Positions 1 to 64,000 of a stretch of DNA of 64,000 bases are shown here, piece by piece. The DNA comes from Patescibacteria group bacterium. GTDB taxonomy: Bacteria; Patescibacteriota; Minisyncoccia; UBA6257; 1-14-0-10-40-38. The stretch is from contig JBBTRX010000002.1 of assembly GCA_038064975.1 (NCBI GenBank), positions 128,880-192,879 of the forward strand, in the 5' to 3' direction. The position numbers and the translations under genes were made by a program. Every line of letters starts with the position of its first letter. Within the stretch, counting starts at the first letter, position 1. The notes beneath the pieces are model-generated. The model saw only the letters and a list, made by a program, of their open reading frames with translations. It was not told the DNA's origin and did not search any database.

Positions 1-405
1 CTGATGGTATTCCATCGTCTTCCAGAGCGCCATAAGCGTATGAATATCTTTTGCCTCAAAAATAACCTTCTGCTTGCACCGCTCCGCTTCGTCCGCAAGA
101 ATATGATCCGAGTCTTCTAATAATAGTTGAGCAGCCTCACGCGTAGGAGCCGTGGAATACACCGTTCCACGGAAACCTTCTTTTACAATTTTTGGAAGCC
201 GCCCTGTATGGTCAATGTGCGCGTGCGTGGGGAAAATAGCCGCAACTCTGGTGACGTCGTATAAAAACGGACTCCAGTTTTCGTTTTCACAAAAACCGCC
301 GCCTTGTTCCAATCCGCAATCAATGAGAATCTCTGTTCCGCCAGACTCCAAAAGATAATTAGCTCCTGTAACTGATTTTGCTCCGCCGTGGAATGTTAGT
401 TTCAT
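1..405 (-). CDS. MBL-fold metallo-hydrolase (N-terminal part; gene continues beyond window start)
   Basis: Minus-strand translation from ATG at 405 gives MKLTFHGGAKSVTGANYLLESGG...PTHAHIDHTGRLPKIV, carrying the HxHxDH metallo-beta-lactamase motif. The ORF runs off the window edge. Confidence 0.6.
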   Translation of the reverse strand, partial: MKLTFHGGAKSVTGANYLLESGGTEILIDCGLEQGGGFCENENWSPFLYDVTRVAAIFPTHAHIDHTGRLPKIVKEGFRGTVYSTAPTREAAQLLLEDSDHILADEAERCKQKVIFEAKDIHTLMALWKTMEYHQ

Positions 406-480
406 TGCTGTAATAATTCCACTATACCAGGAAAAGAAGGAGAATTTACAATGTACAATTCTCAATTTTCAATAAATTCA

Positions 481-660
481 GGTGAGTAAAGTATTTGAAG
501 CAGATCATTCTTATAGCTTTTCAAACATTTTACGTCTAAGCGAGTCATATTGTTTCAAAAGGTCATTCTGATAGCCCTTCAAGTATTTCAAGTCCAAGCG
601 AGTCATATTGTTTGAAAGGGTCATTCTGATAGCCTTTCAAACAATATGGCGAGCGAAACC
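481..660. repeat. Three tandem ~60-bp units of intergenic palindromic repeat family R2 (conserved loop GGTCATTCTGATAGC)
   Basis: Units beginning AAGCGAGTCATATTGTTT(C/G)AAA(A/G)GGTCATTCTGATAGCC. The third unit forms a perfect 16-bp stem, catattgtttgaaagg/cctttcaaacaatatg, around the conserved loop. Confidence 0.5.
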
Positions 661-685
661 TTATCCATTGTCCATTGTTTATTGT

Positions 686-1912
686 TCATTCTTCCCGCGT
701 CTCATTAAGAGCAGAAAGTACGGTCTCTTTATCACTCCACGCAGTCTTTTCTCCCTTCGGTCCGTGAATCCACCGCTCGCTCCCCTTTCCGGTAATAATT
801 ACAGTACTTCCTCGTTTCGCGATCGTGATTGCATGACGTATCGCCTCACCACGATCTACGATTTTTAATGTTTCTACTTTTTTCCCTCCTTCGGGAACGT
901 ATCCTTGGGCAATACTTTCAATAATCGCCATAGGCGGTTCGTCATACGGATCTTCGTTCGTCGCGATAATAGTTGAACAATACGCTCCAGCAATCTTGCC
1001 GAATGCAGGGCGTTTCCATACGTCTCTTCCCCCGCCTGCGGAACCTAAGACACAAATCATTTTCTTCTTTCCATCGGGATTCAGATTTTCGTACACAGCG
1101 TGGAGGGCATCCGGGGTGTGCGCATAATCAACAATAACGCGAAACGGTTTTTCTTGAATCACTTCCATTCTGCCCGGAACTCCTTTGAACGCGAGAATTG
1201 CGGGATAGATAATGCCTTGCGGAATTCCAAATACTTCCGCAACTCTTGCCGCAGCGGATGCATCGTCCGCATTAAACGGGCGAGCAAGCCATTCGTTTTC
1301 TTTTAAGGCGCGCTGAGGAAGCTGACGAAGCAATTGCTCTCCACTGAAATAATGAACTTCACCTAAACCGTGCACGGCGCGGAGAAAAGTGTCGCGTTCC
1401 CCGTCATGCTGGTTCAAAATAAAATGTTTTGCGATTTTTTTTGAACGCGTCGCGATATCACGGAAAAATCTAACCTTCGCGTCCCGATATTTTTCATATG
1501 AACCGTGCGCCTCAATATGTTCCGGATGGAGATTTAAAAATACTCCGCAATCAAAATGGATAAATCGATGCCGGTATTGCAAAGCGCCTTGAGAAGTAAC
1601 TTCTAAAATCGCGACAGTGCACCGATCACGGACTGCATCACGTAAAAACTTTTGAATCATAAAGCGCCCGGGCATCGTGTTCTCGGTCGGGTTATCGCGT
1701 ACACTCTCCCCGATTTGCATATGAAGAGATGAAAGTGCTGCCGTCTTTTTTCCTGCCGCTTCAAAAATAGCTCGTAAAATTTCTACCGCCGTTGATTTGC
1801 CCTTCGTTCCCGTGACTCCGATAACAATGAGTCTCTTTGACGGGAAACCGTAAATAATATTGCCCAAGAACGCTAAAAGAAAATGGTACGTACGCCTTAT
1901 GAAATGCAACAT
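686..1912 (-). CDS. murE: Mur ligase family protein, MurE-like (UDP-N-acetylmuramoyl-tripeptide synthetase), N-terminally short
   Basis: P-loop GVTGTKGKST and DYAHTPDAL motif typical of MurE-type Mur ligases. Length is 408 aa. Confidence 0.6.
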   Translation of the reverse strand: MLHFIRRTYHFLLAFLGNIIYGFPSKRLIVIGVTGTKGKSTAVEILRAIFEAAGKKTAALSSLHMQIGESVRDNPTENTMPGRFMIQKFLRDAVRDRCTVAILEVTSQGALQYRHRFIHFDCGVFLNLHPEHIEAHGSYEKYRDAKVRFFRDIATRSKKIAKHFILNQHDGERDTFLRAVHGLGEVHYFSGEQLLRQLPQRALKENEWLARPFNADDASAAARVAEVFGIPQGIIYPAILAFKGVPGRMEVIQEKPFRVIVDYAHTPDALHAVYENLNPDGKKKMICVLGSAGGGRDVWKRPAFGKIAGAYCSTIIATNEDPYDEPPMAIIESIAQGYVPEGGKKVETLKIVDRGEAIRHAITIAKRGSTVIITGKGSERWIHGPKGEKTAWSDKETVLSALNETREE

Positions 1913-1993
1913 GACAGTTATATTTTTTCTACTAATTTCTAAATACTAGTTTCTAGATTCTGTATCTTGTTATTGTATCACGTCAAAAAAAAG

Positions 1994-2035
1994 ACCCCGC
2001 CTCCTGTCATATACAGGGGGCGAGGTATGAACGCT
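1994..2035 (-). terminator. Rho-independent terminator for the GC-rich 124-aa gene
   Basis: On the minus strand a GC-rich hairpin (ccccgcctcctg...cagggggcgagg) is followed by a T8 run. Confidence 0.45.
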
Positions 2036-2053
2036 CCTTCCGAAGCTATGCGA

Positions 2054-2428
2054 CTACGCCACGCAGGCGACGTCCCATGTTGTCACGATCCGCTGAAGGA
2101 CCAGGTCTGCTCGACGCTTCTCGCGCGCCTTCCGTTGCTTGAGCCGAGCCTTGAGCTCTCTCTGAGTAAGGCACTTGAGACGCGTCTTGAGAGTAGATCG
2201 CAGTTCTTCTGGAACGCGACCCCAGAAGTTCGTCTCTTCCATGTTGTTTGACGAACTTTCGGCATCGGGTGCCTGGTTGTGGAAGCTCGCGAATTCTTCG
2301 CGAGATACCAAGCCATCACACACGCCATCTTCACAGCATGAGCCGTGATTTTGAAGCTCCAAGTCGAACTCGTGATCCTCCTCTGCGTCCTTTGCGCAGT
2401 AGTAAGACTCACTTTCGTTACCTTCCAA
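2054..2428 (-). CDS. hypothetical acidic/basic small protein in a GC-rich patch
   Basis: 124-aa ORF in a locally GC-rich segment (about 1.99-2.56 kb), followed by its own terminator. No recognisable motifs. Confidence 0.35.
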   Translation of the reverse strand: MEGNESESYYCAKDAEEDHEFDLELQNHGSCCEDGVCDGLVSREEFASFHNQAPDAESSSNNMEETNFWGRVPEELRSTLKTRLKCLTQRELKARLKQRKAREKRRADLVLQRIVTTWDVACVA

Positions 2429-2676
2429 AGAACTCCTCCGTTCTCCCGTGCGAGGGCACGGGACTCTCGTAGTGGTGAATGCTCACGACATCACTCGAGG
2501 CGATTCACTTCCACTATTATACCCCAATCTACTATTTTTGCAAGCCCTCCTAACTTTTAGAAAGTTGGGGAGGCAAGCCCTCCCCAAAATAAAGTATTTA
2601 CAATACTCAATTTACAATTTTCAATATTCTCATCTCTTGCTTCTTATTCATCGTTTATTGTCCATTGTTTATTATT

Positions 2677-3252
2677 TTACCGCTTAGTATTTTTTAAGGC
2701 CTCACGAAGGCGAGCTTTGAATCCTTGCACCTCTTTAGGAACTCCTTGCAGAGCTTGTTTCGCGTCCGTGCGAGAATACCCTAAACTCACGAGTGTTTCT
2801 TCCAATTCCACGTCGGATTCCATAAGCGTCACCAAGTCCTGACTCTTTCCCCAATTCATTTTGCCCTTGAGTTCAAGCACGATGCGTTCGGCTGTTTTCT
2901 TTCCGATTCCGGATGCGCGTGTAATAAGCTCCGTATGCCCGTCGTTAATCGCCGCTATTAGTTGCTCAGTATTTGCGATACTCATCACACCGAGTGCGGA
3001 TTTTGGTCCCACACCGCTTACAGAATTTAATTGTTCAAAAAATTTAAGTTCCAACTCGGTTTGGAAACCAAAAAGCTGAAGAGCGTCTTCGCGAACATGA
3101 AGATGCGTAAAGAGTTTAACTTCCGATCCGGTTTCGGGAAGATTCGCGAGTGTGTGTGCGGAAATCGCGACGCGAAAACTTATGCCGCCCGTTTCAACGA
3201 CAATAAAATTCTCTCGCTTCGCCCGCAATGTGCCTTGAATACCGTAGAGCAT
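2677..3252 (-). CDS. ruvA: Holliday junction branch migration complex subunit RuvA
   Basis: 191 aa with domain I/II HhH motifs (LNSVSGVGPKSALGVMS) and the C-terminal RuvB-interaction domain. Typical RuvA length. Confidence 0.85.
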   Translation of the reverse strand: MLYGIQGTLRAKRENFIVVETGGISFRVAISAHTLANLPETGSEVKLFTHLHVREDALQLFGFQTELELKFFEQLNSVSGVGPKSALGVMSIANTEQLIAAINDGHTELITRASGIGKKTAERIVLELKGKMNWGKSQDLVTLMESDVELEETLVSLGYSRTDAKQALQGVPKEVQGFKARLREALKNTKR

Positions 3253-3412
3253 AAAAATAATAACTGATGAAAGTATAATGTATAACGTATAAGGTATAAA
3301 GCGGAGAGAAAACTAATGTGCTTCAGCGCAAAGAAAAACCGCTCCGTGCGTTTGCCATTATTGGCATCGTGCACGGAGCGGGCTTGGGAAGAACGTTCAG
3401 GTGGTCAGGCGG

Positions 3413-3730
3413 TCAGGCGCTCGGGAGGTACGGAATGAGATCGAGCGCCTCGTCCGCGAGAGCGCCCACCTCTTCGTCGGTGAGACTCTCCAGGAAGACC
3501 GGGAGGCCTGCACGCCGGACGATCGCCTCGTTCACGGGACGCATGATCGCGACCGGCGTGAGAGACTGGATCGTATCCGCGAGAAGAACGCTGAGATTCG
3601 AGGTGATCGCGAGTGCTAGTAGCATGAGAAGCTCCTCCGAAAATAGGGTATTTGGCTTGTGAGCATAGTTGGGCCACTCACCCAACCGCTTGCTACCCTG
3701 ATTATAGCATAGTATATACCGATTTGTCAA
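3413..3730 (-). CDS. hypothetical protein (GC-rich segment; start uncertain, may begin at an internal Met)
   Basis: 105-aa ORF spanning a GC-rich stretch (3.40-3.65 kb). The opposite strand also has open frames, so coding status is uncertain. Confidence 0.25.
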   Translation of the reverse strand: MTNRYILCYNQGSKRLGEWPNYAHKPNTLFSEELLMLLALAITSNLSVLLADTIQSLTPVAIMRPVNEAIVRRAGLPVFLESLTDEEVGALADEALDLIPYLPSA

Positions 3731-3763
3731 TACCCTAAACGAGCAGTGTATTAAGGGCTTTTC

Positions 3764-3793
3764 TTGACAAAACTATCAATAAATAGCTATAGT
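3764..3793 (+). promoter_or_regulatory. sigma70-like promoter (TTGACA-18-TATAGT) upstream of paralog A
   Basis: TTGACA at 3764-3769, an 18-nt spacer, then TATAGT at 3788-3793. This lies about 55 nt upstream of the 3851 start. Confidence 0.4.
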
Positions 3794-3850
3794 GATTATC
3801 TAATCGTTCCGGATTAGCTACGTGCACCTTCAAAACCCCTATCGGAAGTA

Positions 3851-4498
3851 GTGATGCAAGACACAACCAGAGAAATCCGCAGATTAGCTCCGGATGACGA
3901 CGAAATACCTGAAGATTCACTAATGATAATGGAAAGAGTGGTTGCCGAGCTCTACGATGAAGTTGAAAGCGACGAAAGGGCATTCTCGGACCGCCTTCAT
4001 ATATACTTACTTGAACGTTTCGTACGATCGCGCGGCTCACGGAAAATATCCGCAAAAGAAGAGCTTTTCGGATATGATGATACCGCTCCAGAAAAAGAGC
4101 GGTGTATCGTATGCGCAAAGGAATTCCTGCCAAGGTTCTACACACTCATCGTAGAAGAGTCTAAGGGCATATGGATTAAGAAACCCAGCTCGGACGATCC
4201 CAGCAAATCAGTCCGCATCGGCAACTACCTTCTTTTTGAAAGAACGGTTGGACTTGATGTGGAAACCATAATTGTGGCGGCATGCGATTCTTGCATCGGA
4301 AGACTTCGGTGCAAAGATTTCAGAAACGGCATGCTCGTAGATCGACGGAAGAGGAACAAACGGCACACTATGACATATGCTGTAGCAAAGGCAAGAAAAG
4401 AAGAACGCGATGCGTTTATCCGCGCCACAAGAGAGCGCTTTGCCAGGATGGAACAAGCCGCGACGGCACGCATCCAGAGGTCGTTTACGAGAAGCTAG
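3851..4498 (+). CDS. hypothetical protein, member A of a tandem paralog pair with a four-Cys (CxxC...CxxC) putative zinc-ribbon
   Basis: Shares LFGYDDTAPxKExCxxCxxEFxPR ... IGNYLLF ... ETIIVAACDSCIxRLRxK ... KRHxxTY with the downstream ORF. Sits in a GC-richer patch. Confidence 0.55.
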   Translation: MMQDTTREIRRLAPDDDEIPEDSLMIMERVVAELYDEVESDERAFSDRLHIYLLERFVRSRGSRKISAKEELFGYDDTAPEKERCIVCAKEFLPRFYTLIVEESKGIWIKKPSSDDPSKSVRIGNYLLFERTVGLDVETIIVAACDSCIGRLRCKDFRNGMLVDRRKRNKRHTMTYAVAKARKEERDAFIRATRERFARMEQAATARIQRSFTRS

Positions 4499-4735
4499 AT
4501 AGAAAATCACAACATTGCCGTAGATTTGGACCGCACACCCCGCACCTTACGCCCATAAGGTGCGGATTTTTATAAAGAACCATATTCATATATTGATCTG
4601 TCTCCAGTAACAATCTACGACTTTCAAGCCGAAGATTGACATATATGAAAAGAGGATGTATAATAGAACTTGTTAATCGTTCTGGACTTTCTGGATCGAT
4701 TATTCGCCCCTTTTCAACTCTTTTTGGAGACAAAA

Positions 4736-5437
4736 ATGTCTGCTCATCAGAACGGCAACGCCCGAACTAATAGTGAGTCCAAACCCCACTCCAAGTCCCC
4801 TCTCAAATCCTTGGACGTCATGGAAGAAGACGTCGCTGACCTCTATGCCGAGATTGGTATGGACGGCGGTTCGTTTGCAGGACAACAGGACCTTTTCTTG
4901 CTCGGGCATTTCGTGAAATCGCGCGGCGGAAGAAAGGTGGCAATGATAGACAATCTCTTTGGCTACGACGACACCGCTCCCGCCAAAGAGCAATGCCTCA
5001 TGTGTGAACGCGAATTCCAACCCCGGCGCTTTGCAATCATCATGCACGATGGAAGCGGCAACTGGGATGTCATGACCGACCGAGACGATTCCAGCAAGCT
5101 GATCTCCAAAGGCAACTACACCCTCTTCGTCAAATGGAGTCGGGTGCATCCGTTCCCCCCCGAAGAAGTCGTGATCGTGCCCGCATGCAATCCCTGCGCC
5201 GAGAAATTGCGCACGAAGAAGCTCGAGAACGGAAAACTCGTGGAGAGGACGGACGGCAAGAAGCGGCATCTCCTGACGTATGGCGCAGCCCTGGCCGAAA
5301 AGGCAAGATTGGAGGAGAATGCTCGTTCTGAGCAGTTGCGCCTCGAACACGAGAGGGCAGAAGCAGAAGCAGAAGCAGAATCGATGCGACGCGCCCAAGG
5401 AGCTCGCATCATAAACCTCTTCAACAAGAAGAAGTAG
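4736..5437 (+). CDS. hypothetical protein, member B of the tandem paralog pair (four-Cys motif)
   Basis: Carries the same conserved blocks as 3851-4498 (LFGYDDTAPAKEQCLMCEREFQPR, KGNYTLF, VVIVPACNPCAEKLRTK, KRHLLTY). A C-terminal EAEAEAEAE tract is encoded by (gcagaa)n. A TATAAT box lies at about 4661. Confidence 0.55.
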   Translation: MSAHQNGNARTNSESKPHSKSPLKSLDVMEEDVADLYAEIGMDGGSFAGQQDLFLLGHFVKSRGGRKVAMIDNLFGYDDTAPAKEQCLMCEREFQPRRFAIIMHDGSGNWDVMTDRDDSSKLISKGNYTLFVKWSRVHPFPPEEVVIVPACNPCAEKLRTKKLENGKLVERTDGKKRHLLTYGAALAEKARLEENARSEQLRLEHERAEAEAEAESMRRAQGARIINLFNKKK

Positions 5438-5544
5438 GCTCGCCCACTCAACTACACCCCGCATTTGCCACCAGGCAGGTGCGGGGCTTTTCTTTTGTTT
5501 AAAAACATAACTAATAAAAACCGACTCATGCGTTTGTATGAGCC

Positions 5545-5640
5545 GATTACCTTATGACGCCATAAGTGAATGTTCTTTTCTCAAAACTACTCGCAGTTGC
5601 GATAGCAACGAGGACCTAGTTTTGAAAAAGAATATGAGCG
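5545..5640. repeat. Intergenic palindromic repeat family R1 copy
   Basis: ACCTTATGACGCCATAAGTGAATGTTCTTTTCTCAAAACTACTCGCAG...TAGTTTTGAAAAAGAATATGAGCG is about 90% identical to the copy at 21848-21935 and has an internal long inverted repeat. Confidence 0.55.
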
Positions 5641-5644
5641 AACG

Positions 5645-6697
5645 TTATTTTGCAAATGGATTCTTCGCGCCGTGCACTTCAAAGTGTAAGTGACAACTCG
5701 TCGGCCCGTTAGTATTTCCAGTATTTCCAACTTCAGCGATGAGCTGGCCTTTTTCAATATAATCGCCGATAGAAGCAATATTACTTTCCGTGTGCGCGTA
5801 CCGTGTGCGCGTACCGTTTGGATGTTCTATATCAACATATCCTCCATATCCCCCATTCCAATTATTAGGACTTCCCGTTTTAACAACCAATCCTTCAGCC
5901 GCGGCATAGATAGCAGTTCCACACGCGTTCGCGATATCAACCGCATTATTGGCATGGAGCTGTCCCCAATTCCATCCCGACGCTGGGAGCGTAAAGTATC
6001 CTTTCAAATCAGGAAGGTGCGCAGTCAAACTTGAACGTTCCTGCAAGCGACCTCCTGGAATAATGAGCTTCTCCCCTTCCATGATTGTTTCTGTCGCGAG
6101 CCGCGGATTTGCTTTTACAATCTCCTGCGGAGCAATGGAATAGAAGATCGCGATAGATTCAACACTTTCTCCAGCGGCAATTTCATGCAAAATGCCGGAT
6201 ACCGGAAGAATTGTGATCTCATCGCCCGGACGAATGACGTTTTTGCGCAACGTCGGATTTGCCCAGAGTAGCGTATTTAATGAAACACCATAACTTGCTC
6301 CAATATTGGAAAGCGTCTCTCCCTTCTGGACTTTATGGAGAATAATACCGTCGCGACGCGCGAAACGAGAATCCAAGGGATTTGCATGATGTACGAGTGC
6401 GGCACCGTCAAAAGCTCCGTATTCTTCGTCTTCCATAGTAAATACGTCAGCATGAACAGTATCAATCTCCGAAACCGCCTCCAGAAAGCCAAGATCATTA
6501 CTATTTTCCGAAGTTTCTTGAAGTGGTCCCCCGAAAACTGATGCTTGTGCGGAAAAAACTGCTTGCGACTCGCTTTGGAAAGCAAAGCCCAAGGTGATAA
6601 GGATAGTCCCAAAAAGGAAAACAACCGCTACTAGGGTTGTGGGATTAGCACGTTTTAGATTTTTGAGTATAGTACTAATACCCCAAAAGCATACCAT
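5645..6697 (-). CDS. LysM domain / M23 family peptidoglycan metalloendopeptidase
   Basis: N-terminal TM/signal, two LysM-like segments (KVQKGETLSNIGASYGVSLNTLLWANP; AAGESVESIAIFY), and a C-terminal M23 domain (HxxxD region GYGGYVDIEHPNGTRTRYAHTES...CHLHFEV). Start set at the internal Met to avoid overlapping pcrA. Confidence 0.8.
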   Translation of the reverse strand: MVCFWGISTILKNLKRANPTTLVAVVFLFGTILITLGFAFQSESQAVFSAQASVFGGPLQETSENSNDLGFLEAVSEIDTVHADVFTMEDEEYGAFDGAALVHHANPLDSRFARRDGIILHKVQKGETLSNIGASYGVSLNTLLWANPTLRKNVIRPGDEITILPVSGILHEIAAGESVESIAIFYSIAPQEIVKANPRLATETIMEGEKLIIPGGRLQERSSLTAHLPDLKGYFTLPASGWNWGQLHANNAVDIANACGTAIYAAAEGLVVKTGSPNNWNGGYGGYVDIEHPNGTRTRYAHTESNIASIGDYIEKGQLIAEVGNTGNTNGPTSCHLHFEVHGAKNPFAK

Positions 6698-6706
6698 GAA
6701 CCCCAA

Positions 6707-8506
6707 ATGAACCTCAACCCCAACCAAGAGAAGGCAGTAAATCACGGAGAAGGCCCACTTCTTATCGTAGCTGGCGCCGGATCCGGAAAAACAAAGACAT
6801 TAACCGCCCGTGTACTCCGACTCATTGAACGCGGCGTCCCACCGGAGGCAATTATAGCGATAACCTTTACTAACAAGGCAGCGAAAGAAATGCGCGCCCG
6901 ACTTTTCGCCCATCCAGACTTCCCTAAGAAGGTTTTTACCGCCCTTGGTCCTGCTCCATTTGTAGGAACATTTCATTCGCTAGGCGCTCGCATCCTCCGC
7001 GAGGAAGGAAAAGCGCTCGGGAGATCTGGATCATTTTCTATCTTTGATTCCGATGACGCCTTGCGCGCGCTTCGCCACACACTCAAAGATATGAATCTGG
7101 ATGATGAGCAGTATCCACCCGCACGCATCATTCGCAGTATTGAAGCCGTCAAAAATAAACTTTTAGACCCGCAGGAATATTTCGATCCAAGAAAATATCG
7201 AGTATTCGCCGCATATGAAAACTATATTGCAAAAAATAATGCATTTGATTTTGGCGACCTTATCCAAAAAGTCGTAACACTTTTTGATACAAATCCGGAA
7301 ATCAAAAAGTGCTATAACGAACGTTACACGCATATTTTAGTTGACGAGTATCAGGACGTGAATCTTGCGCAGTACCGATTAGTAAAATTACTCGCAGGAG
7401 CGCGAGGCAACGTGAGCGTCGTGGGCGACGATGCGCAAGCAATCTACGGATGGCGCCACGCCGACTTTACGAACTTCCTTAATTTTGAAAAAGATTGGCC
7501 GACCGCTTCCGTGGTGACGCTGGAAGAAAACTATCGATCAACGGAAACCATTCTCACCGCAGCAAACGCGGTTATTAAAAATAATGCATTCCAAAAGCCT
7601 AAAAATTTGTGGACGAGCAAAGCCGGCGGGCCAATGATTGTTGTTGCATCCGCCCCAAATGCCGAAGAAGAATCGTACTGGATTACCGAACAGATTATTG
7701 AAACACTCCGTGCTATCCCGCGGGCAGAGCGAACACAGGACGGGATAGCTATCCTCTACCGCACGAACGCACAGTCCAGATCAATAGAATCTGCGCTCGT
7801 TTCCGCAGGTATTCCCTACCGCATCTTCGGCGGAGTAAAATTCTATGAACGTAAGGAAATTAAAGATATTATCGCGGGGCTCCGCATAGCAGCGAACCCG
7901 AACGATCTCGTAAGCCGCGAGCGCATTGAAAAAACATTTACCAAAAAAATAGGTGCAAGCGTCATTGAAGCACTCTCCGGACAATCCCCTCGTTTGAATA
8001 TTTTGGAACTTATCACGCTTTTCCTTTCGCGCGGAAAATATTTTGAACTGCTGGAAAAAAAATTTCCCAACCTTGAAGAGCGTAAAGAAAACGTCAATGA
8101 GCTTCTCGCTGGAGCGGCAGATTTTACTGAACTTCCAGCGTTTCTTGAGCACGCATCCCTCATGCAATCGGGAGACGCGGAAAATGAAAAAGCCGCCGGA
8201 GGTGCGAGCGTAAACCTGATGACCATTCATCTTGCGAAGGGATTGGAATTTGATACGGTCTTTATCGCCGGCGCAAACGAAGGGCTCATCCCCCATCAAA
8301 TGTCCTTCAAGACACGCGAAGAAATGGAAGAAGAGCGGCGGCTTATGTATGTCGCAATGACGCGTGCAAGAAAAAATCTCCGCATCTCGTTTTTCCATAT
8401 TCCGTCCAGATTCCTCTACGAAATACCGGCAGAACTTACGGAGTATAGAGATTTAGGAGGGAGATCTGGAGGACTCCCCGAAGAAGATATTGTTTATCTA
8501 GATTAA
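6707..8506 (+). CDS. pcrA: ATP-dependent DNA helicase PcrA/UvrD family
   Basis: N-terminus MNLNPNQEKAV...LLIVAGAGSGKTKTL (helicase motif I), VDEYQD (motif II), and UvrD-family C-terminal motifs. Confidence 0.85.
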   Translation: MNLNPNQEKAVNHGEGPLLIVAGAGSGKTKTLTARVLRLIERGVPPEAIIAITFTNKAAKEMRARLFAHPDFPKKVFTALGPAPFVGTFHSLGARILREEGKALGRSGSFSIFDSDDALRALRHTLKDMNLDDEQYPPARIIRSIEAVKNKLLDPQEYFDPRKYRVFAAYENYIAKNNAFDFGDLIQKVVTLFDTNPEIKKCYNERYTHILVDEYQDVNLAQYRLVKLLAGARGNVSVVGDDAQAIYGWRHADFTNFLNFEKDWPTASVVTLEENYRSTETILTAANAVIKNNAFQKPKNLWTSKAGGPMIVVASAPNAEEESYWITEQIIETLRAIPRAERTQDGIAILYRTNAQSRSIESALVSAGIPYRIFGGVKFYERKEIKDIIAGLRIAANPNDLVSRERIEKTFTKKIGASVIEALSGQSPRLNILELITLFLSRGKYFELLEKKFPNLEERKENVNELLAGAADFTELPAFLEHASLMQSGDAENEKAAGGASVNLMTIHLAKGLEFDTVFIAGANEGLIPHQMSFKTREEMEEERRLMYVAMTRARKNLRISFFHIPSRFLYEIPAELTEYRDLGGRSGGLPEEDIVYLD

Positions 8507-8517
8507 AAAAGAAAATA

Positions 8518-8548
8518 AAAAACGAAGAATTTTTCTTCGTTTTTTATT
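8518..8548 (+). terminator. Rho-independent terminator after pcrA
   Basis: Hairpin aaaaacgaagaatttttcttcgttttt followed by a T-run. Confidence 0.55.
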
Positions 8549-8694
8549 ACCTTACGACACTATAAGTGAGTATTCTTTTCCCAAAACTAATCGTAATCTA
8601 AGCGAGTACACTCTTTAAAAAGGTCATTCTTATAGCTTTTTTAAGAGTGTACGAGCAGCTCTTATAGCTTTTTGAAAAGAATGCAAGCGACTAT
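8548..8694. repeat. Mosaic intergenic repeats (R1-like fragment plus R2 hairpin with GGTCATTCTTATAGC loop)
   Basis: ACCTTACGACACTATAAGTGAGTATTCTTTTCCCAAAACTA (R1-like), then AAGCGAGTACACTCTTTAAAAAGGTCATTCTTATAGCTTTTTTAAGAGTGTACGAGC, which has a covarying stem around the conserved R2 loop. Confidence 0.55.
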
Positions 8695-9531
8695 TCATCC
8701 GCATCCGCAAATAAAAGTTGTTTGATCAAAAATCGCAGGACGCCCTAAGCATATCAAGTTTAAGCATCCAATAGGAACACCGACAACAGAGCAAGCGCAA
8801 CACGGCGCAACAAGATTAATACCAAACGGAATCGTTGGATCTCCAGACATAAAACAGGTCTGAGCATTCGCCTCGCTCACAAACGCTCCCGCGAGCGCTG
8901 AGCCAAACTCAGTGAAAATCCCAAGAGGATTTTTCAGCTCAAAATTGGATGGCACGCTTGCCTGCCCTCGTAGAATCACGGCTTCTTGAAGATGAAGCGC
9001 TCGCACGATTCCTATTCCCTGCAAGAATCCTGGGCGATCGTTTTCCGTGACAATCCCCTTTTCCCGCAAAAATTCAAACGTTTTTCCACCCCAAAACCCG
9101 AGAACTTTATCTTCATTATCAAAAACTTTCTTCTCCGCGACGGTAAGTACCCCCTCTTCTACCATAATATTCTGCAATGTATTCAAGGCAGAAAGATATT
9201 CCAGCGGATGCTGGATAGAAAAAATCTCAGCGTCAGTGGCATTCGTTGCGATAAGAGGACCAAGAAGCGCGTTGGGGTCGATCTTTGGGATTTTCGTCGT
9301 GTATTTATTTTCAGGAACAGTTTTTTGCGGATCGTTTACTTCTGTATTGCGATTACCGAAAAAAAGAGAGAATTCTTTTCCTTGTGGAATGTATGAATAT
9401 ATTTCTTTTTTTGTTTCTTCCACGCGAACAACGGGTGTCTCGCTTTGCTTTTCATTATTCCAAAGCAACACCACGAAAACCAATCCCAAAGTAAGAACTG
9501 TAGTAAAAATGGTTGCGAGAGTTATCTTCAT
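8695..9531 (-). CDS. hypothetical membrane-anchored/secreted protein with Cys/Gly-rich C-terminus
   Basis: N-terminal hydrophobic segment (MKITLATIFTTVLTLGLVFVVLL). The C-terminal 45 aa contain 9 Cys (CFMSGDP...APCCACSVVGVPIGCLNLICLGRP...FICGCG). Confidence 0.5.
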   Translation of the reverse strand: MKITLATIFTTVLTLGLVFVVLLWNNEKQSETPVVRVEETKKEIYSYIPQGKEFSLFFGNRNTEVNDPQKTVPENKYTTKIPKIDPNALLGPLIATNATDAEIFSIQHPLEYLSALNTLQNIMVEEGVLTVAEKKVFDNEDKVLGFWGGKTFEFLREKGIVTENDRPGFLQGIGIVRALHLQEAVILRGQASVPSNFELKNPLGIFTEFGSALAGAFVSEANAQTCFMSGDPTIPFGINLVAPCCACSVVGVPIGCLNLICLGRPAIFDQTTFICGCG

Positions 9532-9630
9532 AGCACAATAGACAATAAACAATAGACAATGAATAATGAGGGATAAATAACCCCTTTCGCATCATTCGCA
9601 TTATACATTTCGCATCGGCATCATACAAAC

Positions 9631-10440
9631 ATGGAACGACTTGGACAACATTTTTTAAACGATCAAAAAGCCGTAAACGCAACGCTAAAAGCCACGCGCC
9701 CCGAGAAAGGAGATGCTGTTATTGAGATTGGTCCCGGCAAAGGCGCCCTCACGCTCCCACTCGCAGAACTATGCAAAAAAACGCAATGTGATTTTTTTGC
9801 TATTGAAAAAGACACCAAGCTTGCGGTGCTCGTTGCGCGCGATCTCACCAAGAAATCAATACCTGGAGTTATTATCCAAGGGGACGCATTGCGCGTTCTA
9901 CCCGAACTTTACGAACGTTATCCCGCCCTTCGTGGAAAGAAACTCATCATCGTCGGGAATATTCCCTACTACATCACAGGACACCTCTTGAGAATCTTGA
10001 GCGAACTTGAACAAAGGCCAAAACGCACTGTTCTTATGGTTCAAGATGAAGTAGCAGAACGCATCGCCGCAGAGCCGGGGCATATGAATCTCCTAGCTGC
10101 AGCGACTCAGCTGTGGGCAACTCCAACAGTAATTCTCCGCGTACCAAAAACCTCATTCAAGCCAAAACCCAAGGTAGATTCAGCAATTATTGTACTCACC
10201 ACTAAGGATATTCCCGACAGTTTTCCAAAAAACCAGTACTATGCAGCGATAAAAATCTTATTCCGACAGCCCCGTAAGACATTATTTAACAATCTGCGTG
10301 CTCACAAAGCCTTATCTCCTGACAAGGCACGAGAAATGATGGATCGTTTCAAGATTAGAGAGACAACGCGTCCCCAAGATCTCTCATTAGAGCTGTTAAT
10401 AAAGATAGTGCGCGCGTTAGACGACTTTCGTGTGATATAA
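9631..10440 (+). CDS. rsmA: 16S rRNA (adenine1518/1519-N6)-dimethyltransferase RsmA/KsgA
   Basis: MERLGQHFLNDQ start with SAM-binding VIEIGPGKGALT. Length is 269 aa. Confidence 0.85.
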   Translation: MERLGQHFLNDQKAVNATLKATRPEKGDAVIEIGPGKGALTLPLAELCKKTQCDFFAIEKDTKLAVLVARDLTKKSIPGVIIQGDALRVLPELYERYPALRGKKLIIVGNIPYYITGHLLRILSELEQRPKRTVLMVQDEVAERIAAEPGHMNLLAAATQLWATPTVILRVPKTSFKPKPKVDSAIIVLTTKDIPDSFPKNQYYAAIKILFRQPRKTLFNNLRAHKALSPDKAREMMDRFKIRETTRPQDLSLELLIKIVRALDDFRVI

Positions 10441-10467
10441 TTGCTATAGCAAACGTGCGTTTTTGTT

Positions 10468-11214
10468 ATGGCAAAAAAAATCTTTTCACTATTTCTTATT
10501 GTGGGCGCAGGTATGGGCGCCGTTGTTCTTGTCGGTAGTGCTTCTCTTTCAGCGAAAGTCGCCTCTCCCAAGACTGCAATTCTTACTGAAGCCATTCCAA
10601 ATACGCCCGGGGCTACCGCCTCCACCCGCGCACGCAATGAAACCTTAAAGCTACTAGAGGGTACTCTTACAAAAATCAGAGAAGAGGCAAACAAATCTCC
10701 CGATCAGCAAATCAGCGGCGCTATTCCTAATATTAATCCTGAAGAAATCGCTGAAAGCATTTTAAGCGAAGGGCAAGCAGCGTTTGATCCTGAAACGTTT
10801 AGAGTTTCCGTGTCTCTAGAGTCGCTCATTATCACACCGAGCAAAGACAAGACGGCAATAGAATCCTATTTCAAAGGAGTACAAGCAATTCTCCAGAGCG
10901 CGAGCGCCATTACGCAGGAATTTACAAAAACAGATCCTTCCCCGAAAGCCTTCGGTGAAGTTGCAAAAACGGTCCACGACACTGCCACGAATCTTTACAC
11001 GCTTCCCGTCCCCGCTCCCGCGGCACATCTTCACGCGCGCCAAATCGGACTCATGCAAACACAGGCGAATATTTTTAGTGCCCTTGCGAAAGCCGACCAG
11101 GATCCTGTACTCGCGCTTTTTGCGCTTCAAACCCTGGAAGCATTACAGCCTGAATTTGATGCCGTAGGGAAAGATTTTTCCAATCTCTTAAGCCAATACG
11201 GCATTACCTATTAA
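10468..11214 (+). CDS. hypothetical secreted protein (first gene of T4SS-like cluster)
   Basis: N-terminal signal/TM (LFLIVGAGMGAVVLVGSASLSA). No catalytic motifs. Confidence 0.45.
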   Translation: MAKKIFSLFLIVGAGMGAVVLVGSASLSAKVASPKTAILTEAIPNTPGATASTRARNETLKLLEGTLTKIREEANKSPDQQISGAIPNINPEEIAESILSEGQAAFDPETFRVSVSLESLIITPSKDKTAIESYFKGVQAILQSASAITQEFTKTDPSPKAFGEVAKTVHDTATNLYTLPVPAPAAHLHARQIGLMQTQANIFSALAKADQDPVLALFALQTLEALQPEFDAVGKDFSNLLSQYGITY

Positions 11215-12717
11215 ATGAACCGAAGCATAGCCATAACGCTTGCGCTTGTAACCATACTCACGGTTTTTGGTCAGCCGCTTCTTTTCCCTCGCACTGTTCA
11301 AAAAGCTGAGGCAGCCGTTCCTGTTTGGGATATTACCGGTGCTCCAGTCCAAAGCTTCACGCAATCACTTCTTGAGTGGGCCTGGCGCTTTGCTCGAGAG
11401 ACGCTCCGCAGAAGAATTTTGGACATGATGGTTGATCAAATCATTCAGTGGATTAACGGGGGTGGAAAACCCCAATTTGTAAGTGATTGGGGAGGGTTTT
11501 TGGACGATGCCGCGAATATTGCGATTGGAGATTTTGCAGAAGAGATCGGTGCCGGATGGCTGTGCGATCCATTTAATTTTCAAATCCAAATAGCCCTATT
11601 GCCTGTTCCGCGATTCTCCCAGCAAGTTACCTGTACCCTAGATCAAATCGTTGGCAATATTGATAATTTTTATAACGACTTCAGAAATGGAAACTGGATT
11701 GCGTATACGGGATCACTAGAGCCGCAAAACAATTACTTTGGAGCAACGATCCTTGCAATATCAGAACGTGACAGAAGGATTTCACAAGCTCAGCAATCTG
11801 CACAAAACGAGGCGCTTGCCGGAGGAGGATTCTTAAGCTCAAAATCATGCAATGAAAGTGGCGGGAGCGGACCGGATTTGGACGGCGACGGAACCCCGGG
11901 AGACATTTCATCAACATGTGTCGTTACGACACCAGGAAGCACTGTGGGAGGGATTGTGAGTAAAGCCATCGGATCCGATATTGATTATCTCGTAAACGCC
12001 GAGGAGATTGAGGCATATGTAGGCGCAATCGCAAACGCTATTGTGAACCGACTCATCGTATCCGGAGTAAACGGCTTGAAGGGAGTTTCCACTCCGAACG
12101 CTCCCGCCGGAGGAACCATAGGAGGAGGATCCGGCCCATGCGCAGGACTTGTGGGAGTTCAGCTCACCGCATGCCAAGATTACGTTACTACTTCAAATAA
12201 TAATCTTGATTTTGCAAAATCAAGCACAATCAGCAATATCAATCAGGTCCTCTCCCCACTGCAGGGAGTAACAACTGCGCATGCATCCTCGCTTCAAGCA
12301 CTCAATCAATACGTCGCTGATCTGAATACCTTCCTCTCACAATTCAATGCACTTCCCAGCAATCCATTTATGGGAAAAGCATGCACGAATTTTGATACGT
12401 ATATCGCGAATATCAACGCCGAACTTGGATATGCGACAAGCACGATTGCGATCGTAACAAGTAAACAGAGCGCAAACCAAGCATGGATGGGGCAACTCAA
12501 TACTTCGGTACAAGGATTAAACGCACTCGCTCCGGACGATTGGGCAGGATTTAGCGCTATCGTTGCTCCGCTTCAAAACTCCGGTCTTCTAGATCAAAAT
12601 GCCGCAATTACCGCAGAGAATAATGCCGCTACCGAACTGCAAACCATTCAGACACATATTCAACAGGCAAAGACCGCAATTCAAAACAATTACACAAGTT
12701 GTCAGAATGGTAACTAG
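11215..12717 (+). CDS. hypothetical secreted protein, 500 aa
   Basis: Signal peptide (ITLALVTILTVFGQ). Long ORF immediately following the previous gene. Confidence 0.45.
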   Translation: MNRSIAITLALVTILTVFGQPLLFPRTVQKAEAAVPVWDITGAPVQSFTQSLLEWAWRFARETLRRRILDMMVDQIIQWINGGGKPQFVSDWGGFLDDAANIAIGDFAEEIGAGWLCDPFNFQIQIALLPVPRFSQQVTCTLDQIVGNIDNFYNDFRNGNWIAYTGSLEPQNNYFGATILAISERDRRISQAQQSAQNEALAGGGFLSSKSCNESGGSGPDLDGDGTPGDISSTCVVTTPGSTVGGIVSKAIGSDIDYLVNAEEIEAYVGAIANAIVNRLIVSGVNGLKGVSTPNAPAGGTIGGGSGPCAGLVGVQLTACQDYVTTSNNNLDFAKSSTISNINQVLSPLQGVTTAHASSLQALNQYVADLNTFLSQFNALPSNPFMGKACTNFDTYIANINAELGYATSTIAIVTSKQSANQAWMGQLNTSVQGLNALAPDDWAGFSAIVAPLQNSGLLDQNAAITAENNAATELQTIQTHIQQAKTAIQNNYTSCQNGN

Positions 12718-12720
12718 ACT

Positions 12721-14916
12721 ATGTTCGTAAAAATTGGAATAAGAAAAAAACACTGGATAACAATCTTTCTCTTCATGATCCTTGCCGGATCATTGCTAAG
12801 CGCATCTCCTTTTGCCCTCGCACAACAGCAAGGTCCTCCACCTGCAACTCAAGATCCGATAGGTCCGCCAGCTCCATCGCCTACGGACAATGAATCTAAG
12901 AACAATCCTACATGCAGTCTTTGGAGCGGCTTTTCTCTGGCTGATTGTATTTCCTTGGGCTTGAGTACTCTTTTCTATGTTATCTATTCCGCAATTGGCT
13001 CGCTTATAAACTTCCTCGCAGTTGTTATTGAATTCATTATTGATCTTAGTAAAGATATCGTTGGAAGTTCTCTCGTTCGCATTGGATTCTCTATCACGCT
13101 TGGAATCGCTAATCTCGGATTTGTTCTTGCGATTATTGTTATCGCATTTGCTACAATCCTCCGCATAGAAAAATACGCACTAAAACAAACGCTTTGGAAG
13201 CTTATCGTCGCTGCAGTGCTTATCAATTTCAGTCTCGGACTTGCCGGACTCATTATTGATTTTACAAACGTCTTCTCATATTTCTTTATAGAAGAAATCC
13301 AAAAGGCAGGAGATCTCGGCGGACAACTTGCGAATGCAATGCAGATACAGAATCTTGTAAAAGTTGACGGTGCTAAAGGACTCGCGGAAGCGGGAGGGCA
13401 GAGTCTTATCAACTTTGGTGGGGCACTTTTGGGATTCATCATATCTCTTCTTATCGCAGTTCTTTTTTCCGCAATCATTGTGATTGTATTTGGAGCACTC
13501 GCTTTTATGCTTGTTGTCCGTTACGTTTACATCGTTTTCCTTCTCATACTTATGCCTATCGCATGGCTCTGTTGGGTTGTCCCCGACCTTTCAAAGCATT
13601 GGCGTAATTGGTGGGACACCTTTATCCAATGGACGTTTTTCTTGCCTGCTATGACGTTCTTTATGTATCTCGGCATCGTAGCCATTGCGGGAACCGCAAC
13701 ACAGCCTGGCCTTAATAAAACGGTTTCCGATAGCGTAGCTTTGGATAGTGTTTCCGCTAAAGCACTAGATGGATTTGTAATACAAACTGGCGGCGCTGAA
13801 CAATTTCTCCAAATCTTAATAGCAATCGGTATCTTTGTCGGAGGTTTAATAGCCGCCCAAAAAATGAGTATCGCCGGAGCTGCGAGCGCAGTAGGTTTCG
13901 TGAAGAGTGCAAAAGATAAAGCCATAGGAGCTCTGGGATACACCGCTCGCTTACCATACCGTGCCGCAGGAGCAGCTAAAAGAGCGGCGATTGGCGAAGA
14001 TGTTACGAGGAGAGCCGCAACTCACCTCACCAGATCAGAACCATTTAAAAAATGGACGGAAAATCGCCAAAAAAGTAACAGTTTCCTTGTTCGAAGCGTT
14101 GGGAATGTCGCCGCAAAATTAGGAACTCTCCAAGGGGAACAACTAGCGTCTCAAGCGAGCGAGCGAGTCAAGAATATTCCAAAAAGCCAGCTCGCATTTC
14201 AAATACGAGATTTAAAAGGAGCTGATTATGCCCAAGGATTGGCGCGCGCCGTTAAAGAAGGGGTTGCGGATAAAATCCCTAACCTTGGCGAAATCATCGG
14301 GAATGAAAAAACAAAGGAAATTTTTAAAAGCTTTGGGATGGAGAAGGATTATGGCAATCTTGAAAATGCATTTGGCGCAGATACTGCCATGGTTCAGGCC
14401 GCACGGAAAGATGATGGAGCAGCGTTAACAAAAGCCTCTCTAGAATTCCATAATAAAAAGAGTCTAGAAGACTATAAAAAATTCCCATCGGAATGGTTAA
14501 AGGAATTTGATCCGAAGAAGCGCTTTGCCGGCATGGACCAATCGCTGTTTGAAAAATTAAGTAGCGCAAATTTAAGAACTATCGGAAATACAAATCCAGG
14601 CGCTTTAGGAAAAATGATGCCAAAATTTTCAGGTAAAGATTTTGCTGAATTTCAAAAGAAGCTTTTCCAAGAATTTAGAAATGACTTTGATATGATTATC
14701 GAACACGAGGGGAAAAAATTTGCTCGCGATTCGGTTTTTGATGATTTACAATCCTTAGATCAAAAAATTGCCTTTGAAGCGCGCAGTATTCTCACAAGTG
14801 GTTTGGAAAAGATAAATAAAAATCTCCATCGATCGCTTACAAAAAATATGGGGGATCGCATAACTGGTGCCACAGCTGAAACTCCGCCGCCAGGCACACC
14901 TCCACAAACCCCATAA
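12721..14916 (+). CDS. polytopic membrane protein, putative VirB6/TrbL-like T4SS component with large C-terminal soluble domain
   Basis: At least 6 hydrophobic helices in the N-terminal 400 aa, then a charged C-terminal domain ending in PPPGTPPQTP. It sits beside the VirB4-like ATPase. Confidence 0.45.
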   Translation: MFVKIGIRKKHWITIFLFMILAGSLLSASPFALAQQQGPPPATQDPIGPPAPSPTDNESKNNPTCSLWSGFSLADCISLGLSTLFYVIYSAIGSLINFLAVVIEFIIDLSKDIVGSSLVRIGFSITLGIANLGFVLAIIVIAFATILRIEKYALKQTLWKLIVAAVLINFSLGLAGLIIDFTNVFSYFFIEEIQKAGDLGGQLANAMQIQNLVKVDGAKGLAEAGGQSLINFGGALLGFIISLLIAVLFSAIIVIVFGALAFMLVVRYVYIVFLLILMPIAWLCWVVPDLSKHWRNWWDTFIQWTFFLPAMTFFMYLGIVAIAGTATQPGLNKTVSDSVALDSVSAKALDGFVIQTGGAEQFLQILIAIGIFVGGLIAAQKMSIAGAASAVGFVKSAKDKAIGALGYTARLPYRAAGAAKRAAIGEDVTRRAATHLTRSEPFKKWTENRQKSNSFLVRSVGNVAAKLGTLQGEQLASQASERVKNIPKSQLAFQIRDLKGADYAQGLARAVKEGVADKIPNLGEIIGNEKTKEIFKSFGMEKDYGNLENAFGADTAMVQAARKDDGAALTKASLEFHNKKSLEDYKKFPSEWLKEFDPKKRFAGMDQSLFEKLSSANLRTIGNTNPGALGKMMPKFSGKDFAEFQKKLFQEFRNDFDMIIEHEGKKFARDSVFDDLQSLDQKIAFEARSILTSGLEKINKNLHRSLTKNMGDRITGATAETPPPGTPPQTP

Positions 14917-14923
14917 ACCATTT

Positions 14924-15607
14924 ATGATAACTATCTCTCAAAAACAAGCATTAGATAGATGGGATACTCTTACCGAAAAGCTTCGGGAGGCTTTGTTTTC
15001 TTCTGAATATGCGGATATTGTTTGGTCCATCGCTGAAAAAAGAAAAATGGAAGAAAACCAAATACACATCCTTGCGACAGCCGCAGGAGATGTTGTAATG
15101 GGCTTTATCCCCTCCAGCCCGTCGGAATTTGCGAAAGAACTTATGACTCGTCTCTCCATTAAAGAGAGCGATGCGTTGGAGATGGCACGTGAGCTTGATG
15201 TAAAAATATTCGCCAATCTAAAACAAGATATAGATAAAGTCTTCTCTGTACCCAAAGACCACAAAGAACCTCCTCCATTTAATCCTCAAATGAGACCAGC
15301 GGAGCCTGTCCCCGTTATGAACGATATCGTTGCAGGGAATGGAAATGGTGAAACAAAACAAAATCACGTCGCACCAAGCCAAGAAGAAACGCATATAGAT
15401 GAGCCGTTTATTCTCCATCGCGAAGATGCTGGAGTAGCACGTGAAATTCCCGCAGAAGAACCCTTTGTACGCTTTGAGGCACAAAGATTTTCCGGCACCC
15501 AACCAACCGCAAAACCAGCAACCGCTCGCATCGAAGGATTAAACAACGAACCCAAGAAAGAGCGCGTAGTACATTATAGTAGTGAGAGAACACCGCTAGA
15601 AGACTAG
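14924..15607 (+). CDS. hypothetical protein
   Basis: ORF of about 228 aa from the internal Met (MITISQKQALDRW). No recognisable motifs. Confidence 0.4.
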   Translation: MITISQKQALDRWDTLTEKLREALFSSEYADIVWSIAEKRKMEENQIHILATAAGDVVMGFIPSSPSEFAKELMTRLSIKESDALEMARELDVKIFANLKQDIDKVFSVPKDHKEPPPFNPQMRPAEPVPVMNDIVAGNGNGETKQNHVAPSQEETHIDEPFILHREDAGVAREIPAEEPFVRFEAQRFSGTQPTAKPATARIEGLNNEPKKERVVHYSSERTPLED

Positions 15608-15685
15608 CTTAAAGTTAATGAGTTACTCCCCTTTCGGGGATACAGTTGATCGGTTGATGAGTTAAGAGGTAATCCATAAGAATGT

Positions 15686-16081
15686 ATGGCAACAGGAATA
15701 GAAAACCTAAAGATTTATACTCTCGCCAAAGACCTGGAAATTGAGGTGCATATAGCCGTAAAAAATTTCCCTAGAGAAGAGCGATTTAGGAGCATTGATC
15801 AGCTCAAGCGATCATCCGCATCAGTTGCGAATAATATTGCCGAAGCTTATTACAAGAAGTCTCCAAAAGAGAAGATTAGAATATTAAGAGGTATCGCAAT
15901 TTCTGAAGCGGAAGAGACAAGAACGAATCTTACGCGATGTGCTGAAAAGGAATTTATCACACCAGAGGCAATTTCGGGTATTATAGGAAGGTATATTGAA
16001 CTTCGGATGGCGATTTTTGGATATATCAAGTTCTTAGAGCAATACAAGAAAGACCAAGTTAAAAACTCTTCAACTCATTAA
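15686..16081 (+). CDS. four-helix-bundle protein (family often found in 23S rRNA intervening sequences)
   Basis: 131 aa with the characteristic LAKDLEIEVHIAVKNFPREERFRSIDQLKRSSASVANNIAEAY signature of the four-helix-bundle family. Confidence 0.6.
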   Translation: MATGIENLKIYTLAKDLEIEVHIAVKNFPREERFRSIDQLKRSSASVANNIAEAYYKKSPKEKIRILRGIAISEAEETRTNLTRCAEKEFITPEAISGIIGRYIELRMAIFGYIKFLEQYKKDQVKNSSTH

Positions 16082-16102
16082 CTCATCACCTGATTAACTA
16101 TT

Positions 16103-16615
16103 GTGCAATTCCAAGTTCCTCAATTTATTGATTTCTCTCCGAAGATCGTGGGGCCCCTCTCCATTAAGCAATTTCTGTATCTTGCTGGAGCCGCAGTACC
16201 GACGTTTATCTTTTACTTTATGTTTAATTTCTGGCTTTGGATTATCGTGAGCGCGATTCTTTGGGTCATAGCCCTGCCGCTCGCATTCGCTAAGTACAAT
16301 GGCCAGCCAATCCCCCGTATTATGGGCGCAGCACTCCTCTACTTTTGGAAACCGCGTTTTTATCTGTGGAAACGAGAGGAAGCCCATCTCAATCTGCCCA
16401 GTATGCCAAGATTGCCGCGTGAATCATTTATTGAAACACAGAAGAAAACACTAAAAGACCTTATCTTAAAGATAACGACTACGACACATCCTATTGAAAA
16501 ACGCGAGAAACCTCTGCAATTTCTACAAGCATTCGGCACAACAAAAGACAATTTTGAGCGCGTCCGCAAGAATACGGGAGAACGCCGTGTCGCAAAGCGC
16601 GTTGACTACCGGTAG
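16103..16615 (+). CDS. PrgI/VirB3-like small membrane protein (putative)
   Basis: 170 aa with two adjacent TM helices near the N-terminus (FLYLAGAAVPTFIFYFMFNFWLWIIVSAILWVIALPLAF), immediately upstream of the VirB4 genes. Confidence 0.4.
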   Translation: MQFQVPQFIDFSPKIVGPLSIKQFLYLAGAAVPTFIFYFMFNFWLWIIVSAILWVIALPLAFAKYNGQPIPRIMGAALLYFWKPRFYLWKREEAHLNLPSMPRLPRESFIETQKKTLKDLILKITTTTHPIEKREKPLQFLQAFGTTKDNFERVRKNTGERRVAKRVDYR

Positions 16616-16769
16616 TGCTGAAACTTACGACTTACAACTAACTACAAAGAAAAACAGATGGTCGGATAGAGTGTTATAAGTTATTTGTTGTCAGTTATTA
16701 GTTGTCTGTTGTCGGTCAAGGTTATTTACTGTTTTCTCCGCTTTATACTTTATACTTTGTGCCTTATAC

Positions 16770-17465
16770 TTGAATGGTATGCCGGATAAAACAGCAGCAT
16801 TCCCCACGCAGGAATTTATTGAAGCCGAATCCGTTCAGGACGGAACGGTCATTTTAAAAAACGGTGGTATCCGCCAGATTCTTGTTGTATCTGGAGTCAA
16901 TTTTGATTTGAAGTCTGAAGAAGAGCAGGGAATGATCATTAACGGGTTTCAAAACTTTTTTAATTCCCTGGACTTTACCGTCCAGATTTTTATCCATTCT
17001 CGCAAACTGAATATTGATGCTTATTTGGAGTCCGTCTCTATGAGAGAGACTCAAGAGCCGAACGAACTATTACGTAATCTCATTGGAGAATATCGTGAAT
17101 TCATTAAGGCATTCATTACGGAGAACGCGATTATGAGTAAATCGTTTTTTGTCATCGTCCCCTACAATCCGGTTTCTTTATCCGAAGGGGGCGAAGCTAT
17201 TACTGGCAAGATTTTTGGATTTCTCAAGAGCAAGGGAATTCAAAAGCCAATTGACCGCCTTCCCGAAGGGCAAAATAAAGACGAGCAATTGCGGCACAAT
17301 ATTGATCAGCTTTCAGAGCGCGTGAATGAAATTGTGAATGGACTAAATCAAATGGATCTTCGCGCTATTCCTTTAAACACCGATGAAGTTATTGAGCTGC
17401 TCTATAACCTTTATAATCCAGATGCCATAGAAAAAAAGGGTATCGGAGCCGAACCAAAATCATGA
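16770..17465 (+). CDS. VirB4/TrbE-like protein, N-terminal domain (split gene)
   Basis: 231-aa ORF whose TGA stop overlaps the ATG of the ATPase ORF by 4 nt. Position and length match a VirB4 N-terminal domain. Confidence 0.5.
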   Translation: MNGMPDKTAAFPTQEFIEAESVQDGTVILKNGGIRQILVVSGVNFDLKSEEEQGMIINGFQNFFNSLDFTVQIFIHSRKLNIDAYLESVSMRETQEPNELLRNLIGEYREFIKAFITENAIMSKSFFVIVPYNPVSLSEGGEAITGKIFGFLKSKGIQKPIDRLPEGQNKDEQLRHNIDQLSERVNEIVNGLNQMDLRAIPLNTDEVIELLYNLYNPDAIEKKGIGAEPKS

Positions 17466-19159
17466 ACAAAGAAATTAAGGATCTTATCGCACCTTCCGCT
17501 CTTGAAATCGGAGCGAACTATATCCGACTCGGCAATAAGATTGCAAAAACAATTTTCATATTCACCTATCCTCGATATCTTTCCACCGGCTGGTTTTCTC
17601 CCATCATTAATATGCCGGATCTCTTGGATATCTCTATTTTTGTAAATCCCGTAGAGACTTCGCTCGCGCTTAAAAATCTCCGTAAAAAAGCTGCACAAGT
17701 TCAGGCACAAATTAATGAATCCGAAGAAAAGGGCCTTGTTCGCAATCCCCAGCTTGAAACCGCGATCCAAGACATTGAAAATCTCCGGGACTCGCTCCAA
17801 CAAGCGCAGGAAAATCTTTTTAGCGTCGCAGTCTATATCACAATGTACGCTCCGGATGAAAAATCCCTTTCAAAATTGGAGAGTCAAGTGACGTCCCTCC
17901 TAGAAAGTCGCCTTGTCTATGCAAAACCAACAACATTCCAGCAACTGGAGGGATTTACCTCATGTCTTCCATTAGGGCTTGATAAACTTGGCATTACAAC
18001 AACGCTCAATTCCAGCCCACTCTCTTCGCTCTTTCCATTTGTATCAGTAAATCTTACCTCAGACGAAGGGATTCTCTACGGCGTAAATCGCCACGATAAT
18101 ACGCTCATTATCTTTGACCGATTCTCTTTAGAGAATTCCAATATGGTTATCTTCGCAAAATCCGGAGCCGGAAAATCATACACTACTAAACTGGAAGCGA
18201 TTCGCCTCCTTATGATGGGTACAGACGTTATTATTGTGGATCCGGAAAATGAATATGAGCGCCTTGCGGAAGCGGTAGGTGGCAGTTTTTTCCGCATTTC
18301 CCTTACCTCGGGACACCACATCAATCCGTTTGATCTCCCCAAAATACCGAAAGATGAAAATCCGGATGACGCACTCCGCTCCCATATTATTACGCTCACG
18401 GGACTTCTCAAGATTATGTTGGGCAAAATGAGGCCGAGCGAAGAAGCTCTTTTAGATCGCGCTATCACCGAAACCTATGCATCGCGCGAAATCGTGCCCG
18501 GTAAAGATTTCTCCAACGCTACGTCTCCTCTTTTGGAAGACTTAGAGTCCGTGCTTAAAAACATGGAGGGTGGACAGAGCATCGCAGAGCGACTCTATAA
18601 ATTTACGAAAGGTAGTTATTCCGGCTTTATGAATAGCGCAACGAATATTGATATTGATAACCGCCTCATTGTGTTTTCTATTCGAGACCTTGAAGATGAA
18701 CTCCGTCCGGTAGCGATGTACATTATATTGAACTTTATCTGGAGCTTGGTACGCGCGGAACTTAAAAAACGGATTATGATCGTGGACGAAGCATGGTGGA
18801 TGATGAAACACGAAGATGGTGCATCATTCCTCTTCGGACTCGTAAAGCGCGCGCGCAAGTATTTCCTAGGCGTTACGACCATAACGCAAGACGTAGAAGA
18901 TTTTCTCCGCTCCCCTTATGGCAAACCGATTATCACCAACTCCTCCCTTCAAATCCTCTTAAAACAAGCTCCTGCCGCAATAGACGTCGTTGCAAAGACA
19001 TTCAGCCTTACTGAAGGCGAAAAAAATCTTCTTCTTGAAGCGGAGGTTGGCCAAGGACTTTTCTTTGCAGGGTTAAATCGCGCTGCAATTCAGATTGTCG
19101 CTTCATACCTGGAAGATAAAATTATTACCACGAAGCCAGAGGATATTCTTAAGGCATAG
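17462..19159 (+). CDS. VirB4/TrbE/CagE-family T4SS ATPase (C-terminal ATPase part)
   Basis: Walker A IFAKSGAGKSYTTK, Walker B IMIVDEAWWMM, and conserved VirB4 C-terminal blocks (ITQDVEDF). Confidence 0.75.
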   Translation: MNKEIKDLIAPSALEIGANYIRLGNKIAKTIFIFTYPRYLSTGWFSPIINMPDLLDISIFVNPVETSLALKNLRKKAAQVQAQINESEEKGLVRNPQLETAIQDIENLRDSLQQAQENLFSVAVYITMYAPDEKSLSKLESQVTSLLESRLVYAKPTTFQQLEGFTSCLPLGLDKLGITTTLNSSPLSSLFPFVSVNLTSDEGILYGVNRHDNTLIIFDRFSLENSNMVIFAKSGAGKSYTTKLEAIRLLMMGTDVIIVDPENEYERLAEAVGGSFFRISLTSGHHINPFDLPKIPKDENPDDALRSHIITLTGLLKIMLGKMRPSEEALLDRAITETYASREIVPGKDFSNATSPLLEDLESVLKNMEGGQSIAERLYKFTKGSYSGFMNSATNIDIDNRLIVFSIRDLEDELRPVAMYIILNFIWSLVRAELKKRIMIVDEAWWMMKHEDGASFLFGLVKRARKYFLGVTTITQDVEDFLRSPYGKPIITNSSLQILLKQAPAAIDVVAKTFSLTEGEKNLLLEAEVGQGLFFAGLNRAAIQIVASYLEDKIITTKPEDILKA

Positions 19160-19177
19160 TGCGATATACTAATAGGT

Positions 19178-19504
19178 ATGGAGCATGAACCTAAAATATC
19201 TTTCCTAGAGGCATTCTTTTTGATCGCCTATATCGCAATTACAGATATTATTGGAATTCTCTTAGTATTGGTTGGTTTAGACGATTTCTTTATTATTGAC
19301 GCCCTCACCTTTCCTGTTACGCAACTCTACTTTAGAATGAAAGGAGTGCGAGGGACGTGGAGTTTATGGATGAATATCGCAGAGCTCATTCCGTACATTG
19401 GAGCACTCCCCCTAAGAACTATTGGGGTCATCGCTGTCGTATATCTTGATCATCATCCAGAAAAGATGAAAGTGCTTGAAAAAATTACACATTTAAAGAA
19501 ATGA
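19178..19504 (+). CDS. small integral membrane protein, hypothetical
   Basis: 108 aa with 2-3 hydrophobic helices. Confidence 0.4.
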   Translation: MEHEPKISFLEAFFLIAYIAITDIIGILLVLVGLDDFFIIDALTFPVTQLYFRMKGVRGTWSLWMNIAELIPYIGALPLRTIGVIAVVYLDHHPEKMKVLEKITHLKK

Positions 19505-20175
19505 GATCAGTAAAGAAATATAGTATTATCGCCATTGCTCTTACTGTCCTTTTTATTTTTCATAACGTTGAAGCACAGACTGCTCCTGAAGCACTATTAA
19601 GTTGGAGCGCAAATACATCCGCTCCATCCTTCTATCATGCAAAGCGTCTTCCAACACGGGGATCGTCCATACAAGCTCATATTGAACTCATTCATCAAAA
19701 TAAAATAGTTTCTTTGAGCGGCAAAAAAATCACATGGCTTGTTGAGAATCAGCTTTATGCTTCAAAAATAGGGCAGAAGGATTTTAGTTTTGAGATTCCG
19801 ACGGGAGCAGGAGATGCGATCCGAGTAACCGCAGTCATTTTAAATTACAACGGAAAAGATGTGAGAAAGACTATTGAGATTCCCGTCACAAACCCTCGTG
19901 TTTCAATTAACGCACCATTCCCCTTCGGTACTGTATCGGTGTCTCAAATTACACTCAAAGCATTTACCTTCTTTTTCTCTTCCAATAACCTTTCGTATAC
20001 GTGGGAAGTAAATGGAGTCACTCCCACTGAAGGAGCGGGTAATCCTTCCGAACTCAATCTTTCACTTTCTCCTGAAGGGAGCGGAGATATTAGCGTTTCA
20101 CTTTCTGTAAACAATCCACAAAACCCCCTTGAGTTTGGAGATGCTTCCCAACTACTCCGCTATATCCATGAATAA
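19501..20175 (+). CDS. hypothetical secreted protein
   Basis: Signal peptide (IIAIALTVLFIFHNVEA). Confidence 0.4.
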   Translation: MRSVKKYSIIAIALTVLFIFHNVEAQTAPEALLSWSANTSAPSFYHAKRLPTRGSSIQAHIELIHQNKIVSLSGKKITWLVENQLYASKIGQKDFSFEIPTGAGDAIRVTAVILNYNGKDVRKTIEIPVTNPRVSINAPFPFGTVSVSQITLKAFTFFFSSNNLSYTWEVNGVTPTEGAGNPSELNLSLSPEGSGDISVSLSVNNPQNPLEFGDASQLLRYIHE

Positions 20176-20677
20176 AATTCTATATCGTATATTGATCGGA
20201 GTCGCAGTGTATGCCCCATCATTTGCTGTGGCATACGAACTTGTAACGCCAATTGGCGACAAAACATCGGTTTCAAGCCCGGGACAATATATTGAAATCT
20301 TTTATACCTACGGATTGGGCTTTGGAGCGCTCATTGCAGTCGCCATGATTACTTGGGGCGGAGTGGAATATACGGTTTCAGAATCGGTTGGCAGCAAAGA
20401 AGATGCAAAAGACAGAATAACCAACGCTATTCTCGGCCTTGCACTTTTACTTGTTGCAGCCCTTATTTTACAAACCATCAATCCTAATCTTTTAGAATTA
20501 AAGCTTCCAACATTTGAACGACCCTTGATTCAGCCTCGCCCCGAAGAAACATCGCTTTGCGGAACAGAAAATGAACAGTGCTCTCCTCCAAACTCGAATT
20601 TTTTCCTTCCACCAAGCGGACCCAACCTATGGTGTAACGCTAATTGCGAACGAGAGCCTCTAAATAACGATGAATAA
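20168..20677 (+). CDS. putative T4SS pilin-like protein (VirB2/TrbC-like topology)
   Basis: Signal peptide followed by two hydrophobic helices (GFGALIAVAMITWGG; ILGLALLLVAALILQTI) and a Cys-containing tail. Start set at the internal Met. Confidence 0.35.
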   Translation: MNKILYRILIGVAVYAPSFAVAYELVTPIGDKTSVSSPGQYIEIFYTYGLGFGALIAVAMITWGGVEYTVSESVGSKEDAKDRITNAILGLALLLVAALILQTINPNLLELKLPTFERPLIQPRPEETSLCGTENEQCSPPNSNFFLPPSGPNLWCNANCEREPLNNDE

Positions 20678-20686
20678 TAATCATAT

Positions 20687-21763
20687 ATGCGCAGATTTCT
20701 CCTCATTGTTTCAATAATAATAATTATCGTCGTAGGCGGTTTTTTTGGATGGCAATTTTGGAAAAATAGAGCATCTCTCCAAGAGAATACCGTAACTAAT
20801 CTTCCGCCCATAGAGAGTATTTTCACTAAAGAATCGGCAAGTGCTCTTCTAAGCTACGCCACACTTGAGTCAGGCGCTCTATTTGGCGTAAAAGAAAATG
20901 GATCCGTGGTGAGTATGACGGAAAATGGAGAAGAAGAACTTTTCTCCCAAAACCTTAATAATGTAGTGAGTGCCACGTTTTCTCCAACAGGGGCTTACAT
21001 TCTCTTTGAGACGGCGGTAAATGGCCTCACTTCCCTTTCGGTGCTTGATGTTACAAATAAGACATGGAATCCCCTCCCAGGAGCCATATCTCTCGGAGCA
21101 TGGCATCCTAGTCAAGATCGTGTAGCGTACCTTAAAGGATCGCCCTCTCCAGCACTCGTTACTTTTGATATAAAAACGAAAAAAACGGCCGAAGTTATGC
21201 CGTTTTCCCTTCATGACGCAGTTCTCGCATGGAAAACTGCACAAGAAATATATATCACCGGACGACCAGCATCTTCCGTAACACAGGCTGCGTGGAGCGC
21301 CCGTATCGCGGATAAAACCATTCGCAAAATTATTCCCGAAACCCCTGCGCTGGATACGCTATGGAGCAAGGATGGAGTGCGTGCGCTCTTTATGGGAAAA
21401 TCTGGACGGAATCACACGCTCTTCCTAACGAATCTCGCAGAAGAAACCGCCCTAGAAAATTTTGCAAACACGCTTCCTTCAAAGTGTGTGATTGAAGGCA
21501 CTACTGTTTTTTGTGGAATACCCAACAGCATTCCTTCCGGTTCGCTTCTCCCCGATGACTATGAAGCGAGAATGTTTTATACCGAAGACGCGATATTTTC
21601 TTGGGATATTATTTCGGGCACGGTTACTCGCATAGACACGCCGGACATAATCTCCGTAGACGTTTACAAACCTACACTACGAGGTGATCGATTATTTTTC
21701 TTGAATCGTTACGACCGTCTCCTCTACTCTCTTCCGATAAAAGAACTAGAATCTAGTAATTAG
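20687..21763 (+). CDS. membrane-anchored hypothetical protein (possible beta-propeller/TolB-like)
   Basis: N-terminal TM (LLIVSIIIIIVVGGFFGW) followed by a 330-aa soluble domain. Confidence 0.4.
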   Translation: MRRFLLIVSIIIIIVVGGFFGWQFWKNRASLQENTVTNLPPIESIFTKESASALLSYATLESGALFGVKENGSVVSMTENGEEELFSQNLNNVVSATFSPTGAYILFETAVNGLTSLSVLDVTNKTWNPLPGAISLGAWHPSQDRVAYLKGSPSPALVTFDIKTKKTAEVMPFSLHDAVLAWKTAQEIYITGRPASSVTQAAWSARIADKTIRKIIPETPALDTLWSKDGVRALFMGKSGRNHTLFLTNLAEETALENFANTLPSKCVIEGTTVFCGIPNSIPSGSLLPDDYEARMFYTEDAIFSWDIISGTVTRIDTPDIISVDVYKPTLRGDRLFFLNRYDRLLYSLPIKELESSN

Positions 21764-21789
21764 CATCTAGAAATTAGTAGTGCTGAATT

Positions 21790-21935
21790 TATTTTAAAAA
21801 ATTATCGCAACTCAAGCGAGTATTCTTTTTTGAAACTACTCGCATACCTTATGACGCCGTAAAGTGAGTATTCTTTTTCAAAACTACTCGCAGTCGCGAT
21901 AGCGGCGAGGACCTAGTTTTGAAAAAGAATGCGAG
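21790..21935. repeat. Intergenic palindromic repeat family R1 (one partial plus one full copy)
   Basis: The full copy at 21848-21935 is near-identical to 5545-5640. The partial copy at 21790-21847 carries the hairpin gcgagta...tactcgc. Confidence 0.55.
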
Positions 21936-22367
21936 CTACGCTATAGGCCGAATAACAACGCATCGTTCTTTTCCTTCGCCTTCGCTTTCAGTTTTTACGT
22001 CGGGCCGCACTGCAAGCTCTACATGGATGAGACGGCGTTCGTATGCATTCATTGCTGGAAGCCGTATCTCTTTGCTTTCAGTCACCACCTTCCGTGCCGC
22101 GGCTTTCGCGAGCTCCACGATAATCTGTTCGCGATCTTTCCGATAATTATTAATATCTACGTAAAAATAATCCGCACTTTCCTTTTTAGCAAACAACCGA
22201 ACGATGTGCTCAAGATTGCCGACAAGTGTGGGGATCCATTTTTTAATCCACTCCCCTTCGTTTAAAAAAACATCTATCTTTCTATTATCTAAATCAAAAT
22301 GAACCGCCGGATCGCGAAATCCTCCAAATTCAAACAATTTTTTTATCTGGTCCTGAAAGTGATCCAT
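21936..22367 (-). CDS. jag: Jag/KhpB-like RNA-binding protein (R3H domain)
   Basis: C-terminal R3H motif (LPAMNAYERRLIHVELA), and its position after yidC in the rnpA-yidC-jag array. Confidence 0.65.
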   Translation of the reverse strand: MDHFQDQIKKLFEFGGFRDPAVHFDLDNRKIDVFLNEGEWIKKWIPTLVGNLEHIVRLFAKKESADYFYVDINNYRKDREQIIVELAKAAARKVVTESKEIRLPAMNAYERRLIHVELAVRPDVKTESEGEGKERCVVIRPIA

Positions 22368-23064
22368 AGTTAAGAGTCCGATTGATAAGCATCTGCTGGA
22401 ATATAGAAAATGCCGATGTCGCTATCCAGTAGAGGCCGATTGCCGCAGGAAGTGATTGAAGGATTATAACAGTAATTACGGGGCCAATAAAGACCATATT
22501 CCTCGCAATCTTCTCCGCCGGAGAAAGCTCTTTTTTAGGATCGCGCTGCGAAAGTGAGAGCTTACCCTGGATATATTGAGCGACTGCCGCCAAGCCGACG
22601 ATGAGTATATTAGATTCGCTTATATTTATCAAGCCAATAAACATGTCATGAATTGCTTCCGGACGGTGAATAAAACTATATAAACCTTGGAACGCTACTT
22701 CTGAAAATCCTGTTAGAAAAACTTTATAAAGTGCGATGAGAATTGGAAGTTGGAGAAAAAGAAGGAAGAAGCCGGAAAAAGGATTTACGTTGTGAAGCTT
22801 ATAGAGCGCAAGAAGCGCCTGCGCTTGGGACTCACGATTATGCTTGTGATCGTCCTGTATTTTTTTTATTTCCGGCTGAATGCGCTGTAAAATAATTTGA
22901 TTCTTAAAGCTTTTATAGAAAATGGGATAGAGTATTATCCGGATAATTACCGTAAGGAGAATAATCGCAATACCGATGTCTTCTATCGCTACAGTGTTAT
23001 ATAAAAAAACGAGCCCGTTAAAAAGCGGCCGCGTTAAAAATTCATGGAAAAGAGTTGAGATCAT
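22330..23064 (-). CDS. yidC: membrane protein insertase YidC (short form)
   Basis: 244 aa, multi-TM, with conserved YidC/Oxa1 blocks (ILLTVIIRIILYP; NPFSGFFLLFLQLPILIALY). Confidence 0.8.
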   Translation of the reverse strand: MISTLFHEFLTRPLFNGLVFLYNTVAIEDIGIAIILLTVIIRIILYPIFYKSFKNQIILQRIQPEIKKIQDDHKHNRESQAQALLALYKLHNVNPFSGFFLLFLQLPILIALYKVFLTGFSEVAFQGLYSFIHRPEAIHDMFIGLINISESNILIVGLAAVAQYIQGKLSLSQRDPKKELSPAEKIARNMVFIGPVITVIILQSLPAAIGLYWIATSAFSIFQQMLINRTLNYGSLSGPDKKIV

Positions 23065-23067
23065 ACG

Positions 23068-23385
23068 TTAGAGTGTTTTTAATATCTGCCCCAATTCTCC
23101 GTCAACTTCCTCTTGAGTGAGTTTCTCGGACCCAGCAAGCGCAAGAACGATAATATCTAATGGCTCGCTCAAATACAAAAAGGATCGAAGCGATTCATAT
23201 ATTTTTCTTTTCAAAATATTTCTCTCTACTGCCTTCTTAGAAATTTTTTTACTCACAATAACACCGAATTTTGTATCCCCCTCTTTCCGCTCGTACGCTT
23301 TCACTAAAAAATGAGGAAGTTTTTTGGATTTCCCCGGTTTTTTTGGAATTGATTGGATACTCGCCTTCCTTTTCTTGGGTATCAC
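23068..23385 (-). CDS. rnpA: ribonuclease P protein component RnpA
   Basis: 105 aa, basic, with RnpA-like blocks (RNILKRKIYESLR), located between rpmH and yidC. Confidence 0.7.
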   Translation of the reverse strand: MIPKKRKASIQSIPKKPGKSKKLPHFLVKAYERKEGDTKFGVIVSKKISKKAVERNILKRKIYESLRSFLYLSEPLDIIVLALAGSEKLTQEEVDGELGQILKTL

Positions 23386-23397
23386 AAGCGTGCGCGG

Positions 23398-23532
23398 TTA
23401 CACCGTTACCCGAGCTCTTCCCTTTTTCCGCCTCCGTGCAAGCACTTTCTTTCCGCTCGCAGAGCGGGAACGCTTCAAATACCCGTGAGTTCTTGCCCGT
23501 TTGCGCTTTTTTGGCTGATAGGTTCTTGACAT
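23398..23532 (-). CDS. rpmH: 50S ribosomal protein L34
   Basis: Manual minus-strand translation gives [44 protein letters not shown], the canonical L34 sequence. It is not in the >=60-aa ORF track. Confidence 0.85.
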
Positions 23533-23753
23533 AGATCCTGTTAAGATTTTTTATTTCGTTTTTACTAGACCAATCATACGCCTTTGATGTATTTTTATCA
23601 ATATGAGAGAAAAAAGCTCTTATGATTCCAGGTGTAGATGAGTTGTCCACAGGAAATCCACATGTTCACCACATTTGCGTTTTTGCTTGCTGTCACGAAC
23701 AGGAATACAATGAGTCATAACCTGAAAGGGTTGCAGGAATTCCATCCTGTACA
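23533..23753. promoter_or_regulatory. oriC-type region with three phased DnaA-box-like 9-mers
   Basis: TTGTCCACA (23643-51), AAATCCACA (23654-62) and TTCACCACA (23666-74) lie at 11-bp spacing, in the divergent rpmH/dnaA intergenic region. Confidence 0.5.
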
Positions 23754-25142
23754 ATGCGAGTTACAACAACCCCATCTATGAATCTCGAACAAGTCTGGCA
23801 AAATGCGCTCGCTGAAATAGAATTGCAAATTTCCCGTCCAAATTTCGTTACTTGGTTTACACATAGCCAGCTCATAGAGAAAGAAGCGGGGGTTGCGCTC
23901 GTTGCCTTACCAAATCATTTTTCAAAAGAATGGATAGAGAATAGATATTACAATGTAATCTTGGGAGCGCTCCGGAATCACGACGATTCTACAAAGAAAA
24001 TTGAGTTTATTGTTGCTTCTCACAATGATTCTGCAATAAAAAAGTCTCTTGCAGCGAAAAAAGAGAAAAAAGAAGACTCTGCGGGCCAATTAAGCTTCAC
24101 GGAATTCAAAATTGACCCTGATACCAATCTTAATCCTCGATATACCTTCGAAACATTCGTTGTGGGGAAATCGAACGAGCTTGCCCACGCTGCGGCGCAG
24201 GCAGTTATCACGGAGGTTGGGTCAAAATACAATCCCCTCTTCGTCTATGGGGGCGTGGGGCTCGGTAAGACGCATCTCATGCAAGCCGTCGGCAATGAAA
24301 TTAAACGCGTATATAGTAATAAGTATAAAGTAAAATATGTTTCGTCTGAAAAATTCACGAACGACGTTATTTGGGCAATCCGTAATAAGCGGATGGAAAC
24401 TATTAAAGAGAAATATCGACTTGTTGATGTTTTAATTATTGATGATATTCAGTTCATTGCAGGAAAGCCCGCAACCGAAGAGGAATTCTTCTATACGTTT
24501 AACGCGCTCTATGAGCAAAATAAGCAAATTGTTATTTCTTCCGATCGACCGCCGAAATTCATTCCAACCCTAGAAGATCGTTTAAGTTCAAGATTCCAGG
24601 GGGGTATGCAGGTGGATATCAGCTTCCCCGACTATGAGCTTAGATCGGCTATTGTTCGTACAAAACTGCAGGAAAAAGCGGTGTTATTAGGGGATGAGGT
24701 GATTAACACTATTGCCGAGAAAATACAGAAGAATATAAGGGAATTAGAGGGTATTTTGAATAAAATCATCTTTTATCAGAGTAGAGGTGAAGAAATAACT
24801 CCGAAATTCGCCGAGAAGATAATCAACGAAAGCATCCAAGAACCTACTAAAAACATCAATCCAAATCAGATCCTTAAGGCAGTCGCAGACTTTTATGAGA
24901 TTTCTCCAAACGACCTTATTAATCGCTCCAGAAAGAAAGAAATAGCTGAATCGCGACAGATTGCTATGTATCTCCTCCGCGAAGTATTAAGCCTCTCGTA
25001 TCCGTTTATTGGGAATAAATTAGGAAAGCGCGATCATACAACAGCAATCTATGCGTACGAAAAGATTGCCCAAGAAATGCAAAAGAATCAGAATTTAAAC
25101 CAAAAAATTCTCACAATTAAGGAAATGATTAATAGAGAATAG
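23754..25142 (+). CDS. dnaA: chromosomal replication initiator DnaA (alternative start at 23778, MNLEQVW)
   Basis: AAA+ Walker A GGVGLGKTHL, Walker B LIIDDIQF, and the C-terminal DNA-binding domain (ESRQIAMYLLRE). Confidence 0.9.
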   Translation: MRVTTTPSMNLEQVWQNALAEIELQISRPNFVTWFTHSQLIEKEAGVALVALPNHFSKEWIENRYYNVILGALRNHDDSTKKIEFIVASHNDSAIKKSLAAKKEKKEDSAGQLSFTEFKIDPDTNLNPRYTFETFVVGKSNELAHAAAQAVITEVGSKYNPLFVYGGVGLGKTHLMQAVGNEIKRVYSNKYKVKYVSSEKFTNDVIWAIRNKRMETIKEKYRLVDVLIIDDIQFIAGKPATEEEFFYTFNALYEQNKQIVISSDRPPKFIPTLEDRLSSRFQGGMQVDISFPDYELRSAIVRTKLQEKAVLLGDEVINTIAEKIQKNIRELEGILNKIIFYQSRGEEITPKFAEKIINESIQEPTKNINPNQILKAVADFYEISPNDLINRSRKKEIAESRQIAMYLLREVLSLSYPFIGNKLGKRDHTTAIYAYEKIAQEMQKNQNLNQKILTIKEMINRE

Positions 25143-25338
25143 GCTGTGGAAACAATAAGGATTAAAAGATGAATAATATGTGAATAATCTAGTCATTTAG
25201 AAAACACCTAAAAGTTATACGCTTTCTCTTCCAACATCTCTCACTAACTATCCACAAGCATCCAACCCGAAATTCTCTATACTCTACTTCACTTAAATTC
25301 ACATCATCCACATATTCACTCCCTCTACTGCTACTGCT
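25143..25338. promoter_or_regulatory. dnaA-dnaN intergenic region with DnaA-box-like 9-mers
   Basis: CTATCCACA (25248-56), TCATCCACA (25304-12) and TGTGGAAAC (25145-53). Confidence 0.4.
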
Positions 25339-26454
25339 ATGAAATTAATTATATTAAGAAATAACATAAGAGAAGGGCTCTCTATAATAGAACGGGCTGT
25401 GGGGGACGATGCGAATCTTCCAATACTTAAGAATGTTTTAATTAAAGCCGAGTCGGGAAATAAACTTTCTCTTTCCGCGACAAATCTTGAAATAGGGATT
25501 GATGCGTGGATAACGGGAAAAATTATTGAGGAGGGAAACATAACCGTTCCATTCGCAACACTTCATACTGTTATTGGGAATAGCGATAGCGATAGAATTA
25601 ATATGGAAACGAAAGGCGATAATTTAATGATTAAGACGGATAATTATGACGCGACAATACAAGGCCTTCCTCCTGAAGATTTTCCAATTATTCCAAAAAT
25701 AGAAAATAAAGAACTTTCTATAGAAATCAAAGCTTTTACGTTTAAAGATGCATTACAAGAAATTATTAGTGCGGCACAGATTTCTGAAATACGCCCGGAA
25801 ATAAGTGGTATTTTATTTGATTTCCAACTTACGGCTATTAAACTCGTTGCAACTGATAGCTTCCGCCTTGCTGAGAAAACGTTGTTTAATAATCAATTTC
25901 AAACCAATATTAAGCATGGGTATAAAATTATTATCCCTCTTAAAACAGTTCATGAAGTTATTCGATCATTTAAAGATGATGATATTTTAACGATTCAAAT
26001 TGATCCTCATCAGATTCTTTTTAAGACGCAAGCGCACCAAATTATTTCACGATTAATTAACGGAACATATCCGGATTACGAACAAATTATTCCCAAAGTT
26101 ATCGAAAATGAGATTGTAGTAAATCGTGAAAAACTTTTAAATGCTGTAAAGCTTGTTGGGAATTTTTCCGGAAAATCAAACGATATCCAGATGCGAGTAA
26201 AAAATGGAATAAGCACATTAGAAGTTTTTTCTATCCATCAGCATCTCGGTGAAAATTCCTATCTTATTCCTATTAAAGCAAAAAAAGAAATTAATGAATT
26301 AAGTTTTAATTGGAAATATTTATTTGACGGACTTAAAGCTTTAAAAGGAGAAATTATTATCTTAGGTATTAATGGGGATGCAAAGCCGGCGATATTAAAA
26401 CCACAAGAAGATGCTTCGTATTTCTATCTCGCAATGCCGATTAAATCTACTTAA
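25339..26454 (+). CDS. dnaN: DNA polymerase III beta subunit (sliding clamp)
   Basis: 371 aa immediately after dnaA, with conserved clamp N-terminus (MKLIILRNNIREGLSIIERAV). Confidence 0.85.
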   Translation: MKLIILRNNIREGLSIIERAVGDDANLPILKNVLIKAESGNKLSLSATNLEIGIDAWITGKIIEEGNITVPFATLHTVIGNSDSDRINMETKGDNLMIKTDNYDATIQGLPPEDFPIIPKIENKELSIEIKAFTFKDALQEIISAAQISEIRPEISGILFDFQLTAIKLVATDSFRLAEKTLFNNQFQTNIKHGYKIIIPLKTVHEVIRSFKDDDILTIQIDPHQILFKTQAHQIISRLINGTYPDYEQIIPKVIENEIVVNREKLLNAVKLVGNFSGKSNDIQMRVKNGISTLEVFSIHQHLGENSYLIPIKAKKEINELSFNWKYLFDGLKALKGEIIILGINGDAKPAILKPQEDASYFYLAMPIKST

Positions 26455-28888
26455 AGAGAATAACTTGATCACTAAGTACGGTATTCCCTTCTAGAGTTAT
26501 AGTAATCTTAAGTAGGTTTTGGAGTTCAATGTTTTGAGGAGTAAAGGTATAGGTGAATATGTTTTGTTGAGGTAAAGATCCTGAAACAGAATACACAAGT
26601 TGATTGTTGAAATATAATTCACTTTTTAGAATATTTTTCTGAGTTGTAACTGCGGCCTGTACTGATACTTGGTTTGAAATAAATGATCCAGATTGTGGGC
26701 TCGTTATACTAATACTAGAATCACTGTTTTCTATAAAATTAGTTTCCCCGGTTCCCACAAGTACACTATTAGAAGGTAATGGCTCATTGATATTATTTTT
26801 ATCTCCAGGGTATGAATTGTATATCCATTGCATAACCGGAGCCTCCCAATTCTTAAATTGGGAATCAGTACTCTTCTCTCTTGGTTCTCTCCCTTCCGGA
26901 TTTTCTTTATCTACATAAAAGAGAATGTCGTGTATTTGAGGAAATAGTTTATTTTCTGATTGATATGTAACGACATACTCCCCTTTTAACATAGGTTTAA
27001 GGGTATTTGTACTTAGTGGTTTAGGAAATGATTCTGACGGAACTTTCGTGAATGCGTCGACTGCAAAGGAGTGCCACATCGGCAAGGCAGCGAGAATGCT
27101 TCCTCCCTGTTGTTGCATAGGGGTATTATCGTTATTACCTGCCCAGACGCCAACCACGAGGCCGGGCGTATATCCAATCGTCCATGCGTCGCGATAATCG
27201 TTCGTAGTTCCGGTTTTTAACGCTACATCATGATTAGGAAGTGTTGTAAGAGAAAAACTACTTACAAAAAGTCCGCGCCGTGCGTCAGGATCGGATAATA
27301 TGTCATTTACCATCCGGATGTATTGTTCATCCATTACTCGCGTTTCTTCAGGAGTGAATTTTTCCAATATCTTATTTTTAGTTGAGATTTCAAGAATCAT
27401 ACTTTGCCTTGTTTTTATTCCATTGTGCGCAAAAACAGAATATGCGCCTACGAGATCAATGAGGCGTACTTCCCCGCCTCCCAGGACGAGGGAGAGGCCA
27501 TAGCGGTTATTCTCTGTAAGTGTAGTTAGTCCAAAATCCCGCGCATTATTAAGCGCGTTATTCATTCCTGAAAGATATAATGTTTTTACTGCCGGTACGT
27601 TAATGGATTGGGCAAGCGCTGTACGGAGAGTAACAGGTCCTCGAAAGGTGCCGTCGTAGTTATTCGGCGAATAGCTTTTCTCGGGAACACCCGTCGTGTC
27701 AAATTCTGTAGGCAGATCAAAGACTACTGTACTCGGTGTATATCCTCGCTCAAATGCTGTTGCATAGACTAACGGTTTAATCGCTGATCCTGGTTGGCGG
27801 AGACCTTGTATAGCAACATTAAAATTTCCATCATTATCTACATCAAAATAATTTCTAGATCCTACAAGCGCTAAAATTTCTCCTGTTTTAGGATCTTGAG
27901 CAACTAGAGCCCCGTTTTTTCCTTGATACAAATCCTCATTCCGTTTTACCCCCTCCTCAATGACGCGCTCAGCGGTTTGTTGAAGGTCCCAATCAAGAGT
28001 GGTAATGACTTTGAGCCCGTTTACGCGCACGAAATCCTCGCCGTAAGTTTTATTAAGATACTCCTGAACGGTGATAACGAAGTGTGGCGCTTTAATACCG
28101 AGCGATGGTTTTTTAAACGCAAGTACTTCTACCTGGGCGTCGCGAGCTTCTTCTTGAGTTATAAAACCAAGCTGTGCCATGCGATCTAAAACGGTATTTT
28201 TCCGTTCAGTGAGATCGTCAATATGAGAGCCCCATGGAGAATAATACGAGGGAGCTTGAGGAAGACTTACGAGGAGTGCTATTTCCGCAAGCGTAAGATT
28301 TTCCACGTCTTTTTCAAAGAAAGTCTGACTCGCTGCCTGGATTCCATATGCATTAGATCCATAGGGGATTTGGTTGAGATAGGATGCAAGAATCTGGTCT
28401 TTGGTAAAACGCTTTTCTAAACGGATGGCAAGAAATAACTCTTTTATTTTTCTTGTAATAATTTTGTCGTCAGAGAGAAAGGCCTTTTTTGCGAGCTGTT
28501 GAGTTATGGTTGAACCGCCCTGTGCGAATCTTCCTTCTTTAATATTAACGAAAAAAGCTCGGATGATTGATGATACATCAATTGCGCCGTGTTCATAAAA
28601 GCCAGCATCTTCAATGGCTATAGTGGCTTGTTTGATGTGTTCCGGAATCCTAGCAGAAGGGATGATTGTTCTCCGTTCTTCCCCGTGAATTTCATAGAGG
28701 AGAACTTCTCCTGTTCGATCATATATTTTTGTTGATTCCGCGATAATCCTGTTTTCTAAAAGATCTGGTGAGGGTAAGGAGATATAAAGGATGCCTATCC
28801 AGAGAACAACGCCGAGAGCAAAAACCCCGGCGATGCCAGTTGTTGAGAGGAGAAACTTTTTTACTTCTTTACGTGAAGGGCGTCTCAT
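26447..28888 (-). CDS. class A penicillin-binding protein (transglycosylase/transpeptidase, PBP1A-type)
   Basis: GT51 motifs (EDAGFYEHGAID; RFAQGGSTITQQLAK), and transpeptidase SxxK/KTG (GSAIKP; KTGTTND). Start set at the internal Met MRRPSRK; the ORF extends to 28930. Confidence 0.8.
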   Translation of the reverse strand: MRRPSRKEVKKFLLSTTGIAGVFALGVVLWIGILYISLPSPDLLENRIIAESTKIYDRTGEVLLYEIHGEERRTIIPSARIPEHIKQATIAIEDAGFYEHGAIDVSSIIRAFFVNIKEGRFAQGGSTITQQLAKKAFLSDDKIITRKIKELFLAIRLEKRFTKDQILASYLNQIPYGSNAYGIQAASQTFFEKDVENLTLAEIALLVSLPQAPSYYSPWGSHIDDLTERKNTVLDRMAQLGFITQEEARDAQVEVLAFKKPSLGIKAPHFVITVQEYLNKTYGEDFVRVNGLKVITTLDWDLQQTAERVIEEGVKRNEDLYQGKNGALVAQDPKTGEILALVGSRNYFDVDNDGNFNVAIQGLRQPGSAIKPLVYATAFERGYTPSTVVFDLPTEFDTTGVPEKSYSPNNYDGTFRGPVTLRTALAQSINVPAVKTLYLSGMNNALNNARDFGLTTLTENNRYGLSLVLGGGEVRLIDLVGAYSVFAHNGIKTRQSMILEISTKNKILEKFTPEETRVMDEQYIRMVNDILSDPDARRGLFVSSFSLTTLPNHDVALKTGTTNDYRDAWTIGYTPGLVVGVWAGNNDNTPMQQQGGSILAALPMWHSFAVDAFTKVPSESFPKPLSTNTLKPMLKGEYVVTYQSENKLFPQIHDILFYVDKENPEGREPREKSTDSQFKNWEAPVMQWIYNSYPGDKNNINEPLPSNSVLVGTGETNFIENSDSSISITSPQSGSFISNQVSVQAAVTTQKNILKSELYFNNQLVYSVSGSLPQQNIFTYTFTPQNIELQNLLKITITLEGNTVLSDQVILFK

Positions 28889-28980
28889 TGAAATACTCAA
28901 CATATTAAACCAGAAATTGTAACAAAGCAAAACCCCCAGAGAGCTGGGGGCGCTGCATATATACTGGAGAAACTTAGCTT

Positions 28981-29181
28981 CTAATACTCCGGATCGTTTA
29001 ATCCTAATCCTAATCCATCCTCTTTTTCCTCTTCTTCATCAAGATCTTCTCCGAGTTCTCCTTCTTCGTCCTCCTCTTCCTCGTCTGCATCTTCATCTAA
29101 ATCGTCATCATCTGCCATCTTGAGCGTTTCGTCTAAGACGAGTTCTTCTCCCAAGAGGCGGCGTTGTAATACTTTTTCCAT
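28981..29181 (-). CDS. hypothetical highly acidic small protein
   Basis: 66-aa ORF dominated by D/E runs, between ruvC and PBP1A on the same strand. Could be a non-coding low-complexity frame. Confidence 0.3.
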   Translation of the reverse strand: MEKVLQRRLLGEELVLDETLKMADDDDLDEDADEEEEDEEGELGEDLDEEEEKEDGLGLGLNDPEY

Positions 29182-29269
29182 GGTGTCTGCAAGGTGTAAA
29201 CGACCTTTTGTTTTTATTATTCAACTCATTATAGAAATGTATTTTCCTTTGTCAATTGTGAACAGGTAT

Positions 29270-29755
29270 TCACAGTTGGCCAAGGCGTTCCCGTTTGAGG
29301 AGCGATGAAGTCGCAATCGCGATTGCAAGCGCATCGCTTGCATCATCATGGCCTTTAACCTCGTCCATAGTTAATATCTTTTTTACCATCTTTGCAACCA
29401 TGAGCTTATCCGCAGCTCCGTAGCCTGCAACGGAAAGCTTTACATCCCCCGGTCGTATTTCATAAATAGGGAGGCCAGCCTCTTGGGCGATAAAGAGCAT
29501 TGCTCCTCTCGCCTCAGAAACAGAAAGGGCGGTTTTTTGATTTTTTGCGAAATAAATAGTTTCAATACCGATGACTTCAGGATTATGCCTTTTAATAAGT
29601 TCGCGGAGTGCAACGCCCAGTTCGTAAATTCTTGCGATTCCTTTAGATGTTGTTTCAATTACGCCATACGTTATCGGCGAAAGAACTCCTTTTGTATCAT
29701 CTACAAGGCCATAGCCGATGCGGACTGTTCCCGGATCAATGCCGAGAATTCTCAT
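29270..29755 (-). CDS. ruvC: crossover junction endodeoxyribonuclease RuvC
   Basis: MRILGIDPGTVRIGYGL start with the catalytic D7 and conserved RuvC blocks. Length is 161 aa. Confidence 0.85.
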   Translation of the reverse strand: MRILGIDPGTVRIGYGLVDDTKGVLSPITYGVIETTSKGIARIYELGVALRELIKRHNPEVIGIETIYFAKNQKTALSVSEARGAMLFIAQEAGLPIYEIRPGDVKLSVAGYGAADKLMVAKMVKKILTMDEVKGHDDASDALAIAIATSSLLKRERLGQL

Positions 29756-30279
29756 AATGATGCGTTCGTGGTTACGCGCTGAATGTCATCGTGGTCTTCT
29801 AGCGCCTCTATTGCCTCGGTAATCTGTGTATGGGCTTCGGGAGATATGGATTGCGAGAATTGCGGTTTCCAACCCGAGTCTGTTTTTTCAAAAGACCACA
29901 GCACGCTCCCCTGCCCAGCCATTTTCATATCGTGATCGCCGAGTATTTGTTTAATCTCCGCAATCGTGCGATTCGTGTTGTCGGTAATTCCTTCTATAAT
30001 GAATGCTGATTTTTCCGGACCGTACGCCTCAATAACTACTTCACTTAACTTTTCAGTGTCAGAGCTTTTATGGATCGCCCGTTCAATATTTTCATTCGGC
30101 ACATTATTCTCTCGTGCTTTTTCAATTGCGCTCCGAAGTCGAGGATTAGCGTCCGGTTTTGGATTATCGCGTGCGGCAACTGATATAGCTTTAATAAGCT
30201 TTGAAAACAAAGCCCCGCGTTTTTGGTCAGTAACGCCCTTTTTATGTTTTATTTGACTCCACTTTGAGTGTCCTGACAT
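29752..30279 (-). CDS. yebC: YebC/PmpR family DNA-binding transcriptional regulator
   Basis: MSGHSKWSQIKHKKG start. The N-terminal extension in the ORF track is spurious, so the start is set at 30279. Confidence 0.85.
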   Translation of the reverse strand: MSGHSKWSQIKHKKGVTDQKRGALFSKLIKAISVAARDNPKPDANPRLRSAIEKARENNVPNENIERAIHKSSDTEKLSEVVIEAYGPEKSAFIIEGITDNTNRTIAEIKQILGDHDMKMAGQGSVLWSFEKTDSGWKPQFSQSISPEAHTQITEAIEALEDHDDIQRVTTNASL

Positions 30280-30285
30280 GAGTCT

Positions 30286-30560
30286 AGTGCCCTGTTTACA
30301 AAATAGCTTATCATGGCAGGCGTTATTTTTCATTATATTCAAGGCGTGAGGAGCGACGCGTACCTGAAGGTACGCTAGTGAACGAATAACGCGGAAGATG
30401 ATGAAAAAGAGCGTCTGCCCAAAGGGAAAGAGAATTTTCGGCAACATTCTTCGTCATTTCTCCTCGCGGCACTTTTCAAGCGCGGCTTCGTCGTCATTTC
30501 TTGAATCTTATCCGAAAATTCTCTTTCCATGGCAAGTTATTTTGTAAACAGGGCACTGGT
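30286..30560. repeat. about 275-bp long imperfect palindrome (MITE-like element) in yebC leader
   Basis: Outer 30-bp inverted repeat agtgccctgtttacaaaatagcttatcatg / catggcaagttattttgtaaacagggcact. Inner inverted repeat gggaaagagaattttcgg / ccgaaaattctctttcc. A central palindrome cgcgtacctgaaggtacgc and a tandem cttcgtcatttct x2. Confidence 0.5.
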
Positions 30561-30589
30561 GTAGGAAAAGGCAGATATAAAAACAAGAA

Positions 30590-30633
30590 ACCCCCGAGCG
30601 CCTGAAATGGCGCCGGGGGGCTTTCGCTCATGA
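30590..30633 (-). terminator. Rho-independent terminator after lipoprotein gene
   Basis: Minus-strand hairpin ccccccggcgcc-atttca-ggcgctcggggg followed by a T-rich tail. Confidence 0.45.
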
Positions 30634-31092
30634 TCATGATGAACAGTTGTAAGAACAGTTATGGGAATGATGAGTTCCGCCTTTCCACCCGCTCACAATC
30701 CAATTGCCATTGTTTCCATCTTGCAGCCCTTTTTCTGTGAAGATAAAGAACTGCTGGCGGGTTTGGTTGTAGGGAACATAAATCGGATGCGAGAGTGCTC
30801 CCAGATACTGCCTCCCTCGCCATGCATGTGCGGAGAGAGAGATATGCATTGTTTGAGTGGAATGGTTGGGTTGATGGAGAAACTCCTGCTCTCGGGAGTA
30901 AAGAATCCCATCACTCTTCCTCGGGATGTATCCTCCGATCCGAAAGTGTACGACTAGATCTTCGGGTCCGGCATTTGTGAGCCCAAACTCATTGTCGTAG
31001 AAGAAGGGCAGATTGGTCATGAGAGCAATGTGCGGCATGACGCATCCGACAGAAAATAAGGCCAAAACGGACGCTAGAAAAACGCGCTTCAT
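30634..31092 (-). CDS. hypothetical lipoprotein
   Basis: Signal peptide with a lipobox-like LFSVGC. 152 aa. Confidence 0.45.
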   Translation of the reverse strand: MKRVFLASVLALFSVGCVMPHIALMTNLPFFYDNEFGLTNAGPEDLVVHFRIGGYIPRKSDGILYSREQEFLHQPNHSTQTMHISLSAHAWRGRQYLGALSHPIYVPYNQTRQQFFIFTEKGLQDGNNGNWIVSGWKGGTHHSHNCSYNCSS

Positions 31093-31201
31093 GAGTTGTG
31101 TCTCCAGGGTTGTGAACGGTAAGGATCTTCATTCATTATACACCATTATTATCTCTATGTCAAATAAGGATCAACATGCCCTACAATAGTCATTTCTTTT
31201 C

Positions 31202-32974
31202 TTGTTTTGCGGTATCTCTTGGGATACGATTAAAGGCACGATGGCTCTTCAGAACAACAATCTCAACGAACAGCTTTTGAAAATTAGAGCGAAATCAGAG
31301 GAACGCGAAACTCATCGCGTTGCCGAGAGCACTGGTGTCCCCTATTTTGATGCAACAAAGACGCCCGTCAAAGTTGATGCACTGCGTATGATTCCCGAGG
31401 CTGATGCGCGCAAAGCACGCATTGCAGTTTTTGAATCAGGGGCGGGAATAGTCGCTGTCGCAGCATTGAATCCGAAATCACCGGAGACATTGCGTGCAGT
31501 ACAAGAATTACAAAAGCAAAACGATGTGCGCGTAAAGCTGTTCGCCGCATCGCAGAAAAGCCTTGAGCATTTATGGAGTTTTTATAAATTTGTCGCAGCA
31601 GAAAAAGCTCCGGTTACAAGTCGGGTCAATATTGAAGAGAAGCGGATTATTGAGCTCACAAAAAATCTCCAAACCGTTCCGCAGGTTGAAGCGGAAGTGA
31701 AAGATTTTGATTTTGTAAATCTCTCGGTTACCGATTTTTTGGAAATTATAATCGCGGGAGCGTTGGCGAATCGGGCATCCGACATTCATTTTGAGCCGGA
31801 AGAGGGATTCATAAAACTTCGTTATCGCATAGACGGGGTTCTCCATGACGCGAGTAATGCGGTGCAAAAAAGTTTTTATCCCACAATAGTTTCCCGCATA
31901 AAATTACTTTCTAATTTAAAAATTAACGTTTCCGATAAGCCCCAAGACGGCAGGTTTACTATTCGACTCCCCGCAAAAGACATTGAAATCCGGGTCGCAA
32001 TCGCTCCTTCTGAATTTGGGGAAATTATTGTGCTCCGCGTTTTGGATCCCGCAGCGATTAATCTTTCACTTTCTGATCTTGGATTTAGGGATGACGATTT
32101 GGAAATTGTCGCCACGGAATTAAAGCGCCCGCACGGCATGATTTTAAATACTGGACCCACGGGATCCGGTAAAACGACAACGCTCTATGCGTTTTTAAAA
32201 GCGAAGCACAGCTCTGAAATTAAAATCATTACCATTGAAGATCCGATTGAATATCATTTAGAAGGCATTGAACAAACACAAATTAACGCCCAAGCGGGAT
32301 ATACGTTTGGAAATGGATTGCGCTCAATTATGCGGCAGGATCCGGACGCAATTCTTGTAGGCGAAGTACGAGACAAAGAAACGGCGGAGATAGCGATTCA
32401 AGCGGCGCTTACCGGCCATCTTGTTTTCTCAACCGTCCACGCGAACGATGCAGCCGGCGCAGTTCCCCGATTCCTTGACCTTGGAGTAAAACCGACAAGC
32501 CTTGCTCCCGCATTAAACCTCTTGATTGCCCAGCGTTTAGTTCGCCGCTTATGCGAAGCGTGCAAAAAAGAAAAGCCAATTACTGCGGACTTGAAAACGC
32601 GCATTGATATTTTTATCAAAAAACTTCCCGCACGAGTAAACCGCGAAAATCTGAAAAAGATTGCGCTATTTGATCCTCAGGGATGTGAAAAATGCGCCGG
32701 TACCGGGTTCCGAGGGCGCGTCGCTATCTTTGAACTTCTCTTAAATGATCCAGGGTATACACGACTCAAAGAAAAAGGAGAGGTGGAAGAACTGGCTACG
32801 GAACGAGAATTCGAAGAACTTATTTTGAAAAGCGCGGGTGAAAATGAAATCCAAGAATATGCAGTGAAGCAAGGTATGGTAACTATGCAGGAGGATGGTA
32901 TAGTAAAAGTGTTAGGCGGAGTAACAACTTTTGAAGAAGTGGCGGAAGTCACGGGAGTAATCCACTGGCTTTAA
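31202..32974 (+). CDS. pilB: type II/IV secretion system ATPase GspE/PilB family
   Basis: Walker A GPTGSGKTTTL, Asp box, Walker B ILVGEVRD, His box, and the C-terminal CxxC...CxxC tetracysteine (CEACKKE...CEKCAGTG). Confidence 0.8.
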   Translation: MFCGISWDTIKGTMALQNNNLNEQLLKIRAKSEERETHRVAESTGVPYFDATKTPVKVDALRMIPEADARKARIAVFESGAGIVAVAALNPKSPETLRAVQELQKQNDVRVKLFAASQKSLEHLWSFYKFVAAEKAPVTSRVNIEEKRIIELTKNLQTVPQVEAEVKDFDFVNLSVTDFLEIIIAGALANRASDIHFEPEEGFIKLRYRIDGVLHDASNAVQKSFYPTIVSRIKLLSNLKINVSDKPQDGRFTIRLPAKDIEIRVAIAPSEFGEIIVLRVLDPAAINLSLSDLGFRDDDLEIVATELKRPHGMILNTGPTGSGKTTTLYAFLKAKHSSEIKIITIEDPIEYHLEGIEQTQINAQAGYTFGNGLRSIMRQDPDAILVGEVRDKETAEIAIQAALTGHLVFSTVHANDAAGAVPRFLDLGVKPTSLAPALNLLIAQRLVRRLCEACKKEKPITADLKTRIDIFIKKLPARVNRENLKKIALFDPQGCEKCAGTGFRGRVAIFELLLNDPGYTRLKEKGEVEELATEREFEELILKSAGENEIQEYAVKQGMVTMQEDGIVKVLGGVTTFEEVAEVTGVIHWL

Positions 32975-32981
32975 GCGCATT

Positions 32982-33090
32982 GATCTGGGGGCGAAATGTT
33001 TCGTGGGAGAAACAGAACTAGAGTTACTCCGAGGATAGAGTCAGTCGGAACCGAATCGTCCTGGGCTAAGAGTAAATCCTAGCCCCCAGG
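32982..33090 (+). ncRNA. candidate structured RNA element upstream of ruvB (unidentified)
   Basis: An 11-bp perfect outer inverted repeat gatctgggggc...gcccccaggtc encloses about 85 nt with an inner hairpin gggcta...tagccc. It is GC-rich relative to its flanks. Strand is unknown. Confidence 0.25.
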
Positions 33091-33171
33091 TCAATATGCT
33101 TGAAGAGAGCTATTGTAGCATATTAAATATTAGAAGTCAATACCCAGCGAATTAACCGCCGGGAGTCCCCT

Positions 33172-34173
33172 ATGGAGCCAAAATTAGAGCATAATAATGA
33201 AGAGCAGGTCATTGACGTAATGCTCCGTCCGCAGAAGTGGGATGAGTACGTAGGACAGGAGCGCGTTAAAGACCAATTGCATGTTATTTTGACCGCGGCA
33301 AAGCAACGCGGTGAACCGTGTGACCATCTTTTATTTTACGGCCAGGCAGGTTTGGGAAAAACTACACTTGCTCATCTTGTTGCTCAGGAACTCGGTGCAA
33401 ATTGTAAAGTGACTTCCGGTCCTACTCTGGAGCGTGTCGCGGATCTCGCGGCAGTGCTTACGAATTTGGATTCCGGCGATGTCTTGTTTATTGATGAGGC
33501 TCACCGTTTGAATCGCATGATTGAAGAAGTGCTCTACCCAGCAATGGAGGCGCGGAAGCTTAATATTATGGTTGGCAAAGGCCCGGGTGCACGAAGCGTC
33601 GCGCTTGATCTCCCGCCGTTTACCCTAGTTGCCGCGACGACGCGAGCGAATTTACTCTCCGGTCCGCTTCGTTCCCGTTTTGGAGCATCGTTTAAATTAG
33701 ATTATTATGAACTCCCAGATATTGAAAAGATCCTTTTCCGATCCGCGGATATTTTAGGAATGAGTATTGATGCGGAAGCGACTAAGATACTTGCTGCGGC
33801 ATCGCGGTTCACTCCCCGATCGGCAAATCGTTTGCTTCGCAGATCGCGTGACTACGCACAAGTCAGTAATGAAACACGTATTACGGCCTCACTCGCGCAG
33901 AAAACATTAGATCTTCTTGAAATTGATTCGCTGGGACTTGATACCTACGATCGTCGACTTCTCCGAACCATTATTGAAAAATTCCACGGAGGGCCCGTGG
34001 GGCTGGGAACGCTTGCTGCGGCCTTAAATGACGACAAGGGTAATATTGAAGAGGTGTATGAGCCATATTTAATGAGTATCGGCCTTTTAGTACGGACCTC
34101 TTCGGGACGGATGGTTGCTGACGAAGCATACACTCATCTTAAAAAAGAACTTCCAGATTCTCGTTTGTTGTAA
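33172..34173 (+). CDS. ruvB: Holliday junction branch migration DNA helicase RuvB
   Basis: Walker A GQAGLGKTTLA, Walker B FIDEAHRL, and the C-terminal winged-helix domain. Confidence 0.9.
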   Translation: MEPKLEHNNEEQVIDVMLRPQKWDEYVGQERVKDQLHVILTAAKQRGEPCDHLLFYGQAGLGKTTLAHLVAQELGANCKVTSGPTLERVADLAAVLTNLDSGDVLFIDEAHRLNRMIEEVLYPAMEARKLNIMVGKGPGARSVALDLPPFTLVAATTRANLLSGPLRSRFGASFKLDYYELPDIEKILFRSADILGMSIDAEATKILAAASRFTPRSANRLLRRSRDYAQVSNETRITASLAQKTLDLLEIDSLGLDTYDRRLLRTIIEKFHGGPVGLGTLAAALNDDKGNIEEVYEPYLMSIGLLVRTSSGRMVADEAYTHLKKELPDSRLL

Positions 34174-34176
34174 CTC

Positions 34177-34644
34177 GTGAAACCAATAGGAACACAACAT
34201 ATTAACGGTGTGCGCGCGATGGAATCTTTCGCGCGCGATTTTGTGCGCGATGCTATAGGGTTGCACAAAAAATCTCACGCACTTATATTCGCGCTCTCGG
34301 GAAATTTAGGTTCGGGGAAGACCGCATTCGTGCGCGGAGCTGCCGAATCGCTAAAAGCCAAGGGGGCAGTAACAAGTCCAACATTTATCATCGTGCGTCG
34401 ACTCTCGCTTAAAGAAGCAGACGAATATAACAATCTTTTTCATGTTGATTTGTATAGGATTAAAACCGTGGAGGAGTTAAAGCAGTTAGAGCTTGAAGAT
34501 GCAATGCGGAACCATCGCAATATCATTTTCATTGAATGGCCGGAGAAGGCAGAGTATATAATTCCTCCCGGGTCATTTCTTCTTTCGTTTGAATATGGAG
34601 AGGGCGAAGACGATCGCACCGTTGCTTGGTCTCGTAAAGCATGA
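34177..34644 (+). CDS. tsaE: tRNA threonylcarbamoyladenosine biosynthesis ATPase TsaE (YjeE)
   Basis: P-loop LSGNLGSGKTAFVRG and conserved HVDLYR. GTG start (alternative ATG at 34219). Confidence 0.65.
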   Translation: MKPIGTQHINGVRAMESFARDFVRDAIGLHKKSHALIFALSGNLGSGKTAFVRGAAESLKAKGAVTSPTFIIVRRLSLKEADEYNNLFHVDLYRIKTVEELKQLELEDAMRNHRNIIFIEWPEKAEYIIPPGSFLLSFEYGEGEDDRTVAWSRKA

Positions 34645-34671
34645 TATATAACTTCAATAGAATCTAGAAAT

Positions 34672-35922
34672 ATGAACGTAAAAACAAAAAAACTTCCTGC
34701 ATCGCAATACACGCTTATCGTTGAGCTTTCTCAGGAAGAATTCCATGCATATTGGGAGACATCATATACTCGCGCTATGGGGAGCGTTGAGTTAAAAGGC
34801 TTCAGAAAAGGAACAGCTCCGCGTGAACTCGTAGATTCCGCACTCAATAAAGAAGCGATTTTTCAGGATGCAGTAGATCACGCAGTGCGTGACACTCTAC
34901 ACAATATTTCGGAAGATAATCATTGGGGTTTTGTTGATTCTCCTAAGATAGAAGTAAAAAGCTCGGCACCGCTGTTTTCTAAAGAAAAATTAAAGGACAA
35001 GAGTCCGGGTCTCGTATATACGGCGGATATTACGATATTTCCCGAAGTGAAGCTCGGTGATTATAAAAAAATTGCGGCACAGGCATTGAAAGAAAAGAAC
35101 GAGGCGCCCGTCTCCAATGAGGAGATCGATCAAGCGATAAAATGGCTACAAAGCTCTCGTGCGACGGAAGTGCGGATGCTTCGTGAGACCAAGAAAGGCG
35201 ACGCAATTGAAGTAAGTATTGAGAGTACGGTGGACGGCAACCCTATTCCTGGCGGATCGCTTGAATACGATAAGTTTGTTGTCGGCGAAAGCAAATTTCT
35301 TCCTGGGTTTGATGATGCGCTTCTCGGCGTAAAAGAAGGAGAGATAAAAAAATTCACACTTACTGCGCCAACTGATTATTGGCAAAAAGATCTGCAAGGT
35401 AAGGATATTTCTTTCTCCGTTGTTGTGAAGGGCGTATTTGAGCGGACGCTCCCCGAAATAAACGATGCGTTTGCGGAATCCCTCGGCGGAACATTTAAAA
35501 CAGTTGAGGATATTAAAAAGAATATTCGCGAAGGCATTGCTACCGAAAAGGAAGCAAAAGAATCAGAACGAATTCACGCGAAAATGCTTGAAGAGTTGGT
35601 GAAACAGTCTGAGAGCGATCCTCCTACGATTATGATTGAGAAATCTGTCGATAATCTGGTACAGGAAGTGAAACAGTTAAATCCGGATGCGAAAGAAGAC
35701 GAAACAGCGCGAGAGACGTTACGGGGCAAAGCAAAAGAACGCTTGATGGCGCACCTTGTTCTCCACGCGCTCGCTGAGCGGGAAAGTCTGAATCCTAGCG
35801 AGGAAGAAGTGAGCGAAGAATTACGCCGGCGCAGTCTTGACCGAGATACCTACTACGACTATATTTATGGCATATTACGGCACAGAAATATCTTCGCCTT
35901 TTTGGAGAGATCGTCACAATAA
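34672..35922 (+). CDS. tig: trigger factor
   Basis: 416 aa with an N-terminal ribosome-binding motif (GFRKGTAP), a central FKBP-like domain and a C-terminal arm domain. Confidence 0.85.
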
Positions 35923-35927
35923 CTACT

Positions 35928-36527
35928 ATGAACGAATACAACCAATACCTCATCCCGACTGTTATTGAAAAATCACAATATGGAGAACGGGCGTACGACA
36001 TTTTTTCCCGTCTTCTTAAAGAGCGCATTATTTTTTTAAGCGGCCCCGTGAGTGATCAGATGGCAAGTTTGGTAATTGCCCAGCTACTGCTCTTAGAGCA
36101 CGAAGATCCTAAAAAAGATATCAAGCTCTACATTAATAGTCCCGGAGGTTCGGTGACTGCAGGTCTCGCGATTTATGATGCAATGCAATACGTAAAACCA
36201 GATGTTTCTACGATCTGCGTAGGAATGGCAGCTTCCATGGGTGCGGTGCTTCTCGCGGCTGGTGCAAAAGGAAAACGTCTCGTGCTTCCTAATTCGGAAA
36301 TATTACTTCACCAGGTTATGGGCGGTGCTCAAGGTCAAGCGGTAGAAATTGAAATTACGGCAAAGCACATCATTAATATTAAAAATAAGTTGAATCAGAT
36401 TCTCGCGAAGCATACGAAGCAATCCCTTTCCCGTATTGAGAAAGATACTGATCGCGATTTCTACTTGAATGCGGAAGACGCGAAAGAGTATGGTCTTATT
36501 GATCAAGTAATTAATCCGAAGCGATAA
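35928..36527 (+). CDS. clpP: ATP-dependent Clp protease proteolytic subunit ClpP
   Basis: Catalytic Ser in GMAASMGA and conserved [16 protein letters not shown]. 199 aa. Confidence 0.9.
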
Positions 36528-36552
36528 TTGGTATTGCGCTTAAGTGAGGCAA

Positions 36553-36590
36553 ACAAAGAGGCGAGGTAAACTCGCTTCTTTTGTTGTCTT
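36553..36590 (+). terminator. Rho-independent terminator after clpP
   Basis: Hairpin acaaagaggcgag-gtaaa-ctcgcttcttttgt followed by a T-rich tail. Confidence 0.5.
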
Positions 36591-36609
36591 TAGGTAGAAT
36601 AAAAACCAT

Positions 36610-37788
36610 ATGCAGACGCAAAATAATGATTTTCGGAGTGTTCTCACGCGTGGCGTGGAAGACGTTATTGTAAAAGAAGATTTAGAGCGCGCGCTTGCTT
36701 CCGGTAAAAAACTGCGCATTAAGTTAGGAATTGATCCTACGGGTCCCAATATCCACTTAGGGCGTGCAATCCCCCTTCGCAAGCTTCGTGCATTTCAGGA
36801 TTTAGGGCATACCGCAGTTTTAATTGTCGGAGACTTCACAGCGTTAATTGGAGACCCGTCCGATAAGCTCGCTAAGCGCCCTATGCTTACGCCTGGAGAC
36901 GTGAAAACGAACATGAAGCGGTATAAGGAGCAGCTCGGGAGTATTGTTGACCTTAGGCGGGCAGAATTGCACTACAACAGTAAATGGCTAAAAAAGATGA
37001 ATCTTGGCGATATGGCGCGGCTTGCGGAGAGTTTCTCCGTTCAACAGATGGTTGCGCGCAGAAACTTTAAAGATCGTTGGGATCGAAATGAAGAGATAAG
37101 TTTGCGGGAATTTCTCTATCCCCTAATGCAGGGGTACGACAGTGTTGCTGTTCATGCCGATGTTGAAATCGGAGGGTTTGACCAACTTTTTAATTTAAAA
37201 GCAGGACGTATCGTGCAAAAGCATTACGGAGAGCCGGAGCAAAACATTTTGACCACAAAAATGCTATTAGGCCTTGATGGAAGAAAGATGACTACGACAT
37301 GGGGAAATACTGTGGCTATTAACGATGAGCCGAATGATATGTTTGGAAAAATCATGTCGTTGGATGATTCGCTCATGAGTGATTACTTCTTGCTCTGTAC
37401 GGACATGGAGGAAGCGGAAATCGCGGCTGAACTCGCTCGCAGTCCTCGCGACACTAAAATGCGCCTTGCAAGAGAGATTGTTTCTATTTACCACAGCAAA
37501 CAGATCGGCGAGAAAGCTGAAGCGGAGTTTAAGCGTATTTTTTCCGAAAAGAAAATCAATGAAGCTGAACTGCCAATCTTACGCATGGGGAGTGAAAAGA
37601 GTATAAATGCGGATGATATCGTATTAAAAAGCGGAGTTGTGCTTAGCCGAAATGCCGCCCGTCGGATTATTGAACAAGGAGGGTTTGAAATTAACGGTAA
37701 GAAGATCATGAATCCGCAGGACGCAGTCTCCTTACATGCGGGAGATGTCGTAAAGATTGGAAAGAAAGATTTCTTCCGAATTGGGTAA
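36610..37788 (+). CDS. tyrS: tyrosine--tRNA ligase (class I aaRS with C-terminal S4 domain)
   Basis: HIGH-region (PTGPNIHLGRA), KMSKS-like (KMTTTWGNT) and a C-terminal S4 RNA-binding domain (VLSRNAARRIIEQGGFEINGKKI). Confidence 0.75.
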   Translation: MQTQNNDFRSVLTRGVEDVIVKEDLERALASGKKLRIKLGIDPTGPNIHLGRAIPLRKLRAFQDLGHTAVLIVGDFTALIGDPSDKLAKRPMLTPGDVKTNMKRYKEQLGSIVDLRRAELHYNSKWLKKMNLGDMARLAESFSVQQMVARRNFKDRWDRNEEISLREFLYPLMQGYDSVAVHADVEIGGFDQLFNLKAGRIVQKHYGEPEQNILTTKMLLGLDGRKMTTTWGNTVAINDEPNDMFGKIMSLDDSLMSDYFLLCTDMEEAEIAAELARSPRDTKMRLAREIVSIYHSKQIGEKAEAEFKRIFSEKKINEAELPILRMGSEKSINADDIVLKSGVVLSRNAARRIIEQGGFEINGKKIMNPQDAVSLHAGDVVKIGKKDFFRIG

Positions 37789-37935
37789 TCTTGATAAAAA
37801 TTTAACATTCTATAATATATAGATATGCTTCTCAACAAAAAGATTTCTACGTGGTCTAGCTTTACTTCCAATTCCTCTCATCTTTATCAAGGGGAAGTTT
37901 AAATACTAAACAATAATTTCTGGTATACATTCGTT

Positions 37936-37968
37936 AACAAACTTCCCTTTGAGGAAGTTTGTTTTTAT
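37936..37968 (+). terminator. Rho-independent terminator after tyrS
   Basis: Hairpin aacaaacttccctttgaggaagtttgtt followed by a T-run. Confidence 0.5.
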
Positions 37969-37994
37969 TTATTACATTAATGTATTAAACGAAC

Positions 37995-38945
37995 ATGGAA
38001 ATTCTTATAGAAAATTTAATCTTTAAAGGCATTCATGGTTATACACAAAAAGAAAAGATTAACCCGCAGCGTTTTATTCTCAATATTAATGTCGAGGGAG
38101 ATTTCGATGGGGCGGCTGCAAAAGATGATCTTCAAAAAACTGCCGATTATCGGCAGTTAAAAGAAGTTGCAAGGAAAGTCATAGAAACTGAACGCTATGA
38201 TCTTTTAGAAACAATTGCCGACAAAATTGCTAATACGATTATAAAGGATCCAATTATTCGGAGGGTCACGGTTTCAGTGAGCAAGCCGGATATTTGGGGA
38301 AATGGAGTTCCAACTGTTACGGTGAGCAAGAATCAGCTGCTGCCTAATCTGAATCTAATTGATTTTGATTGCCATCGCCTTATCCAAGAACTTTGGTCGC
38401 ACGGCGGGGTTTCTTTACCGATCCTGCCGATTGAGAGGCGACTATCCTTATTAACAGAAGCAGAAAAATATCAATTTATTAAGCAGCCCGAAATGGCAGA
38501 ATCGCCTCTGGTGCGGGAACAGCTTTCTTCGTGCAGTGAATTTCCGGCTCATAGCCCCTTTTATACATTAGTCGATGATTTTTTTGAAATGCTTTCCAAA
38601 AAAATTCCAGCGGATGAATGGAATTCAATTTTTCCCACTCCACTAAGATTCAATGAAATGTCGCTTCAGTTTTATGAGAAGGGATCAATCGGTATTACTC
38701 CACATAAGGATGGAAAATCTAGAATTAATTTAATATGCGTTTTTATTTTAAAAGGAATTGGAAAATATGCACTGGTTGATAATCGGTCTGGCGCTAATCC
38801 TCACTATTTAGACGCTCGTCCGGGCAACGTACTTATTCTGCGAGGTCCGGGGTTTCTGGGGTCTGGATATCAGCCGTTTCATGTAGTAACTGATATTACT
38901 GAAGATCGGATGGTTTTTGGACTTCGCCAACGGATAAATAAATAA
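37995..38945 (+). CDS. folB: dihydroneopterin aldolase (FolB) N-terminal domain fused to about 190-aa C-terminal domain of unknown function (HxD...H, possible 2OG-Fe(II)/cupin-like)
   Basis: N-terminal 120 aa match FolB (MEILIENLIFKGIHGYTQKEK...RYDLLETIADKIA). The C-terminal part contains TPHKDG ... PFHVV, with no obvious family. Confidence 0.55.
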   Translation: MEILIENLIFKGIHGYTQKEKINPQRFILNINVEGDFDGAAAKDDLQKTADYRQLKEVARKVIETERYDLLETIADKIANTIIKDPIIRRVTVSVSKPDIWGNGVPTVTVSKNQLLPNLNLIDFDCHRLIQELWSHGGVSLPILPIERRLSLLTEAEKYQFIKQPEMAESPLVREQLSSCSEFPAHSPFYTLVDDFFEMLSKKIPADEWNSIFPTPLRFNEMSLQFYEKGSIGITPHKDGKSRINLICVFILKGIGKYALVDNRSGANPHYLDARPGNVLILRGPGFLGSGYQPFHVVTDITEDRMVFGLRQRINK

Positions 38946-38953
38946 AAACCGCC

Positions 38954-39430
38954 ATGAATAGAAAAATATCTTACCTATCTCTTGGCTCTAATCTTGGAGA
39001 TCGTGAAAATTATTTATTAAGAGCTATAAAGAAAATTATTACTTACCCCAATAATCTGCTTTTAAAAGTATCCTCTATTTATGAAACAGAGCCATGGGGT
39101 ATGAAAAATACGAAATACGCGCCGAGGTTTTTGAATCAATGCATTAAGATGGAAACTACTCTAACGCCATTTGAGTTGCTGGAATTTTTGGAGTCAATCG
39201 AAAAAGATTTGGGCCGAGTTAAAAAAAATAATTGTGAGTCGCGAACAATTGATCTCGATATCTTATTATACGGAGATGAAATCGTGTGTGCACCAAAGTT
39301 GCAAATACCTCATCGCCATATGCATAAGCGAAAATTTGTTCTGTTGCCGCTTTTAGAGATTGAGCCTTCTTTGCAAGATCCGGTTTCTGGTAAGCGATAT
39401 GCTTCTATCTTGGAAGTACTTAAAGATTGA
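38954..39430 (+). CDS. folK: 2-amino-4-hydroxy-6-hydroxymethyldihydropteridine pyrophosphokinase (HPPK)
   Basis: SLGSNLGDR and ETEPWG HPPK signature motifs. 158 aa. Confidence 0.8.
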   Translation: MNRKISYLSLGSNLGDRENYLLRAIKKIITYPNNLLLKVSSIYETEPWGMKNTKYAPRFLNQCIKMETTLTPFELLEFLESIEKDLGRVKKNNCESRTIDLDILLYGDEIVCAPKLQIPHRHMHKRKFVLLPLLEIEPSLQDPVSGKRYASILEVLKD

Positions 39431-39500
39431 GCGGGTAAGGGGAATCGGACCCCTGTCATCAGCTTGGAAAGCTGAGGTAATGCCATTATACGATACCCGC
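39428..39500 (-). tRNA. tRNA-Gly (anticodon TCC)
   Basis: The minus-strand sequence GCGGGTATCGTATAATGGCATTACCTCAGCTTTCCAAGCTGATGACAGGGGTCCGATTCCCCTTACCCGCT folds as a cloverleaf with a TCC anticodon. Confidence 0.8.
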
Positions 39501-39545
39501 AAATTCTATTTGCCTTTTAGTGTAGCGTTTTCTATAATACTTCCA

Positions 39546-40139
39546 ATGAAAGAAAGCATCAAGGTCGCGCTAGTTATTGTAATAGTATCTGTAGGTATAG
39601 TATTTGCGGCAACGTATCTCGTTGCTAGCGAGACTTTTATGCCCCCAGAGTTCACGAGTGCGAGAATAGAAGGAGCGCGCCTTGCCGGGGAGATTGTGGC
39701 GCTTGCAGACAGTTCCCTTGCAAACCTTGAAGCGGTCTATCGTTACAATGCGAATAAAGATACGCAGGCAGCACTTGTTGTCGTTTCTCAAGAGATTTTA
39801 AAAATGAAAGAGATGCAAACTAAGGCCATTGGTCTTTCTACCGAGCTTGAAAAAATGGCCCGCTCGCTTGAACAAATCAAGCCGAATAAGGCAAAGATTC
39901 TTGCCACTGAGGCAGTAAGTTCGGAAATTGCGCTGGTAAGTCACTTAATTTCATACAACGATTATCTCTCACAGCTTTTTCACTCACTGAAAAATAGCAT
40001 AGAGGCGCCGCATCTTGGTCCCGGACAGAACATTGAAGTTCTCGTTGCTAAAATCAATGAAGAAACTGCGACTATCAACGAGCTTGATCGCCGCTTCAAT
40101 GCTACACTTGTTGAGTTTGATCAGGTCTTCAGTAATTAA
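39546..40139 (+). CDS. hypothetical membrane-anchored protein
   Basis: Start MKESIKVALVIVIVSVGIVFAATYL gives an N-terminal TM. The upstream part of the listed ORF overlaps tRNA-Gly and is not coding. Confidence 0.4.
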   Translation: MKESIKVALVIVIVSVGIVFAATYLVASETFMPPEFTSARIEGARLAGEIVALADSSLANLEAVYRYNANKDTQAALVVVSQEILKMKEMQTKAIGLSTELEKMARSLEQIKPNKAKILATEAVSSEIALVSHLISYNDYLSQLFHSLKNSIEAPHLGPGQNIEVLVAKINEETATINELDRRFNATLVEFDQVFSN

Positions 40140-40148
40140 CTTGTTTTC

Positions 40149-40222
40149 CGGAGTGTAGTATAGCGGTAGTACGCGTGCTTTGGGAGCACGTAGCCCGGGT
40201 TCGATTCCCGGCACTCCGACCA
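40149..40222 (+). tRNA. tRNA-Pro (anticodon TGG), CCA encoded
   Basis: CGGAGTGTAGTATAGCGGTAGTACGCGTGCTTTGGGAGCACGTAGCCCGGGTTCGATTCCCGGCACTCCGACCA. Acceptor stem CGGAGTG/CACTCCG and anticodon loop TTTGGGA. Confidence 0.8.
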
Positions 40223-40236
40223 ATTAAAATCTTTTC

Positions 40237-40316
40237 GGGAATAGAACGGGAAAGGGGTCGGGAAAATCGGGAGTTTTCCCGAAGCGGAAGTTATTGAACC
40301 GCTGGGTTTCAAAGAG
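40237..40316 (+). repeat. tRNA-linked about 80-nt repeat, copy 1 (after tRNA-Pro)
   Basis: GAACGGGAAAGGGGTCGGGAAAATCGGGAGTTTTCCCGAAGCGGAAGTTATTGAACCGCTGGGTTTCAAA is identical over 56 nt to the copy after tRNA-Arg. It contains hairpins TCGGGAAAA/TTTTCCCGA and AGCGG/CCGCT. Confidence 0.55.
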
Positions 40317-40339
40317 TCCGGCTCTGCCGGACGATGTGA

Positions 40340-40360
40340 GACCTCCCGGCACTCCGACAT
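40340..40360 (+). repeat. partial duplicate of tRNA-Pro 3' end (att-like remnant)
   Basis: CCTCCCGGCACTCCGACATCG matches the tRNA-Pro 3' end TTCCCGGCACTCCGACCA over 14 contiguous nt. Confidence 0.4.
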
Positions 40361-40433
40361 CGTAAGTAATCTCAGGGCTCTTTTCTTTTCTTGAACAAGA
40401 GCTGAAATAACGCTACTCTTGAAACTGTTATCT

Positions 40434-40505
40434 GTCCTCGTAGCTTAATGGATAAAGCAGGACTCTTCTAAGGTCTTGATGGGGGTTCGATTCCCTCCGA
40501 GGACA
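40434..40505 (+). tRNA. tRNA-Arg (anticodon TCT)
   Basis: GTCCTCGTAGCTTAATGGATAAAGCAGGACTCTTCTAAGGTCTTGATGGGGGTTCGATTCCCTCCGAGGACA. Anticodon loop CTTCTAA. Confidence 0.8.
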
Positions 40506-40512
40506 CAATCAA

Positions 40513-40593
40513 GGAATCGAACGGGAAAGGGGTCGGGAAAATCGGGAGTTTTCCCGAAGCGGAAGTTATTGAAACCGCTGGGTTTCAAAAGGA
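40513..40593 (+). repeat. tRNA-linked about 80-nt repeat, copy 2 (after tRNA-Arg)
   Basis: Near-identical to the 40237-40316 copy. Confidence 0.55.
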
Positions 40594-40651
40594 GCAAAGC
40601 GCCGCGTGAGCTTCTCTCCGAGGAAACAACGATTAAAATCTCACCTCTATT

Positions 40652-41266
40652 ATGCATAAGAAACAAAACATAACGAAAAAATATTACGAAAAGAACGCCT
40701 TGCGTTGGGCGGAAGTCAAAACAAATTCTTTTGTTCATGAAAAGCAATTTAAGGAATTTATTAAATATCTTCCCAATGAGGGCAATGTTTTAGATATCGG
40801 CTGTGCTTATGGCATTCATATCCCTCTTTTTCTCGGCATTGGCAGAAAACTCAAATATGAAGGTATGGATATAACTCAGGCAATGCTTAAACTCGCTCGT
40901 TCTCGGTATCCACAGCTATCATTTCAATACGGCGACATAGCCGATAGTAAAACCCTTCCTCATAAGAAATATGATGGATTCTGGGCTGCGTCGGTATTAA
41001 TGCATGTCCCGCTTGAATTATGGAGTGATATGTTTGGGAATCTTGAATCAATTACTAAAAAAGGCGGCATTGGATATTTCAATGTTCCGCTTATTCATCC
41101 TAATCTTTCTCCGGAAGAAGACGTACGGCATTTTACTATTCTTAGTAAAAAGAAAATTCAAGAATTACTAGCAGAACGAGGATGGAATATCTTAAAATCA
41201 GGAATGATGGATGGATTCTCAAAGAAAAATACATGGATTTGGTTCATCGTTCGGCTGCCTAAGTAG
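40652..41266 (+). CDS. class I SAM-dependent methyltransferase
   Basis: Motif I VLDIGCAYG and motif post I/II (YGDIAD). 204 aa. Confidence 0.6.
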   Translation: MHKKQNITKKYYEKNALRWAEVKTNSFVHEKQFKEFIKYLPNEGNVLDIGCAYGIHIPLFLGIGRKLKYEGMDITQAMLKLARSRYPQLSFQYGDIADSKTLPHKKYDGFWAASVLMHVPLELWSDMFGNLESITKKGGIGYFNVPLIHPNLSPEEDVRHFTILSKKKIQELLAERGWNILKSGMMDGFSKKNTWIWFIVRLPK

Positions 41267-41297
41267 CTCGGTATTTTCGTTTTCTTCATAACTAAAA

Positions 41298-41326
41298 TCC
41301 GCTCTTTCGAGCGGATTTTGATTCTT
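41298..41326. terminator. bidirectional Rho-independent terminator between methyltransferase and nrdJ
   Basis: Hairpin aaaatccgctc-tttcg-agcggatttt, flanked by T/A runs on both sides. Confidence 0.45.
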
Positions 41327-41378
41327 GGTTGTTAGTTATCAGTTTTGTACATTATTTATTGCACATTGTTAATTACCG

Positions 41379-43856
41379 TTACGTACACCTCGAGAACCCG
41401 CAGGAGCGGCAGGAAAGGCACCCCTCGCCGAGCGTAAGCTGGTTTCCACAGTCGGGACATCCTGGCATAAGCCCATAGTCTGCAATCGCCATTTTTGCTG
41501 CTGGTGCAGGTGCTATCGTTTCTTTCTTTTCTACCTGTTTTTGAGCAACAGGGACAAAGTCCTTGATCCCCTCTTCATAAGAGAACGTTCCCTGAATGTG
41601 TTCTTCGATAAGCTTGCCGATTGCGTCAGGTAGTGAGAGTACTGTACCTTTACTCGTCATAACAGGCATTGGCCCGCGAATACCCTTCAATTGCTCAATA
41701 ATGCTCTCCACTTTAATACTTGATCGAAGCGCGAGAGAAATCATTCTGCAGATTGCTTCACTCTGTTCTTGGAAGAATCCTCCGCTTTTGCCAATCGTTG
41801 CGAAGACTTCAAATGGTGCGCCGTGCTCATCGTCATTGATCGTGATATAGAGATTTCCATATCCGGTCTTGATTTGATACGTTCGTCCCACAAGAGATGC
41901 TGGCCGTTTCTTTGGTTCTAAACGATTTTCATCAATGCGAAGTTCCTGTAACGGTGCGTCTATTTTTTTTGTGCTTTCTACGCGCCCCTTACCGGATCCC
42001 AATTCGCTTGGCGCTTGTAGTCCCTCTCCGGTTCCCAAATTCAAAATCTGAATGTTGCGTGATCCATCACGGTACACCGTTGCGCTCTTGCACTTTAATT
42101 TCCACGCCATAATATAACCGTTCAATACGTCTTCTTTCGTTGCGCTGTTCGGGAAGTTGATGGTCTTGGAAATTGAATTGTCTACATGCTTTTGGAATGC
42201 CGCTTGCATGCGCATGTGATCTTCCGCGGAGAGATCCATGGATACGATAAAGATTTTTTTCAAATCTTCTGGGATATCTTGAATGCTCTGAATGCTTCCA
42301 CTGCGGATAATTTCATCTTTGATAGATTGAATTTTTTCTTTGGAATATTTCTGGCGAGAAAGTTCAGCTTCGAAATAAGGATTGAAGTAGTGATACTGGA
42401 GTCCGTCCTTATCTTGTTTAACGTATGAAAGCGCAAAGTTCGGTTCAATGCCGGATGAGCAGTCGTACATCATAGAGATGGATCCGGTTGGCGCTACGGT
42501 TGTAAGCGCAGCGTTGCGGTGGGCATCTTTTTTCTTGCCATATTTCTTTCCATAGATACTCTCTTCAATGTTCGGAAAGGATCCTTTTTGAACTGCAAGT
42601 TCTCGAGAAGCTTTATGTGCGGCTTCATTGATAGTTTTCATAACACGCTCCCCCATCTTTCTTCCTTCTTCGGAATTATACGCAATGCCAAGTTGAAAGA
42701 GCATATCGGCAAAGCCCATGATTCCAAGCCCAATGCGGCGATTTTTTTGAGCAAGGTCCGTAACGGCCTGGACAGGGAAATCAAAGAGATCAATAACGTT
42801 GTCCATAAGGCGCGTTGCGGTGCGCGTTACGTGGCGGAGGCGGTTCCAATCCATAACTCCGTCATTCACGAACACGGCAAGGTTAATGGAGCCCAAGTTG
42901 CAATTGTCGTAGTGATGAAGGAATTGCTCTCCGCATGGATTGGAGCAATCAATAGCGCCAAGTCCCGGAAGCGGATTTGTTCGATTAACTTCGTCAATAA
43001 AGACGATGCCCGGTTCACCGTTCAACCACGCGTAATTTACAATCTCGTCAAAAAGTTCTTTTACCGTGAGCGTGACTTCTTCAACGCCGATGACACTTCC
43101 GTTATTCGCGCGAAGTACTTTGTGCGGCTTTGTCTTTTTTCCGTTCCATTCGCAATACCACTGCGTGTCTGGTTTCTCCACGAGCTGGCGCATAAATGAA
43201 TCAGTGACTTTCACTGAAATATTGAAATTGCGAATTTCTCCTTCAACTTCTTTTGATCGGATGAAATCCAAAACATCGGGATGATCAATTTGCATCATTG
43301 CCATGTTTGCTCCGTGGCGTCCTTGTTGTTTAATGACGCTAAATGCTTCGTTGTAAACCTTTAAAAAAGAAACTGGTCCCGACGCAACGCCATTAGATTT
43401 TTTTGTTGGCGTAAATGCTGGGCGAAGATGCGAAAAATCAAAACCCAATCCTGATCCTGCTTGTTGAAGCAATGATGCATCCTTCAGTGTAGTGAAAATA
43501 CTCTCCATAGAGTCCATGACGGGGAGCACGATGCAGTTTGCGATGAGCGGTGTAGCGCCGCCGGCGTTCGTAAGCGTGCGTCCTGCAGGCGTATATTCTT
43601 TGCGTCCCATGATTTCAAAGAATTCACGTTCGTATTTTGTGATTTCGGCTTTGTTCGCGCCGTAATTTTTTTCTACATGAGCAAGCGTGCTTGCTACACG
43701 GCGAAACATGTCCGCAGGAGTCTCTTGTGATCCGTCTGCGCGCTTTGCTAAGTAGCGCTTACGCATCATTTTGATCGCGTTCTCGGAAAAATTTGAATTT
43801 ACTTTTGCATCTGCTGACCGAGTTGCTGCTTTTGTTGAACGCGCCTGTTTCGCCAT
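41379..43856 (-). CDS. nrdJ: adenosylcobalamin-dependent (class II) ribonucleoside-diphosphate/triphosphate reductase NrdJ
   Basis: 826 aa from MAKQARSTK. It has conserved class II RNR blocks (NPCGEQFL active-site Cys; TVAPTGSIS) and a C-terminal CxxC...CxxC tail. The listed ORF extension to 44258 is untranslated leader. Confidence 0.85.
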   Translation of the reverse strand: MAKQARSTKAATRSADAKVNSNFSENAIKMMRKRYLAKRADGSQETPADMFRRVASTLAHVEKNYGANKAEITKYEREFFEIMGRKEYTPAGRTLTNAGGATPLIANCIVLPVMDSMESIFTTLKDASLLQQAGSGLGFDFSHLRPAFTPTKKSNGVASGPVSFLKVYNEAFSVIKQQGRHGANMAMMQIDHPDVLDFIRSKEVEGEIRNFNISVKVTDSFMRQLVEKPDTQWYCEWNGKKTKPHKVLRANNGSVIGVEEVTLTVKELFDEIVNYAWLNGEPGIVFIDEVNRTNPLPGLGAIDCSNPCGEQFLHHYDNCNLGSINLAVFVNDGVMDWNRLRHVTRTATRLMDNVIDLFDFPVQAVTDLAQKNRRIGLGIMGFADMLFQLGIAYNSEEGRKMGERVMKTINEAAHKASRELAVQKGSFPNIEESIYGKKYGKKKDAHRNAALTTVAPTGSISMMYDCSSGIEPNFALSYVKQDKDGLQYHYFNPYFEAELSRQKYSKEKIQSIKDEIIRSGSIQSIQDIPEDLKKIFIVSMDLSAEDHMRMQAAFQKHVDNSISKTINFPNSATKEDVLNGYIMAWKLKCKSATVYRDGSRNIQILNLGTGEGLQAPSELGSGKGRVESTKKIDAPLQELRIDENRLEPKKRPASLVGRTYQIKTGYGNLYITINDDEHGAPFEVFATIGKSGGFFQEQSEAICRMISLALRSSIKVESIIEQLKGIRGPMPVMTSKGTVLSLPDAIGKLIEEHIQGTFSYEEGIKDFVPVAQKQVEKKETIAPAPAAKMAIADYGLMPGCPDCGNQLTLGEGCLSCRSCGFSRCT

Positions 43857-44095
43857 GGGGTTAATAATGATTGAGGTTGATATTCGCCGAGACCTTTTTG
43901 TTGTTCTCCCATTGTACTCCTCCCAATCACTATCTGCATTGTGCATAACCTGTAGAAAAGTGAAAAAATTGACCTTTAAAATTTCTGTGTTGTATGGAGG
44001 TTCTTTTTTAAAGAAAAAACACGGACTTATGTGCATATTTTGATACTTTCTCTTGAATTTAATACATAAATTCGCTATGCTTTCCCTTACGATAA

Positions 44096-44115
44096 GCCGC
44101 GGTAGCTCAATGGTA
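44096..44115 (+). repeat. duplicate of tRNA-Phe 5' 20 nt (GCCGCGGTAGCTCAATGGTA)
   Basis: Exact 20-nt match to positions 1-20 of tRNA-Phe at 44411, located about 50 nt upstream of the GIY-YIG ORF. Confidence 0.55.
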
Positions 44116-44171
44116 CCTGCCCGACTGAACGAGGTCAGTCGTTCGGGCGGGGAGCGTCCCTTTTGCTGAAT

Positions 44172-44420
44172 ATGTATACTGTCTACGTACTTCAGGATAA
44201 AAATGATAAAATCTACAAGGGATTTACTAATAATCTTGCGCGTCGCTTGAAAGAGCATCGATCTGGAATGTCTCGAACGACCTCAAGAATGGAAGAGTTG
44301 GTGGTGGTTTATACGGAAACGTATAAGACGCTTGCTGAAGCGAGAAAAAGAGAACTCTATTTGAAATCAGCAGCTGGAAGAAGATTTCTAAAAAATAAGA
44401 TAGCAATAATGCCGCGGTAG
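44172..44420 (+). CDS. GIY-YIG nuclease family small protein
   Basis: YTVYVLQDKNDKIYKGFTNNLARRLKEHRSG is a canonical GIY-YIG motif. About 82 aa. The stop codon lies inside the 5' end of tRNA-Phe. Confidence 0.65.
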   Translation: MYTVYVLQDKNDKIYKGFTNNLARRLKEHRSGMSRTTSRMEELVVVYTETYKTLAEARKRELYLKSAAGRRFLKNKIAIMPR

Positions 44421-44482
44421 CTCAATGGTAGAGCGTCCGCCTGAAGAGCGGTAGGTTGTCAGTTCGATTCTGACCCGCGGCA
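44411..44482 (+). tRNA. tRNA-Phe (anticodon GAA)
   Basis: GCCGCGGTAGCTCAATGGTAGAGCGTCCGCCTGAAGAGCGGTAGGTTGTCAGTTCGATTCTGACCCGCGGCA. Anticodon loop CTGAAGA. Confidence 0.8.
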
Positions 44483-44554
44483 CAAGAGAAATGGACGAAA
44501 AAAATGACCTGTATTTCTCTTATGCGTGAGTTACTATATAGTAAGCAGATTTAT

Positions 44555-44629
44555 GGTGCCTGTAGCTTAATGGTAAAGCTCCGCTCTGTGGCAGCGGCGA
44601 CGTGGGTCCGATTCCCATCAGGCACCCCA
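44555..44629 (+). tRNA. tRNA-His (anticodon GTG) with G-1 and encoded CCA
   Basis: GGTGCCTGTAGCTTAATGGTAAAGCTCCGCTCTGTGGCAGCGGCGACGTGGGTCCGATTCCCATCAGGCACCCCA. Acceptor stem GTGCCTG/CAGGCAC with an extra 5' G. Confidence 0.8.
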
Positions 44630-46096
44630 TTTGTGAGTTTCGTGCGCTTTTATGATCCCAGCGAACACAGGTTTCATTGTAAATACTGGCGTTCTCGCAT
44701 TTAGTACCGAGTTCTGAAGTACGAAATTCAAAAATACTCGTTTTTCCTGCGGTTCAGAACTTTCGAAGATTTCAAAAGCGCGCTTACAAATATCAAGCAA
44801 TCTGCTCGCTGTAAGGTGATATTCCTTATCTGCTGAGCTATGTTCTTGCATCTGCTGTAATAAATCTGCCTGTTTCGCTTTATACTCTTTCAATTTCTTG
44901 TCGTACATTTCGGGAGTAATACTGCCATCGTACTTGTCATCAGTCATTTTGCTGATCCGGCTCTCTATGCGGTCATACTCCGTTTTAAGACCGTCCATCG
45001 CGTTACTGTGAAATTCTTGCTCGGCTTCAGTGCTTACGCGTAAGCCACTTACTACGTAGTCAATTCCCTCTTTCGGCAGTCTAAGCTTCTTTATATGGGC
45101 GTAAATGGGCTTTAATAGTTCTTCTTCGGGTACATAGAGTTTTTGGCACTTACCTCGGTAGTTGGTGCAGTGATAGTAGATATACTTACCCTTGCTGATT
45201 TCTGGTGTAATAGTGCAACCGCATACGCCGCATGTCATAAGCCCTCGGAAAATGAAGGGCTTAGCGGCATGCTGAAACGGCTTCTTATTCCAGCTCTCAC
45301 AAACTTTTTGACATTTCAAGAAGAGACTCATCGAAATAAGTGACTCATAATGGTGCGGGTACTGTTTACCTTTCACATCCATCACGCCGTAGTAGAATCG
45401 AGTTTTGAGGATCATGGCGAGTCTACTCATGGCAATCGGGTTGCCATTCCTACTCCCTTTAAATCCTTCTTCTCTCATTCGCTTTGATAGCGTGATTAGC
45501 GAAAAGTTGCCGGTTGAATAGAGTTCGAAAGCTTTAATAACAAATGGTGCTGTTTTTGGATCAACTTCAATCGCTGATTTGTTCTCACTGGTTCTCGTGT
45601 TCAAGTATCCAATCGGGGCTTTAGCAATCCATTCGCCGTTTTTTAATTTCTGTTCATTGCTACGTTTCACGTTGTCGCTCAATTGCAAAACATAGCTGCG
45701 AGCAAACATAACGGCCATATCCCATTGCAAAAGCTGTGAGCTGTTGGCACTTGCCGTTAAAACCAAATTTTCTCGCACAAAGTGAATTTCGATTTTGCCT
45801 TGTTTTCGTAAATCATCTAAAACCACGCTTTCTTTAAAACTTCTTTGAAGGCGATCTACAGTTTCAACCACAAGGGCAATCGGTTCGCCGAATTTTGATT
45901 GCTTAATAACATCTAGGACTGCTTCAAATTTCTTTCGGCTATCCGTTGTCGAACTTTCTGCTATCTCAAAGACTTTCCAAAAATCGAGTTCTCTTTTCTC
46001 GACATATTCGGTAAGTCGCCTTGTTTGCGCTGATATGGATTGGCCCTCTTCGGCTTGTTCCTTTGTTGAAACTCTGGAAAGAATTATCGCCTTCAT
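44618..46096 (-). CDS. large serine recombinase (resolvase/invertase N-terminal domain plus recombinase and zinc-ribbon domains)
   Basis: N-terminal catalytic ILSRVSTKEQ (Ser nucleophile), a central recombinase domain and a C-terminal Cys cluster (CGVCGC...HC). 492 aa. Confidence 0.8.
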   Translation of the reverse strand: MKAIILSRVSTKEQAEEGQSISAQTRRLTEYVEKRELDFWKVFEIAESSTTDSRKKFEAVLDVIKQSKFGEPIALVVETVDRLQRSFKESVVLDDLRKQGKIEIHFVRENLVLTASANSSQLLQWDMAVMFARSYVLQLSDNVKRSNEQKLKNGEWIAKAPIGYLNTRTSENKSAIEVDPKTAPFVIKAFELYSTGNFSLITLSKRMREEGFKGSRNGNPIAMSRLAMILKTRFYYGVMDVKGKQYPHHYESLISMSLFLKCQKVCESWNKKPFQHAAKPFIFRGLMTCGVCGCTITPEISKGKYIYYHCTNYRGKCQKLYVPEEELLKPIYAHIKKLRLPKEGIDYVVSGLRVSTEAEQEFHSNAMDGLKTEYDRIESRISKMTDDKYDGSITPEMYDKKLKEYKAKQADLLQQMQEHSSADKEYHLTASRLLDICKRAFEIFESSEPQEKRVFLNFVLQNSVLNARTPVFTMKPVFAGIIKAHETHKWGA

Positions 46097-48702
46097 ATTT
46101 TCAATTTTTCTCTAAAGACCTTATCAAATTCCTGCTTAGTGGTTGCTTCGTTATAAAACGGAAGCCCAATAAGTTTTAGCCTACCTCTCTCAAATAAGGT
46201 TCTAATCTCAAATTCCGATTCTATTTCCTTTAGAAAATCTTCTTTCCATTTATCCTCAATCAACCCTCTATTGCCTTTTGGTTCGACAAAGAGCTGGTAT
46301 GACAAGGCCTTCTTGCCACCCTTTTCTTTTAGAAACAGGACAAAATCCGGCTCGATTGCTTGCCCATCGCTAAAACGATAGATTTTAAACAGACGTTCGT
46401 TCCTCAATAAATAAACATCTCGGTATTTTTTGCGTAATTCATCCATAGCCTGTCGTACGAACTGGATCAAATACTTTTCTTCAGAAGTCCCATAATTTTC
46501 GTCATACATGTACCAGTCTTGCGTGCTCAAATCGAGCCTCAACTCATCATTCAAGGTTTCGCTCATTGCCTTACCAAATTCAGCATCCTCACCTCTTATT
46601 AAGAATTCTAAAGTTTTTGTTTTGGCTAATATCTTAACTTTTTCGCCATGAAATTCTTTAGTTCCAATATATTCTTTATTACCTGCCTGAATTTTTTCTG
46701 CTAGCTCCTTCAAGACGTTTAGGGCAATATCAAATTTGTCGTAATTAGTTAGAGCATCCAGTCTACCGTTTTTTGCATACACTTCAATTTCAACTAATCC
46801 AGTAAAGTCTTTTGACGTAATAAATTCATCAATGGATTTCAAGTTTGGGAAAAAGAAACGCAAACTTACAAAACGATAAAAATCAATCTTATCTGCGGCT
46901 TTTCTTAAAATATGTTTTTCAATGTTATTTAGTTTGATCGTTTTCTTCTTAAGTTCCTCGGTTATGAGTGAGTCGGATTGATCGTCAAAAACACCGGATT
47001 CGGAAGATTGCCCACTTTTTATTTTATGCTTAAAAAGCGTATCTTGAATTATATCTTTTAAATTCTTTACGCTGGAATAATCTTTTTTTATCTGTTTATT
47101 AAGAAAAATTAGGCCGTCATTCCAAAAAGGTGTTTTAGTAATGTCATTCTTTATGGAAACAGTCTTATTTATTCGATTGTCCGGCGTAATACCAATGTTA
47201 ACTAATTCATTCCGCAATTCGGCAATGTATCGAGAATCGGTCAGGCTGTGATAATGTAACTCTTCTAAGACTCGCAATTCACTATTTAAATCCTTGTCAT
47301 ATTTACGTTTGTCTTTCTCTTCTTGAGCCTCCGTTGAAAACGGGAAATATCTTGCGCCTCGGCCTATGAGTTGTGCTTCAGATATGGTTATACTTCCGGC
47401 CTTACCGTATTTAGCGTCCCTTGTTTCGTAAAGTCGTACGATGTCAAACAAATTCAAAACATCCCAACCCTCGTTGAGCATATTCGTTGTAAAAATAGCT
47501 CTGGTTTCGTTGTTGTAGTCTTCTAAGGTATTTACCGTGATCTGTTTTGCTTCGCTGTCGGCTTTGCTGTTTATGATTAAGCATTTTTCCTTAGCAAAAT
47601 CTTCCTGAATTTCTTTTATTAAATGTGTTGGACTAATTTTGTTGGCTTTAAAAAAATCAACGGCTTGTTTCATTATTCCTCCTACATTACTTCTCTGTAT
47701 TCTAACCATATCTTCGGAATTTAAACCCTTGATCATCTTGTAAAATTCCTGTTCAAATTCTTCAGAATCCTTTATTTGTCTAGACTTGAACAAGATCACC
47801 GGCTTGAGCTGAATTTTGTATTTCTCGGCCACTTTGCGGCGATACTGGCTCAATATCACGGCCTGCAAAGCCCTGCTTCGTACTTCTAAATCAGATTGTA
47901 GCAACTGCACATCTTTAGAGTAACCATCCTCCCTAAAGCTTTTTAAAGCATATTGATAGATGATTTTATCGGCATATTTTTTAGCTACGGCCGGATGGCT
48001 AAGCTCGATGGTCGCCGTATATTCGAGTAGTATATTTTGGCTATTAGCTTTGAAAATTCTATCTACTGTTCTTTCCCAGCTAGTCGCTTCTTCTTGTTCT
48101 TCTTTATCTAATTTTGACTTTGTTAGAGTATTTATATGGTGCGCCTCATCCGATAAAAAAACTACTTTCAGATTTTTGAAATCTTCATATGTGATTGAAT
48201 TTTCCTGCGGTGTATTTAATTTACTGTGCAAGCCTTGAATAGTCGTAAAAAGTATATTTATGTTGTCTGTGTTTGTGGCTTCAAAATTCTCAACGTCCTT
48301 AATCTCAATTTCTCTATCGTAAAAAGTAATTTTTTCAGCAAAAAGATATTTACTAGAGGCCTTATCCAAAAAATTACTTTTGGTTTTTTGTATTATATTC
48401 GTACTGTTCACAAAAAAGATAAAATTTCGATAACCTATGGAATATGAATATAAAATGTCAGCTGCCATTAAAAGGGTTTTGCCGCTACCAGTTGCCATAT
48501 GAAAAAGCAGATGAGCTGGAGCTTTCCGGCCTTCATAGGTAGCTAAATAATACCGAAAACGGGCTATAGCTTCTTTTTGATATTCCCGTATGGAGAATTT
48601 CGGATTCAGATTCTTTGAAACAAAATCAGGCACGTCTTTCGCAATGACCTTTTGTTTGGAAAGAATATTTAACTCATCTACTAGCTTGATACTAGTTTCC
48701 AT
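46093..48702 (-). CDS. res: Type III restriction enzyme Res subunit (SF2 helicase-nuclease)
   Basis: Helicase motif I MATGSGKT and motif II LSDEAHH. 869 aa, immediately downstream of the DPPY methyltransferase, overlapping it by 11 nt. Confidence 0.75.
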   Translation of the reverse strand: METSIKLVDELNILSKQKVIAKDVPDFVSKNLNPKFSIREYQKEAIARFRYYLATYEGRKAPAHLLFHMATGSGKTLLMAADILYSYSIGYRNFIFFVNSTNIIQKTKSNFLDKASSKYLFAEKITFYDREIEIKDVENFEATNTDNINILFTTIQGLHSKLNTPQENSITYEDFKNLKVVFLSDEAHHINTLTKSKLDKEEQEEATSWERTVDRIFKANSQNILLEYTATIELSHPAVAKKYADKIIYQYALKSFREDGYSKDVQLLQSDLEVRSRALQAVILSQYRRKVAEKYKIQLKPVILFKSRQIKDSEEFEQEFYKMIKGLNSEDMVRIQRSNVGGIMKQAVDFFKANKISPTHLIKEIQEDFAKEKCLIINSKADSEAKQITVNTLEDYNNETRAIFTTNMLNEGWDVLNLFDIVRLYETRDAKYGKAGSITISEAQLIGRGARYFPFSTEAQEEKDKRKYDKDLNSELRVLEELHYHSLTDSRYIAELRNELVNIGITPDNRINKTVSIKNDITKTPFWNDGLIFLNKQIKKDYSSVKNLKDIIQDTLFKHKIKSGQSSESGVFDDQSDSLITEELKKKTIKLNNIEKHILRKAADKIDFYRFVSLRFFFPNLKSIDEFITSKDFTGLVEIEVYAKNGRLDALTNYDKFDIALNVLKELAEKIQAGNKEYIGTKEFHGEKVKILAKTKTLEFLIRGEDAEFGKAMSETLNDELRLDLSTQDWYMYDENYGTSEEKYLIQFVRQAMDELRKKYRDVYLLRNERLFKIYRFSDGQAIEPDFVLFLKEKGGKKALSYQLFVEPKGNRGLIEDKWKEDFLKEIESEFEIRTLFERGRLKLIGLPFYNEATTKQEFDKVFREKLKI

Positions 48703-50392
48703 AGAACGCTTTGTTTATTTTCTTTTTTTCTGCGGGAACTTTATATGTAGCGTCTTCCATTTCGCTATAGTTCACATATAGATGGTTTTTATCCAAACTT
48801 TCAATCAATATCTGCTTCTGATCTTTTAACTCAAGCTCGCCGAATTTCTTTTCATCGAATTTATTTAGGTCTATTTCGTATCTGAAAAATGCCTCCATTT
48901 GCATTTTTTTATAGATATTCAATAACTCTTTGCTCGTCTTACCTCCTCTAATTGCCTGCTCATATTCTTCATTCCATTTCTTAAGTTCCATATAAACGAA
49001 CGATCCGCCGCCTTTCCAATGAACTGCTTTAGAAATTCCGGCCTGATCGCCCTTAACCACTTCTTTTAGGCGTGCAACACTGCCATTATCACCATAATCC
49101 AGTTGCTCGATGCCAATATATTGCCTACCCATTTTATGGGCTACGGCGGCTGTCGTACCACTACCTAAGTGGTAATCTAAAACAATATCTCCCTCATCGG
49201 TCGCCGATTTTATAATTCTCTCCAATAAATTTTCTGGTTTTTGCCCACTAAAATCCTTGATTCTTTCTTTCGCAGTAGCGGCTTGTTGAAATGAAATTAT
49301 ATCACCCCAAACATCACCTATGGCCTTCCCTCTCTCAATAACTTCGTCCAAATAAATCTTTTCGCCCCTTCCGTCAAAATACATTCTTCCAGTTTTCTCA
49401 TCTTTTTTATTAAATCTCGCGAGATATTTTTCGCTATGTTCAGTTTTTACTTTATTAAACTTAAGTGATTTATTATTTTTTGAATAAAACAATATTGAAT
49501 CATGTCCTCTAATCCAATTATTGGCAATTGTTTTATATCCTGACAAAACTGAAATATCCCAAATTATTTCTCTTTGGAAATTCTCTTTGCCGAAAATATC
49601 GTCCATTAAAACCTTACAATAGTGAACCTCATTGTAATCTAATTGAATATAAATACTTCCATCATCTCTTAATAATTGTCGTGCGACCTCTAACCTATTT
49701 TTCATGAAAGTCAGCCAAGTGGAATGATTGAAGCTATCATTGTAATTAAATCCATCCCCGTTGCCGGTATTGTATGGCGGATCAATGTATATGAGTTTAA
49801 CTTCACCTCTATACTTCTTTTTTAGCGAGTGTAAGGCCAAAAGATTATTACCTTTTATTATTAGATTATCCTGCTCGGTTATCCGTTCAATTTCATGTTC
49901 TCCTGTTTTGTCTATTTTCTTTATATTTGTTAACACTTTTGGTTCAAATAGCCGATCAATTTCGTCTGGCGCAAGAATTTCATTATAAAAAATTTCATTT
50001 CGTTTTGAATCTTCTTTGTCTTGCCCGCCCTCCAAAACACAATCTTTATATGGCCAAGCTAAAACCACTTTGCCGCTGTCCTTCAGATAATCATCATTCT
50101 CAACCAATCCAATATGATTTTTAAAAGCAGTAAAAGAATTCGGTAAAAATTCTTTGTTGTTTATGAATCTTACAAATTTATCCTGATTAAAAACAAAAAC
50201 TGCCTTAGTATTTATTTTGCTCTCTGTAAAAAAATGCTCTTTGGTTAGACCATTATTCAGTAATAATTCTAAGAGTTCTTTATCCTGCTTTATCGCCAAT
50301 TCAGTGATCTTGTTCTTTAAGATTTTTCCTTCAGCAAACAATCGTTCGTCTTTTTTTAAAATTTTAGCTAAATCGTTGAATAAATTTTGCAT
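48692..50392 (-). CDS. mod: Type III R-M Mod subunit (N6-adenine/N4-cytosine beta-class DNA methyltransferase)
   Basis: Catalytic IYIDPPYN before the SAM motif DYHLGSGTTAAVA (beta-class motif order). 566 aa. Confidence 0.8.
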   Translation of the reverse strand: MQNLFNDLAKILKKDERLFAEGKILKNKITELAIKQDKELLELLLNNGLTKEHFFTESKINTKAVFVFNQDKFVRFINNKEFLPNSFTAFKNHIGLVENDDYLKDSGKVVLAWPYKDCVLEGGQDKEDSKRNEIFYNEILAPDEIDRLFEPKVLTNIKKIDKTGEHEIERITEQDNLIIKGNNLLALHSLKKKYRGEVKLIYIDPPYNTGNGDGFNYNDSFNHSTWLTFMKNRLEVARQLLRDDGSIYIQLDYNEVHYCKVLMDDIFGKENFQREIIWDISVLSGYKTIANNWIRGHDSILFYSKNNKSLKFNKVKTEHSEKYLARFNKKDEKTGRMYFDGRGEKIYLDEVIERGKAIGDVWGDIISFQQAATAKERIKDFSGQKPENLLERIIKSATDEGDIVLDYHLGSGTTAAVAHKMGRQYIGIEQLDYGDNGSVARLKEVVKGDQAGISKAVHWKGGGSFVYMELKKWNEEYEQAIRGGKTSKELLNIYKKMQMEAFFRYEIDLNKFDEKKFGELELKDQKQILIESLDKNHLYVNYSEMEDATYKVPAEKKKINKAFYGN

Positions 50393-50393
50393 A

Positions 50394-50600
50394 TTATTTG
50401 GTTTGAGTTTTATTTAAAAACTGCTCAAATTCTGCCTGATCAATTCTAAACTCCTTACCAATCTTATGCGCCTTCAGCTTGCCCGATCTTATATTTCGAT
50501 AAATGGTTACTACGTCTAACTTGAGAATTGTGGCTAACTCCTTAGCTGTGTAAAACCTTTCTTGCTTCATACTCTTATGATACTGGACTATTGTATACAT
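50394..50600 (-). CDS. helix-turn-helix DNA-binding protein (excisionase/MerR-like)
   Basis: 68 aa with YTAKELATILKLDVVTIYRNIRSGKL, matching the HTH_17/Xis signature. Confidence 0.6.
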   Translation of the reverse strand: MYTIVQYHKSMKQERFYTAKELATILKLDVVTIYRNIRSGKLKAHKIGKEFRIDQAEFEQFLNKTQTK

Positions 50601-50616
50601 TGCCAGCGCATAGCCT

Positions 50617-51732
50617 CTAATCTATTTCTGGCTTATAGGGCTTAAATCTTTGGAGCGCCTGCTTAATTTCTTTAATATAGCCATGACAGGATTTAAGAGA
50701 GATTCGCCTATTTAACGTCTTTAGCTTCGAACTAATCCTATCCCACTCTCTTGTGCTTGCTCTCTCCTCGATAATCCTTCTTAATCCTTTCGCGCCGCCT
50801 TCGTCCTTACAGAATATCTTTAGAGTGGCGAGCTTCATAGCCTCGCCAATTTTCATTTTTCGGTTTTTTCTCAATATGCTCCTCAATATGCCCTGTGGGC
50901 TCTCGTCTAAAGTGAAGATAAAAAAGTTGGGTTCAATATATGTTTCGAAATAGTTAAGCAATATTTTCCGACATACTTCTTCCTTAAAAATGTCTGCGAA
51001 GGTTGGATTTATACCGAAACCAAGCTGTTTTAAAACGCTGTTCATTTTTGTTTTTTCACATAAGCGAACTTCCACGCGCATTACCTCTGGCTTTTTCTTT
51101 TGTTGTATAAAATCGAGCAAGCTCGCTTGCTGTATTTTTTGATCGCTACTATAGGCCTTCTTCTCGCTCTTTTCTAAATCTTTAATTTTGTCATAGAAGG
51201 TTAAGGCGTGTGATGTAGCATAGAATTGTACTCCGTGGCCGCCATTCTTAAAATCCTTATAATCCATCTCCATTTTCTCGGTAAGATTTATCTTTGTAAA
51301 ATCCCTTATAATCCCCATCGTAGGATAACCGCCAGTTATGCGTATGTTTTTTGCTGGATGAAAAGACATAGCACTCGCATATTTTAAAAACTCTTTTTCT
51401 GTGCGAACCCCCATTTCGGAAAGCGATTTCTTTAAAACATCAAGCTCATCCCCGAAATTCGCTTCACTTACTTCTTGTAAGTTGTTGCCGAGAAGGATTG
51501 TCTGCGCCGAAAATTGAATTTTAAGATGCTCTCCTCTGCCAAGTCGATCTATGAGCGTTAATTGTGGCCGATAGATGAGAGCTTTCTTTTCCGCCGCCGT
51601 GGCATTGTTGGCGTATAACCGATAGATGCTACCTCCGTATAGGTTCGGCTTTGAGCCAATCAAATGAAACCGATCTTTTTTTAAGATAGTGAATTGGCTT
51701 TTCGGGATGTTTAAAATCACGGTGTCTAGCAT
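50617..51732 (-). CDS. hypothetical protein, possible replication initiation protein of the island
   Basis: 371-aa basic protein between the HTH gene and SpoVG. The Rep assignment is a weak guess from size and context only. Confidence 0.3.
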   Translation of the reverse strand: MLDTVILNIPKSQFTILKKDRFHLIGSKPNLYGGSIYRLYANNATAAEKKALIYRPQLTLIDRLGRGEHLKIQFSAQTILLGNNLQEVSEANFGDELDVLKKSLSEMGVRTEKEFLKYASAMSFHPAKNIRITGGYPTMGIIRDFTKINLTEKMEMDYKDFKNGGHGVQFYATSHALTFYDKIKDLEKSEKKAYSSDQKIQQASLLDFIQQKKKPEVMRVEVRLCEKTKMNSVLKQLGFGINPTFADIFKEEVCRKILLNYFETYIEPNFFIFTLDESPQGILRSILRKNRKMKIGEAMKLATLKIFCKDEGGAKGLRRIIEERASTREWDRISSKLKTLNRRISLKSCHGYIKEIKQALQRFKPYKPEID

Positions 51733-51758
51733 TTCATTACTTCTTTAGCTTTTAATTC

Positions 51759-52019
51759 CTAGATGAATATCTCTCGTGCTTTGTCGGTAATAGCCTCTTC
51801 AATGGCCTTACCCAGATCACGGTTTATGGGGTGGTAAATGTTTATGTCTTTATCGCTCACCTTCTTCGTGGGATAGGTTATGCGGTATCCTGTGCCGTCC
51901 AATCGGCTATAAATGCCCATAGAGCCTAGATAAAGGCAGTTATCGAGCACTACGCTCGCAAAGCCAATAAGGCCTTCTTTGGGCTTAATAGGGATGATAT
52001 TAATCTCGGTTATTTTCAT
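51759..52019 (-). CDS. spoVG: SpoVG family protein
   Basis: MKITEINIIPIKPKEGLIGFASVVLDNCLYLGSMGIYSRLDG...ITYPTKK...NIYHPINRDLGKAIEEAI aligns with the SpoVG consensus. Confidence 0.7.
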   Translation of the reverse strand: MKITEINIIPIKPKEGLIGFASVVLDNCLYLGSMGIYSRLDGTGYRITYPTKKVSDKDINIYHPINRDLGKAIEEAITDKAREIFI

Positions 52020-52179
52020 AGAGGTGAGGGTTTTGTTTTTTATCCATCTCTAAAAGCCAGCCAAAAGCGCCGAGCAAATCCTGCTTGGCTTCAAAGGCTT
52101 CTTGCTCGGAAAGTTCTCTGCCGGATAGCTTTTCAAGCAATGCCTTTTCGTCTTTTTTGGATGCAAAAAAATCTGGCAT
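52000..52179 (-). CDS. small hypothetical protein (59 aa)
   Basis: Manual translation gives MPDFFASKKDEKALLEKLSGRELSEQEAFEAKQDLLGAFGWLLEMDKKQNPHLYENNRD. It overlaps the SpoVG start by 20 nt and is below the ORF-track cutoff. Confidence 0.3.
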   Translation of the reverse strand: MPDFFASKKDEKALLEKLSGRELSEQEAFEAKQDLLGAFGWLLEMDKKQNPHLYENNRD

Positions 52180-52226
52180 TAGAGCCAGTCTATTCTTTAC
52201 TTAATTTAAGTTGCCTTAAAAAAGAC

Positions 52227-53405
52227 TTAAGTCTTCCCTTTATATTTTTGATTAAAAATAACAGAGCGTTTTTTTACCTCCATCACGTCTCTTAGTCCTG
52301 TCTCACGAATTATTTTGCTATTTAATTGATAAGCGGCATTTTCGAATCTTTTTTCATTTGGTTCTTGATTGGGCTCATATTCTTCTGCAATTTCAGAGTA
52401 GAACCACTCTCTAAAGGCATCATCCGGATTTTTAAAAGCTATTTTTAATAGTTCATATTGATTACTATGATTTCTTAACATAACTTTTACTGACCCAACA
52501 AACAGCAGAGATTTGATAGGATCAAACTTTAATTGAGGGATTATCTCTTGCTTTGGAAGAAATAGTTTGCTCACGAGAGAAGAGTAGTCATTCTTTTCGG
52601 CCTCGCTAAGAAAGGTTTCTTTGATTGTTATATTAGCTTTAGCATTTTTTAAATCTTTCGATGACAAACTATTCGGATTCTTATCCGAATCAACAACCCA
52701 AAAATAGTCCAATTTTATAAATCCTTCATACTCCAATGCTAATACAGTATGGATGAATTGATATTCATTGTTGAAATGAAAATCCATAATCTTACCTTTA
52801 TCAATAATAAAATCATCTCCATACTTTTTATATAGGTCCAATAAGCCACTAAGCATGGATTTCTTCATCTCTTTATAAAGAACATAATTTTTAGTTTCTG
52901 ATTTCAACTTATCTTCCATAAAAAGCTTTATATAGCCGTTTAGGTATTTTTCTATTTTCTTTTCAGTTTTCTTGTCTAGGGCAGTCTCAAACTCAATAAA
53001 TTCGAAGATTCTTTCGAAATGCCTTGTTAAAACACGATCGGCAAAATCAATTATAGTAAACCTATCTTCCAGAATATTCTTAAAGAATTTTACACTCCCG
53101 GCTTCAGGATTTTTCTCAATATACTCTTGCAGCTCCTTAAAATTCGCAGGATTATATTTCTCATAAATATCCCTATGAAATTTGCCGTTGAAAGTGAAAT
53201 CAAGTTGCTTAGCGATCCTGCCTAGCCAAACGTAAGTCGTAGCGTAGTCAAAATTTGGTGGAAGGAGATAGTAGGCGTTTGAAACGGCTTTCTTTGCTGC
53301 TTGTTGGCCAAGCAACAAGTTTTTTAGAATATATAGGTATTCTTCACGCCAATAGGGAAGTTTTTTAACATCGCTTACTTCTTTCATTACATCTTTAGGA
53401 AGCAT
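52227..53405 (-). CDS. hypothetical protein (392 aa), partner of AAA+ ATPase
   Basis: Lys/Glu-rich, predicted helical, no motifs. Its start lies 12 nt after the ATPase stop on the same strand. Confidence 0.45.
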   Translation of the reverse strand: MLPKDVMKEVSDVKKLPYWREEYLYILKNLLLGQQAAKKAVSNAYYLLPPNFDYATTYVWLGRIAKQLDFTFNGKFHRDIYEKYNPANFKELQEYIEKNPEAGSVKFFKNILEDRFTIIDFADRVLTRHFERIFEFIEFETALDKKTEKKIEKYLNGYIKLFMEDKLKSETKNYVLYKEMKKSMLSGLLDLYKKYGDDFIIDKGKIMDFHFNNEYQFIHTVLALEYEGFIKLDYFWVVDSDKNPNSLSSKDLKNAKANITIKETFLSEAEKNDYSSLVSKLFLPKQEIIPQLKFDPIKSLLFVGSVKVMLRNHSNQYELLKIAFKNPDDAFREWFYSEIAEEYEPNQEPNEKRFENAAYQLNSKIIRETGLRDVMEVKKRSVIFNQKYKGKT

Positions 53406-53417
53406 AAAATATTCGAT

Positions 53418-54857
53418 TTACATCGTTAAGAAATATGGAATAGGTACCTTAACAATATTCAATCTTTCGTGAAGTTCTAACTCATCAGAGCTAATAACCA
53501 CACCAAAATCACAACTCACCATTTCCATTGTTTTCACGACTTGGCTAACATTTTTTGAACCCGAACCTATCTCAACTGCTATTCTTAGTTTGTCTGGAAT
53601 TTGAAAGATAAAATCGGCCGTTTCTGCCGCGCTGTGATGAGTAAGAATGCCTACGCCAGTGGTGAGAAACTCGCGATAGAAATGGAGGCCAACAACATCT
53701 TCTAGAAGTATGCCCCTCTTTGCAGAGAAAGCTCCTTTTATTCCGGCAACGCTAACTAAAGCCATTCGTATTGCCGGACTCATAAAGAGATATTTAGCTG
53801 GTTTTCTAGCTGTAGCTGCGCCTGAGCCATGAGCTGGCACACGAATGATTAACTCGGCCTTCTCTAATGCCTCTAGTACATTTACAAGGGTTACATTAGT
53901 AAATCCTAGAATAGAGCTAACCTTGTTAATGCTGAGTGAATCAGCATCTGCCATTACAAAGAGTAGTCTCTTGATAGAGCTTAGGGTTTTTATATCAAAT
54001 TTCCCTAATCCTGTAAGATCCTTTGTTATCATTCGATCAAGTAATTGAGAAATGGCTTCGTAGGCTTGAGGTTGAGTCATTGTTTTTATGGCGAATGGGA
54101 GAGTTCCAACCGTAAGAAATTTATCTACATCATTACTATCTATTTTTTTCCAGTATTCATTTATTTTTGGTTCAATCTTCTTAAGTTCTTCAAAAACATC
54201 CTTAGCAGTCTTTTTGCTATATAATGCATTTTTAATCTCTTGCTTCAATTGAGGTGTCGGAAATACATTACTTTCGATCATCTTAAATTCTCCAAAGCTT
54301 AATGGATACAATTTTTCTATGACCGCTCGTCTGGCAATATCAGGATTTGTTTGTAGAAGTACGGCGGATGAGCCGGTACAGACAATGAAAATATTTCTAG
54401 CTCTATCATGCAAAGCTTTCAGGTAAAGAGCCCAATTTACATCAAGCTGAATTTCGTCTATTAGAAGACAAACAGGATGTTTAACTTGTTCTAGGGGACT
54501 ACCCAGTATTTTTTCATAAGCTTCCAATACTTCCCGCAATGAAATCCCAATCGTAGACATAACGTCATCAATGGAGATATAAATGATATGATTGGCAATC
54601 AGTTGCTCTCTAAATTTATAGTAGATTTGTGCGAGTATGGTTGTTTTGCCAACGCCACGAAGTCCAGGCATAACGACCCAGCGTTGGTCTCTACCGCCAG
54701 ATAAAAATCCCTTTATTAGTTTTTCTATTCTAAAAAACGCATAACGTTTCGGATAGGAAAAATTAGGCGTTGGCCTTGTGTAAGGGAGTAATCGGTCTGA
54801 GTTTTGTTGGATTTGATTCTTGACGTATGCTATAGCTTTTTCGTCCATATTATTCAC
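53418..54857 (-). CDS. AAA+ superfamily ATPase (COG1373-like, DUF4143-type C-terminal domain)
   Basis: Walker A VMPGLRGVGKTT, Walker B CLLIDEIQ and sensor TGSS. 479 aa. Confidence 0.7.
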   Translation of the reverse strand: MNNMDEKAIAYVKNQIQQNSDRLLPYTRPTPNFSYPKRYAFFRIEKLIKGFLSGGRDQRWVVMPGLRGVGKTTILAQIYYKFREQLIANHIIYISIDDVMSTIGISLREVLEAYEKILGSPLEQVKHPVCLLIDEIQLDVNWALYLKALHDRARNIFIVCTGSSAVLLQTNPDIARRAVIEKLYPLSFGEFKMIESNVFPTPQLKQEIKNALYSKKTAKDVFEELKKIEPKINEYWKKIDSNDVDKFLTVGTLPFAIKTMTQPQAYEAISQLLDRMITKDLTGLGKFDIKTLSSIKRLLFVMADADSLSINKVSSILGFTNVTLVNVLEALEKAELIIRVPAHGSGAATARKPAKYLFMSPAIRMALVSVAGIKGAFSAKRGILLEDVVGLHFYREFLTTGVGILTHHSAAETADFIFQIPDKLRIAVEIGSGSKNVSQVVKTMEMVSCDFGVVISSDELELHERLNIVKVPIPYFLTM

Positions 54858-55103
54858 AAGGGTGTTTATTTCACTTTAATATCTCTTGTATATCATACTA
54901 TATAAGTAATTACAAGCACCTGTTTTGCATAGCCTTTATATAACACTTTGATCAGTTTTTCTTATTCGAAACACTTAAAGTTAGACACTTTTTAGCCCTA
55001 TTAAGGTGTGAATAAGATTTATTCTTGGCTTCAATAGTAAGGGAAATAGCACCTCGGGTGACGTAACTTCACTATTGAACGAACGTTCACTATACATAAG
55101 AGT

Positions 55104-55220
55104 ATGCCCAACGATTACTTAAAAGTGATTGTCGGATTTTATCGGAAATTTAAGCGTATGCCTAGCTATGCGGAATTAAAGAAAATATGTTCCGAGACGA
55201 AACTAAAAGGAAAAGACTAG
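55104..55220 (+). pseudogene. LexA-like N-terminal fragment (38 codons)
   Basis: MPNDYLKVIVGFYRKFKRMPSYAELKKICSETKLKGKD resembles the LexA N-terminal winged-helix (xxLKxIxxFYxKxGxxPSYxEL) but stops after 38 aa. Confidence 0.25.
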
Positions 55221-55246
55221 GCTTTCCAATGTTTAGTGGAGAGTAG

Positions 55247-55334
55247 ACGTATGTGAGACTTCAAGAAAACTCAAATCCTCGCTTATTTTCTTCCAATCTA
55301 CGGTTCTAAACACATCCAGTAAGGCCGCCAATCT
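55247..55334. repeat. about 85-bp direct repeat, copy A (downstream end of RHS cassette)
   Basis: ACTTCAAGAAAACTCAAATCCTCGCTTATTTTCTTCCAATCTACGGTTCTAAACACATCCAGTAAGGC matches 62204-62274 with 1 mismatch. Confidence 0.55.
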
Positions 55335-55387
55335 ATTACTGCGCCACTAGGAGTGGTATAAAGTTTGGTAGTGTAATCACCATTCAT
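55298..55387 (-). pseudogene. orphan copy of RHS C-terminal tail coding fragment (MNGDYTTKLYTTPSGAVIDW...) fused to repeat copy A
   Basis: Minus-strand mini-ORF MNGDYTTKLYTTPSGAVIDWRPYWMCLEP. Its first 20 aa are identical to residues near the RHS C-terminus, and the end reads into the 85-bp repeat. Confidence 0.4.
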
Positions 55388-55405
55388 TACTATATTTTAA
55401 TATCA

Positions 55406-55678
55406 CTATTTCTTTCTAAAATTCCTAAATGCAATTTTTAAAACAAATAAGATGAGTATAACTAAGGCAATCATTGAAACAATACTTTCAGTCATGAGTA
55501 TTTTTGCTGATGATTCAAAAATAGTTTCTATTATTAAATCTATTGTTTTAAGAATAAAACTTATTCCAGCAACGATACCAAGCCACAAATAATCTTTATC
55601 TTGATATTTTTTCCAAGCCCAATAACTAGCAACAATGAGGATTAATGGGACTATATATCTTAATATTTCTATGCTCAT
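55406..55678 (-). CDS. small 3-TM membrane protein, immunity-like (paralog 2)
   Basis: 90 aa sharing YWAWKKYQDKDYLWLG with the adjacent paralog (YAWSKKQGKDFFWLG). Located immediately downstream of the RHS toxin. Confidence 0.5.
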   Translation of the reverse strand: MSIEILRYIVPLILIVASYWAWKKYQDKDYLWLGIVAGISFILKTIDLIIETIFESSAKILMTESIVSMIALVILILFVLKIAFRNFRKK

Positions 55679-55690
55679 AAAATTTAATAA

Positions 55691-55759
55691 TTAGTTTGTA
55701 GATCCTGAGATAATATTACCCCACCAATCTATAACTGCCCCGGTTAGTGATGATTCGGT
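55691..55759 (-). pseudogene. orphan RHS C-terminal tail fragment (TESSLTGAVIDWWGNIISGSTN*) directly after paralog-1 stop
   Basis: In frame after the TAA of 55760-56029, it encodes ...GAVIDWWGNIISGSTN, matching the RHS C-terminus ...GAVIDWWGNIISGPKN. The underlying motif is CCCCACCAATCTAT(A/C)ACTGCCCC. Confidence 0.4.
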
Positions 55760-56029
55760 TTATTTTTTTAAATATTCCAAAAATATTCTTATTATAAAGA
55801 AAAAAGTTATTAGCAAAAGAATTGAAGATATTAAATATATAGGCAATTCATATCCTGCAGAAAAATTAGAAAAGGTACGTAATATATATTTAGTCACATT
55901 TAGGATGATAAAACCTATACCTACCCAACCAAGCCAAAAAAAATCTTTTCCTTGTTTTTTTGACCATGCGTAAAAACAAATACTCGTTCCTACTAAATAA
56001 AAAATTATATAGAAAATTATTGAATTCAT
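55760..56029 (-). CDS. small 3-TM membrane protein, immunity-like (paralog 1)
   Basis: 89 aa with three hydrophobic helices, 12 nt downstream of the RHS stop. Confidence 0.5.
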   Translation of the reverse strand: MNSIIFYIIFYLVGTSICFYAWSKKQGKDFFWLGWVGIGFIILNVTKYILRTFSNFSAGYELPIYLISSILLLITFFFIIRIFLEYLKK

Positions 56030-56041
56030 AAATATTAAAGA

Positions 56042-59000
56042 TTAATTTTTTGGTCCTGAAATGATGTTGCCCCACCAATCTATCACTGCCCCACTAGGAG
56101 TGGTATAAAGTTTAGTAGTGTAATCGCCGTTCATCATTATATTTTGTTGATTTGTATTATTTTGAGCGTTCCCTTGAGGAGTTTGAGTTCCTTCCTTAAA
56201 ATTTTGTATTCCCTCATTAAATTTCTTATAATCTTCAATCTGTTGAGCTATTGCTGGGCAAGCAACGCTACACACAGCGCCTATAATCTTCCATAAAGGC
56301 CACTTTGGATCAAATTTTGGAGGTTCATTGTTAAAAATTTTTGCCTGTTCAGGACCCCTCACAAGTCGACTCTGTTCAAATGGTCTCTGACTCAATCCAT
56401 CATTGTTTCGAAGTAGTGCCGCAGTACCGACCACAAGCGCACCGACACCCACAACGGCTACGCCTATCAAGAATGCTTGAGGTGCTACAAAGAAGACTGG
56501 CAATGCGAAAGGAATGGCAATTTCACCATCTGGGTCAATTAGATTTATCGGATTATTTTTTACGTAAGAGTATGAATTTAAGCTCTGGGGATCGCTAAGC
56601 ACGCTCTCTAAAGATTGGCCATATCTATCTTCAAAGTTTATATCACCGATCGCAAGATACGATGGATCTTCACTTAAAAACCTTCCCCAATTAGTATTCA
56701 AATACCTCGCTTTCGCATACGTATAGTCTAGAGCATCTGCATCGTATTCGTGTCCAGTATACTTCCTTTTTTCAATCGTTGTACCAACATCATTCTTGAG
56801 TGATCCAAACGCAGTGTACCCCACTTCTTCCGTAATGTTAGCAGAGTCATCGGTTACTAACGATGTTGAACGGAGATGATCGGAGCTATTCCATAGGATA
56901 GTAGGATCTCCTGTCCCTATGACCACCGTAGCTACCGGTATGCCGTTTACAAAGATATGTTCTGTGGTTGTGGCACTTCCTTCTTCGTTAAAGTAGATAG
57001 ATGGGTATGTGGTCGTGGCAAGGTTTGTTACGTGGGAATAAACCCTTTGGCCGCTTGTATCATATCCATACGTTGCATATTTTGTTTGTTGCCCAGGTCC
57101 TCCGAAGGATTGAGAGGAGAATCCTCCAGTTTGTTGAGATGGGAGTTTGATTTTTACTAATCTATTATTCCAATCCCAGGTGTGGGTAAGATTGCCGGTA
57201 CGATTTACGAGATTACCGTTTTTGTCGTAGGTCAAGGTTTCTGCGCCTACCCTCGTAGCCGCATGTGGGTTTGCAAAATTAGCTGTAGTTGTCCCTTGAT
57301 ACCAATACACGCCTTCGGGAGAAGTGAGGATATTACCAACGGGAGTGTAGGTGAAAATTTCAGAAAAGATGTTTGTAGACGAAGCGTTTACGGTTGAGCT
57401 TGCGAGACGATAGAGACTGTCGTATTCATAATCGGTCACACGATTCGGCAATGTTGCCGTGTCAGAAAAGACAGCGATTTTTGTAATATTCCCAACAGCA
57501 TCATAGGTATAGAGAAATTGCTGGAGCGTATTACTTCCATCATCTATGATTTTCCTTTTCAGACGATAGAGTTCATTCTCATCATAGGCATTCTCTATCG
57601 TTGTGCCATTCGCGTTTGTTTGGAACGTCACGTCCCCAGTCGGCGCATAGTCAAAATCAGAAACAATCGTAGTAGTCGCTACCCCACTTTCTTTCCAGTA
57701 CACCGCTTCAGGATGCCCTGCATTGTTGTATTCGTACGTAATCAAGGCATCATTCGGATTCTTGATCGTGAGCGGGTTACCAAGATAGTCGTAGGTATAA
57801 TCCGTAAGATATACATTACCGTCTATTATTTTGGTTTCCTTACCGATATTCCCCGCATAGTCATAGCGGTTGTTCAAAACCATCTTTCCCGCCGTAATAG
57901 TTGTTGTCGTTGCGATACAGAGGCGACCCACACCTTGGGAGCAGGCGTCGTAAGTGTATTCTGCTTCCAAACCCGACGTAAGCGATGCGTTTTCGCTTGT
58001 TATTCTGTTTAATGTGTCATATGCGTACGTTACGGTAGAAAAATCTGGTTTCTTTTTTTCCGTAAGATTACCGGCAAAGTCATACGCGTACGTTGTTGTT
58101 CCAAAATAAATATCGGATAGTTCATGCATATCTTCGGCAAAGGTTCTCCTCCCAAGCATGTCATATTCAAAATTGCGGACATTACCTTCAGCATCGATGA
58201 TTTTTATGAGGTTACCGAGAGTATCGTATTCATAGCGAGTGACATACGGAGAGGTTGTGGCATATTCATCCACACGATTCAGACGCCCAAAAGCATCGCG
58301 ACTAAAAACTTTTTTATTATTGTTTGAATCGGTAGTAGTGGCGTACCAGTTGTCGTATGTTGTTGCCGTATCACCAAACACCTGATCAACGTTCACTACT
58401 CTATCCAATGCATCGTATGTATATGAAGCATACAGCGAAGCAGTTGTTGTCGCAGATGTTTTATTTACGCCAGAACTGAAATACGGCAATGACTCTTTTT
58501 CTACACGACCTTGTTCGTCATATACCGTGTCTTGTACCGCATAGATTGTGCCACCATTATCCTCTGCGCGAGAGCGGGTCTGGATAGCACGCCCGAAGCC
58601 GTCAAAGTATGTTTTTATATCAGTTGAAAGAGCGGGTAAAAGATTGTTCGTTTCTTGAACAGCATATTGATTTGCTGTGTCGGTATAGGTAATAGTCTTT
58701 ATCGTTACGAGTGCACCTGTAAGAGGGTCGGGAGATTTTTGGGTCTTTATGCGATCCAGTGAATCATAGACGGTTTCATATATTTCTCCATTGGGAGTAA
58801 TAGTCTGCGTAGGTTGCCCAGAAGAATAGTCATACAAGCGTTCCGTCTCGTGGCCTAAAGCATTTGTTGTCGTTTCTGGATAAAGATTTAATGAGTCATA
58901 TACGTACGTTGTTTCGTTGTAGTTTGGATCACGATCGGAGAGCATAAGTCCAAAACTGTTATACACATGCGTAGTAGAGGCATAGGTTGTGCCTTCTATC

Positions 59001-62000
59001 AAAAATTCTTTTTTAGTTGGATTGCCCACTGATACTTCGCCAAACGATAAATCGTCGTATGTTATCTTTTGATCTGCAACAGTAGTATTGGCATAATCTT
59101 TAACGGTTTGTTGTGATAATAACTTTATATAATCCGTACTACTTTCTGCATAATCATAGTCGGTGGTACGAACATCATCCCCTATGTCGCTAAAGGTTAA
59201 TGGATCAGATGCGGTTACTTCACCCCATTCTTTTTCTTGAGTAAGATTTCCTGTTGTAGTTGCAAATGAAAAAGTTTTTGCCACGTCTCTATGCGTTCCA
59301 TTCCCGTCATAAGTCTCTGTGATAATTTGCGATGGATATACTAAAAAAGCAGTGTCAATGGAAGTTGTTGCTGCATTCCATTTCGTAGTTGTTCGTGTCA
59401 TCAAATTTCCATTTGAATCCAAGCGATCTATGCGATAAGCTTTTCCGATTTTTGCATGATGATCTAAATCTTCATACAACGTTGTACTCGCGGTGTCACC
59501 TTGATGGAAATAGGTTATCTCCTCAGTTCCATCTGGTTTGATCTTGGTAACGGTTTCAAAACCTGCAAACCTGCGATCGAAAGAGTCTTTGAAGAAATAA
59601 TGTCCACCTGCATAACTATATGTTGTTGTACTGACCGTACCCGTCACTGAGTCTGTCTCTCCCACCGCTTGAATTGTCTGAGTAGTAAAGGGAAGTTCTG
59701 GATTTAAGAGATTACCCCCTGCGTCTTTGTATTGAGATGAAGCCTCATATGAGGTTGTTATGACGCCACCCGTAGGAAGAGTAATTTTTGAAAGTAAGTC
59801 TGGGGTGTTGCCAGTATTGAAGAAAATATCAGCAACACAATCAGGATTGCAAACGCTGTGAATAATATCTAGAAGTCCATCGCCATTAATATCACCAACC
59901 TGGCGAACAATAGTATCGCTTGATATTCCAACTTGTAAATCTCCTGCATTAAGATAGTGATCCCATCGATGAAGAAATATTTTACCAATACTTGAAAACA
60001 TATCGGGAAGATCATCGCCGTTCATATCAGCAATAAACGTTCCCGTGGGTCCGGTTGTAAAATCTTCAAACATATTCGAATCCCCTGATCGTAAATTTGT
60101 AAACCCTGAATCATATGTGAAGCCAGTAGAAGAAGTCACTACTGAAGACGTTGCTCCTTGGTTGATATATATTTTTGCATCATATGAACCACCAAATGTT
60201 TTAAGCGCCCTAAAAATATCAGTCAATCCATCGTGGTTCATATCAACTGCACGAATACCAAGTTGATCCGGTACTTCAGATGGCATCGTAAAGAAAGAAA
60301 AATCGATTCCATTATTTCGATCTATTTCAAATGGGAGAGGACCAATAGTACGAAGTCGATCGAAAAGTCCATCGCCATTTATATCTCCTACCATGGGACG
60401 ATCAAGACTATCAGGATCAAGCTTCGGCACAGCACCAGTCCAGGAAGAGTCATACTGCCAATTTGTACCACTATTTATATGAACTTCTGACGTAAATGGG
60501 GGTGATACAGGGCCATAGACGTAATCACTTTCTGCATCACCATTAATATCCGCAACAATCGTACCATCTGCGTTACAAAAACTTCCTGCATCCAATCGCG
60601 TGCAAATTCGAATAAGCACAACACCACCTTGTTTGTGTGGTATTTGCCAACTTGTGGATGTAGCAAATGTATTATCGTGTTGATTAATCCAAACATATTC
60701 TTTGTCAATGGTTGATGGATTCTCAATACGAGTTGATTGCAAGACATCAGCATAACCATCACCATCTACATCGGTAACAATGACGCCATTAGTATAATCA
60801 AGACTTCTAATCGTTATATCTGCTGTGCTTGAAGCAAACGAGAAATTACTCGAGGTATATTGAAAATTTGTAGTAAGTTCAATAAGAGTTCCAAAAGGAT
60901 CGCCCTGATCTCGGATAGAACTGACACGTGAACGCCCTGTAAGAGAATTGTCATCGTAAGTAACGACATAGCGTCGCACTAAAACACCATTTTCTCTAAT
61001 ATCGATATTATTTAAGCGGTTCCTTGTTTCAACTTTAAATCCAGCAAAATAAGACTTTTGATCATCCTGTCTTCCAACCCAACCAAAACTGATTGAAAAG
61101 ATTGGAGTAGTGGTTGCTGGAGCGTCTGTGTACGCATATTCAATTTTAGATGGATATATTTGACCTTGATTAGCGGTATAGGTATATAAAATCTCATTAC
61201 CGTTTGCGTCTTTTATTCGATCAAGCATCCATTTGTATCCGGTTGAAGTTGCGTAGGGAGAAGCAATGCGCGTAGTTGAAGCACTCCCAAAAAAATACAT
61301 TACACCATCCTTAGTCTCGACCTTCCAATGATCATCTTCCGTTGAAGAAGTGGTGTATGTATATTTATTAAAAGCACCAGTATCTGTTTTTGCTATGAAT
61401 TGATCATTTGAAATATACGCGAGAGATCCATCAAGAGATGATAAGAAACTCTCGTATGGAGTATCATACATTCGTTCGTTTCCATATTTATTCTCACGAA
61501 TAATATAAGGAACATCGAGATTCCATCCATATCCAATATAGGTACCATCTGAACGATCCTGTGAGTTATATACTATCGCAAGATCAGGAGTAAAATCATT
61601 GCGACCAGGAGGTAGTTGAATTGGATAGCGGTATACATATGCGCCCGAAGAAAGATTAGCCTGTGGTTTTATTTGCCGTATTGTGTTTATGGGCTGAACC
61701 GTTGAGTATGGAATGTCTGAGGCAGATTTTGTAGTCCCGCGACTATCTCCCGAATTACTACTTCCGCCAGAAGACCTTTCTTCAACGCTTGGCATTGCCG
61801 CAGTTCGAGAAGAAACGTTTGCCACATTGCCGGATATATCTGAATCAGTACTAATCGTATCTGTAGTATTACTATTATCTAAAGACGGCACATCAATAGA
61901 AAACGCCGATTTTTGAATCGGCGCCTGTATTACTTCGGGAGATGCATCAATAATTTGACCAAATATCTGAGAAGGAAAAACCAAAGAAAAAGCGGTTATT

Positions 62001-62065
62001 CCTACGAGGAAGGAGGTACTTATTCTACTCATCCGTTTATTTAACCTCTTCATATTTTTCTTCAT
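56042..62065 (-). CDS. RHS/YD-repeat polymorphic toxin (2007 aa) with N-terminal signal peptide, FG-GAP-like repeats, RHS core and C-terminal variable toxin domain
   Basis: Many YD repeats (YTYDALDRV, YEYDTLGNL, YAYDTLNRI, YTYDAVGNI, YEYDSLYRL), an RHS core ending in LIDPDGE, N-terminal D-x-[DN]-G-D-G repeats (DVDGDGYADV, GDINGDGLFD), and an about 170-aa C-terminal region containing a hydrophobic segment. Confidence 0.85.
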   Translation of the reverse strand: MKKNMKRLNKRMSRISTSFLVGITAFSLVFPSQIFGQIIDASPEVIQAPIQKSAFSIDVPSLDNSNTTDTISTDSDISGNVANVSSRTAAMPSVEERSSGGSSNSGDSRGTTKSASDIPYSTVQPINTIRQIKPQANLSSGAYVYRYPIQLPPGRNDFTPDLAIVYNSQDRSDGTYIGYGWNLDVPYIIRENKYGNERMYDTPYESFLSSLDGSLAYISNDQFIAKTDTGAFNKYTYTTSSTEDDHWKVETKDGVMYFFGSASTTRIASPYATSTGYKWMLDRIKDANGNEILYTYTANQGQIYPSKIEYAYTDAPATTTPIFSISFGWVGRQDDQKSYFAGFKVETRNRLNNIDIRENGVLVRRYVVTYDDNSLTGRSRVSSIRDQGDPFGTLIELTTNFQYTSSNFSFASSTADITIRSLDYTNGVIVTDVDGDGYADVLQSTRIENPSTIDKEYVWINQHDNTFATSTSWQIPHKQGGVVLIRICTRLDAGSFCNADGTIVADINGDAESDYVYGPVSPPFTSEVHINSGTNWQYDSSWTGAVPKLDPDSLDRPMVGDINGDGLFDRLRTIGPLPFEIDRNNGIDFSFFTMPSEVPDQLGIRAVDMNHDGLTDIFRALKTFGGSYDAKIYINQGATSSVVTSSTGFTYDSGFTNLRSGDSNMFEDFTTGPTGTFIADMNGDDLPDMFSSIGKIFLHRWDHYLNAGDLQVGISSDTIVRQVGDINGDGLLDIIHSVCNPDCVADIFFNTGNTPDLLSKITLPTGGVITTSYEASSQYKDAGGNLLNPELPFTTQTIQAVGETDSVTGTVSTTTYSYAGGHYFFKDSFDRRFAGFETVTKIKPDGTEEITYFHQGDTASTTLYEDLDHHAKIGKAYRIDRLDSNGNLMTRTTTKWNAATTSIDTAFLVYPSQIITETYDGNGTHRDVAKTFSFATTTGNLTQEKEWGEVTASDPLTFSDIGDDVRTTDYDYAESSTDYIKLLSQQTVKDYANTTVADQKITYDDLSFGEVSVGNPTKKEFLIEGTTYASTTHVYNSFGLMLSDRDPNYNETTYVYDSLNLYPETTTNALGHETERLYDYSSGQPTQTITPNGEIYETVYDSLDRIKTQKSPDPLTGALVTIKTITYTDTANQYAVQETNNLLPALSTDIKTYFDGFGRAIQTRSRAEDNGGTIYAVQDTVYDEQGRVEKESLPYFSSGVNKTSATTTASLYASYTYDALDRVVNVDQVFGDTATTYDNWYATTTDSNNNKKVFSRDAFGRLNRVDEYATTSPYVTRYEYDTLGNLIKIIDAEGNVRNFEYDMLGRRTFAEDMHELSDIYFGTTTYAYDFAGNLTEKKKPDFSTVTYAYDTLNRITSENASLTSGLEAEYTYDACSQGVGRLCIATTTTITAGKMVLNNRYDYAGNIGKETKIIDGNVYLTDYTYDYLGNPLTIKNPNDALITYEYNNAGHPEAVYWKESGVATTTIVSDFDYAPTGDVTFQTNANGTTIENAYDENELYRLKRKIIDDGSNTLQQFLYTYDAVGNITKIAVFSDTATLPNRVTDYEYDSLYRLASSTVNASSTNIFSEIFTYTPVGNILTSPEGVYWYQGTTTANFANPHAATRVGAETLTYDKNGNLVNRTGNLTHTWDWNNRLVKIKLPSQQTGGFSSQSFGGPGQQTKYATYGYDTSGQRVYSHVTNLATTTYPSIYFNEEGSATTTEHIFVNGIPVATVVIGTGDPTILWNSSDHLRSTSLVTDDSANITEEVGYTAFGSLKNDVGTTIEKRKYTGHEYDADALDYTYAKARYLNTNWGRFLSEDPSYLAIGDINFEDRYGQSLESVLSDPQSLNSYSYVKNNPINLIDPDGEIAIPFALPVFFVAPQAFLIGVAVVGVGALVVGTAALLRNNDGLSQRPFEQSRLVRGPEQAKIFNNEPPKFDPKWPLWKIIGAVCSVACPAIAQQIEDYKKFNEGIQNFKEGTQTPQGNAQNNTNQQNIMMNGDYTTKLYTTPSGAVIDWWGNIISGPKN

Positions 62066-62195
62066 TATCGCAAACCCAATTCCCCTCTGTCAATTAAGAT
62101 TGTCAATCCTCAAAACAATAAAGAGTGTTAAGGGTATGGTGAAATAATCCTTTATTCTAAATTAAGTCATAGGTTTAGCGGAGAATAGATACATG

Positions 62196-62278
62196 TGGAA
62201 CTTCAAGAAAATTCAAATCCTCGCTTATTTTCTTCCAATCTACGGTTCTAAACACATCCAGTAAGGCACCCACAGAAA
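62196..62278. repeat. about 85-bp direct repeat, copy B (upstream of RHS gene)
   Basis: Matches copy A. It lies about 140 nt upstream of the RHS start codon. Confidence 0.55.
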
Positions 62279-62394
62279 TAAAAACGACCTGGTTTATCCC
62301 GGTCATTTTTATTTCTATAGAGATGCTTAATGGCGTGTCGGATCGCGGGCCGCAGACCCCGAAGAGGGGTCGAAGGTTTCGAGGTCAGTAGGCC

Positions 62395-62413
62395 GAGAGG
62401 CGATTCCCATCAG
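62395..62413 (+). repeat. 19-nt duplicate of tRNA-His 3' end (putative attR of island)
   Basis: CGATTCCCATCAGGCACCC is identical to 44607-44625 within tRNA-His. Confidence 0.55.
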
Positions 62414-62444
62414 GCACCCAATAAACAACCCCCTACCTATATGG

Positions 62445-62765
62445 TTAGGGGGTTTTAATTTTGTCGTGGCAATACTCACGGAGACTTCCATAGGTTCTGA
62501 TTTCTTTCGGAATCATGATACGGAGCTCACAGAGGGCGCAGACAATAATGTCGTAAGGAGCAATGGTGACGGTGTGGCGAAAAATGAGGGCGCTATAAGG
62601 CTTCTTTTCGTTTGGACAGTTTTCATGAACCCCTAGCGGATTCTTGAGATCGGCGTAGTCATTGAGTAACGGTCCCTGCATTTCGTCGTTGCGACTAAAT
62701 ATTCTTCGTTCTTGGGGCGGCACAAGCATATCGCCCCATGCAGTTAGCATGATGGGTGTGAACAT
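62445..62765 (-). CDS. hypothetical protein
   Basis: 106-aa ORF just outside the island repeat, with moderate GC and no motifs. Confidence 0.3.
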   Translation of the reverse strand: MFTPIMLTAWGDMLVPPQERRIFSRNDEMQGPLLNDYADLKNPLGVHENCPNEKKPYSALIFRHTVTIAPYDIIVCALCELRIMIPKEIRTYGSLREYCHDKIKTP

Positions 62766-63060
62766 GGCTCGGCCCTTTCTCTAGTTATCTTGGGAATGAA
62801 CACGGCTCTTACTGTATGCCTAGGAGGGGTGTTTTGCAAATACTCATATAAAAAAAGAACCGACGCTGCGGGTGGCAGCGTCGTTGATTGGTTGAAGGTC
62901 TCTCGCGTAAGCTTGAGCCTTAGTGATGGGGTTGGAACATATCGTTCCTACGTAGTTCCCTCGCGTGGCGAAGGGAGTTGGGTAAAGGTATTTAGTTGGG
63001 AAACAACTAACCTTAGTATCGGGAATATTCGCCGAACCGTCAACTCAAGTTATCCACACT

Positions 63061-63960
63061 CTAGAAGAACGGGATAATTTCCTTAATATCAAAATCTTTT
63101 TCCCCATTTACTTGTACCTCACACACACCGTTTACTTCTTCTCCCGTAGAGTCAGTAACCATAACATCGGCGGTTTTTGTTCCTATAGAGTTATATTCCG
63201 TATTTATTGACGGTCCAGAACCACTATTAGGAGAACCACCGCCAAGAGAATTCCATATATATGTATATGGCTGAACGCCGTTGCTCGCAAACGCAGTCCA
63301 TGCGACGGATGCTAATCCGTTTGAGAGTGTTACAGGGTTTGGAGATCCTGAACAGGTAAGGGTAAGTCCTGGGGGAGGAATGTTGCCAAGAGAAACAATG
63401 CCAAGAGGGGGATTTGTGGAAGCGTCATTGCCAAAAGATATCCATCCTAATTCGTTTGACCACGCATGTCCTTGAAATCGGTTATCAAAAGGAGAGATTT
63501 GATTCGCATCAGTCACAAGCGTTACCCCATAAGGAGTTAAATCTCCTGCATTACCCTTTAGTTTTATCCATCCGTCCCATCCTCCAGAATTACCAACGGT
63601 TTTTGCATCAGCAATGCTCATAATACGAGCCCATCCTCTGAGATTATCTCCATTGCGTATCGCTCCCGTATTGGGCGGTGCAGGATAGGGACCTGTCGGA
63701 TTAAAATCAATCCAGCCAAGATTAGATGACCATGCGTATCCTGTCACAGGTCCATCGCTTGTTGGAATAGTAACGCCATATTCAATGGATGAGCCGGTAG
63801 GATTGTTGCTCGTAAGACTTATCCATCCAACACCTGTTGCTGTTTCAAGGCTGGGGCCTCCTTGTAGATCGTTTGTGCTTCCTCCCCAGAGCCAATGAAG
63901 GGTATTAGAGTGAGTACCATAAGCAACGGATATGGCGCTAAAAAATAGTAGTAGCATCAC
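63061..63960 (-). CDS. secreted repeat protein, hypothetical
   Basis: Signal peptide MMLLLFFSAISVAYG, recurring about 40-aa repeats containing GW(I/D)(S/D)F and AWS(S/N)(N/E)LGW, and Gly/Asn/Pro-rich composition. Confidence 0.45.
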   Translation of the reverse strand: MMLLLFFSAISVAYGTHSNTLHWLWGGSTNDLQGGPSLETATGVGWISLTSNNPTGSSIEYGVTIPTSDGPVTGYAWSSNLGWIDFNPTGPYPAPPNTGAIRNGDNLRGWARIMSIADAKTVGNSGGWDGWIKLKGNAGDLTPYGVTLVTDANQISPFDNRFQGHAWSNELGWISFGNDASTNPPLGIVSLGNIPPPGLTLTCSGSPNPVTLSNGLASVAWTAFASNGVQPYTYIWNSLGGGSPNSGSGPSINTEYNSIGTKTADVMVTDSTGEEVNGVCEVQVNGEKDFDIKEIIPFF

Positions 63961-64000
63961 GAGTTGAACGATTCTTCTCCCGCTATGTCTTAAGAGAAAT

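Follow-up and report, generated by a model that had tools for sequence, protein, structure and literature searches.

Treble-clef fingers typically carry their first metal-binding knuckle in a β-hairpin turn and the second one at the N-terminus of a helix. Small zinc-binding proteins also serve as accessory subunits of β-CASP nucleases: eukaryotic CPSF73 is accompanied by the zinc-finger protein CPSF30 and archaeal FttA/aCPSF1 by the Zn-ribbon complex Spt4-Spt5. In the MazEF system, mRNAs devoid of ACA are poor substrates for MazF, and barnase–barstar is an established pair of an RNase and its inhibitor. Orphan proteins are common in Patescibacteria, and an unannotated family alone would be modest news.

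The locus described here lies within a 64-kb stretch of DNA from a groundwater patescibacterium, the whole of which is referred to as the window, and comprises two adjacent genes, P1 and P2. Our preferred reading, to which we give about an even chance, is an old local duplication of a resident, Patescibacteria-only unit, whose product would be a Zn- and nucleic-acid-binding partner or regulator of a β-CASP RNase. The features of the locus are as follows:

3413..3625, minus strand: small GC-rich ORF, 70 aa from ATG 3625, ribosome-binding site GGAGGAG, divergent from P1 and linked to it by position only
3701..3730, minus strand: divergent promoter before the small GC-rich ORF, perfect TG-extended TTGACA-18-TATAAT
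3764..3793, plus strand: P1 promoter, TTGACA-18-TATAGT, 11/12 consensus matches
3800..3853, plus strand: P1 5' leader with a predicted 5'-proximal hairpin at 3800-3817 (CUAAUC/GAUUAG), containing the TAATCGTTCYGGA block
3854..4498, plus strand: P1 coding sequence, 214 aa from ATG 3854 (215 aa from GTG 3851), GC3 0.49
4103-4105, 4112-4114, 4283-4285 and 4292-4294, plus strand: P1 codons for the putative metal ligands C85, C88, C145 and C148 (numbered from 3851)
4540..4573, plus strand: P1 intrinsic terminator, 10-bp stem plus U tract, 4540-4565 in the narrower delimitation
4636..4664, plus strand: P2 promoter, perfect TTGACA-17-TATAAT
4671..4735, plus strand: P2 5' leader with a predicted 5'-proximal hairpin at 4674-4702 and a GGAGA ribosome-binding site
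4736..5437, plus strand: P2 coding sequence, 233 aa, GC3 0.66
4994-4996, 5003-5005, 5186-5188 and 5195-5197, plus strand: P2 codons for the putative metal ligands C87, C90, C151 and C154
5457..5496, plus strand: P2 intrinsic terminator, 13-bp stem plus U tract, 5457-5486 in the narrower delimitation

The two genes had initially been annotated as tandem paralogs, and pairwise alignment of the proteins bears this out: both are encoded on the plus strand and share 43% identity over 173 aa (E=2e-47), and all of the common blocks that had been quoted are indeed found (LFGYDDTAP-KE-C-x2-C-x2-EF-PR, GNY-LF, IV-AC-x2-C-x3-LR-K and KRH-x2-TY). About half of the identical residues (44/83) are specified by different codons, so P1 and P2 are conserved at the protein level. 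Their mutual identity is higher than that of either protein to any ortholog, their terminators are homologous (repeat D3, 71% identity), and the TAATCGTTCYGGA block is common to both leaders. Since P1 and P2 are each other's closest relatives and end in homologous terminators, the pair arose when a single resident transcription unit was duplicated in place; judged by these similarities, P1 and P2 are old tandem duplicates of the whole unit, that is, promoter, leader, coding sequence and terminator. The start codon of the P1 database copy (P0002) is the ATG. NCBI calls P2 as a protein of 205 aa from M29, and the similarity to P1 reaches upstream of this methionine. In ENA/Logan assemblies identical to the window an antisense ORF is called and not P2, which goes some way to account for the under-representation of the family among database proteins. 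Strain variants were sought for a pN/pS analysis, and the other assemblies containing P1 proved 100% identical to the window.

Each paralog in the window is monocistronic. The consensus-like promoter that had been noticed before P1 is present; the perfect P2 promoter, the TG-extended promoter on the minus strand and the terminators after both paralogs had escaped the initial annotation. Perfect promoter sites occur four times in the 64 kb, compared with 0.07 expected by chance. The P1 leader folds no better than shuffled sequences (z −0.05), and its hairpin is therefore a prediction only, while the P2 leader has an MFE of −13.4 kcal/mol (z −1.5). Promoters of orthologs are likewise TG-extended and consensus-like (contig L001, 9862-9889, 12/12 matches; contig L003, 285-313), and strong terminators are also present in the relatives. 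L001 and L002 both retain the divergent promoter block TATAGCATA...TTTGTCAATA. The small ORF behind it shows a coding-like pattern (in-frame GC1/GC2/GC3 of 0.62/0.41/0.69), and GC-rich small ORFs are found at the equivalent position in L001 (76 aa) and L002 (88 aa). BLASTP, Smith-Waterman comparison against shuffles, hhalign and blastn revealed no significant similarity among these position-conserved small ORFs, nor did they support homology of the ‘X’ ORFs situated between the Mur ligase and RuvA genes. As all similarity tests were non-significant, neither the small ORFs nor the ‘X’ ORFs are claimed as families.

That the two proteins belong to no recognizable family holds up in profile and structure searches, in which neither a described family nor a solved fold matched P1 or P2. 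Pfam, PHROGs, NCBIfam and PADLOC yielded nothing significant for P1, P2, the small ORF and ORF X, and profile searches against PDB sequences gave no match. The best family match, Phage_Gp23 (E=0.089), falls on the coiled-coil tail and was treated as chance. Foldseek returned nothing better than E=0.1 when PDB and BFVD were searched with the P2 model and PDB with the P1 core model; weak OB-fold matches of P2 were not repeated for P1, which instead gave weak matches to ribosomal proteins, and because the weak matches differ between the paralogs no fold is assigned. DksA/TraR, ZAS anti-sigma and RbpA-like proteins, considered as candidates, were discarded because they differ in motif spacing and none of their Pfam models fired.

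The family is very rare. It accounts for six clusters among 1.84 billion representatives, P1 and P2 themselves included, and profiles of the two find their relatives in this library with E-values of 6e-9 to 9e-5; a search of 5.8 billion clusters gave three matches. A remote subfamily of about 300 aa is connected via an ORF on contig L007 (hhalign, E=2.8e-4), and a search with the resulting alignment, cut off at E<=0.1, retrieved 28 proteins, namely P2 itself and 27 additional ones (E 1e-53 to 7e-4). A DNA pattern of the conserved motif had 0 matches in GTDB species representatives and viral contigs and two in JGI metagenomes, both duplicates of known members (P0003 and P0006). Beyond the contigs examined below, the few further family matches that carry a source name stem from Patescibacteria, and all members are unannotated; the family is undescribed and restricted to this group.

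P1 and P2 carry every element of the family signature, i.e., LFGYD-TAP, C-x2-C-x3-F-x-P-R, GN[YF]L, [PA][FY]C-x2-C, LPTMT/KRH-x2-TY and a basic C-terminal helix. The four cysteines that had been interpreted as a putative zinc ribbon are present as two CxxC knuckles in both paralogs, the second about 60 residues after the first, and form a putative metal site. C87, C90, C151 and C154 (P2 numbering) are invariant in six close members, and across 32/32 aligned sequences the invariant positions are one cysteine of the first knuckle, the GN[YF]L glycine, the second CxxC together with an arginine. The first CxxC is exchanged for C-x4-H in the long subfamily, and a strict Cys4 site is therefore not common to the whole family. 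In an AF2 model of P2 (pLDDT 72.7, core about 80-90), C87/C90 lie in the turn of a β-hairpin and a helix has C151/C154 at its N-terminus; the model of the P1 core is poor (pLDDT 65). The predicted fold consists of a disordered N-terminus, two to three helices, a β-rich core with the four-Cys site and a long, partly basic C-terminal helix. The conserved ligands make P1 and P2 candidate metal-binding proteins, and both may also bind nucleic acid, probably RNA.

The segment from 3300 to 5460 had been described as clearly GC-rich, and with 50.6% GC versus 42.2% for the window it is indeed the most GC-rich one in the window; 0.08% of all 2160-bp windows in the 64 kb reach this value. The excess is uneven (3300-3730, 56.6%; P2, 54.8%; P1, 48.1%), and 300-bp windows with a GC content of at least 0.54 are confined to 2001-2400, 3301-3700 and 4901-5500. 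Flanking genes have 46-47% GC and a GC3 of 0.40-0.45; against a background of about 0.42, P2 has a GC3 of 0.66. The excess sets in with the start codon and declines beyond the terminator, and the promoters and the upstream leader are AT-rich and host-like. In the relatives, the genomes of which have 42-48% GC, the same trait is far more pronounced: in 11/11 contigs from about eight genomes the family gene has a GC3 of 0.83-0.93 versus 0.33-0.59 for its neighbors, with synonymous-set shares of 0.96 for AAG, 0.99 for CAG and 0.95 for TTC. P1 (0.49) and P2 (0.66) do not match this family level of about 0.8 or more. Comparison with the flanks and the relatives sustains the atypical composition that had been reported but not its reading as a sign of import, the bias being weaker here than in the relatives. 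GC-richness is a conserved family trait and far stronger elsewhere, and what the window displays is an ancestral bias on the wane, not a fresh import. The GC-richness of P1 and P2 is what is left here of an extreme family-wide preference for G/C-ending codons, now in decay. That one small gene keeps such a GC3 across 11 contigs while its proteins diverge down to about 25% identity is unusual and well supported.

GC-rich islands in AT-leaning genomes are frequently RNA genes, every unit comes with a strong promoter and a separate terminator, and the coding sequences of the long subfamily fold well beyond synonymous shuffles (z about −7). It could hence be argued that the GC-rich stretches are genes for structured non-coding RNAs and the ORFs incidental. 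We regard this as extremely improbable because the proteins are conserved with synonymous change and invariant Cys and Gly residues, the codons follow a GC3>GC1>GC2 pattern and the ribosome-binding sites are correctly spaced. Moreover, there is no credible Rfam match in 1900-5700 at either the gathering or a relaxed threshold (E<=5), tRNAs alone reach the gathering score in the 64-kb window, and the coding sequences of the 4-Cys subfamily lack excess structure (z −0.5 to −1.0; P2 −0.45).

The initial annotation had gone on to propose a horizontally acquired pair. Here, GC and GC3 above the genome background, a codon usage in the relatives that resembles a genome of about 65% GC by our estimate, and a family without known function would all fit a recent island from a GC-rich donor. 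The genetic environment, however, tells a different story. In relatives the slot reads MurE-like ligase, RuvA, a single ortholog, LysM/M23 peptidase, UvrD and RsmA (ortholog in the equivalent slot in L001, L003/L006 and L004/L005), and the neighbors in the window are a MurE-like ligase, RuvA, an M23 peptidase, UvrD and RsmA. The flanking orthologs are 40-57% identical, versus 28-32% for the family protein. We examined the contigs for 11 matches (P0002-P0007, P0016, P0019 and P0030 as well as L005/L006, which had been found by the DNA pattern), and all 11 contexts are chromosomal, syntenic and of Patescibacteria type. Integrases, transposases and flanking direct repeats are absent around P1/P2, no tRNA target lies nearby (the nearest tRNA is at 39.4 kb), and a search of viral contigs gave no copy of the family. 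Co-occurrence with mobile genes, which had been suggested as a check, is thus not what the contexts show. The claim of a horizontally acquired pair fails on the ortholog at the matching locus in distant relatives, the lack of mobility genes and the lack of a donor, none having surfaced in searches of 15 billion proteins. Together with the AT-rich, host-type promoters, a GC excess largely limited to the coding sequences and a bias that is stronger in the relatives than in the window, the reverse being expected of a fresh import, this renders a recent island highly unlikely. To judge by gene order, the family gene is a vertically inherited resident of its chromosomal slot. Recent transfer fails to account for the GC3 pattern, which implies a persistent gene-specific force on synonymous sites.

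In all nine relative contigs that reach far enough, the next gene downstream of the family gene encodes a β-CASP RNase of the CPSF73/TTHA0252 type (L001, L002 with the N-terminus only, L003, L004, L005, L007, L087/L088 and L089/L090). The enzymes (425-450 aa) match CPSF73 with E=3e-44 and TTHA0252 with E=2e-34 and have no RNA-binding domain of their own. Those encoded beside the two subfamilies are 32-35% identical to each other versus 24-28% to a second β-CASP paralog. The gene–RNase pair is retained across three upstream contexts, RuvA, UvrB and NUDIX. A role of the family protein as partner or regulator of the RNase is suggested by this adjacency in every other genome where the contig extends downstream, and we infer a functional link between the two. 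On the other hand, a terminator and a separate promoter lie between the two genes in relatives, and with separate transcription units the two could be neighbors through inherited synteny, with no functional connection. The 64-kb window contains no β-CASP-b homolog, and P2 occupies the position of the RNase; as P1 and P2 are intact without an RNase at the locus, their function is not strictly dependent on an adjacent RNase gene. A limited full-text search of the literature found no description of the codon anomaly, the family or the RNase pairing.

If the gene order were merely conserved, the product might have nothing to do with the RNase and act as a DNA-binding regulator or nucleoid-type protein, with the codon bias resulting from a recombination or biased-gene-conversion hot spot or from condition-specific translation. 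The Cys4 site with the basic C-terminal helix, the proximity of the DNA-repair genes for RuvA, UvrD and UvrB and the conserved divergent promoter region are in line with this idea, as is a slightly raised GC3 of the neighbors (β-CASP 0.49-0.59, M23 up to 0.58), reminiscent of hot-spot shoulders. We nevertheless consider it unlikely, because gene and RNase stay together while the upstream context varies, no DNA-binding domain was detected, and a GC step at the start codon next to AT-rich promoters is not predicted by a DNA-level process such as gene conversion.

Another conceivable role is that of a dedicated, antitoxin-like inhibitor of the RNase, whose structure-prone, G/C-ending mRNA would be selected to resist the enzyme, such that loss of the RNase from the locus would have relaxed the constraint, let the codon bias decay and allowed duplication. 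The invariant position upstream of the RNase wherever it could be assessed, with separate strong promoters, the restriction of the GC excess to the transcript and the strong folding of the long-subfamily coding sequences speak for it, and the window, the sole case that lacks an adjacent RNase, is at the same time alone in its weak bias. This correlation, however, comes from a single genome, and the absence of excess structure in the 4-Cys subfamily, the missing PADLOC match, the lack of co-transcription, unlike in classical toxin–antitoxin pairs, and the vertically inherited, housekeeping-like nature of the RNase make such an inhibitor rather improbable.

We return to the duplicated resident gene for an RNase partner. 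In this scenario, one complete unit consisting of a sigma-70 promoter, a leader with 5' hairpin, coding sequence and intrinsic terminator would have been duplicated locally, and its product would be a strongly expressed, Zn-binding and nucleic-acid-binding (probably RNA-binding) partner or regulator of the RNase; in the genome of the window, the RNase gene is missing at the locus and the partner gene is present in duplicate. A bolder version, which we deem doubtful, is that the gene and the CPSF73-like RNase form a previously unrecognized module of two genes, in which the partner mRNA is kept about 90% G/C-ending by selection at the transcript level, for example by escaping or tuning cleavage, the long subfamily being unusually base-paired in addition. 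Under this reading the window might represent a natural ‘RNase-lost’ case with relaxed constraint. If true, gene-specific, long-term selection on synonymous sites would be strong enough to prevail over the AT pressure that acts throughout a reduced bacterial genome. The adjacency of gene and RNase through changes of context, likewise unusual and well supported, provides a concrete starting point for testing how ultra-small bacteria target or control a minimal RNase, and the window, with the RNase absent from the locus, the partner gene duplicated and the bias decaying, is the informative exception.

How does the family compare with the systems introduced above? With Cys4 zinc-ribbon and treble-clef proteins, the small, cytoplasmic P1 and P2 with their basic tails share the two CxxC knuckles, and in the P2 model these are arranged as is typical of treble-clef fingers. 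The knuckles are, however, some 60 residues apart with a β-rich insert between them, Pfam, PDB-sequence and Foldseek searches gave no match to zinc-finger families, and in the remote subfamily the first CxxC has given way to C-x4-H. The CPSF73–CPSF30 and FttA–Spt4-Spt5 complexes offer an analogy in that a CPSF73-like nuclease would be paired with a small Cys-rich protein, whereas the searches detected no resemblance of the family protein to CPSF30 or Spt4 in sequence or fold, the pairing is known here from genomic adjacency only, and the copies in the window have no nuclease gene next to them. Inhibitor-controlled RNases and type II toxin–antitoxin systems resemble the locus in the small gene located immediately upstream of the RNase gene, and, by analogy with MazEF, the composition of the mRNA could make it a poor substrate. 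Yet co-transcription of the two genes is lacking, the β-CASP RNase is conserved and passed on vertically, unlike a mobile toxin, and P1 and P2 find no significant counterpart among toxin–antitoxin or anti-phage defense proteins in PADLOC, Pfam, NCBIfam and PHROGs. Compositional islands, finally, have in common with the locus a GC content and codon usage atypical of the host chromosome. They differ from it in that P1 and P2 are accompanied neither by mobility genes nor by att-like repeats, distant relatives carry the family gene in synteny, the anomaly resides in the transcribed region and not in a block of DNA, and in the family as a whole it has persisted over deep divergence without ameliorating.

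P1 and P2, the paralogous four-cysteine genes, lie between ruvA and a gene for a LysM/M23 peptidase, and each of them constitutes a self-contained transcription unit with its own promoter, leader, ribosome-binding site and terminator.

Features of the P1/P2 region and its surroundings
2054-2428, minus: third GC-rich unit, between ruvA and a MurE-like ligase gene; ORF of 124 aa (GC 0.55, GC3 0.62), promoter 2543-2516, strong terminator at about 2030-1990
2677-3252, minus: ruvA (RuvA_N, HHH_5 and RuvA_C domains), bounding the region on one side
3413-3625, minus: GC-rich ORF of 70 aa, divergent from P1, ribosome-binding site GGAGGAG
3730-3701, minus: perfect, TG-extended promoter of the 70-aa ORF
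3764-3793, plus: P1 promoter, TTGACA-18-TATAGT
3851 (GTG) or 3854 (ATG) to 4498, plus: P1, ribosome-binding site GGAAG
4540-4565: P1 terminator
4636-4664, plus: P2 promoter, perfect TTGACA-17-TATAAT
4736-5437, plus: P2, ribosome-binding site GGAGA
5457-5486: P2 terminator
5645-6745, minus: LysM/M23 peptidase gene, bounding the region on the other side

All sequence blocks on which the initial annotation had based its tandem paralogs are present in both proteins, which are 43% identical over 173 residues (pairwise protein alignment, E=2e-47), and the consensus-like P1 promoter was recovered as described. Different codons are used at 44 of the 83 residues identical between P1 and P2, and similarity has therefore been maintained at the protein level. 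Both leaders carry a predicted 5'-proximal hairpin and a TAATCGTTCYGGA block. The two terminators are 71% identical to each other (repeat D3), so the duplication copied the whole unit of approximately 900 bp; P1 and P2 thus arose when a resident transcription unit was duplicated locally. Their expression signals are strong and independent: perfect TTGACA-N16-19-TATAAT promoters occur four times in the 64 kb, with 0.07 expected, and two of the four are located in the P1/P2 region.

With 50.6% GC compared to 42.2% in the window, segment 3300-5460 ranks in the top 0.08% among equal-sized windows. The proposed GC-rich patch is thus real as a whole but does not extend evenly across it, as P1 (48.1%, GC3 0.49) barely exceeds the flanking genes (46-47%, GC3 0.40-0.45) and the excess stems mainly from stretch 3300-3730 (56.6%, GC3 0.69 in the frame of the minus-strand ORF) and P2 (54.8%, GC3 0.66). 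In the 64 kb, 300-bp windows with a GC content of at least 0.54 are confined to 2001-2400, 3301-3700 and 4901-5500. The 124-aa ORF encodes an acidic, cysteine-rich N-terminus and a basic C-terminal helix; GC-rich ORFs (GC3 0.61-0.78) occupy its position on two contigs of relatives, L001 (8148-8588) and L006 (1577-1864). Small GC-rich ORFs equivalent in position to the 70-aa ORF, with a conserved divergent promoter block, occur on L001 and L002, while L006, from the genome encoding P0006, lacks one. Protein and DNA comparisons of these ORFs between the window and L001, L002 and L006 yielded no detectable similarity, and we report the 70-aa and 124-aa ORFs as companions that are unexplained and that we do not count among the family. 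Genes at 25339-26454, 46093-50392 and 52227-53405 (GC 0.33-0.36 compared to a mean of 0.42; GC3 0.25-0.35) could be compositional islands of opposite sign.

As anticipated in the initial annotation, no known family was recognized: Pfam, PHROGs, NCBIfam and PADLOC gave no significant match for P1 or P2, and PDB sequence profile searches gave none either. P2 was modelled with AlphaFold2 from six sequences (pLDDT 72.7, core about 80-90): the predicted N-terminus is disordered and is followed by helices, a beta-rich core and a C-terminal helix of 50 residues, with C87 and C90 in a hairpin turn and C151 and C154 at a helix start. Foldseek found no match better than E=0.1 for this model in PDB and BFVD, and likewise none in PDB for the P1 core, whose model is of lower quality (pLDDT 65.5). 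P2 alone as a query retrieved only itself (hypothetical protein AAB407_01150, from a 320-kb contig of a Patescibacteria MAG). A P1+P2 profile run against all 1.84 billion representatives retrieved six proteins, namely P1, P2 and four distant relatives, P0003 to P0006 (E 6e-9 to 9e-5), all six of which retain the four cysteines noted earlier and share the motifs FxFxDR, L[FY]G[YWF]DxTAP, FRPR, GNYL, PFCNxCI and LPTMT.

The genetic environment of the relatives proved informative. On L001, Mur ligase, a 146-aa ORF, RuvA and a 76-aa ORF (minus) are followed by P0004 (plus), a beta-CASP protein, LysM/M23 (minus) and UvrD; L004/L005 carry P0003, beta-CASP, LysM/M23, UvrD and RsmA; L003 and L006 combined give Mur ligase, an ORF and RuvA, then P0006, beta-CASP and M23; and on L002, UvrB and an 88-aa ORF (minus) precede P0005 and the N-terminus of a beta-CASP protein. 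(The same roughly 30 nt occur inverted at the ends of L002, 1-31 and 2229-2259, encoding the peptide MRPTGILDPR on opposite strands, which most likely reflects a k-mer overlap in the assembly graph rather than biology.) The window shows the same frame, with MurE-like ligase (TIGR01085), RuvA, M23, UvrD and RsmA. Flanking orthologs are 40-57% identical and the four-Cys proteins 28-32%; the gene therefore belongs ancestrally to this slot and evolves somewhat faster than its neighbours. The suggestion that the pair was horizontally acquired is not borne out: orthologs sit in the same frame, no integrase, transposase, tRNA or border repeats lie near P1/P2, and the viral contigs searched contain no copy of the four-Cys family, which makes recent transfer highly improbable.

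The gene downstream of the four-Cys gene in the relatives encodes an MBL/beta-CASP/RMMBL protein of 425-450 aa, here termed beta-CASP-b. A CPSF73-type RNase of this kind adjoins the family gene in every relative contig reaching far enough. The 64-kb window contains no beta-CASP-b, and P2 occupies its position. The four-Cys genes of L001 and L003 are monocistronic and have a TG-extended promoter (12/12 or 11/12). The hairpin of their 15-16-bp terminator includes the -35 element (TTGACT) of the RNase promoter (L001 10774-10818; L003 1192-1235), a conserved overlap that could couple the expression of the two genes.

An alignment of beta-CASP-b retrieved 80 loci among the GTDB species representatives, and in one of these, L007, whose RNase shows 35% identity, a 329-aa ORF lies immediately upstream of the RNase gene. 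With a GC3 of 0.83 it was the only large ORF (at least 120 aa) standing out by GC and GC3 in 86 loci, in a screen that leaves aside known family genes and this ORF's own antisense frames. It is linked to the four-Cys family by hhalign (E=2.8e-4) over EFQP...GNFL...PYCKNC, and the full alignment adds LTFYTAAGA versus LPTMTxGAA as well as ARVFG. Used as a query, this alignment gave 28 matches at E<=0.1, namely P2 and 27 new, unannotated proteins of 297-337 aa (E 1e-53 to 7e-4); source names, given for a few, are Paceibacterota and Azambacteria. In this long subfamily the first knuckle reads C-x4-H, and the family gene stands between NUDIX (minus strand) and beta-CASP, the latter being followed by FtsH. 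The family, in which a Cys4 (or Cys3His) site is conserved, is undescribed, very rare and restricted to Patescibacteria. RNases from beside the two subfamilies share 32-35% identity, as against 24-28% with a different paralog, beta-CASP-a, so that, judged by sequence, family gene and RNase appear to have been inherited as a pair.

Family genes of the relatives exhibit an extreme bias towards G/C-ending codons, with GC3 values of 0.90 (L001), 0.87 (L002), 0.93 (L003), 0.89 (L004), 0.83 (L007), 0.83 (L087), 0.88 (L089) and 0.90 (L091), compared to 0.33-0.52 for neighbouring genes and 0.49-0.59 for the adjacent RNase. Every amino acid is affected, as illustrated by the shares of AAG (Lys; 0.96 in family genes, 0.21 in neighbours), CAG (Gln; 0.99, 0.40), GAG (Glu; 0.86, 0.28), TTC (Phe; 0.95, 0.23) and ATC (Ile; 0.85, 0.23). 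Ordinary translational selection is ruled out as the cause, because GC3 is ordinary (0.39-0.43) for ribosomal protein L19 and for protein S1 at these loci. GC content steps up at the start codon, from 0.24-0.43 in the promoter region (-180 to -91) to 0.56-0.76 within the coding sequence (in the long subfamily the final 90 nt of the leader already reach 0.52-0.57), and drops again past the terminator; the anomaly therefore follows transcript and coding sequence, not a block of DNA. We consider it unlikely that this is a DNA-binding protein with coincidental synteny and a bias driven by recombination. P2 retains part of the bias (no TTA, CTA, TCA, ACA, CCA or GTA codons; GAC share 0.79) and P1 is almost at background level, so that the window displays a fading form of a trait conserved across the family. 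Among the genomes examined, this one alone has no adjacent RNase gene; we treat the link between the two features as a lead only, since it is a single observation. A limited full-text literature search retrieved no published description of this anomaly.

Folding was compared with shuffles that permute synonymous codons, preserving protein and codon usage but not codon-junction dinucleotides. By this measure long-subfamily coding sequences fold much more stably than expected (whole-CDS z -7.0 and -6.7 for L087 and L089), and the excess is spread along the sequence, local 120-nt windows being mostly negative in L087 (6001-6969), L089 (4344-5240), L091 (6001-6894) and L007 (2781-3770). Against such shuffles the four-Cys subfamily has no excess of this kind (P0004 -1.0, P0006 -0.6, P2 -0.45, P1 -2.1). 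Selection for base-paired mRNA is plausible in the long subfamily and is not shown for P1/P2. An RNase inhibitor encoded by an RNase-resistant mRNA appears improbable, and it is scarcely conceivable that the GC-rich stretches are non-coding RNA. An antisense ORF of 254 aa (4700-5464, minus) spans all of P2 in the exact codon-complement frame, which stays open because P2 avoids TTA, CTA and TCA. Contigs 100% identical to the window occur in ENA ERZ1292627, an assembly of the 0.1-um fraction of Hainich groundwater (well H51), and in Logan run ERR3858113; in these assemblies the gene caller took a 189-aa part of the antisense ORF instead of P2 (L093 10847-11416, minus), and P2 is therefore missing from most protein databases. 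Elsewhere in the window, ORFs of 248, 500, 731, 246 and 285 aa (10468-15607 and 8695-9552) have no Pfam match at E<=0.001; for the 731-aa ORF, TrbL_3 is listed in the annotation precomputed for L093, the identical contig, and its positional equivalent on L004 (683 aa) matches TrbL_3 weakly.

We are highly confident of the descriptive picture, i.e., duplication, rare family, expression signals, RNase adjacency and codon bias. Functionally, the cysteine motifs suggest that the proteins may bind zinc, the cysteine site together with the basic C-terminal helix and tail points to nucleic-acid binding, and adjacency conserved across three upstream contexts would fit a partner or regulator of the beta-CASP RNase; this combined assignment is tentative. 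The window itself begins inside a partial beta-CASP-a gene (1-372, minus), 58% identical to its L001 ortholog (L001 3110-4435). Against the NCBIfam model for Cas14 (type VII CRISPR), the window's gene reaches 396 bits, far short of the 800-bit cut-off, and no CRISPR context was seen. Beta-CASP-b, the neighbour of the family gene, best matches CPSF73 (E=3e-44), Integrator subunit 11 and the Thermus RNase TTHA0252 (E=2e-34).

Follow-up and report, generated by a model that had tools for sequence, protein, structure and literature searches.

A widespread, apparently undescribed family of small insertions behind tRNA genes in ultra-small groundwater bacteria

SINEs and R2-type non-LTR retroelements combine a non-autonomous lifestyle with an RNA-structured body, variable target duplication and an association with tRNAs, and the target-derived flanks of R2 transcripts aid integration. 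Miniature inverted-repeat elements (MITEs) such as Correia, RUP and ERIC are small, ORF-less, multi-copy and hairpin-forming, are often transcribed with their neighbours, and are defined by constant terminal inverted repeats, a cognate transposase and short target duplications of fixed length. Integrative elements that use the T-loop of tRNA genes spare the gene by duplicating its 3' part, and the attachment sites of T-loop-class integrases are direct repeats running from the T-loop to the tRNA end. In the omega RNA of IS200/605 and the bridge RNA of IS110, a conserved scaffold is joined to target-matching segments. Theta or HDV-like ribozymes, small structured RNAs located 3' of tRNAs of many isotypes, lie next to phage tRNAs in gut phages (PMC10879173).

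The elements described here resemble each of these systems in part. They share variable target duplication and conserved RNA structure with SINEs, but they reside in a bacterial host, have no A-tail and no reverse transcriptase beside the copies, take their tRNA-like parts from each target rather than from an ancestral body, and carry an inverted target copy on the 5' side. In size and hairpin shape they are like MITEs, but a classification as MITEs was rejected, because the arms vary by locus and match the local target instead of forming constant terminal inverted repeats, and the duplications, which start from the T-loop, vary between 14 and 85 nt. As in tRNA integrative elements, the same tRNA sub-site is used and the insert lies between direct repeats of the tRNA 3' part (14–25 nt, up to 85 nt), whereas integrase and cargo are lacking and an inverted arm is present together with a conserved RNA core; no cluster of recombinases was found among the neighbours of the 118 distinct copies in the matches listed. 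They differ from theta ribozymes in fold (no Rfam match), in spacing, in their target-derived arms and in occurring in cellular Patescibacteria rather than gut phages. As for omega and bridge RNAs, the two arms could between them pair with both target DNA strands; here, however, there is no adjacent nuclease or recombinase gene, and the arms, being mutually complementary, pair into a closing helix. In logic, the elements are nearest to SINE/R2-type retroelements and to guide-bearing transposon RNAs, and they have the defining features of neither.

The window, by which we mean the whole 64,000-nt stretch of DNA analysed, belongs to a chromosomal contig from a Hainich groundwater bacterium of the Patescibacteria (CPR), and the genes around the site encode RuvB, trigger factor, ClpP, TyrRS, FolB, HPPK and ribonucleotide reductase. 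An earlier note on this DNA had described near-identical repeats of about 80 nt after tRNA-Pro and tRNA-Arg. These are real: 40238–40298 and 40513–40573 agree over 61 nt with one mismatch and, past a 1-nt indel, over 17 nt more (40297–40313 = 40573–40589). The two cores (~80 nt) are 96% identical (95.7%), and a core 33-mer occurs exactly twice in the window, with no third copy and 0 matches in 100 shuffles. The same element does stand behind both tRNAs, but not within 15 nt of each as had been proposed, the sequence GAACGGG starting 21 nt behind tRNA-Pro and 12 nt behind tRNA-Arg. The hairpin TCGGGAAAA/TTTTCCCGA, our P2, proved to be conserved across the family, and the perfect hairpin between the two tRNAs is also present as reported. 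On the other hand, the second hairpin proposed, AGCGG/CCGCT, is not a helix of the family: it contains a single covarying pair, and its other two pairs are unpaired in 35–39% of sequences, whereas the covarying helix is TTGAAACC/GGTTTCAA (P4), with CCGC in the loop. A copy of the tRNA-Pro 3' end was correctly recognised, although it measures 15 nt and not 14: TCCCGGCACTCCGAC, which comprises the T-stem 3' strand, the acceptor 3' strand and the discriminator, is found at 40206–40220 in tRNA-Pro and, exact at 15/15 positions, at 40344–40358 in the right arm of element 1. Two features were absent from the earlier note, namely a short antisense T-loop copy before each core and a decayed tRNA copy that ends the Arg element. 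The latter, CTCTCCGAGGAAACAA, matches tRNA-Arg from position 61 to the 3' end at 14 of 16 nt, and tRNA-Arg 40485–40508 and the right arm of element 2 are 79% identical over 24 nt. The coordinates of all features are given in Table 1. Separately, ATTAAAATCT occurs behind tRNA-Pro (40224–40233) and again directly past the right arm of element 2 (40632–40641), where the sequences compared were CAATTAAAATCT and CGATTAAAATCT; this recurrence may be a trace of insertion order.

Table 1 Features of the two elements and their target tRNA genes, in window coordinates
Feature	Position	Strand	Support	Remarks
tRNA-Pro(tgg)	40149–40222	+	ARAGORN; Rfam tRNA 67.2 bits	target of element 1
tRNA-Pro T-loop-to-3'-end segment ("copy A")	40199 (G53) to 40220	+		
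Element 1 left (antisense) arm CGGGAATAGAAC	40236–40247	+		reverse complement of tRNA-Pro GTTCGATTCCCG, one mismatch
Element 1 core	40248–40335	+	covariance model R1 80.8 bits, E = 2.4e-23; P2/P4 covariation	
Element 1 purine linker GGGAAAGGGGT	40248–40258	+		
Element 1 P2 hairpin	40259–40281	+		followed by linker 40282–40293
Element 1 P4 hairpin	40294–40312	+		one A fewer than element 2
Element 1 variable perfect hairpin GTCCGGC-TCT-GCCGGAC	40316–40332	+		
Element 1 right arm	40336–40358	+		altered T-loop copy GTGAGACC (40336–40343), then TCCCGGCACTCCGAC (40344–40358)
tRNA-Arg(tct)	40434–40506	+	ARAGORN, Rfam	target of element 2
Element 2 left arm GGAATCGAAC	40513–40522	+		exact reverse complement of tRNA-Arg T-loop GTTCGATTCC
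Element 2 core	40523–40605	+	R1 87.1 bits, E = 2.2e-25	
Element 2 P2	40534–40556	+		
Element 2 P4 TTGAAACC-GCTG-GGTTTCAA	40569–40588	+		
Element 2 mini-hairpin GCAAAGC	40594–40600	+		
Element 2 right arm	40606–40629	+		altered T-loop copy GTGAGCTT, then decayed tRNA-Arg copy CTCTCCGAGGAAACAA

Metagenome contigs were searched with an exact 20-mer of the core, ACGGGAAAGGGGTCGGGAAA, and matches were found on at least 119 contigs, mostly from groundwater and sediment; since all of these copies were fetched by one exact 20-mer, this stretch is invariant by construction and the diversity of the family is undersampled. The family is thus present well beyond this genome. De-replication of the matches listed left 118 distinct copies. 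A tRNA on the same strand ends 4–101 nt upstream in 86 of them (median spacer 55 nt), an opposite-strand tRNA occupies that place in 0 of the 118, and the tRNAs ahead of the copies among these matches belong to 17 isotypes. The location of the repeat is therefore not random, and together with an empty site in a relative, described below, it supports the earlier suggestion of a miniature element targeting tRNA 3' ends or a co-transcribed trailer RNA, with the refinement that the T-loop core (GTTCRA) is recognised and not the 3' end as such. Six of the other 32 copies lie too near a contig end to be judged, and 9 of the 26 judgeable copies without a tRNA call have a clear tRNA-3'-like duplication 57–90 nt upstream, indicating that ARAGORN probably missed those tRNAs. 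Viral contigs gave 0 matches to three patterns, plasmids gave no match and phages a single chance-level match; on these scans the element is not borne by viruses or plasmids. These data describe what is apparently a widespread and undescribed family of insertions of ~110–200 nt in ultra-small groundwater bacteria. When a genome collection was searched for a narrow, window-specific hairpin variant with an extra T, one contig only was recovered (L003, CAZBFG010000002.1, positions 1–400, from a MAG labelled Bdellovibrionales). It has 38 identical nt in common with the window variant, including the unusual extra T in the P2 loop, and lies 140 nt from the contig end with no tRNA within 8 kb; it could be a horizontal transfer or a mis-binned contig.

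Every complete copy has the same order of parts: tRNA, spacer, left arm, core and right arm. The left arm, 7–19 nt long, is the reverse complement of the local tRNA from G53, the first base of the T-loop core G53-T54-T55-C56, and agrees with it at 86–100% over positions 53–60, fading over 61–71. The right arm is an exact direct copy of 14–25 nt of the local tRNA 3' part. Compared with the tRNA by position, it is 96–100% identical at 61–74, but only 26–37% at 55–56 and 47% at 59, reflecting a rewritten T-loop in which TC is changed to GA at 55–56, A58 to C, or N59 to T; typical forms are GTGARATT and GTTCGCTT. Because the left arm is an inverted and the right arm a direct copy of the same part of the tRNA, the two form a closing helix, often with tandem G.A pairs that the altered T-loop puts there. 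The tRNA gene stays intact, since its 3' part is duplicated. At about 10 loci the duplication passes the tRNA end into native downstream DNA, terminators included, reaching 85 nt in L121, 71 in L005, 70 in L094, 59 in L047 and 58 in L106. At most loci, similarity breaks off abruptly at the discriminator +1 and none is seen past that point, which could mean that the right arm is under selection and hence has a cellular function, rather than that the insertion is recent. At L047 and L063, the spacer and a second left arm repeat after the right arm without a second core, an arrangement that none of the models tried fitted cleanly.

Evidence for insertion came from a syntenic relative (L123, Paceibacterota, neighbouring protein 54% identical) with the same gene order. 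There, tRNA-Pro and tRNA-Arg lie 2 nt apart and are followed by a terminator, and model R1 finds no element at the site, which shows the copies in the window to be insertions. In another relative (L126, 3805–4147), the 343 nt between tRNA-Pro and tRNA-Arg consist of long perfect hairpins that have no R1 match and are unrelated to the family; the same tRNA spacer is colonised by different small inserts. Cores at different tRNAs on one contig are near-identical (95.7% in the window, 100% in L062), compared with 83.8 ± 5% between contigs, and their arms still fit each its own tRNA. Two diverged lineages are found on one contig in L027, L069 and L022, a tandem second, truncated copy in L031, and truncated copies in L071, L037 and L076. 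In addition, four loci without a tRNA (L008, L034, L043 and L044) have this architecture on the strand opposite to typA, at the 5' end of that gene. The direct duplication begins here at GTCGAC, GTCAAC or GTCTAC (AHVD codons) and spans the start codon, being 39/39 identical in L008, and its first nucleotides recur as their reverse complement in the left arm (e.g. CCCACGTCGAC). The typA sites and the T-loop (GTTCGAA, GTTCAAA) have GT(T)C(G/A)A in common. The target is a T-loop-like core and not the tRNA as such. As the element points away from typA, co-transcription with the host gene is not obvious at these loci.

The conserved core of ~85 nt folds as RNA and consists of a purine linker, the hairpin P2, the hairpin P4 with a tertiary pair between its loop and the linker, and a variable third hairpin. 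In an alignment of 71 sequences (A1), P4 is paired in 97% and has four pairs with compensatory double changes (CG 34/UA 33; GC 30/AU 24/CG 15); its covariation score was 0.227, against 0.085 ± 0.006 in shuffled alignments (0/500 reached it) and 0.02–0.06 in slid controls. The lone tertiary pair, which joins the middle of the GGNGG linker to the last base of the P4 loop, covaries as well (CG 51, UA 10, AU 3). Model R1 recovers diverged copies without the 20-mer, and all but one of these lie behind ARAGORN-detected tRNAs. P2 varies between GGGAAAAC/GTTTTCCC and, in the diverged copies, GGGAACC/GGTTCCC or GGAGGGGA/TCCCCTCC. With the diverged copies added (A2), two-sided change was seen in 13 of 17 pairs versus 5.9 ± 1.0 after shuffling (0/500), in an alignment that was fitted to the model and is thus biased towards its structure. 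The upstream purine linker mimics the P2 5' strand in each variant (GGGAAAG, GGGGAAG, GAGGGGT), and may therefore pair alternatively with the P2 3' strand, suggesting a two-state RNA. Extra hairpins occur only within loops and linkers. Within the helices, G.U (13) is only modestly more frequent than A.C (5), which mildly favours the tRNA-sense strand. The strong conservation and the covariation imply that the core would act as RNA, either as a handle for a trans-acting enzyme or as a product with a function of its own. In the window, no promoter-like sites were found between the tRNAs and the elements; on the + strand of 39900–40800 there is no intrinsic terminator-like site (GC hairpin followed by a T run), P2 preceding GTGGCGG or AAGCGG. 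The absence of both kinds of site between tRNAs and elements fits one precursor. A coding peptide was rejected, as the frame differs between the window copies and the indels are not multiples of three.

No match to a known RNA and no partner gene was found. Only tRNA reached the gathering threshold in a search of the window against Rfam 15; at E up to 10, nothing credible covered the core within 40000–40800, and at E up to 1 no match fell on the element in thirteen typical loci. A literature search, with raw sequence strings among the queries, found no description of the element. The arm is an antisense T-loop, which explains the likeness of GGAUUCGAC-GGG to tmRNA. ARAGORN called no tmRNA, and the sole tmRNA-like match in 40000–40800 is a sub-threshold permuted-tmRNA match of 16 bits over the tRNA-Pro end. 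A tRNA-like domain was also rejected, the 5' arm pairing with the T-loop and T-stem strand without a 7-bp acceptor stem, and a tag frame would be broken by the 1-nt indel and the hairpin insertions. The inserts of 110–200 nt contain no ORF. Clustering of the ORFs within 4 kb of every copy gave housekeeping families only (TypA, L19, GatA, RluD, RecG and similar), the largest being TypA with 11 loci, and no integrase, transposase, reverse transcriptase or nuclease was linked among them. Two further Rfam signals were seen on element-bearing contigs: a near-threshold SAM riboswitch match in L089 (102–209, minus; 43.7 bits, gathering score 44.4) and, in L031 (736–787), a weak match to the type III hammerhead (30.6 bits, gathering score 48.5).

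We think it probable that these sequences constitute a family of non-autonomous, protein-less copy-and-paste insertion elements of Patescibacteria whose core acts as RNA. A spread by templated copying, with switches at short homology common to both arms and any T-loop, likewise appears rather likely. We infer the route from the anatomy of the junctions. A nascent strand on which the 3' flank of the target has been copied would fold back, and the target would be copied antisense down to position 53, producing the inverted arm. Synthesis would then move onto a donor element, where the core and the altered T-loop would be copied, and a return to the target within the T-loop would allow position 61 onward to be re-copied, giving the long target duplication. 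The switches would use the 8–10 nt common to both arms and any T-loop, and every new copy would thereby be refitted automatically to its new tRNA. Such a scheme would explain the lengths of the arms, a T-loop of donor type, perfect flanks of target type and the off-target use of typA; because the left arm lies beyond any standard transposition scheme, it needs three template switches. The altered T-loop of the right arm plausibly prevents the element from being a target itself. Tentatively, the copied intermediate could be RNA, in a SINE-like, target-primed reverse transcription with snap-back by a reverse transcriptase acting in trans; it may also be DNA, copied by replicative template switching. 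Mature tRNA with CCA was rejected as a template: CCA was gained in right arms at 5 loci and lost at 6, and without enrichment such a template is unsupported. A more doubtful version is a self-retargeting mobile RNA, in which the core would be a ribozyme or RNA cofactor and the arms would pair with both strands of T-loop-like DNA or with tRNA, being rewritten at each copying.

The features of the right arm also bear on a reading in which the elements are a family of small RNA genes useful to the host, derived from tRNA operons. In such genes the core would act as a sensor or bind a protein, the arms would supply the closing helix as well as a 3' end resembling that of a tRNA, for excision by tRNA-processing enzymes or for sensing or regulating the cognate tRNA, and spread to new tRNAs would be incidental. 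In its favour, the right arm is kept 96–100% identical to the tRNA through the discriminator between unrelated flanks, and the strong structural conservation, the two-state-looking arrangement of linker and P2, the typA-linked copy in four diverged contigs and the single precursor suggested by the spacers in the window all agree with it. Yet the element is missing from the syntenic relative, truncated and tandem copies occur, and a terminator-like hairpin is kept between tRNA and element at many loci. Moreover, the closing helix covers parts of the tRNA 3' strand that differ by locus, so that no uniform tRNA-like acceptor stem results. A host function can in any case coexist with mobility and does not compete with it as an explanation, and we regard this reading as unlikely. 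The same structural conservation counts against a passive DNA repeat without RNA function, arising at the quasi-palindromic T-loop (TTCGAA) when replication slips or switches template. The palindromic T-loop core, the frequent coincidence of duplication boundaries with terminator hairpins, at which forks stall, and the lack of any enzyme gene associated with the copies would all suit such an origin; it would not, however, keep a core of ~85 nt with compensatory changes in two helices and a covarying tertiary pair, nor confine hairpin insertions to loops over more than 100 diverged copies, and we consider it quite improbable.

Another reading makes the element a self-cleaving ribozyme by which the tRNA 3' trailer would be matured, in the manner of theta (HDV-like) ribozymes in gut phages. 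Ribozymes beside tRNAs have a precedent (PMC10879173), and the element lies behind tRNAs and has a compact conserved fold with a pseudoknot-like contact. Its distance from the tRNA end, by contrast, has a median of 55 nt (range 4–101) and not ±5 nt, Rfam 15 has no matching ribozyme model, HDV-like or other, HDV P1 and P3 could not be mapped by hand, there being no P3 beside the P1 3' strand, and the two target-derived arms and the typA copies would be left unexplained, making this reading very unlikely. Extremely improbable is an attL/attR scar of a phage or island integrated in the tRNA T-loop through a site-specific integrase. The direct repeats from the T-loop to the tRNA end do resemble the sites of T-loop-class integrases, and the window contains a serine recombinase island at tRNA-His. 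But the inserts, at 110–200 nt, are without ORF or integrase, the same core stands behind 17 isotypes with its arms refitted each time, conservative site-specific recombination makes no inverted arm, and the core has RNA covariation.

Our preferred reading, the copy-and-paste insertion element, has several implications. If the arms are truly rewritten for each target, the elements would be a kind of mobile element undescribed in bacteria, with built-in retargeting and a spared host gene. Self-retargeting, if true, would make them a SINE-like or guide-copying bacterial element working without a protein of its own, and perhaps a natural case of programmable DNA insertion beside a chosen sequence. 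The genomes of Patescibacteria are tiny and streamlined, and still the element is found on more than 100 contigs and behind most tRNA isotypes. Its core is a new conserved RNA fold and a possible two-state switch, and could serve as a ribozyme, as a handle for an enzyme or in the regulation of tRNA maturation. The elements also offer a concrete example of tRNA genes gaining 3' appendages. They cause assembly breaks and partial "pseudo-tRNA" signals, and the family merits annotating.

Other small inserts were encountered in these genomes and in the window. A 20-nt palindrome, CCTGCCNGCCGGCARGCAGG, was found at 10 sites in 8 loci, several of them within element loops (L069 2164–2183 and 2892–2911, L032 95–114, L114 6689–6708, and in L029, L040, L056, L059 and L109), with a near-copy in an intergenic region of L123; it appears to be a second insert family, palindromic and tiny. 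In the window, the 5' end of tRNA-Phe is present as an exact 20-nt copy (44096–44115 = 44411–44430), which lies within the ribonucleotide reductase N-terminus as the ORF list counts it. Between the two copies are a hairpin-rich stretch and an 85-aa GIY-YIG ORF (44163–44420, Pfam E = 3.9e-13) that runs into tRNA-Phe; the arrangement resembles the insertion of a free-standing homing endonuclease with duplication of the tRNA-Phe 5' end. Further along, a large serine recombinase gene (44618–46096, minus) overlaps the 3' end of tRNA-His and is followed by type III restriction-modification genes and a gene for an HTH protein. The GC content falls to 0.33–0.38, and the region 44556–56000 is probably an island integrated at tRNA-His.

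Follow-up and report, generated by a model that had tools for sequence, protein, structure and literature searches.

A small GIY-YIG nuclease gene between a displaced 5' copy and the intact tRNA-Phe gene of a Patescibacteria bacterium: a probable tRNA-resident mini-element

The tRNA-Phe locus in the 64-kb stretch of DNA analysed here (the window), from an uncultured member of the Patescibacteria, carries an 82-aa GIY-YIG nuclease gene, preceded by a palindrome-split copy of the tRNA 5' end. Comparison with related loci shows that it belongs to a large family of GIY-YIG mini-elements resident in Patescibacteria tRNA genes. Most likely such an element is a selfish cassette of the homing type that restores the tRNA gene which it enters, a reading which we hold with modest confidence. 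The family is apparently undescribed so far. Its members are currently annotated merely as 'GIY-YIG nuclease family protein', and a description of the fragment-palindrome-ORF-tRNA layout was not found in the searchable full-text literature. If the cassette works as proposed, it would add to the ways in which a selfish nuclease gene can inhabit an essential gene: the tRNA would be rebuilt by duplication and the tRNA promoter and a stop codon borrowed, where introns and inteins splice instead. The fragments and palindromes also matter for tRNA annotation and for the assembly of Patescibacteria genomes.

Layout of the tRNA-Phe locus and the encoded protein

Read 5' to 3', the locus consists of tRNA-Phe positions 1-28 split by a palindrome, a 12-nt spacer, the 82-aa GIY-YIG ORF and the intact tRNA-Phe gene (Table 1). 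The displaced fragment begins 240 nt from the RNR start codon. An exact upstream repeat of the first 20 nt of tRNA-Phe had been noted in the first-pass annotation and was borne out: GCCGCGGTAGCTCAATGGTA occurs exactly twice in the window, at 44096-44115 and at 44411-44430, the second copy being positions 1-20 of tRNA-Phe(GAA). No match to the 20-mer was found in 100 dinucleotide-preserving shuffles, even with 3 mismatches allowed. When the palindrome is spliced out as a single 36-nt insertion, the displaced copy is identical to tRNA-Phe positions 1-28 (28/28). The insertion point is a TA/G site, immediately 5' of the D-stem 3' strand.

Table 1. Features of the tRNA-Phe locus in window coordinates
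Feature	Position	Strand	Basis or remark
Candidate weak promoter TTGAAT-17 nt-TATGCT	44053-44081	+	Read from sequence; 15 nt upstream of displaced fragment
Displaced tRNA-Phe positions 1-20 (acceptor 5' strand, D-stem 5' strand, D-loop)	44096-44115	+	20/20 match to 44411-44430
36-nt GC-rich imperfect palindrome CCTGCCCGACTGAACGAGGTCAGTCGTTCGGGCGGG	44116-44151	+	Between D-loop A20 and G21
Displaced copy, continued: GAGCGTCC, tRNA-Phe positions 21-28	44152-44159	+	Spliced alignment
12-nt spacer CTTTTGCTGAAT	44160-44171	+	Read from sequence
Single-domain GIY-YIG nuclease gene, 82 aa	44172-44420	+	Pfam PF01541
Intact tRNA-Phe(GAA)	44411-44483	+	ARAGORN; Rfam RF00005, 72.6 bits; first 10 nt overlapped by ORF 3' end

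The ORF runs from an ATG at 44172 to a TAG at 44418-44420, and an alternative TTG start at 44163 would give 85 aa. As first described, it ends inside the beginning of tRNA-Phe: the stop is formed by T8-A9-G10 of the tRNA, resulting in a 10-nt overlap, and the last ORF codons together with the stop are supplied by the first 10 nt of the tRNA gene. The tRNA itself had been called intact and is so by both ARAGORN and Rfam. An Rfam scan of 43800-44800 returned two tRNAs and no further RNA family; an Intron_gpI match is absent there at E up to 10, and the tRNA-Phe of the window is uninterrupted. Neither the palindrome nor the ORF was found a second time in the 64-kb window. A large serine recombinase gene (44618-46096) lies 200 nt downstream and, like a low-GC island, adjoins tRNA-His.

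The ORF is probably transcribed from the tRNA promoter. The candidate promoter upstream of the fragment scores 8/12, which is under the threshold of the scan, and the only scan hit is TAGAAA-18-TAAAAT at 43953-43982. A Shine-Dalgarno motif is absent from the 12-nt spacer ahead of the ATG, and the spacer's CTGAA just before the ATG may be what is left, in degenerate form, of the anticodon loop. If RNase P cuts at tRNA position 1, the ORF would lose its last three sense codons and its stop.

The encoded protein matches Pfam PF01541 over residues 1-70 (E 3.5e-13, 50.1 bits against a cut-off of 22.6) and is predicted to be an endonuclease. The catalytic motif residues Y5, Y15-K16-G17, R24/R25, E28-H29 and E61 are invariant in 30 homologs. 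In the AlphaFold2 model (mean pLDDT 86) the order strand-strand-helix-helix-strand-helix-helix corresponds to the GIY-YIG core fold. The nearest PDB folds found by Foldseek are UPF0213, Slx1 and the UvrC N-terminal domain, at E-values of only 1e-3 to 1e-1, the protein being small; Slx1 (6seh_C) aligns with a TMq of 0.63 and an rmsd of 2.5 A over 70 residues. A profile search of PDB sequences gave 1ywl (E 1.5e-8), 1zg2 (E 6.3e-7) and SLX1 (0.025), and the NCBIfam model for group I intron endonucleases scored 16.5 bits, well under its cut-off of 56. By these sequence and model comparisons the closest branch is UPF0213/Slx1-like, rather than I-TevI/Seg or UvrC. A DNA-binding module for a long (12-40 bp) target is absent, all of the 79-82 aa being catalytic domain. 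Judged by a dN/dS of 0.04-0.17 among homolog pairs, the ORF is under strong purifying selection.

Recurrence at tRNA genes across Patescibacteria

The locus was compared in a set of 81 loci, comprising 80 Patescibacteria genome contigs and the window. In 75 of these an ORF of about 79 aa lies directly 5' of an intact tRNA on the same strand. About ten isotypes are served (Ala, Thr, Phe, Val, Asp, Ile, Arg, Met, His and Lys), and the ORF is thus found beside many tRNA genes other than tRNA-Phe. The reading frame terminates at T8A9G10 in 47 of about 70 loci. A nucleotide-exact ORF-tRNA junction was considered and rejected: tRNA position 1 lies 7 to 21 nt away from the conserved FLK codon, in steps of 3 (mode 8), which makes the junction tight, not fixed.

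Upstream of the ORF, a clean 5' fragment of the same tRNA is present in 61 loci. In 33 cases the fragment is 100% identical to its tRNA, and this identity covers the tRNA-specific acceptor stem and frequently the anticodon as well. In the other loci the last tRNA position of the fragment lies between 15 and 44, with a median gap of 7 nt to the ATG. The 20-mer could have come from a tRNA pseudogene unrelated to the ORF, or relatives could always have carried the ORF without the duplicate; across the family the fragment is tied to the ORF, and the duplicate is usual in relatives. The proposal that the duplicated tRNA 5' end is a footprint of the element is strongly supported by the comparisons, but the repeat is not a clean 20-bp target-site duplication, as the copy extends over positions 1-28 and is interrupted by the palindrome. 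Nor does the family give a firm basis for a clean staggered-cut duplication, since the fragment ends vary from 15 to 44 and some loci contain whole foreign tRNAs. The idea that the element carries a nuclease only has to be given up, since a GC-rich palindrome splits the fragment in 61/61 cases.

In six loci (L070, L002, L020, L028, L049, L023) the ORF and a complete tRNA lie inside a resident tRNA of the same isotype, and the palindrome-bearing 3' remains of the resident tRNA come after this cassette. The acceptor stem of the fragment differs from that of the functional tRNA in L023, L024, L026, L037, L052, L067, L070 and L072. Together, the acceptor-stem mismatches and the whole-tRNA cassettes are consistent with the pattern expected of co-conversion from a foreign allele. 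The calls 'tRNA-Pyl(cta)' (L085/L086) and 'tRNA-Stop(tta)' (L045), which might have passed for amber suppressors of the ORF TAG, are register slips of ARAGORN; the genes are really tRNA-Arg(TCT) and tRNA-Lys(TTT) (compare L071).

The family is abundant, with 1,644 clusters at 50% identity and E ≤ 1e-10, and gene callers often run the ORF on through the palindrome. No relatives were found in IMG/VR viral contigs. Genomes of roughly 1 Mb contain several ORF copies, in one case two (L008 and L047) on one contig, and in-frame stops occur in two copies (L047, L055). The ORF tree tracks the tRNA isotype in part only. Between two tRNA-Val loci of one MAG (L031, L062) a 275-nt block is 100% identical. 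A fresh transposition between the two tRNA-Val genes was rejected as its source: the block ends within the 3' end of the ORF, which makes it a case of gene conversion between two pre-existing copies.

An empty site was found at L082, whose RNR is 74% identical and whose synteny is the same. Here RNR is followed by 215 nt, an intact tRNA-Phe and tRNA-His, and the ORF, the fragment and the palindrome are all absent. The tRNA-Phe site of L085 holds a different GIY-YIG subfamily, and the tRNA-Phe of L084 carries a group I intron (Rfam Intron_gpI, 49.7 bits); these tRNA-Phe comparisons are with distant relatives only (RNR 73-74% identical). Between tRNA-Met and tRNA-Asp the ORF is present in L018, L059, L063 and L081, and the corresponding gap in L056 has no room for it. 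In these comparisons the ORF occurs sporadically at a conserved host site that can be empty in relatives, as free-standing homing endonuclease genes do. In the source population no presence/absence polymorphism was seen: 4/4 contigs carry the element, and an 885-aa gene call is found on those four contigs too.

The palindrome and how the element may spread

The palindrome of the window belongs to a CCCGCCCG..CGGGCGGG family with a unit length of 26-65 nt, and as single-stranded DNA it folds with -11.5 kcal/mol (z = -3.4). At least one palindrome is present in every one of the 61 clean fragments beside homologous ORFs. Relative to the ORF start, 98 palindromes were located between about -400 and +700 nt, and the remainder of the ±2-kb flanks contained none. 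Within the fragments they sit at D-arm stem-loop junctions, after raw position 9 (11 cases), 11-14 (7) or 20-22 (39), and also in anticodon loops. The palindrome sequence is kept between ORFs that are merely 60-65% identical. For some locus pairs, fragment and palindrome match at 63/64 nt where dS of the ORF is 0.85, and at about 75/80 where it is 1.13. Such conservation suggests a sequence-specific function, which the simple idea of a left-over footprint did not foresee.

The palindrome family is also dispersed elsewhere, on at least 120 metagenome contigs. An ORF is nearby in about 12 of the contigs listed. Among the palindrome copies lacking a nearby ORF, 29/74 fall within open frames of at least 200 aa. 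Palindromes stand in frame in RecG-like, UvrD-like, PurL and trigger-factor genes; in the RecG-like gene the palindrome encodes PARLNDISRSGG. Some host genes (PurL, PaaZ-like) are unusual for Patescibacteria. On the basis of these dispersed copies, including those in frame in housekeeping genes, the palindrome may be an independent element and not part of the cassette. The ORF family gives a handle on an RPE-like palindrome family that inserts in tRNA fragments and, in frame, in housekeeping genes.

In the favoured reading of a homing-type cassette, the nuclease would attack tRNA genes that lack the ORF and probably cleave them around the D-arm. Repair by recombination with an occupied copy would then introduce the ORF along with a new 5' portion of the tRNA or, at some loci, a complete tRNA. 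In this way the essential tRNA would be restored behind the ORF, and its former 5' end would stay next to the former promoter. The ORF transcript would be a read-through from the tRNA promoter, from which RNase P would free the tRNA. By breaking up the direct repeat, the palindrome might block deletion of the ORF by repeat recombination, or re-cutting of the fragment, or both. Residence in an essential tRNA gene would make imprecise loss lethal, as for introns and inteins, with duplication in place of splicing. Nuclease activity, target and mobility are all deduced here from sequence comparison.

The first-pass annotation had described a tiny selfish element inserted at the 5' side of the tRNA. 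The core of this idea, a probably selfish element tied to the 5' side of a tRNA gene, is strongly supported by the 75/81 loci, the 61 with a fragment and the empty site in L082, but simple insertion upstream is the weaker part of the claim. The geometry fits displacement of the old 5' end better; the fragment sits where the tRNA starts in L082.

Several points count against the homing reading. The occupied allele keeps an intact tRNA and with it a potential nuclease target, and the homing reading does not explain how it would escape self-cleavage. Known GIY-YIG homing enzymes read long sites through a DNA-binding domain, which the catalytic core of about 80 aa lacks, and this raises the question how such a core is tied precisely to tRNA genes and one conserved palindrome. 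Simple double-strand-break repair would give no account of the colonisation of a new isotype with a matched acceptor stem. The relative with the empty site shares only 74% RNR identity, all four contigs of the source population carry the element, and the palindromes are also dispersed elsewhere, in frame in housekeeping genes. The strong conservation of fragment and palindrome in some locus pairs counts on this side as well.

A possible alternative, although we regard it as unlikely, is that a structure-specific, Slx1-like nuclease mobilises the palindromes in a RAYT/REP-like manner by cutting the stem-loop junctions of extruded hairpins or cloverleaf DNA. It would act best on tRNA genes, and junction cutting, instead of classical sequence-specific homing, would have produced the ORF, the palindromes and the tRNA duplications alike. 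The position of the palindromes speaks for this, as they lie at stem-loop junctions, nested in each other's apical loops (L012, L041, L070) and elsewhere at the tips of longer hairpins (L142, L147, L152, L173, L184). So do the fold nearest to Slx1/UPF0213 with no DNA-binding domain, the palindromes in 61/61 fragments, set against none in the ±2-kb flanks at more than about 700 nt from the ORF, and the conservation of the palindrome across diverged ORFs, with its orientation flipped in situ between L011 and L054. Moreover, another ORF subfamily (at least 5 proteins among the matches listed) is paired with another palindrome type (L085, L207), but this pairing comes from two loci. On the other side, the ORF is near only about 12 of the at least 120 palindrome-bearing contigs listed, the unusual host genes mentioned above do not fit well, and we know of no strand-transfer chemistry for GIY-YIG enzymes.

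Doubtful, and rated somewhat lower, is the broader idea that the GIY-YIG protein and the palindromes form a new mobile system. The minimal nuclease, which has no DNA-binding domain, would recognise its targets by their structure, at stem-loop junctions in the cloverleaf or hairpin DNA of tRNA genes, or by a co-transcribed fragment-hairpin RNA, and it would drive the insertion of its own gene and of the palindromes. If this reading were true, the GIY-YIG protein would be the mobilising enzyme of RPE-like repeats that also invade housekeeping genes in frame.

We consider it improbable that the ORF is simply a gene of the host, coding for a small repair nuclease of the UPF0213 type and embedded by chance in tRNA operons, and that the fragments arose through local duplication or replication slippage provoked by palindromes that invaded independently. 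UPF0213 homologs are common as stand-alone genes, the selection on the ORF is strongly purifying, the palindromes form an independent dispersed family and the source population is not polymorphic, all of which would agree with a host gene. However, the ORF always lies precisely between fragment and intact tRNA, and it does so at about ten isotypes, in several copies per roughly 1-Mb genome, some of them decayed. Further, a host gene would not be expected to come in whole-tRNA cassettes of a foreign allele type or to be missing from a syntenic site, and the three nearest relatives differ in what occupies the same tRNA-Phe site.

It is more improbable still that fragment and hairpin act as a functional RNA. 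As a 5'-UTR switch, the acceptor strand of the fragment would compete with the 5' strand of the downstream tRNA, so that RNase P release of the tRNA stands against translation of the ORF; as a guide-like RNA, the constant hairpin with its variable tRNA-derived flank would lead the nuclease to its tRNA gene targets. The hairpin is indeed constant and its tRNA-matching flanks are variable; the whole is located between the presumed tRNA promoter and the ORF, would be co-transcribed with the ORF if the proposed read-through is real, and is in some pairs far more conserved than the synonymous sites of the ORF; moreover, an RNase P cut at tRNA position 1 would remove the end of the ORF. In contrast, where acceptor stems differ (e.g., L023) the fragment is unable to pair with the tRNA 3' strand, and the position and number of palindromes vary by locus, with the same palindromes inside protein-coding genes. 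To our knowledge, an RNA-guided GIY-YIG enzyme has no precedent.

Finally, an att-type duplication made by the large serine recombinase could be thought of from its place, with a low-GC island, beside tRNA-His, but it is effectively refuted by the geometry, as the repeat brackets the 295-bp ORF segment alone and the recombinase lies beyond tRNA-His on the other strand, and by the family-wide pattern, the fragment-ORF-tRNA layout recurring in 61 loci, where no link to a recombinase was noticed.

Comparison with known systems

Phage T4 carries in its tRNA gene cluster the free-standing GIY-YIG homing endonuclease SegB (PMC2330249). As in the locus described here, a GIY-YIG nuclease gene is placed among or next to tRNA genes. 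Its target lies within tRNA genes, where it recognises a conserved motif that explains its reach over many tRNA species, and the flanking tRNA genes are co-inherited with it (PMC2330249). SegB is a phage-borne protein of 221 aa (666-bp ORF) with a 27-bp site, whereas the protein here is an 80-aa catalytic core encoded on a Patescibacteria chromosome; the SegB gene lies between genes, with no target duplication and no tRNA overlap (PMC2330249). In the element described here, in contrast, the ORF runs into the tRNA 5' end, a displaced 5' fragment stays behind and a palindrome is always present.

Another parallel is atp6/ORF360 of Allomyces macrogynus, reportedly described by Paquin et al. in 1994 as a free-standing mitochondrial GIY-YIG ORF with a replacement gene end. 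In both cases a nuclease ORF comes with a part-copy of the invaded gene, which stays functional, and the old end is left as a pseudogene fragment. The Allomyces case concerns the 3' end of an organellar protein-coding gene. The element described here affects a bacterial tRNA gene, and at its 5' end; the ORF extends into the tRNA, and the fragment is interrupted by a palindrome.

In protein architecture the UPF0213 proteins (EF2693, BH0048, YhbQ-like) are the best sequence and fold match, with a single GIY-YIG domain, and we know of no link between them and tRNA genes or mobility. Slx1 has a RING domain and needs Slx4.

Islands of tRNA-targeting tyrosine or serine recombinases restore the tRNA with a carried segment, which results in a flanking direct repeat. 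They encode a recombinase and usually duplicate the 3' end, whereas the segment here measures 315 bp and duplicates the 5' end; no site-specific recombinase is encoded between the repeats, only the GIY-YIG ORF, and the serine recombinase lies outside. Rickettsia palindromic elements and REP/RAYT systems consist of short dispersed palindromic repeats that are able to sit in frame in housekeeping genes. The palindromes described here are of another sequence family, with much shorter units and no HUH transposase, and they cluster in dead copies of tRNAs next to a GIY-YIG gene. Group I introns in tRNA anticodon loops likewise live in a tRNA gene without killing it. In difference to these, the element of the window contains no ribozyme, and its tRNA is restored by duplication and not by splicing.

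The tRNA-Phe locus in the window and in relatives

The first-pass annotation had described an exact 20-nt duplication, and GCCGCGGTAGCTCAATGGTA is indeed present twice, and only twice, in the window; shuffled sequences gave 0 matches to it, even with three mismatches allowed. The extent of the duplication had, however, been set too short. Behind a GC-rich palindrome the upstream copy continues with GAGCGTCC, and in a spliced alignment without the palindrome it matches tRNA-Phe positions 1-28 (28/28 identical). This displaced copy of the tRNA 5' part, here called the fragment, stops 12 nt short of the ATG. The 82-aa GIY-YIG ORF ends within the start of tRNA-Phe, as had been reported, and its stop codon coincides with tRNA nucleotides T8-A9-G10. 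The window holds exactly one palindrome copy. The open frame extends back beyond the ATG through the palindrome and into the fragment, as far as 44106. A small hairpin flagged by a terminator scan may serve as an attenuator between fragment and ORF.

Coordinates of the discussed features (window positions for the window; L-numbers are compared loci)
Locus	Position	Feature	Remark
window	left of element	class II ribonucleotide reductase (RNR)	divergent transcription
window	44096-44115	upstream GCCGCGGTAGCTCAATGGTA	
window	44106-44171	backward extension of the open frame	
window	44116-44151	GC-rich palindrome, 36 nt	directly 3' of upstream 20-mer
window	44145-44170	small hairpin, then CTTTTG	palindrome 3' arm plus GAGCGTCC
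window	44152-44159	GAGCGTCC (tRNA-Phe positions 21-28)	directly 3' of palindrome
window	ATG 44172 to TAG 44418-44420	GIY-YIG ORF, 82 aa	between the 20-mers; Pfam GIY-YIG E 3.5e-13
window	44411-44430	downstream GCCGCGGTAGCTCAATGGTA	tRNA-Phe positions 1-20
window	44411-44483	tRNA-Phe(GAA)	ARAGORN; Rfam 72.6 bits
window	right of element	tRNA-His, then large serine recombinase, then low-GC island	
window	44618-46096, minus strand	serine recombinase gene	shares 12 nt with tRNA-His 3' end
L084	536-764, minus strand	group I intron, ~230 nt	Rfam Intron_gpI 49.7 bits (gathering score 50), E 6e-12
L085	3457-3800, minus strand	second GIY-YIG subfamily	
L207	1430-1860	second GIY-YIG subfamily	
L209, L210		second GIY-YIG subfamily	
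L085; L086	6534-6606; 2705-2777	tRNA-Arg(TCT)	ARAGORN 'tRNA-Pyl(cta)'
L045	2230-2307	tRNA-Lys(TTT)	ARAGORN 'tRNA-Stop(tta)'
L064	2300-2710	tandem palindrome-bearing tRNA-Ala units	interrupted by assembly gaps
L049	2303-2470	single tRNA-Thr remnant	three palindromes (D-loop, anticodon loop, T-arm)
L058	2230-2365	full-length tRNA-Ile copy	two palindromes; beside intact tRNA-Ile
L011, L054	1948-1984 in both	flipped palindrome	
L031; L062	about 395-670; about 782-1057	~275-nt identical block	
L101; L162; L188	7841-7876; 2628-2660; 2491-2520	in-gene palindromes	
L165; L170	1301-1336; 2940-2975	in-gene palindromes	

A genome from Hainich groundwater, assigned to Patescibacteria (candidate phyla radiation), has identical protein and DNA on a contig of 228 kb. 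In the source population the element is present on all four contigs, with no empty site among these four. RNR has its nearest relatives at only 73-74% identity, with synteny kept. Among them an insertion, as the first-pass annotation had proposed, has its ORF-less counterpart: L082 is an empty site with RNR, 215 nt, intact tRNA-Phe, 79 nt and tRNA-His. In the occupied window it is the fragment, not the intact tRNA, that begins 240 nt from RNR, a distance similar to that in L082, and the fragment therefore marks the ancestral tRNA start position. In L085 the site is occupied by another GIY-YIG subfamily (~96 aa) with the palindrome CCTCCGG...CTGGAGG and a stop again at T8A9G10, and in L084 a tRNA-Phe whose first 20 nt equal those in the window carries a group I intron after the anticodon. 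Thus, three different occupants mark the tRNA-Phe site as a hot spot. The source of L084 is a relative at 74% RNR identity.

To the right, the genes beyond the recombinase to ~56000 include a helicase-like gene, a type III restriction-modification methylase and an HTH gene, among others, at a GC of 0.33-0.38; the region from 44618 to ~56000 probably represents an island that integrated at tRNA-His.

A recurrent layout in Patescibacteria

Relatives of the ORF number in the hundreds (~79 aa, 60-76% identity), and all those with a source name are from Patescibacteria; a profile search returned representatives of 12,825 clusters at E ≤ 1e-3, of which 1,644 also passed E ≤ 1e-10. We compared 81 loci, 80 from species-representative genomes and the window. 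The locus had been read as a tiny selfish element, and ORFs of the same family do lie beside other tRNA genes: 75/81 loci carry an intact same-strand tRNA directly 3' of it (Ala, Thr, Phe, Val, Asp, Ile, Arg, Met, His or Lys), and of the other six, most are truncated at a contig edge or broken by N runs. In nearly all loci 7-21 nt separate the conserved ...GRRFLK codon from tRNA position 1 (mode 8, further peaks at 11 and 14), and because of this spacing 47 of ~70 ORFs stop at T8A9G10.

A clean 5' fragment of the same tRNA stands upstream of the ATG in 61 loci. It starts at tRNA position 1-3, ends at position 15-44, and lies a median of 7 nt from the ATG; 33 of the fragments match the tRNA at 100% identity, with the tRNA-specific acceptor stem, and often the anticodon, as part of the match. 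All 61 fragments contain one or more GC-rich palindromes of CCCGCCCG...CGGGCGGG type (median 36 nt), inserted so precisely that the tRNA sequence is regained once they are taken out. Insertion is after raw tRNA position 9 (11 cases), 11-14 (7), 20-22 (39) or 35 (1). The two most frequent sites fall on TA|G steps just 5' of each D-stem strand, i.e., stem-loop junctions. Since fragment, palindrome, ORF and tRNA recur in this layout, the window copy is one ordinary member of the family.

Some loci show a larger unit. In L070 the resident tRNA-Thr (acceptor GCCGCCT...AGGCGGC) lies in two pieces; the 5' piece precedes the ORF, which is followed by a complete, different tRNA-Thr (GCCAGAA...) and then by the resident 3' part with the same palindrome. 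Palindrome-bearing 3' remains of a second tRNA, beginning at tRNA position 10-15, also follow the intact tRNA in L002, L020, L028, L049, L023 and L064, and the acceptor stem of the fragment differs from that of the functional tRNA in L023, L024, L026, L037, L052, L067, L070 and L072. Therefore, the moving unit can be the ORF plus a whole foreign-allele tRNA, lying within a resident same-isotype tRNA. L075 has the reversed order of intact tRNA, ORF and disrupted copy. Dead copies with several palindromes were seen in L064, L049 and L058.

A second small subfamily (YVYLLQS...GFYIGQTDD) shows the ORF-then-tRNA layout at tRNA-Phe, tRNA-Asp and tRNA-Ser. Its ORF in L085 has a different palindrome (CCTCCGGCCCGGAAGGCCTCTGGCCTGGAGG); in L207, without a tRNA, it is flanked on both sides by CTCGGAGAG..CTCTG..CTCGGAGAGG repeats. 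Gene callers often push the ORF start upstream through palindrome and fragment (P0020, P0038 and many 105-118-aa representatives), which gives spurious N-terminal peptides, e.g., ...VAQSV...SGGEQRPF. The putative pyrrolysine and stop tRNAs called by ARAGORN are one-base register slips of tRNA-Arg and tRNA-Lys, respectively, and no suppressors.

The palindrome as a mobile repeat

Across the 80 loci 98 palindromes were counted, all between about -400 and +700 nt relative to the ORF start, and the remaining ±2-kb flanks contain 0. The palindrome is very strongly concentrated in dead tRNA copies beside the ORF. It is also conserved. Between L008 and L015 fragment, palindrome and spacer are 63/64 identical at an ORF dS of 0.85, with the leader directly upstream of the fragment not alignable; L005 and L032 share ~75/80 nt at dS 1.13, and an identical palindrome 32-mer occurs beside ORFs only ~60-65% identical. 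In the orthologous loci L011 and L054 the palindromes at the shared tRNA-Val D-loop site, ~54 nt upstream of the ORF start, are each other's exact reverse complement, which is an in-situ flip, and both orientations are present at every insertion site. Within one MAG (CAYXNZ01) the tRNA-Val(GAC) and tRNA-Val(TAC) loci (L031, L062) share a ~275-nt block, 100% identical, that spans D-loop end, palindrome, spacer and ~70 ORF codons, with different outer flanks and tRNAs. This indicates a recent gene conversion between element copies, in which the palindrome was converted together with the ORF.

The palindrome was further detected on at least 120 metagenome contigs, with the ORF nearby in only ~12 of those listed. 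Many of these copies are in frame within long genes, mostly with lengths that are multiples of three; the encoded peptides include PARLNDISRSGG (RecG-like helicase) and PARTEAARSGG (UvrD-like helicase). PurL, trigger factor and PaaZ-like genes carry it as well (host genes were read off translated sequences, with no profile search). Some copies occupy the tips of longer hairpins or are nested in one another's loops. Flips, reuse, conversion and dispersal therefore make the palindrome an independent mobile repeat family, and more than debris. In-frame palindromic repeats within housekeeping genes liken it to the Rickettsia palindromic elements; in the searchable literature we found no description of this family inside housekeeping genes.

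The nuclease, its proposed mobility and known systems

Invariant in the protein are Y5, Y15-K-G17, R24/R25, E28-H29 and E61, and dN/dS values of 0.04-0.17 (nine pairs with measurable dS) show selection on the ORF. The ORF tree matches tRNA isotype in part only. The AlphaFold2 model has pLDDT 86. The protein consists of the catalytic core alone, without a DNA-binding domain. The UPF0213 proteins EF2693 and BH0048 are the best matches in sequence and fold. Slx1 ranks next, with TMq 0.63 and an rmsd of 2.5 A across 70 residues, together with the N-terminal domain of UvrC.

On balance we lean towards a homing-type mechanism, in which the nuclease would cut tRNA genes without the ORF. The D-arm is the candidate cut region, because the resident remains break at positions 10-15 and the palindromes lie at 9/10 and 21/22. 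With the occupied copy as repair template, the ORF would come in together with either a new 5' part of the tRNA or an entire tRNA, and the tRNA would be rebuilt. The displaced 5' end would remain beside the old promoter, and the ORF would thus be expressed by read-through, with RNase P freeing the tRNA from the transcript. By interrupting the direct repeat the palindrome might block ORF loss by repeat recombination, or re-cleavage, or both.

The main rival is a structure-specific, Slx1-like nuclease that mobilizes palindromes, with tRNA genes as favoured substrates, which we consider possible but unlikely. That the ORF is an ordinary host gene within tRNA operons is improbable; several genomes hold more than one copy (L008 and L047 share a contig), and two copies have in-frame stops (L047, L055). 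A functional RNA, switch or guide, formed by fragment and hairpin is very unlikely, and a recombinase att repeat as source of the 20-mer is effectively excluded. A search of viral contigs for ORF relatives found none.

The fragment-palindrome-ORF-tRNA layout in Patescibacteria was not found described in the searchable literature, and in a study of the same aquifer GIY-YIG proteins appear only as transferred genes. T4 SegB is likewise of the GIY-YIG family, lies in a tRNA cluster and has its target within tRNA genes, but it is a phage-borne protein of 221 aa with a 27-bp site and no target duplication (PMC2330249). Integrative islands that target tRNA genes restore the tRNA by a carried segment but use recombinases, and group I introns solve the same problem by splicing. 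Mitochondrial GIY-YIG ORFs carry a replacement gene end by which the invaded gene is rebuilt; the logic is the same as that proposed for the element, although theirs lies at the 3' end of protein-coding genes.
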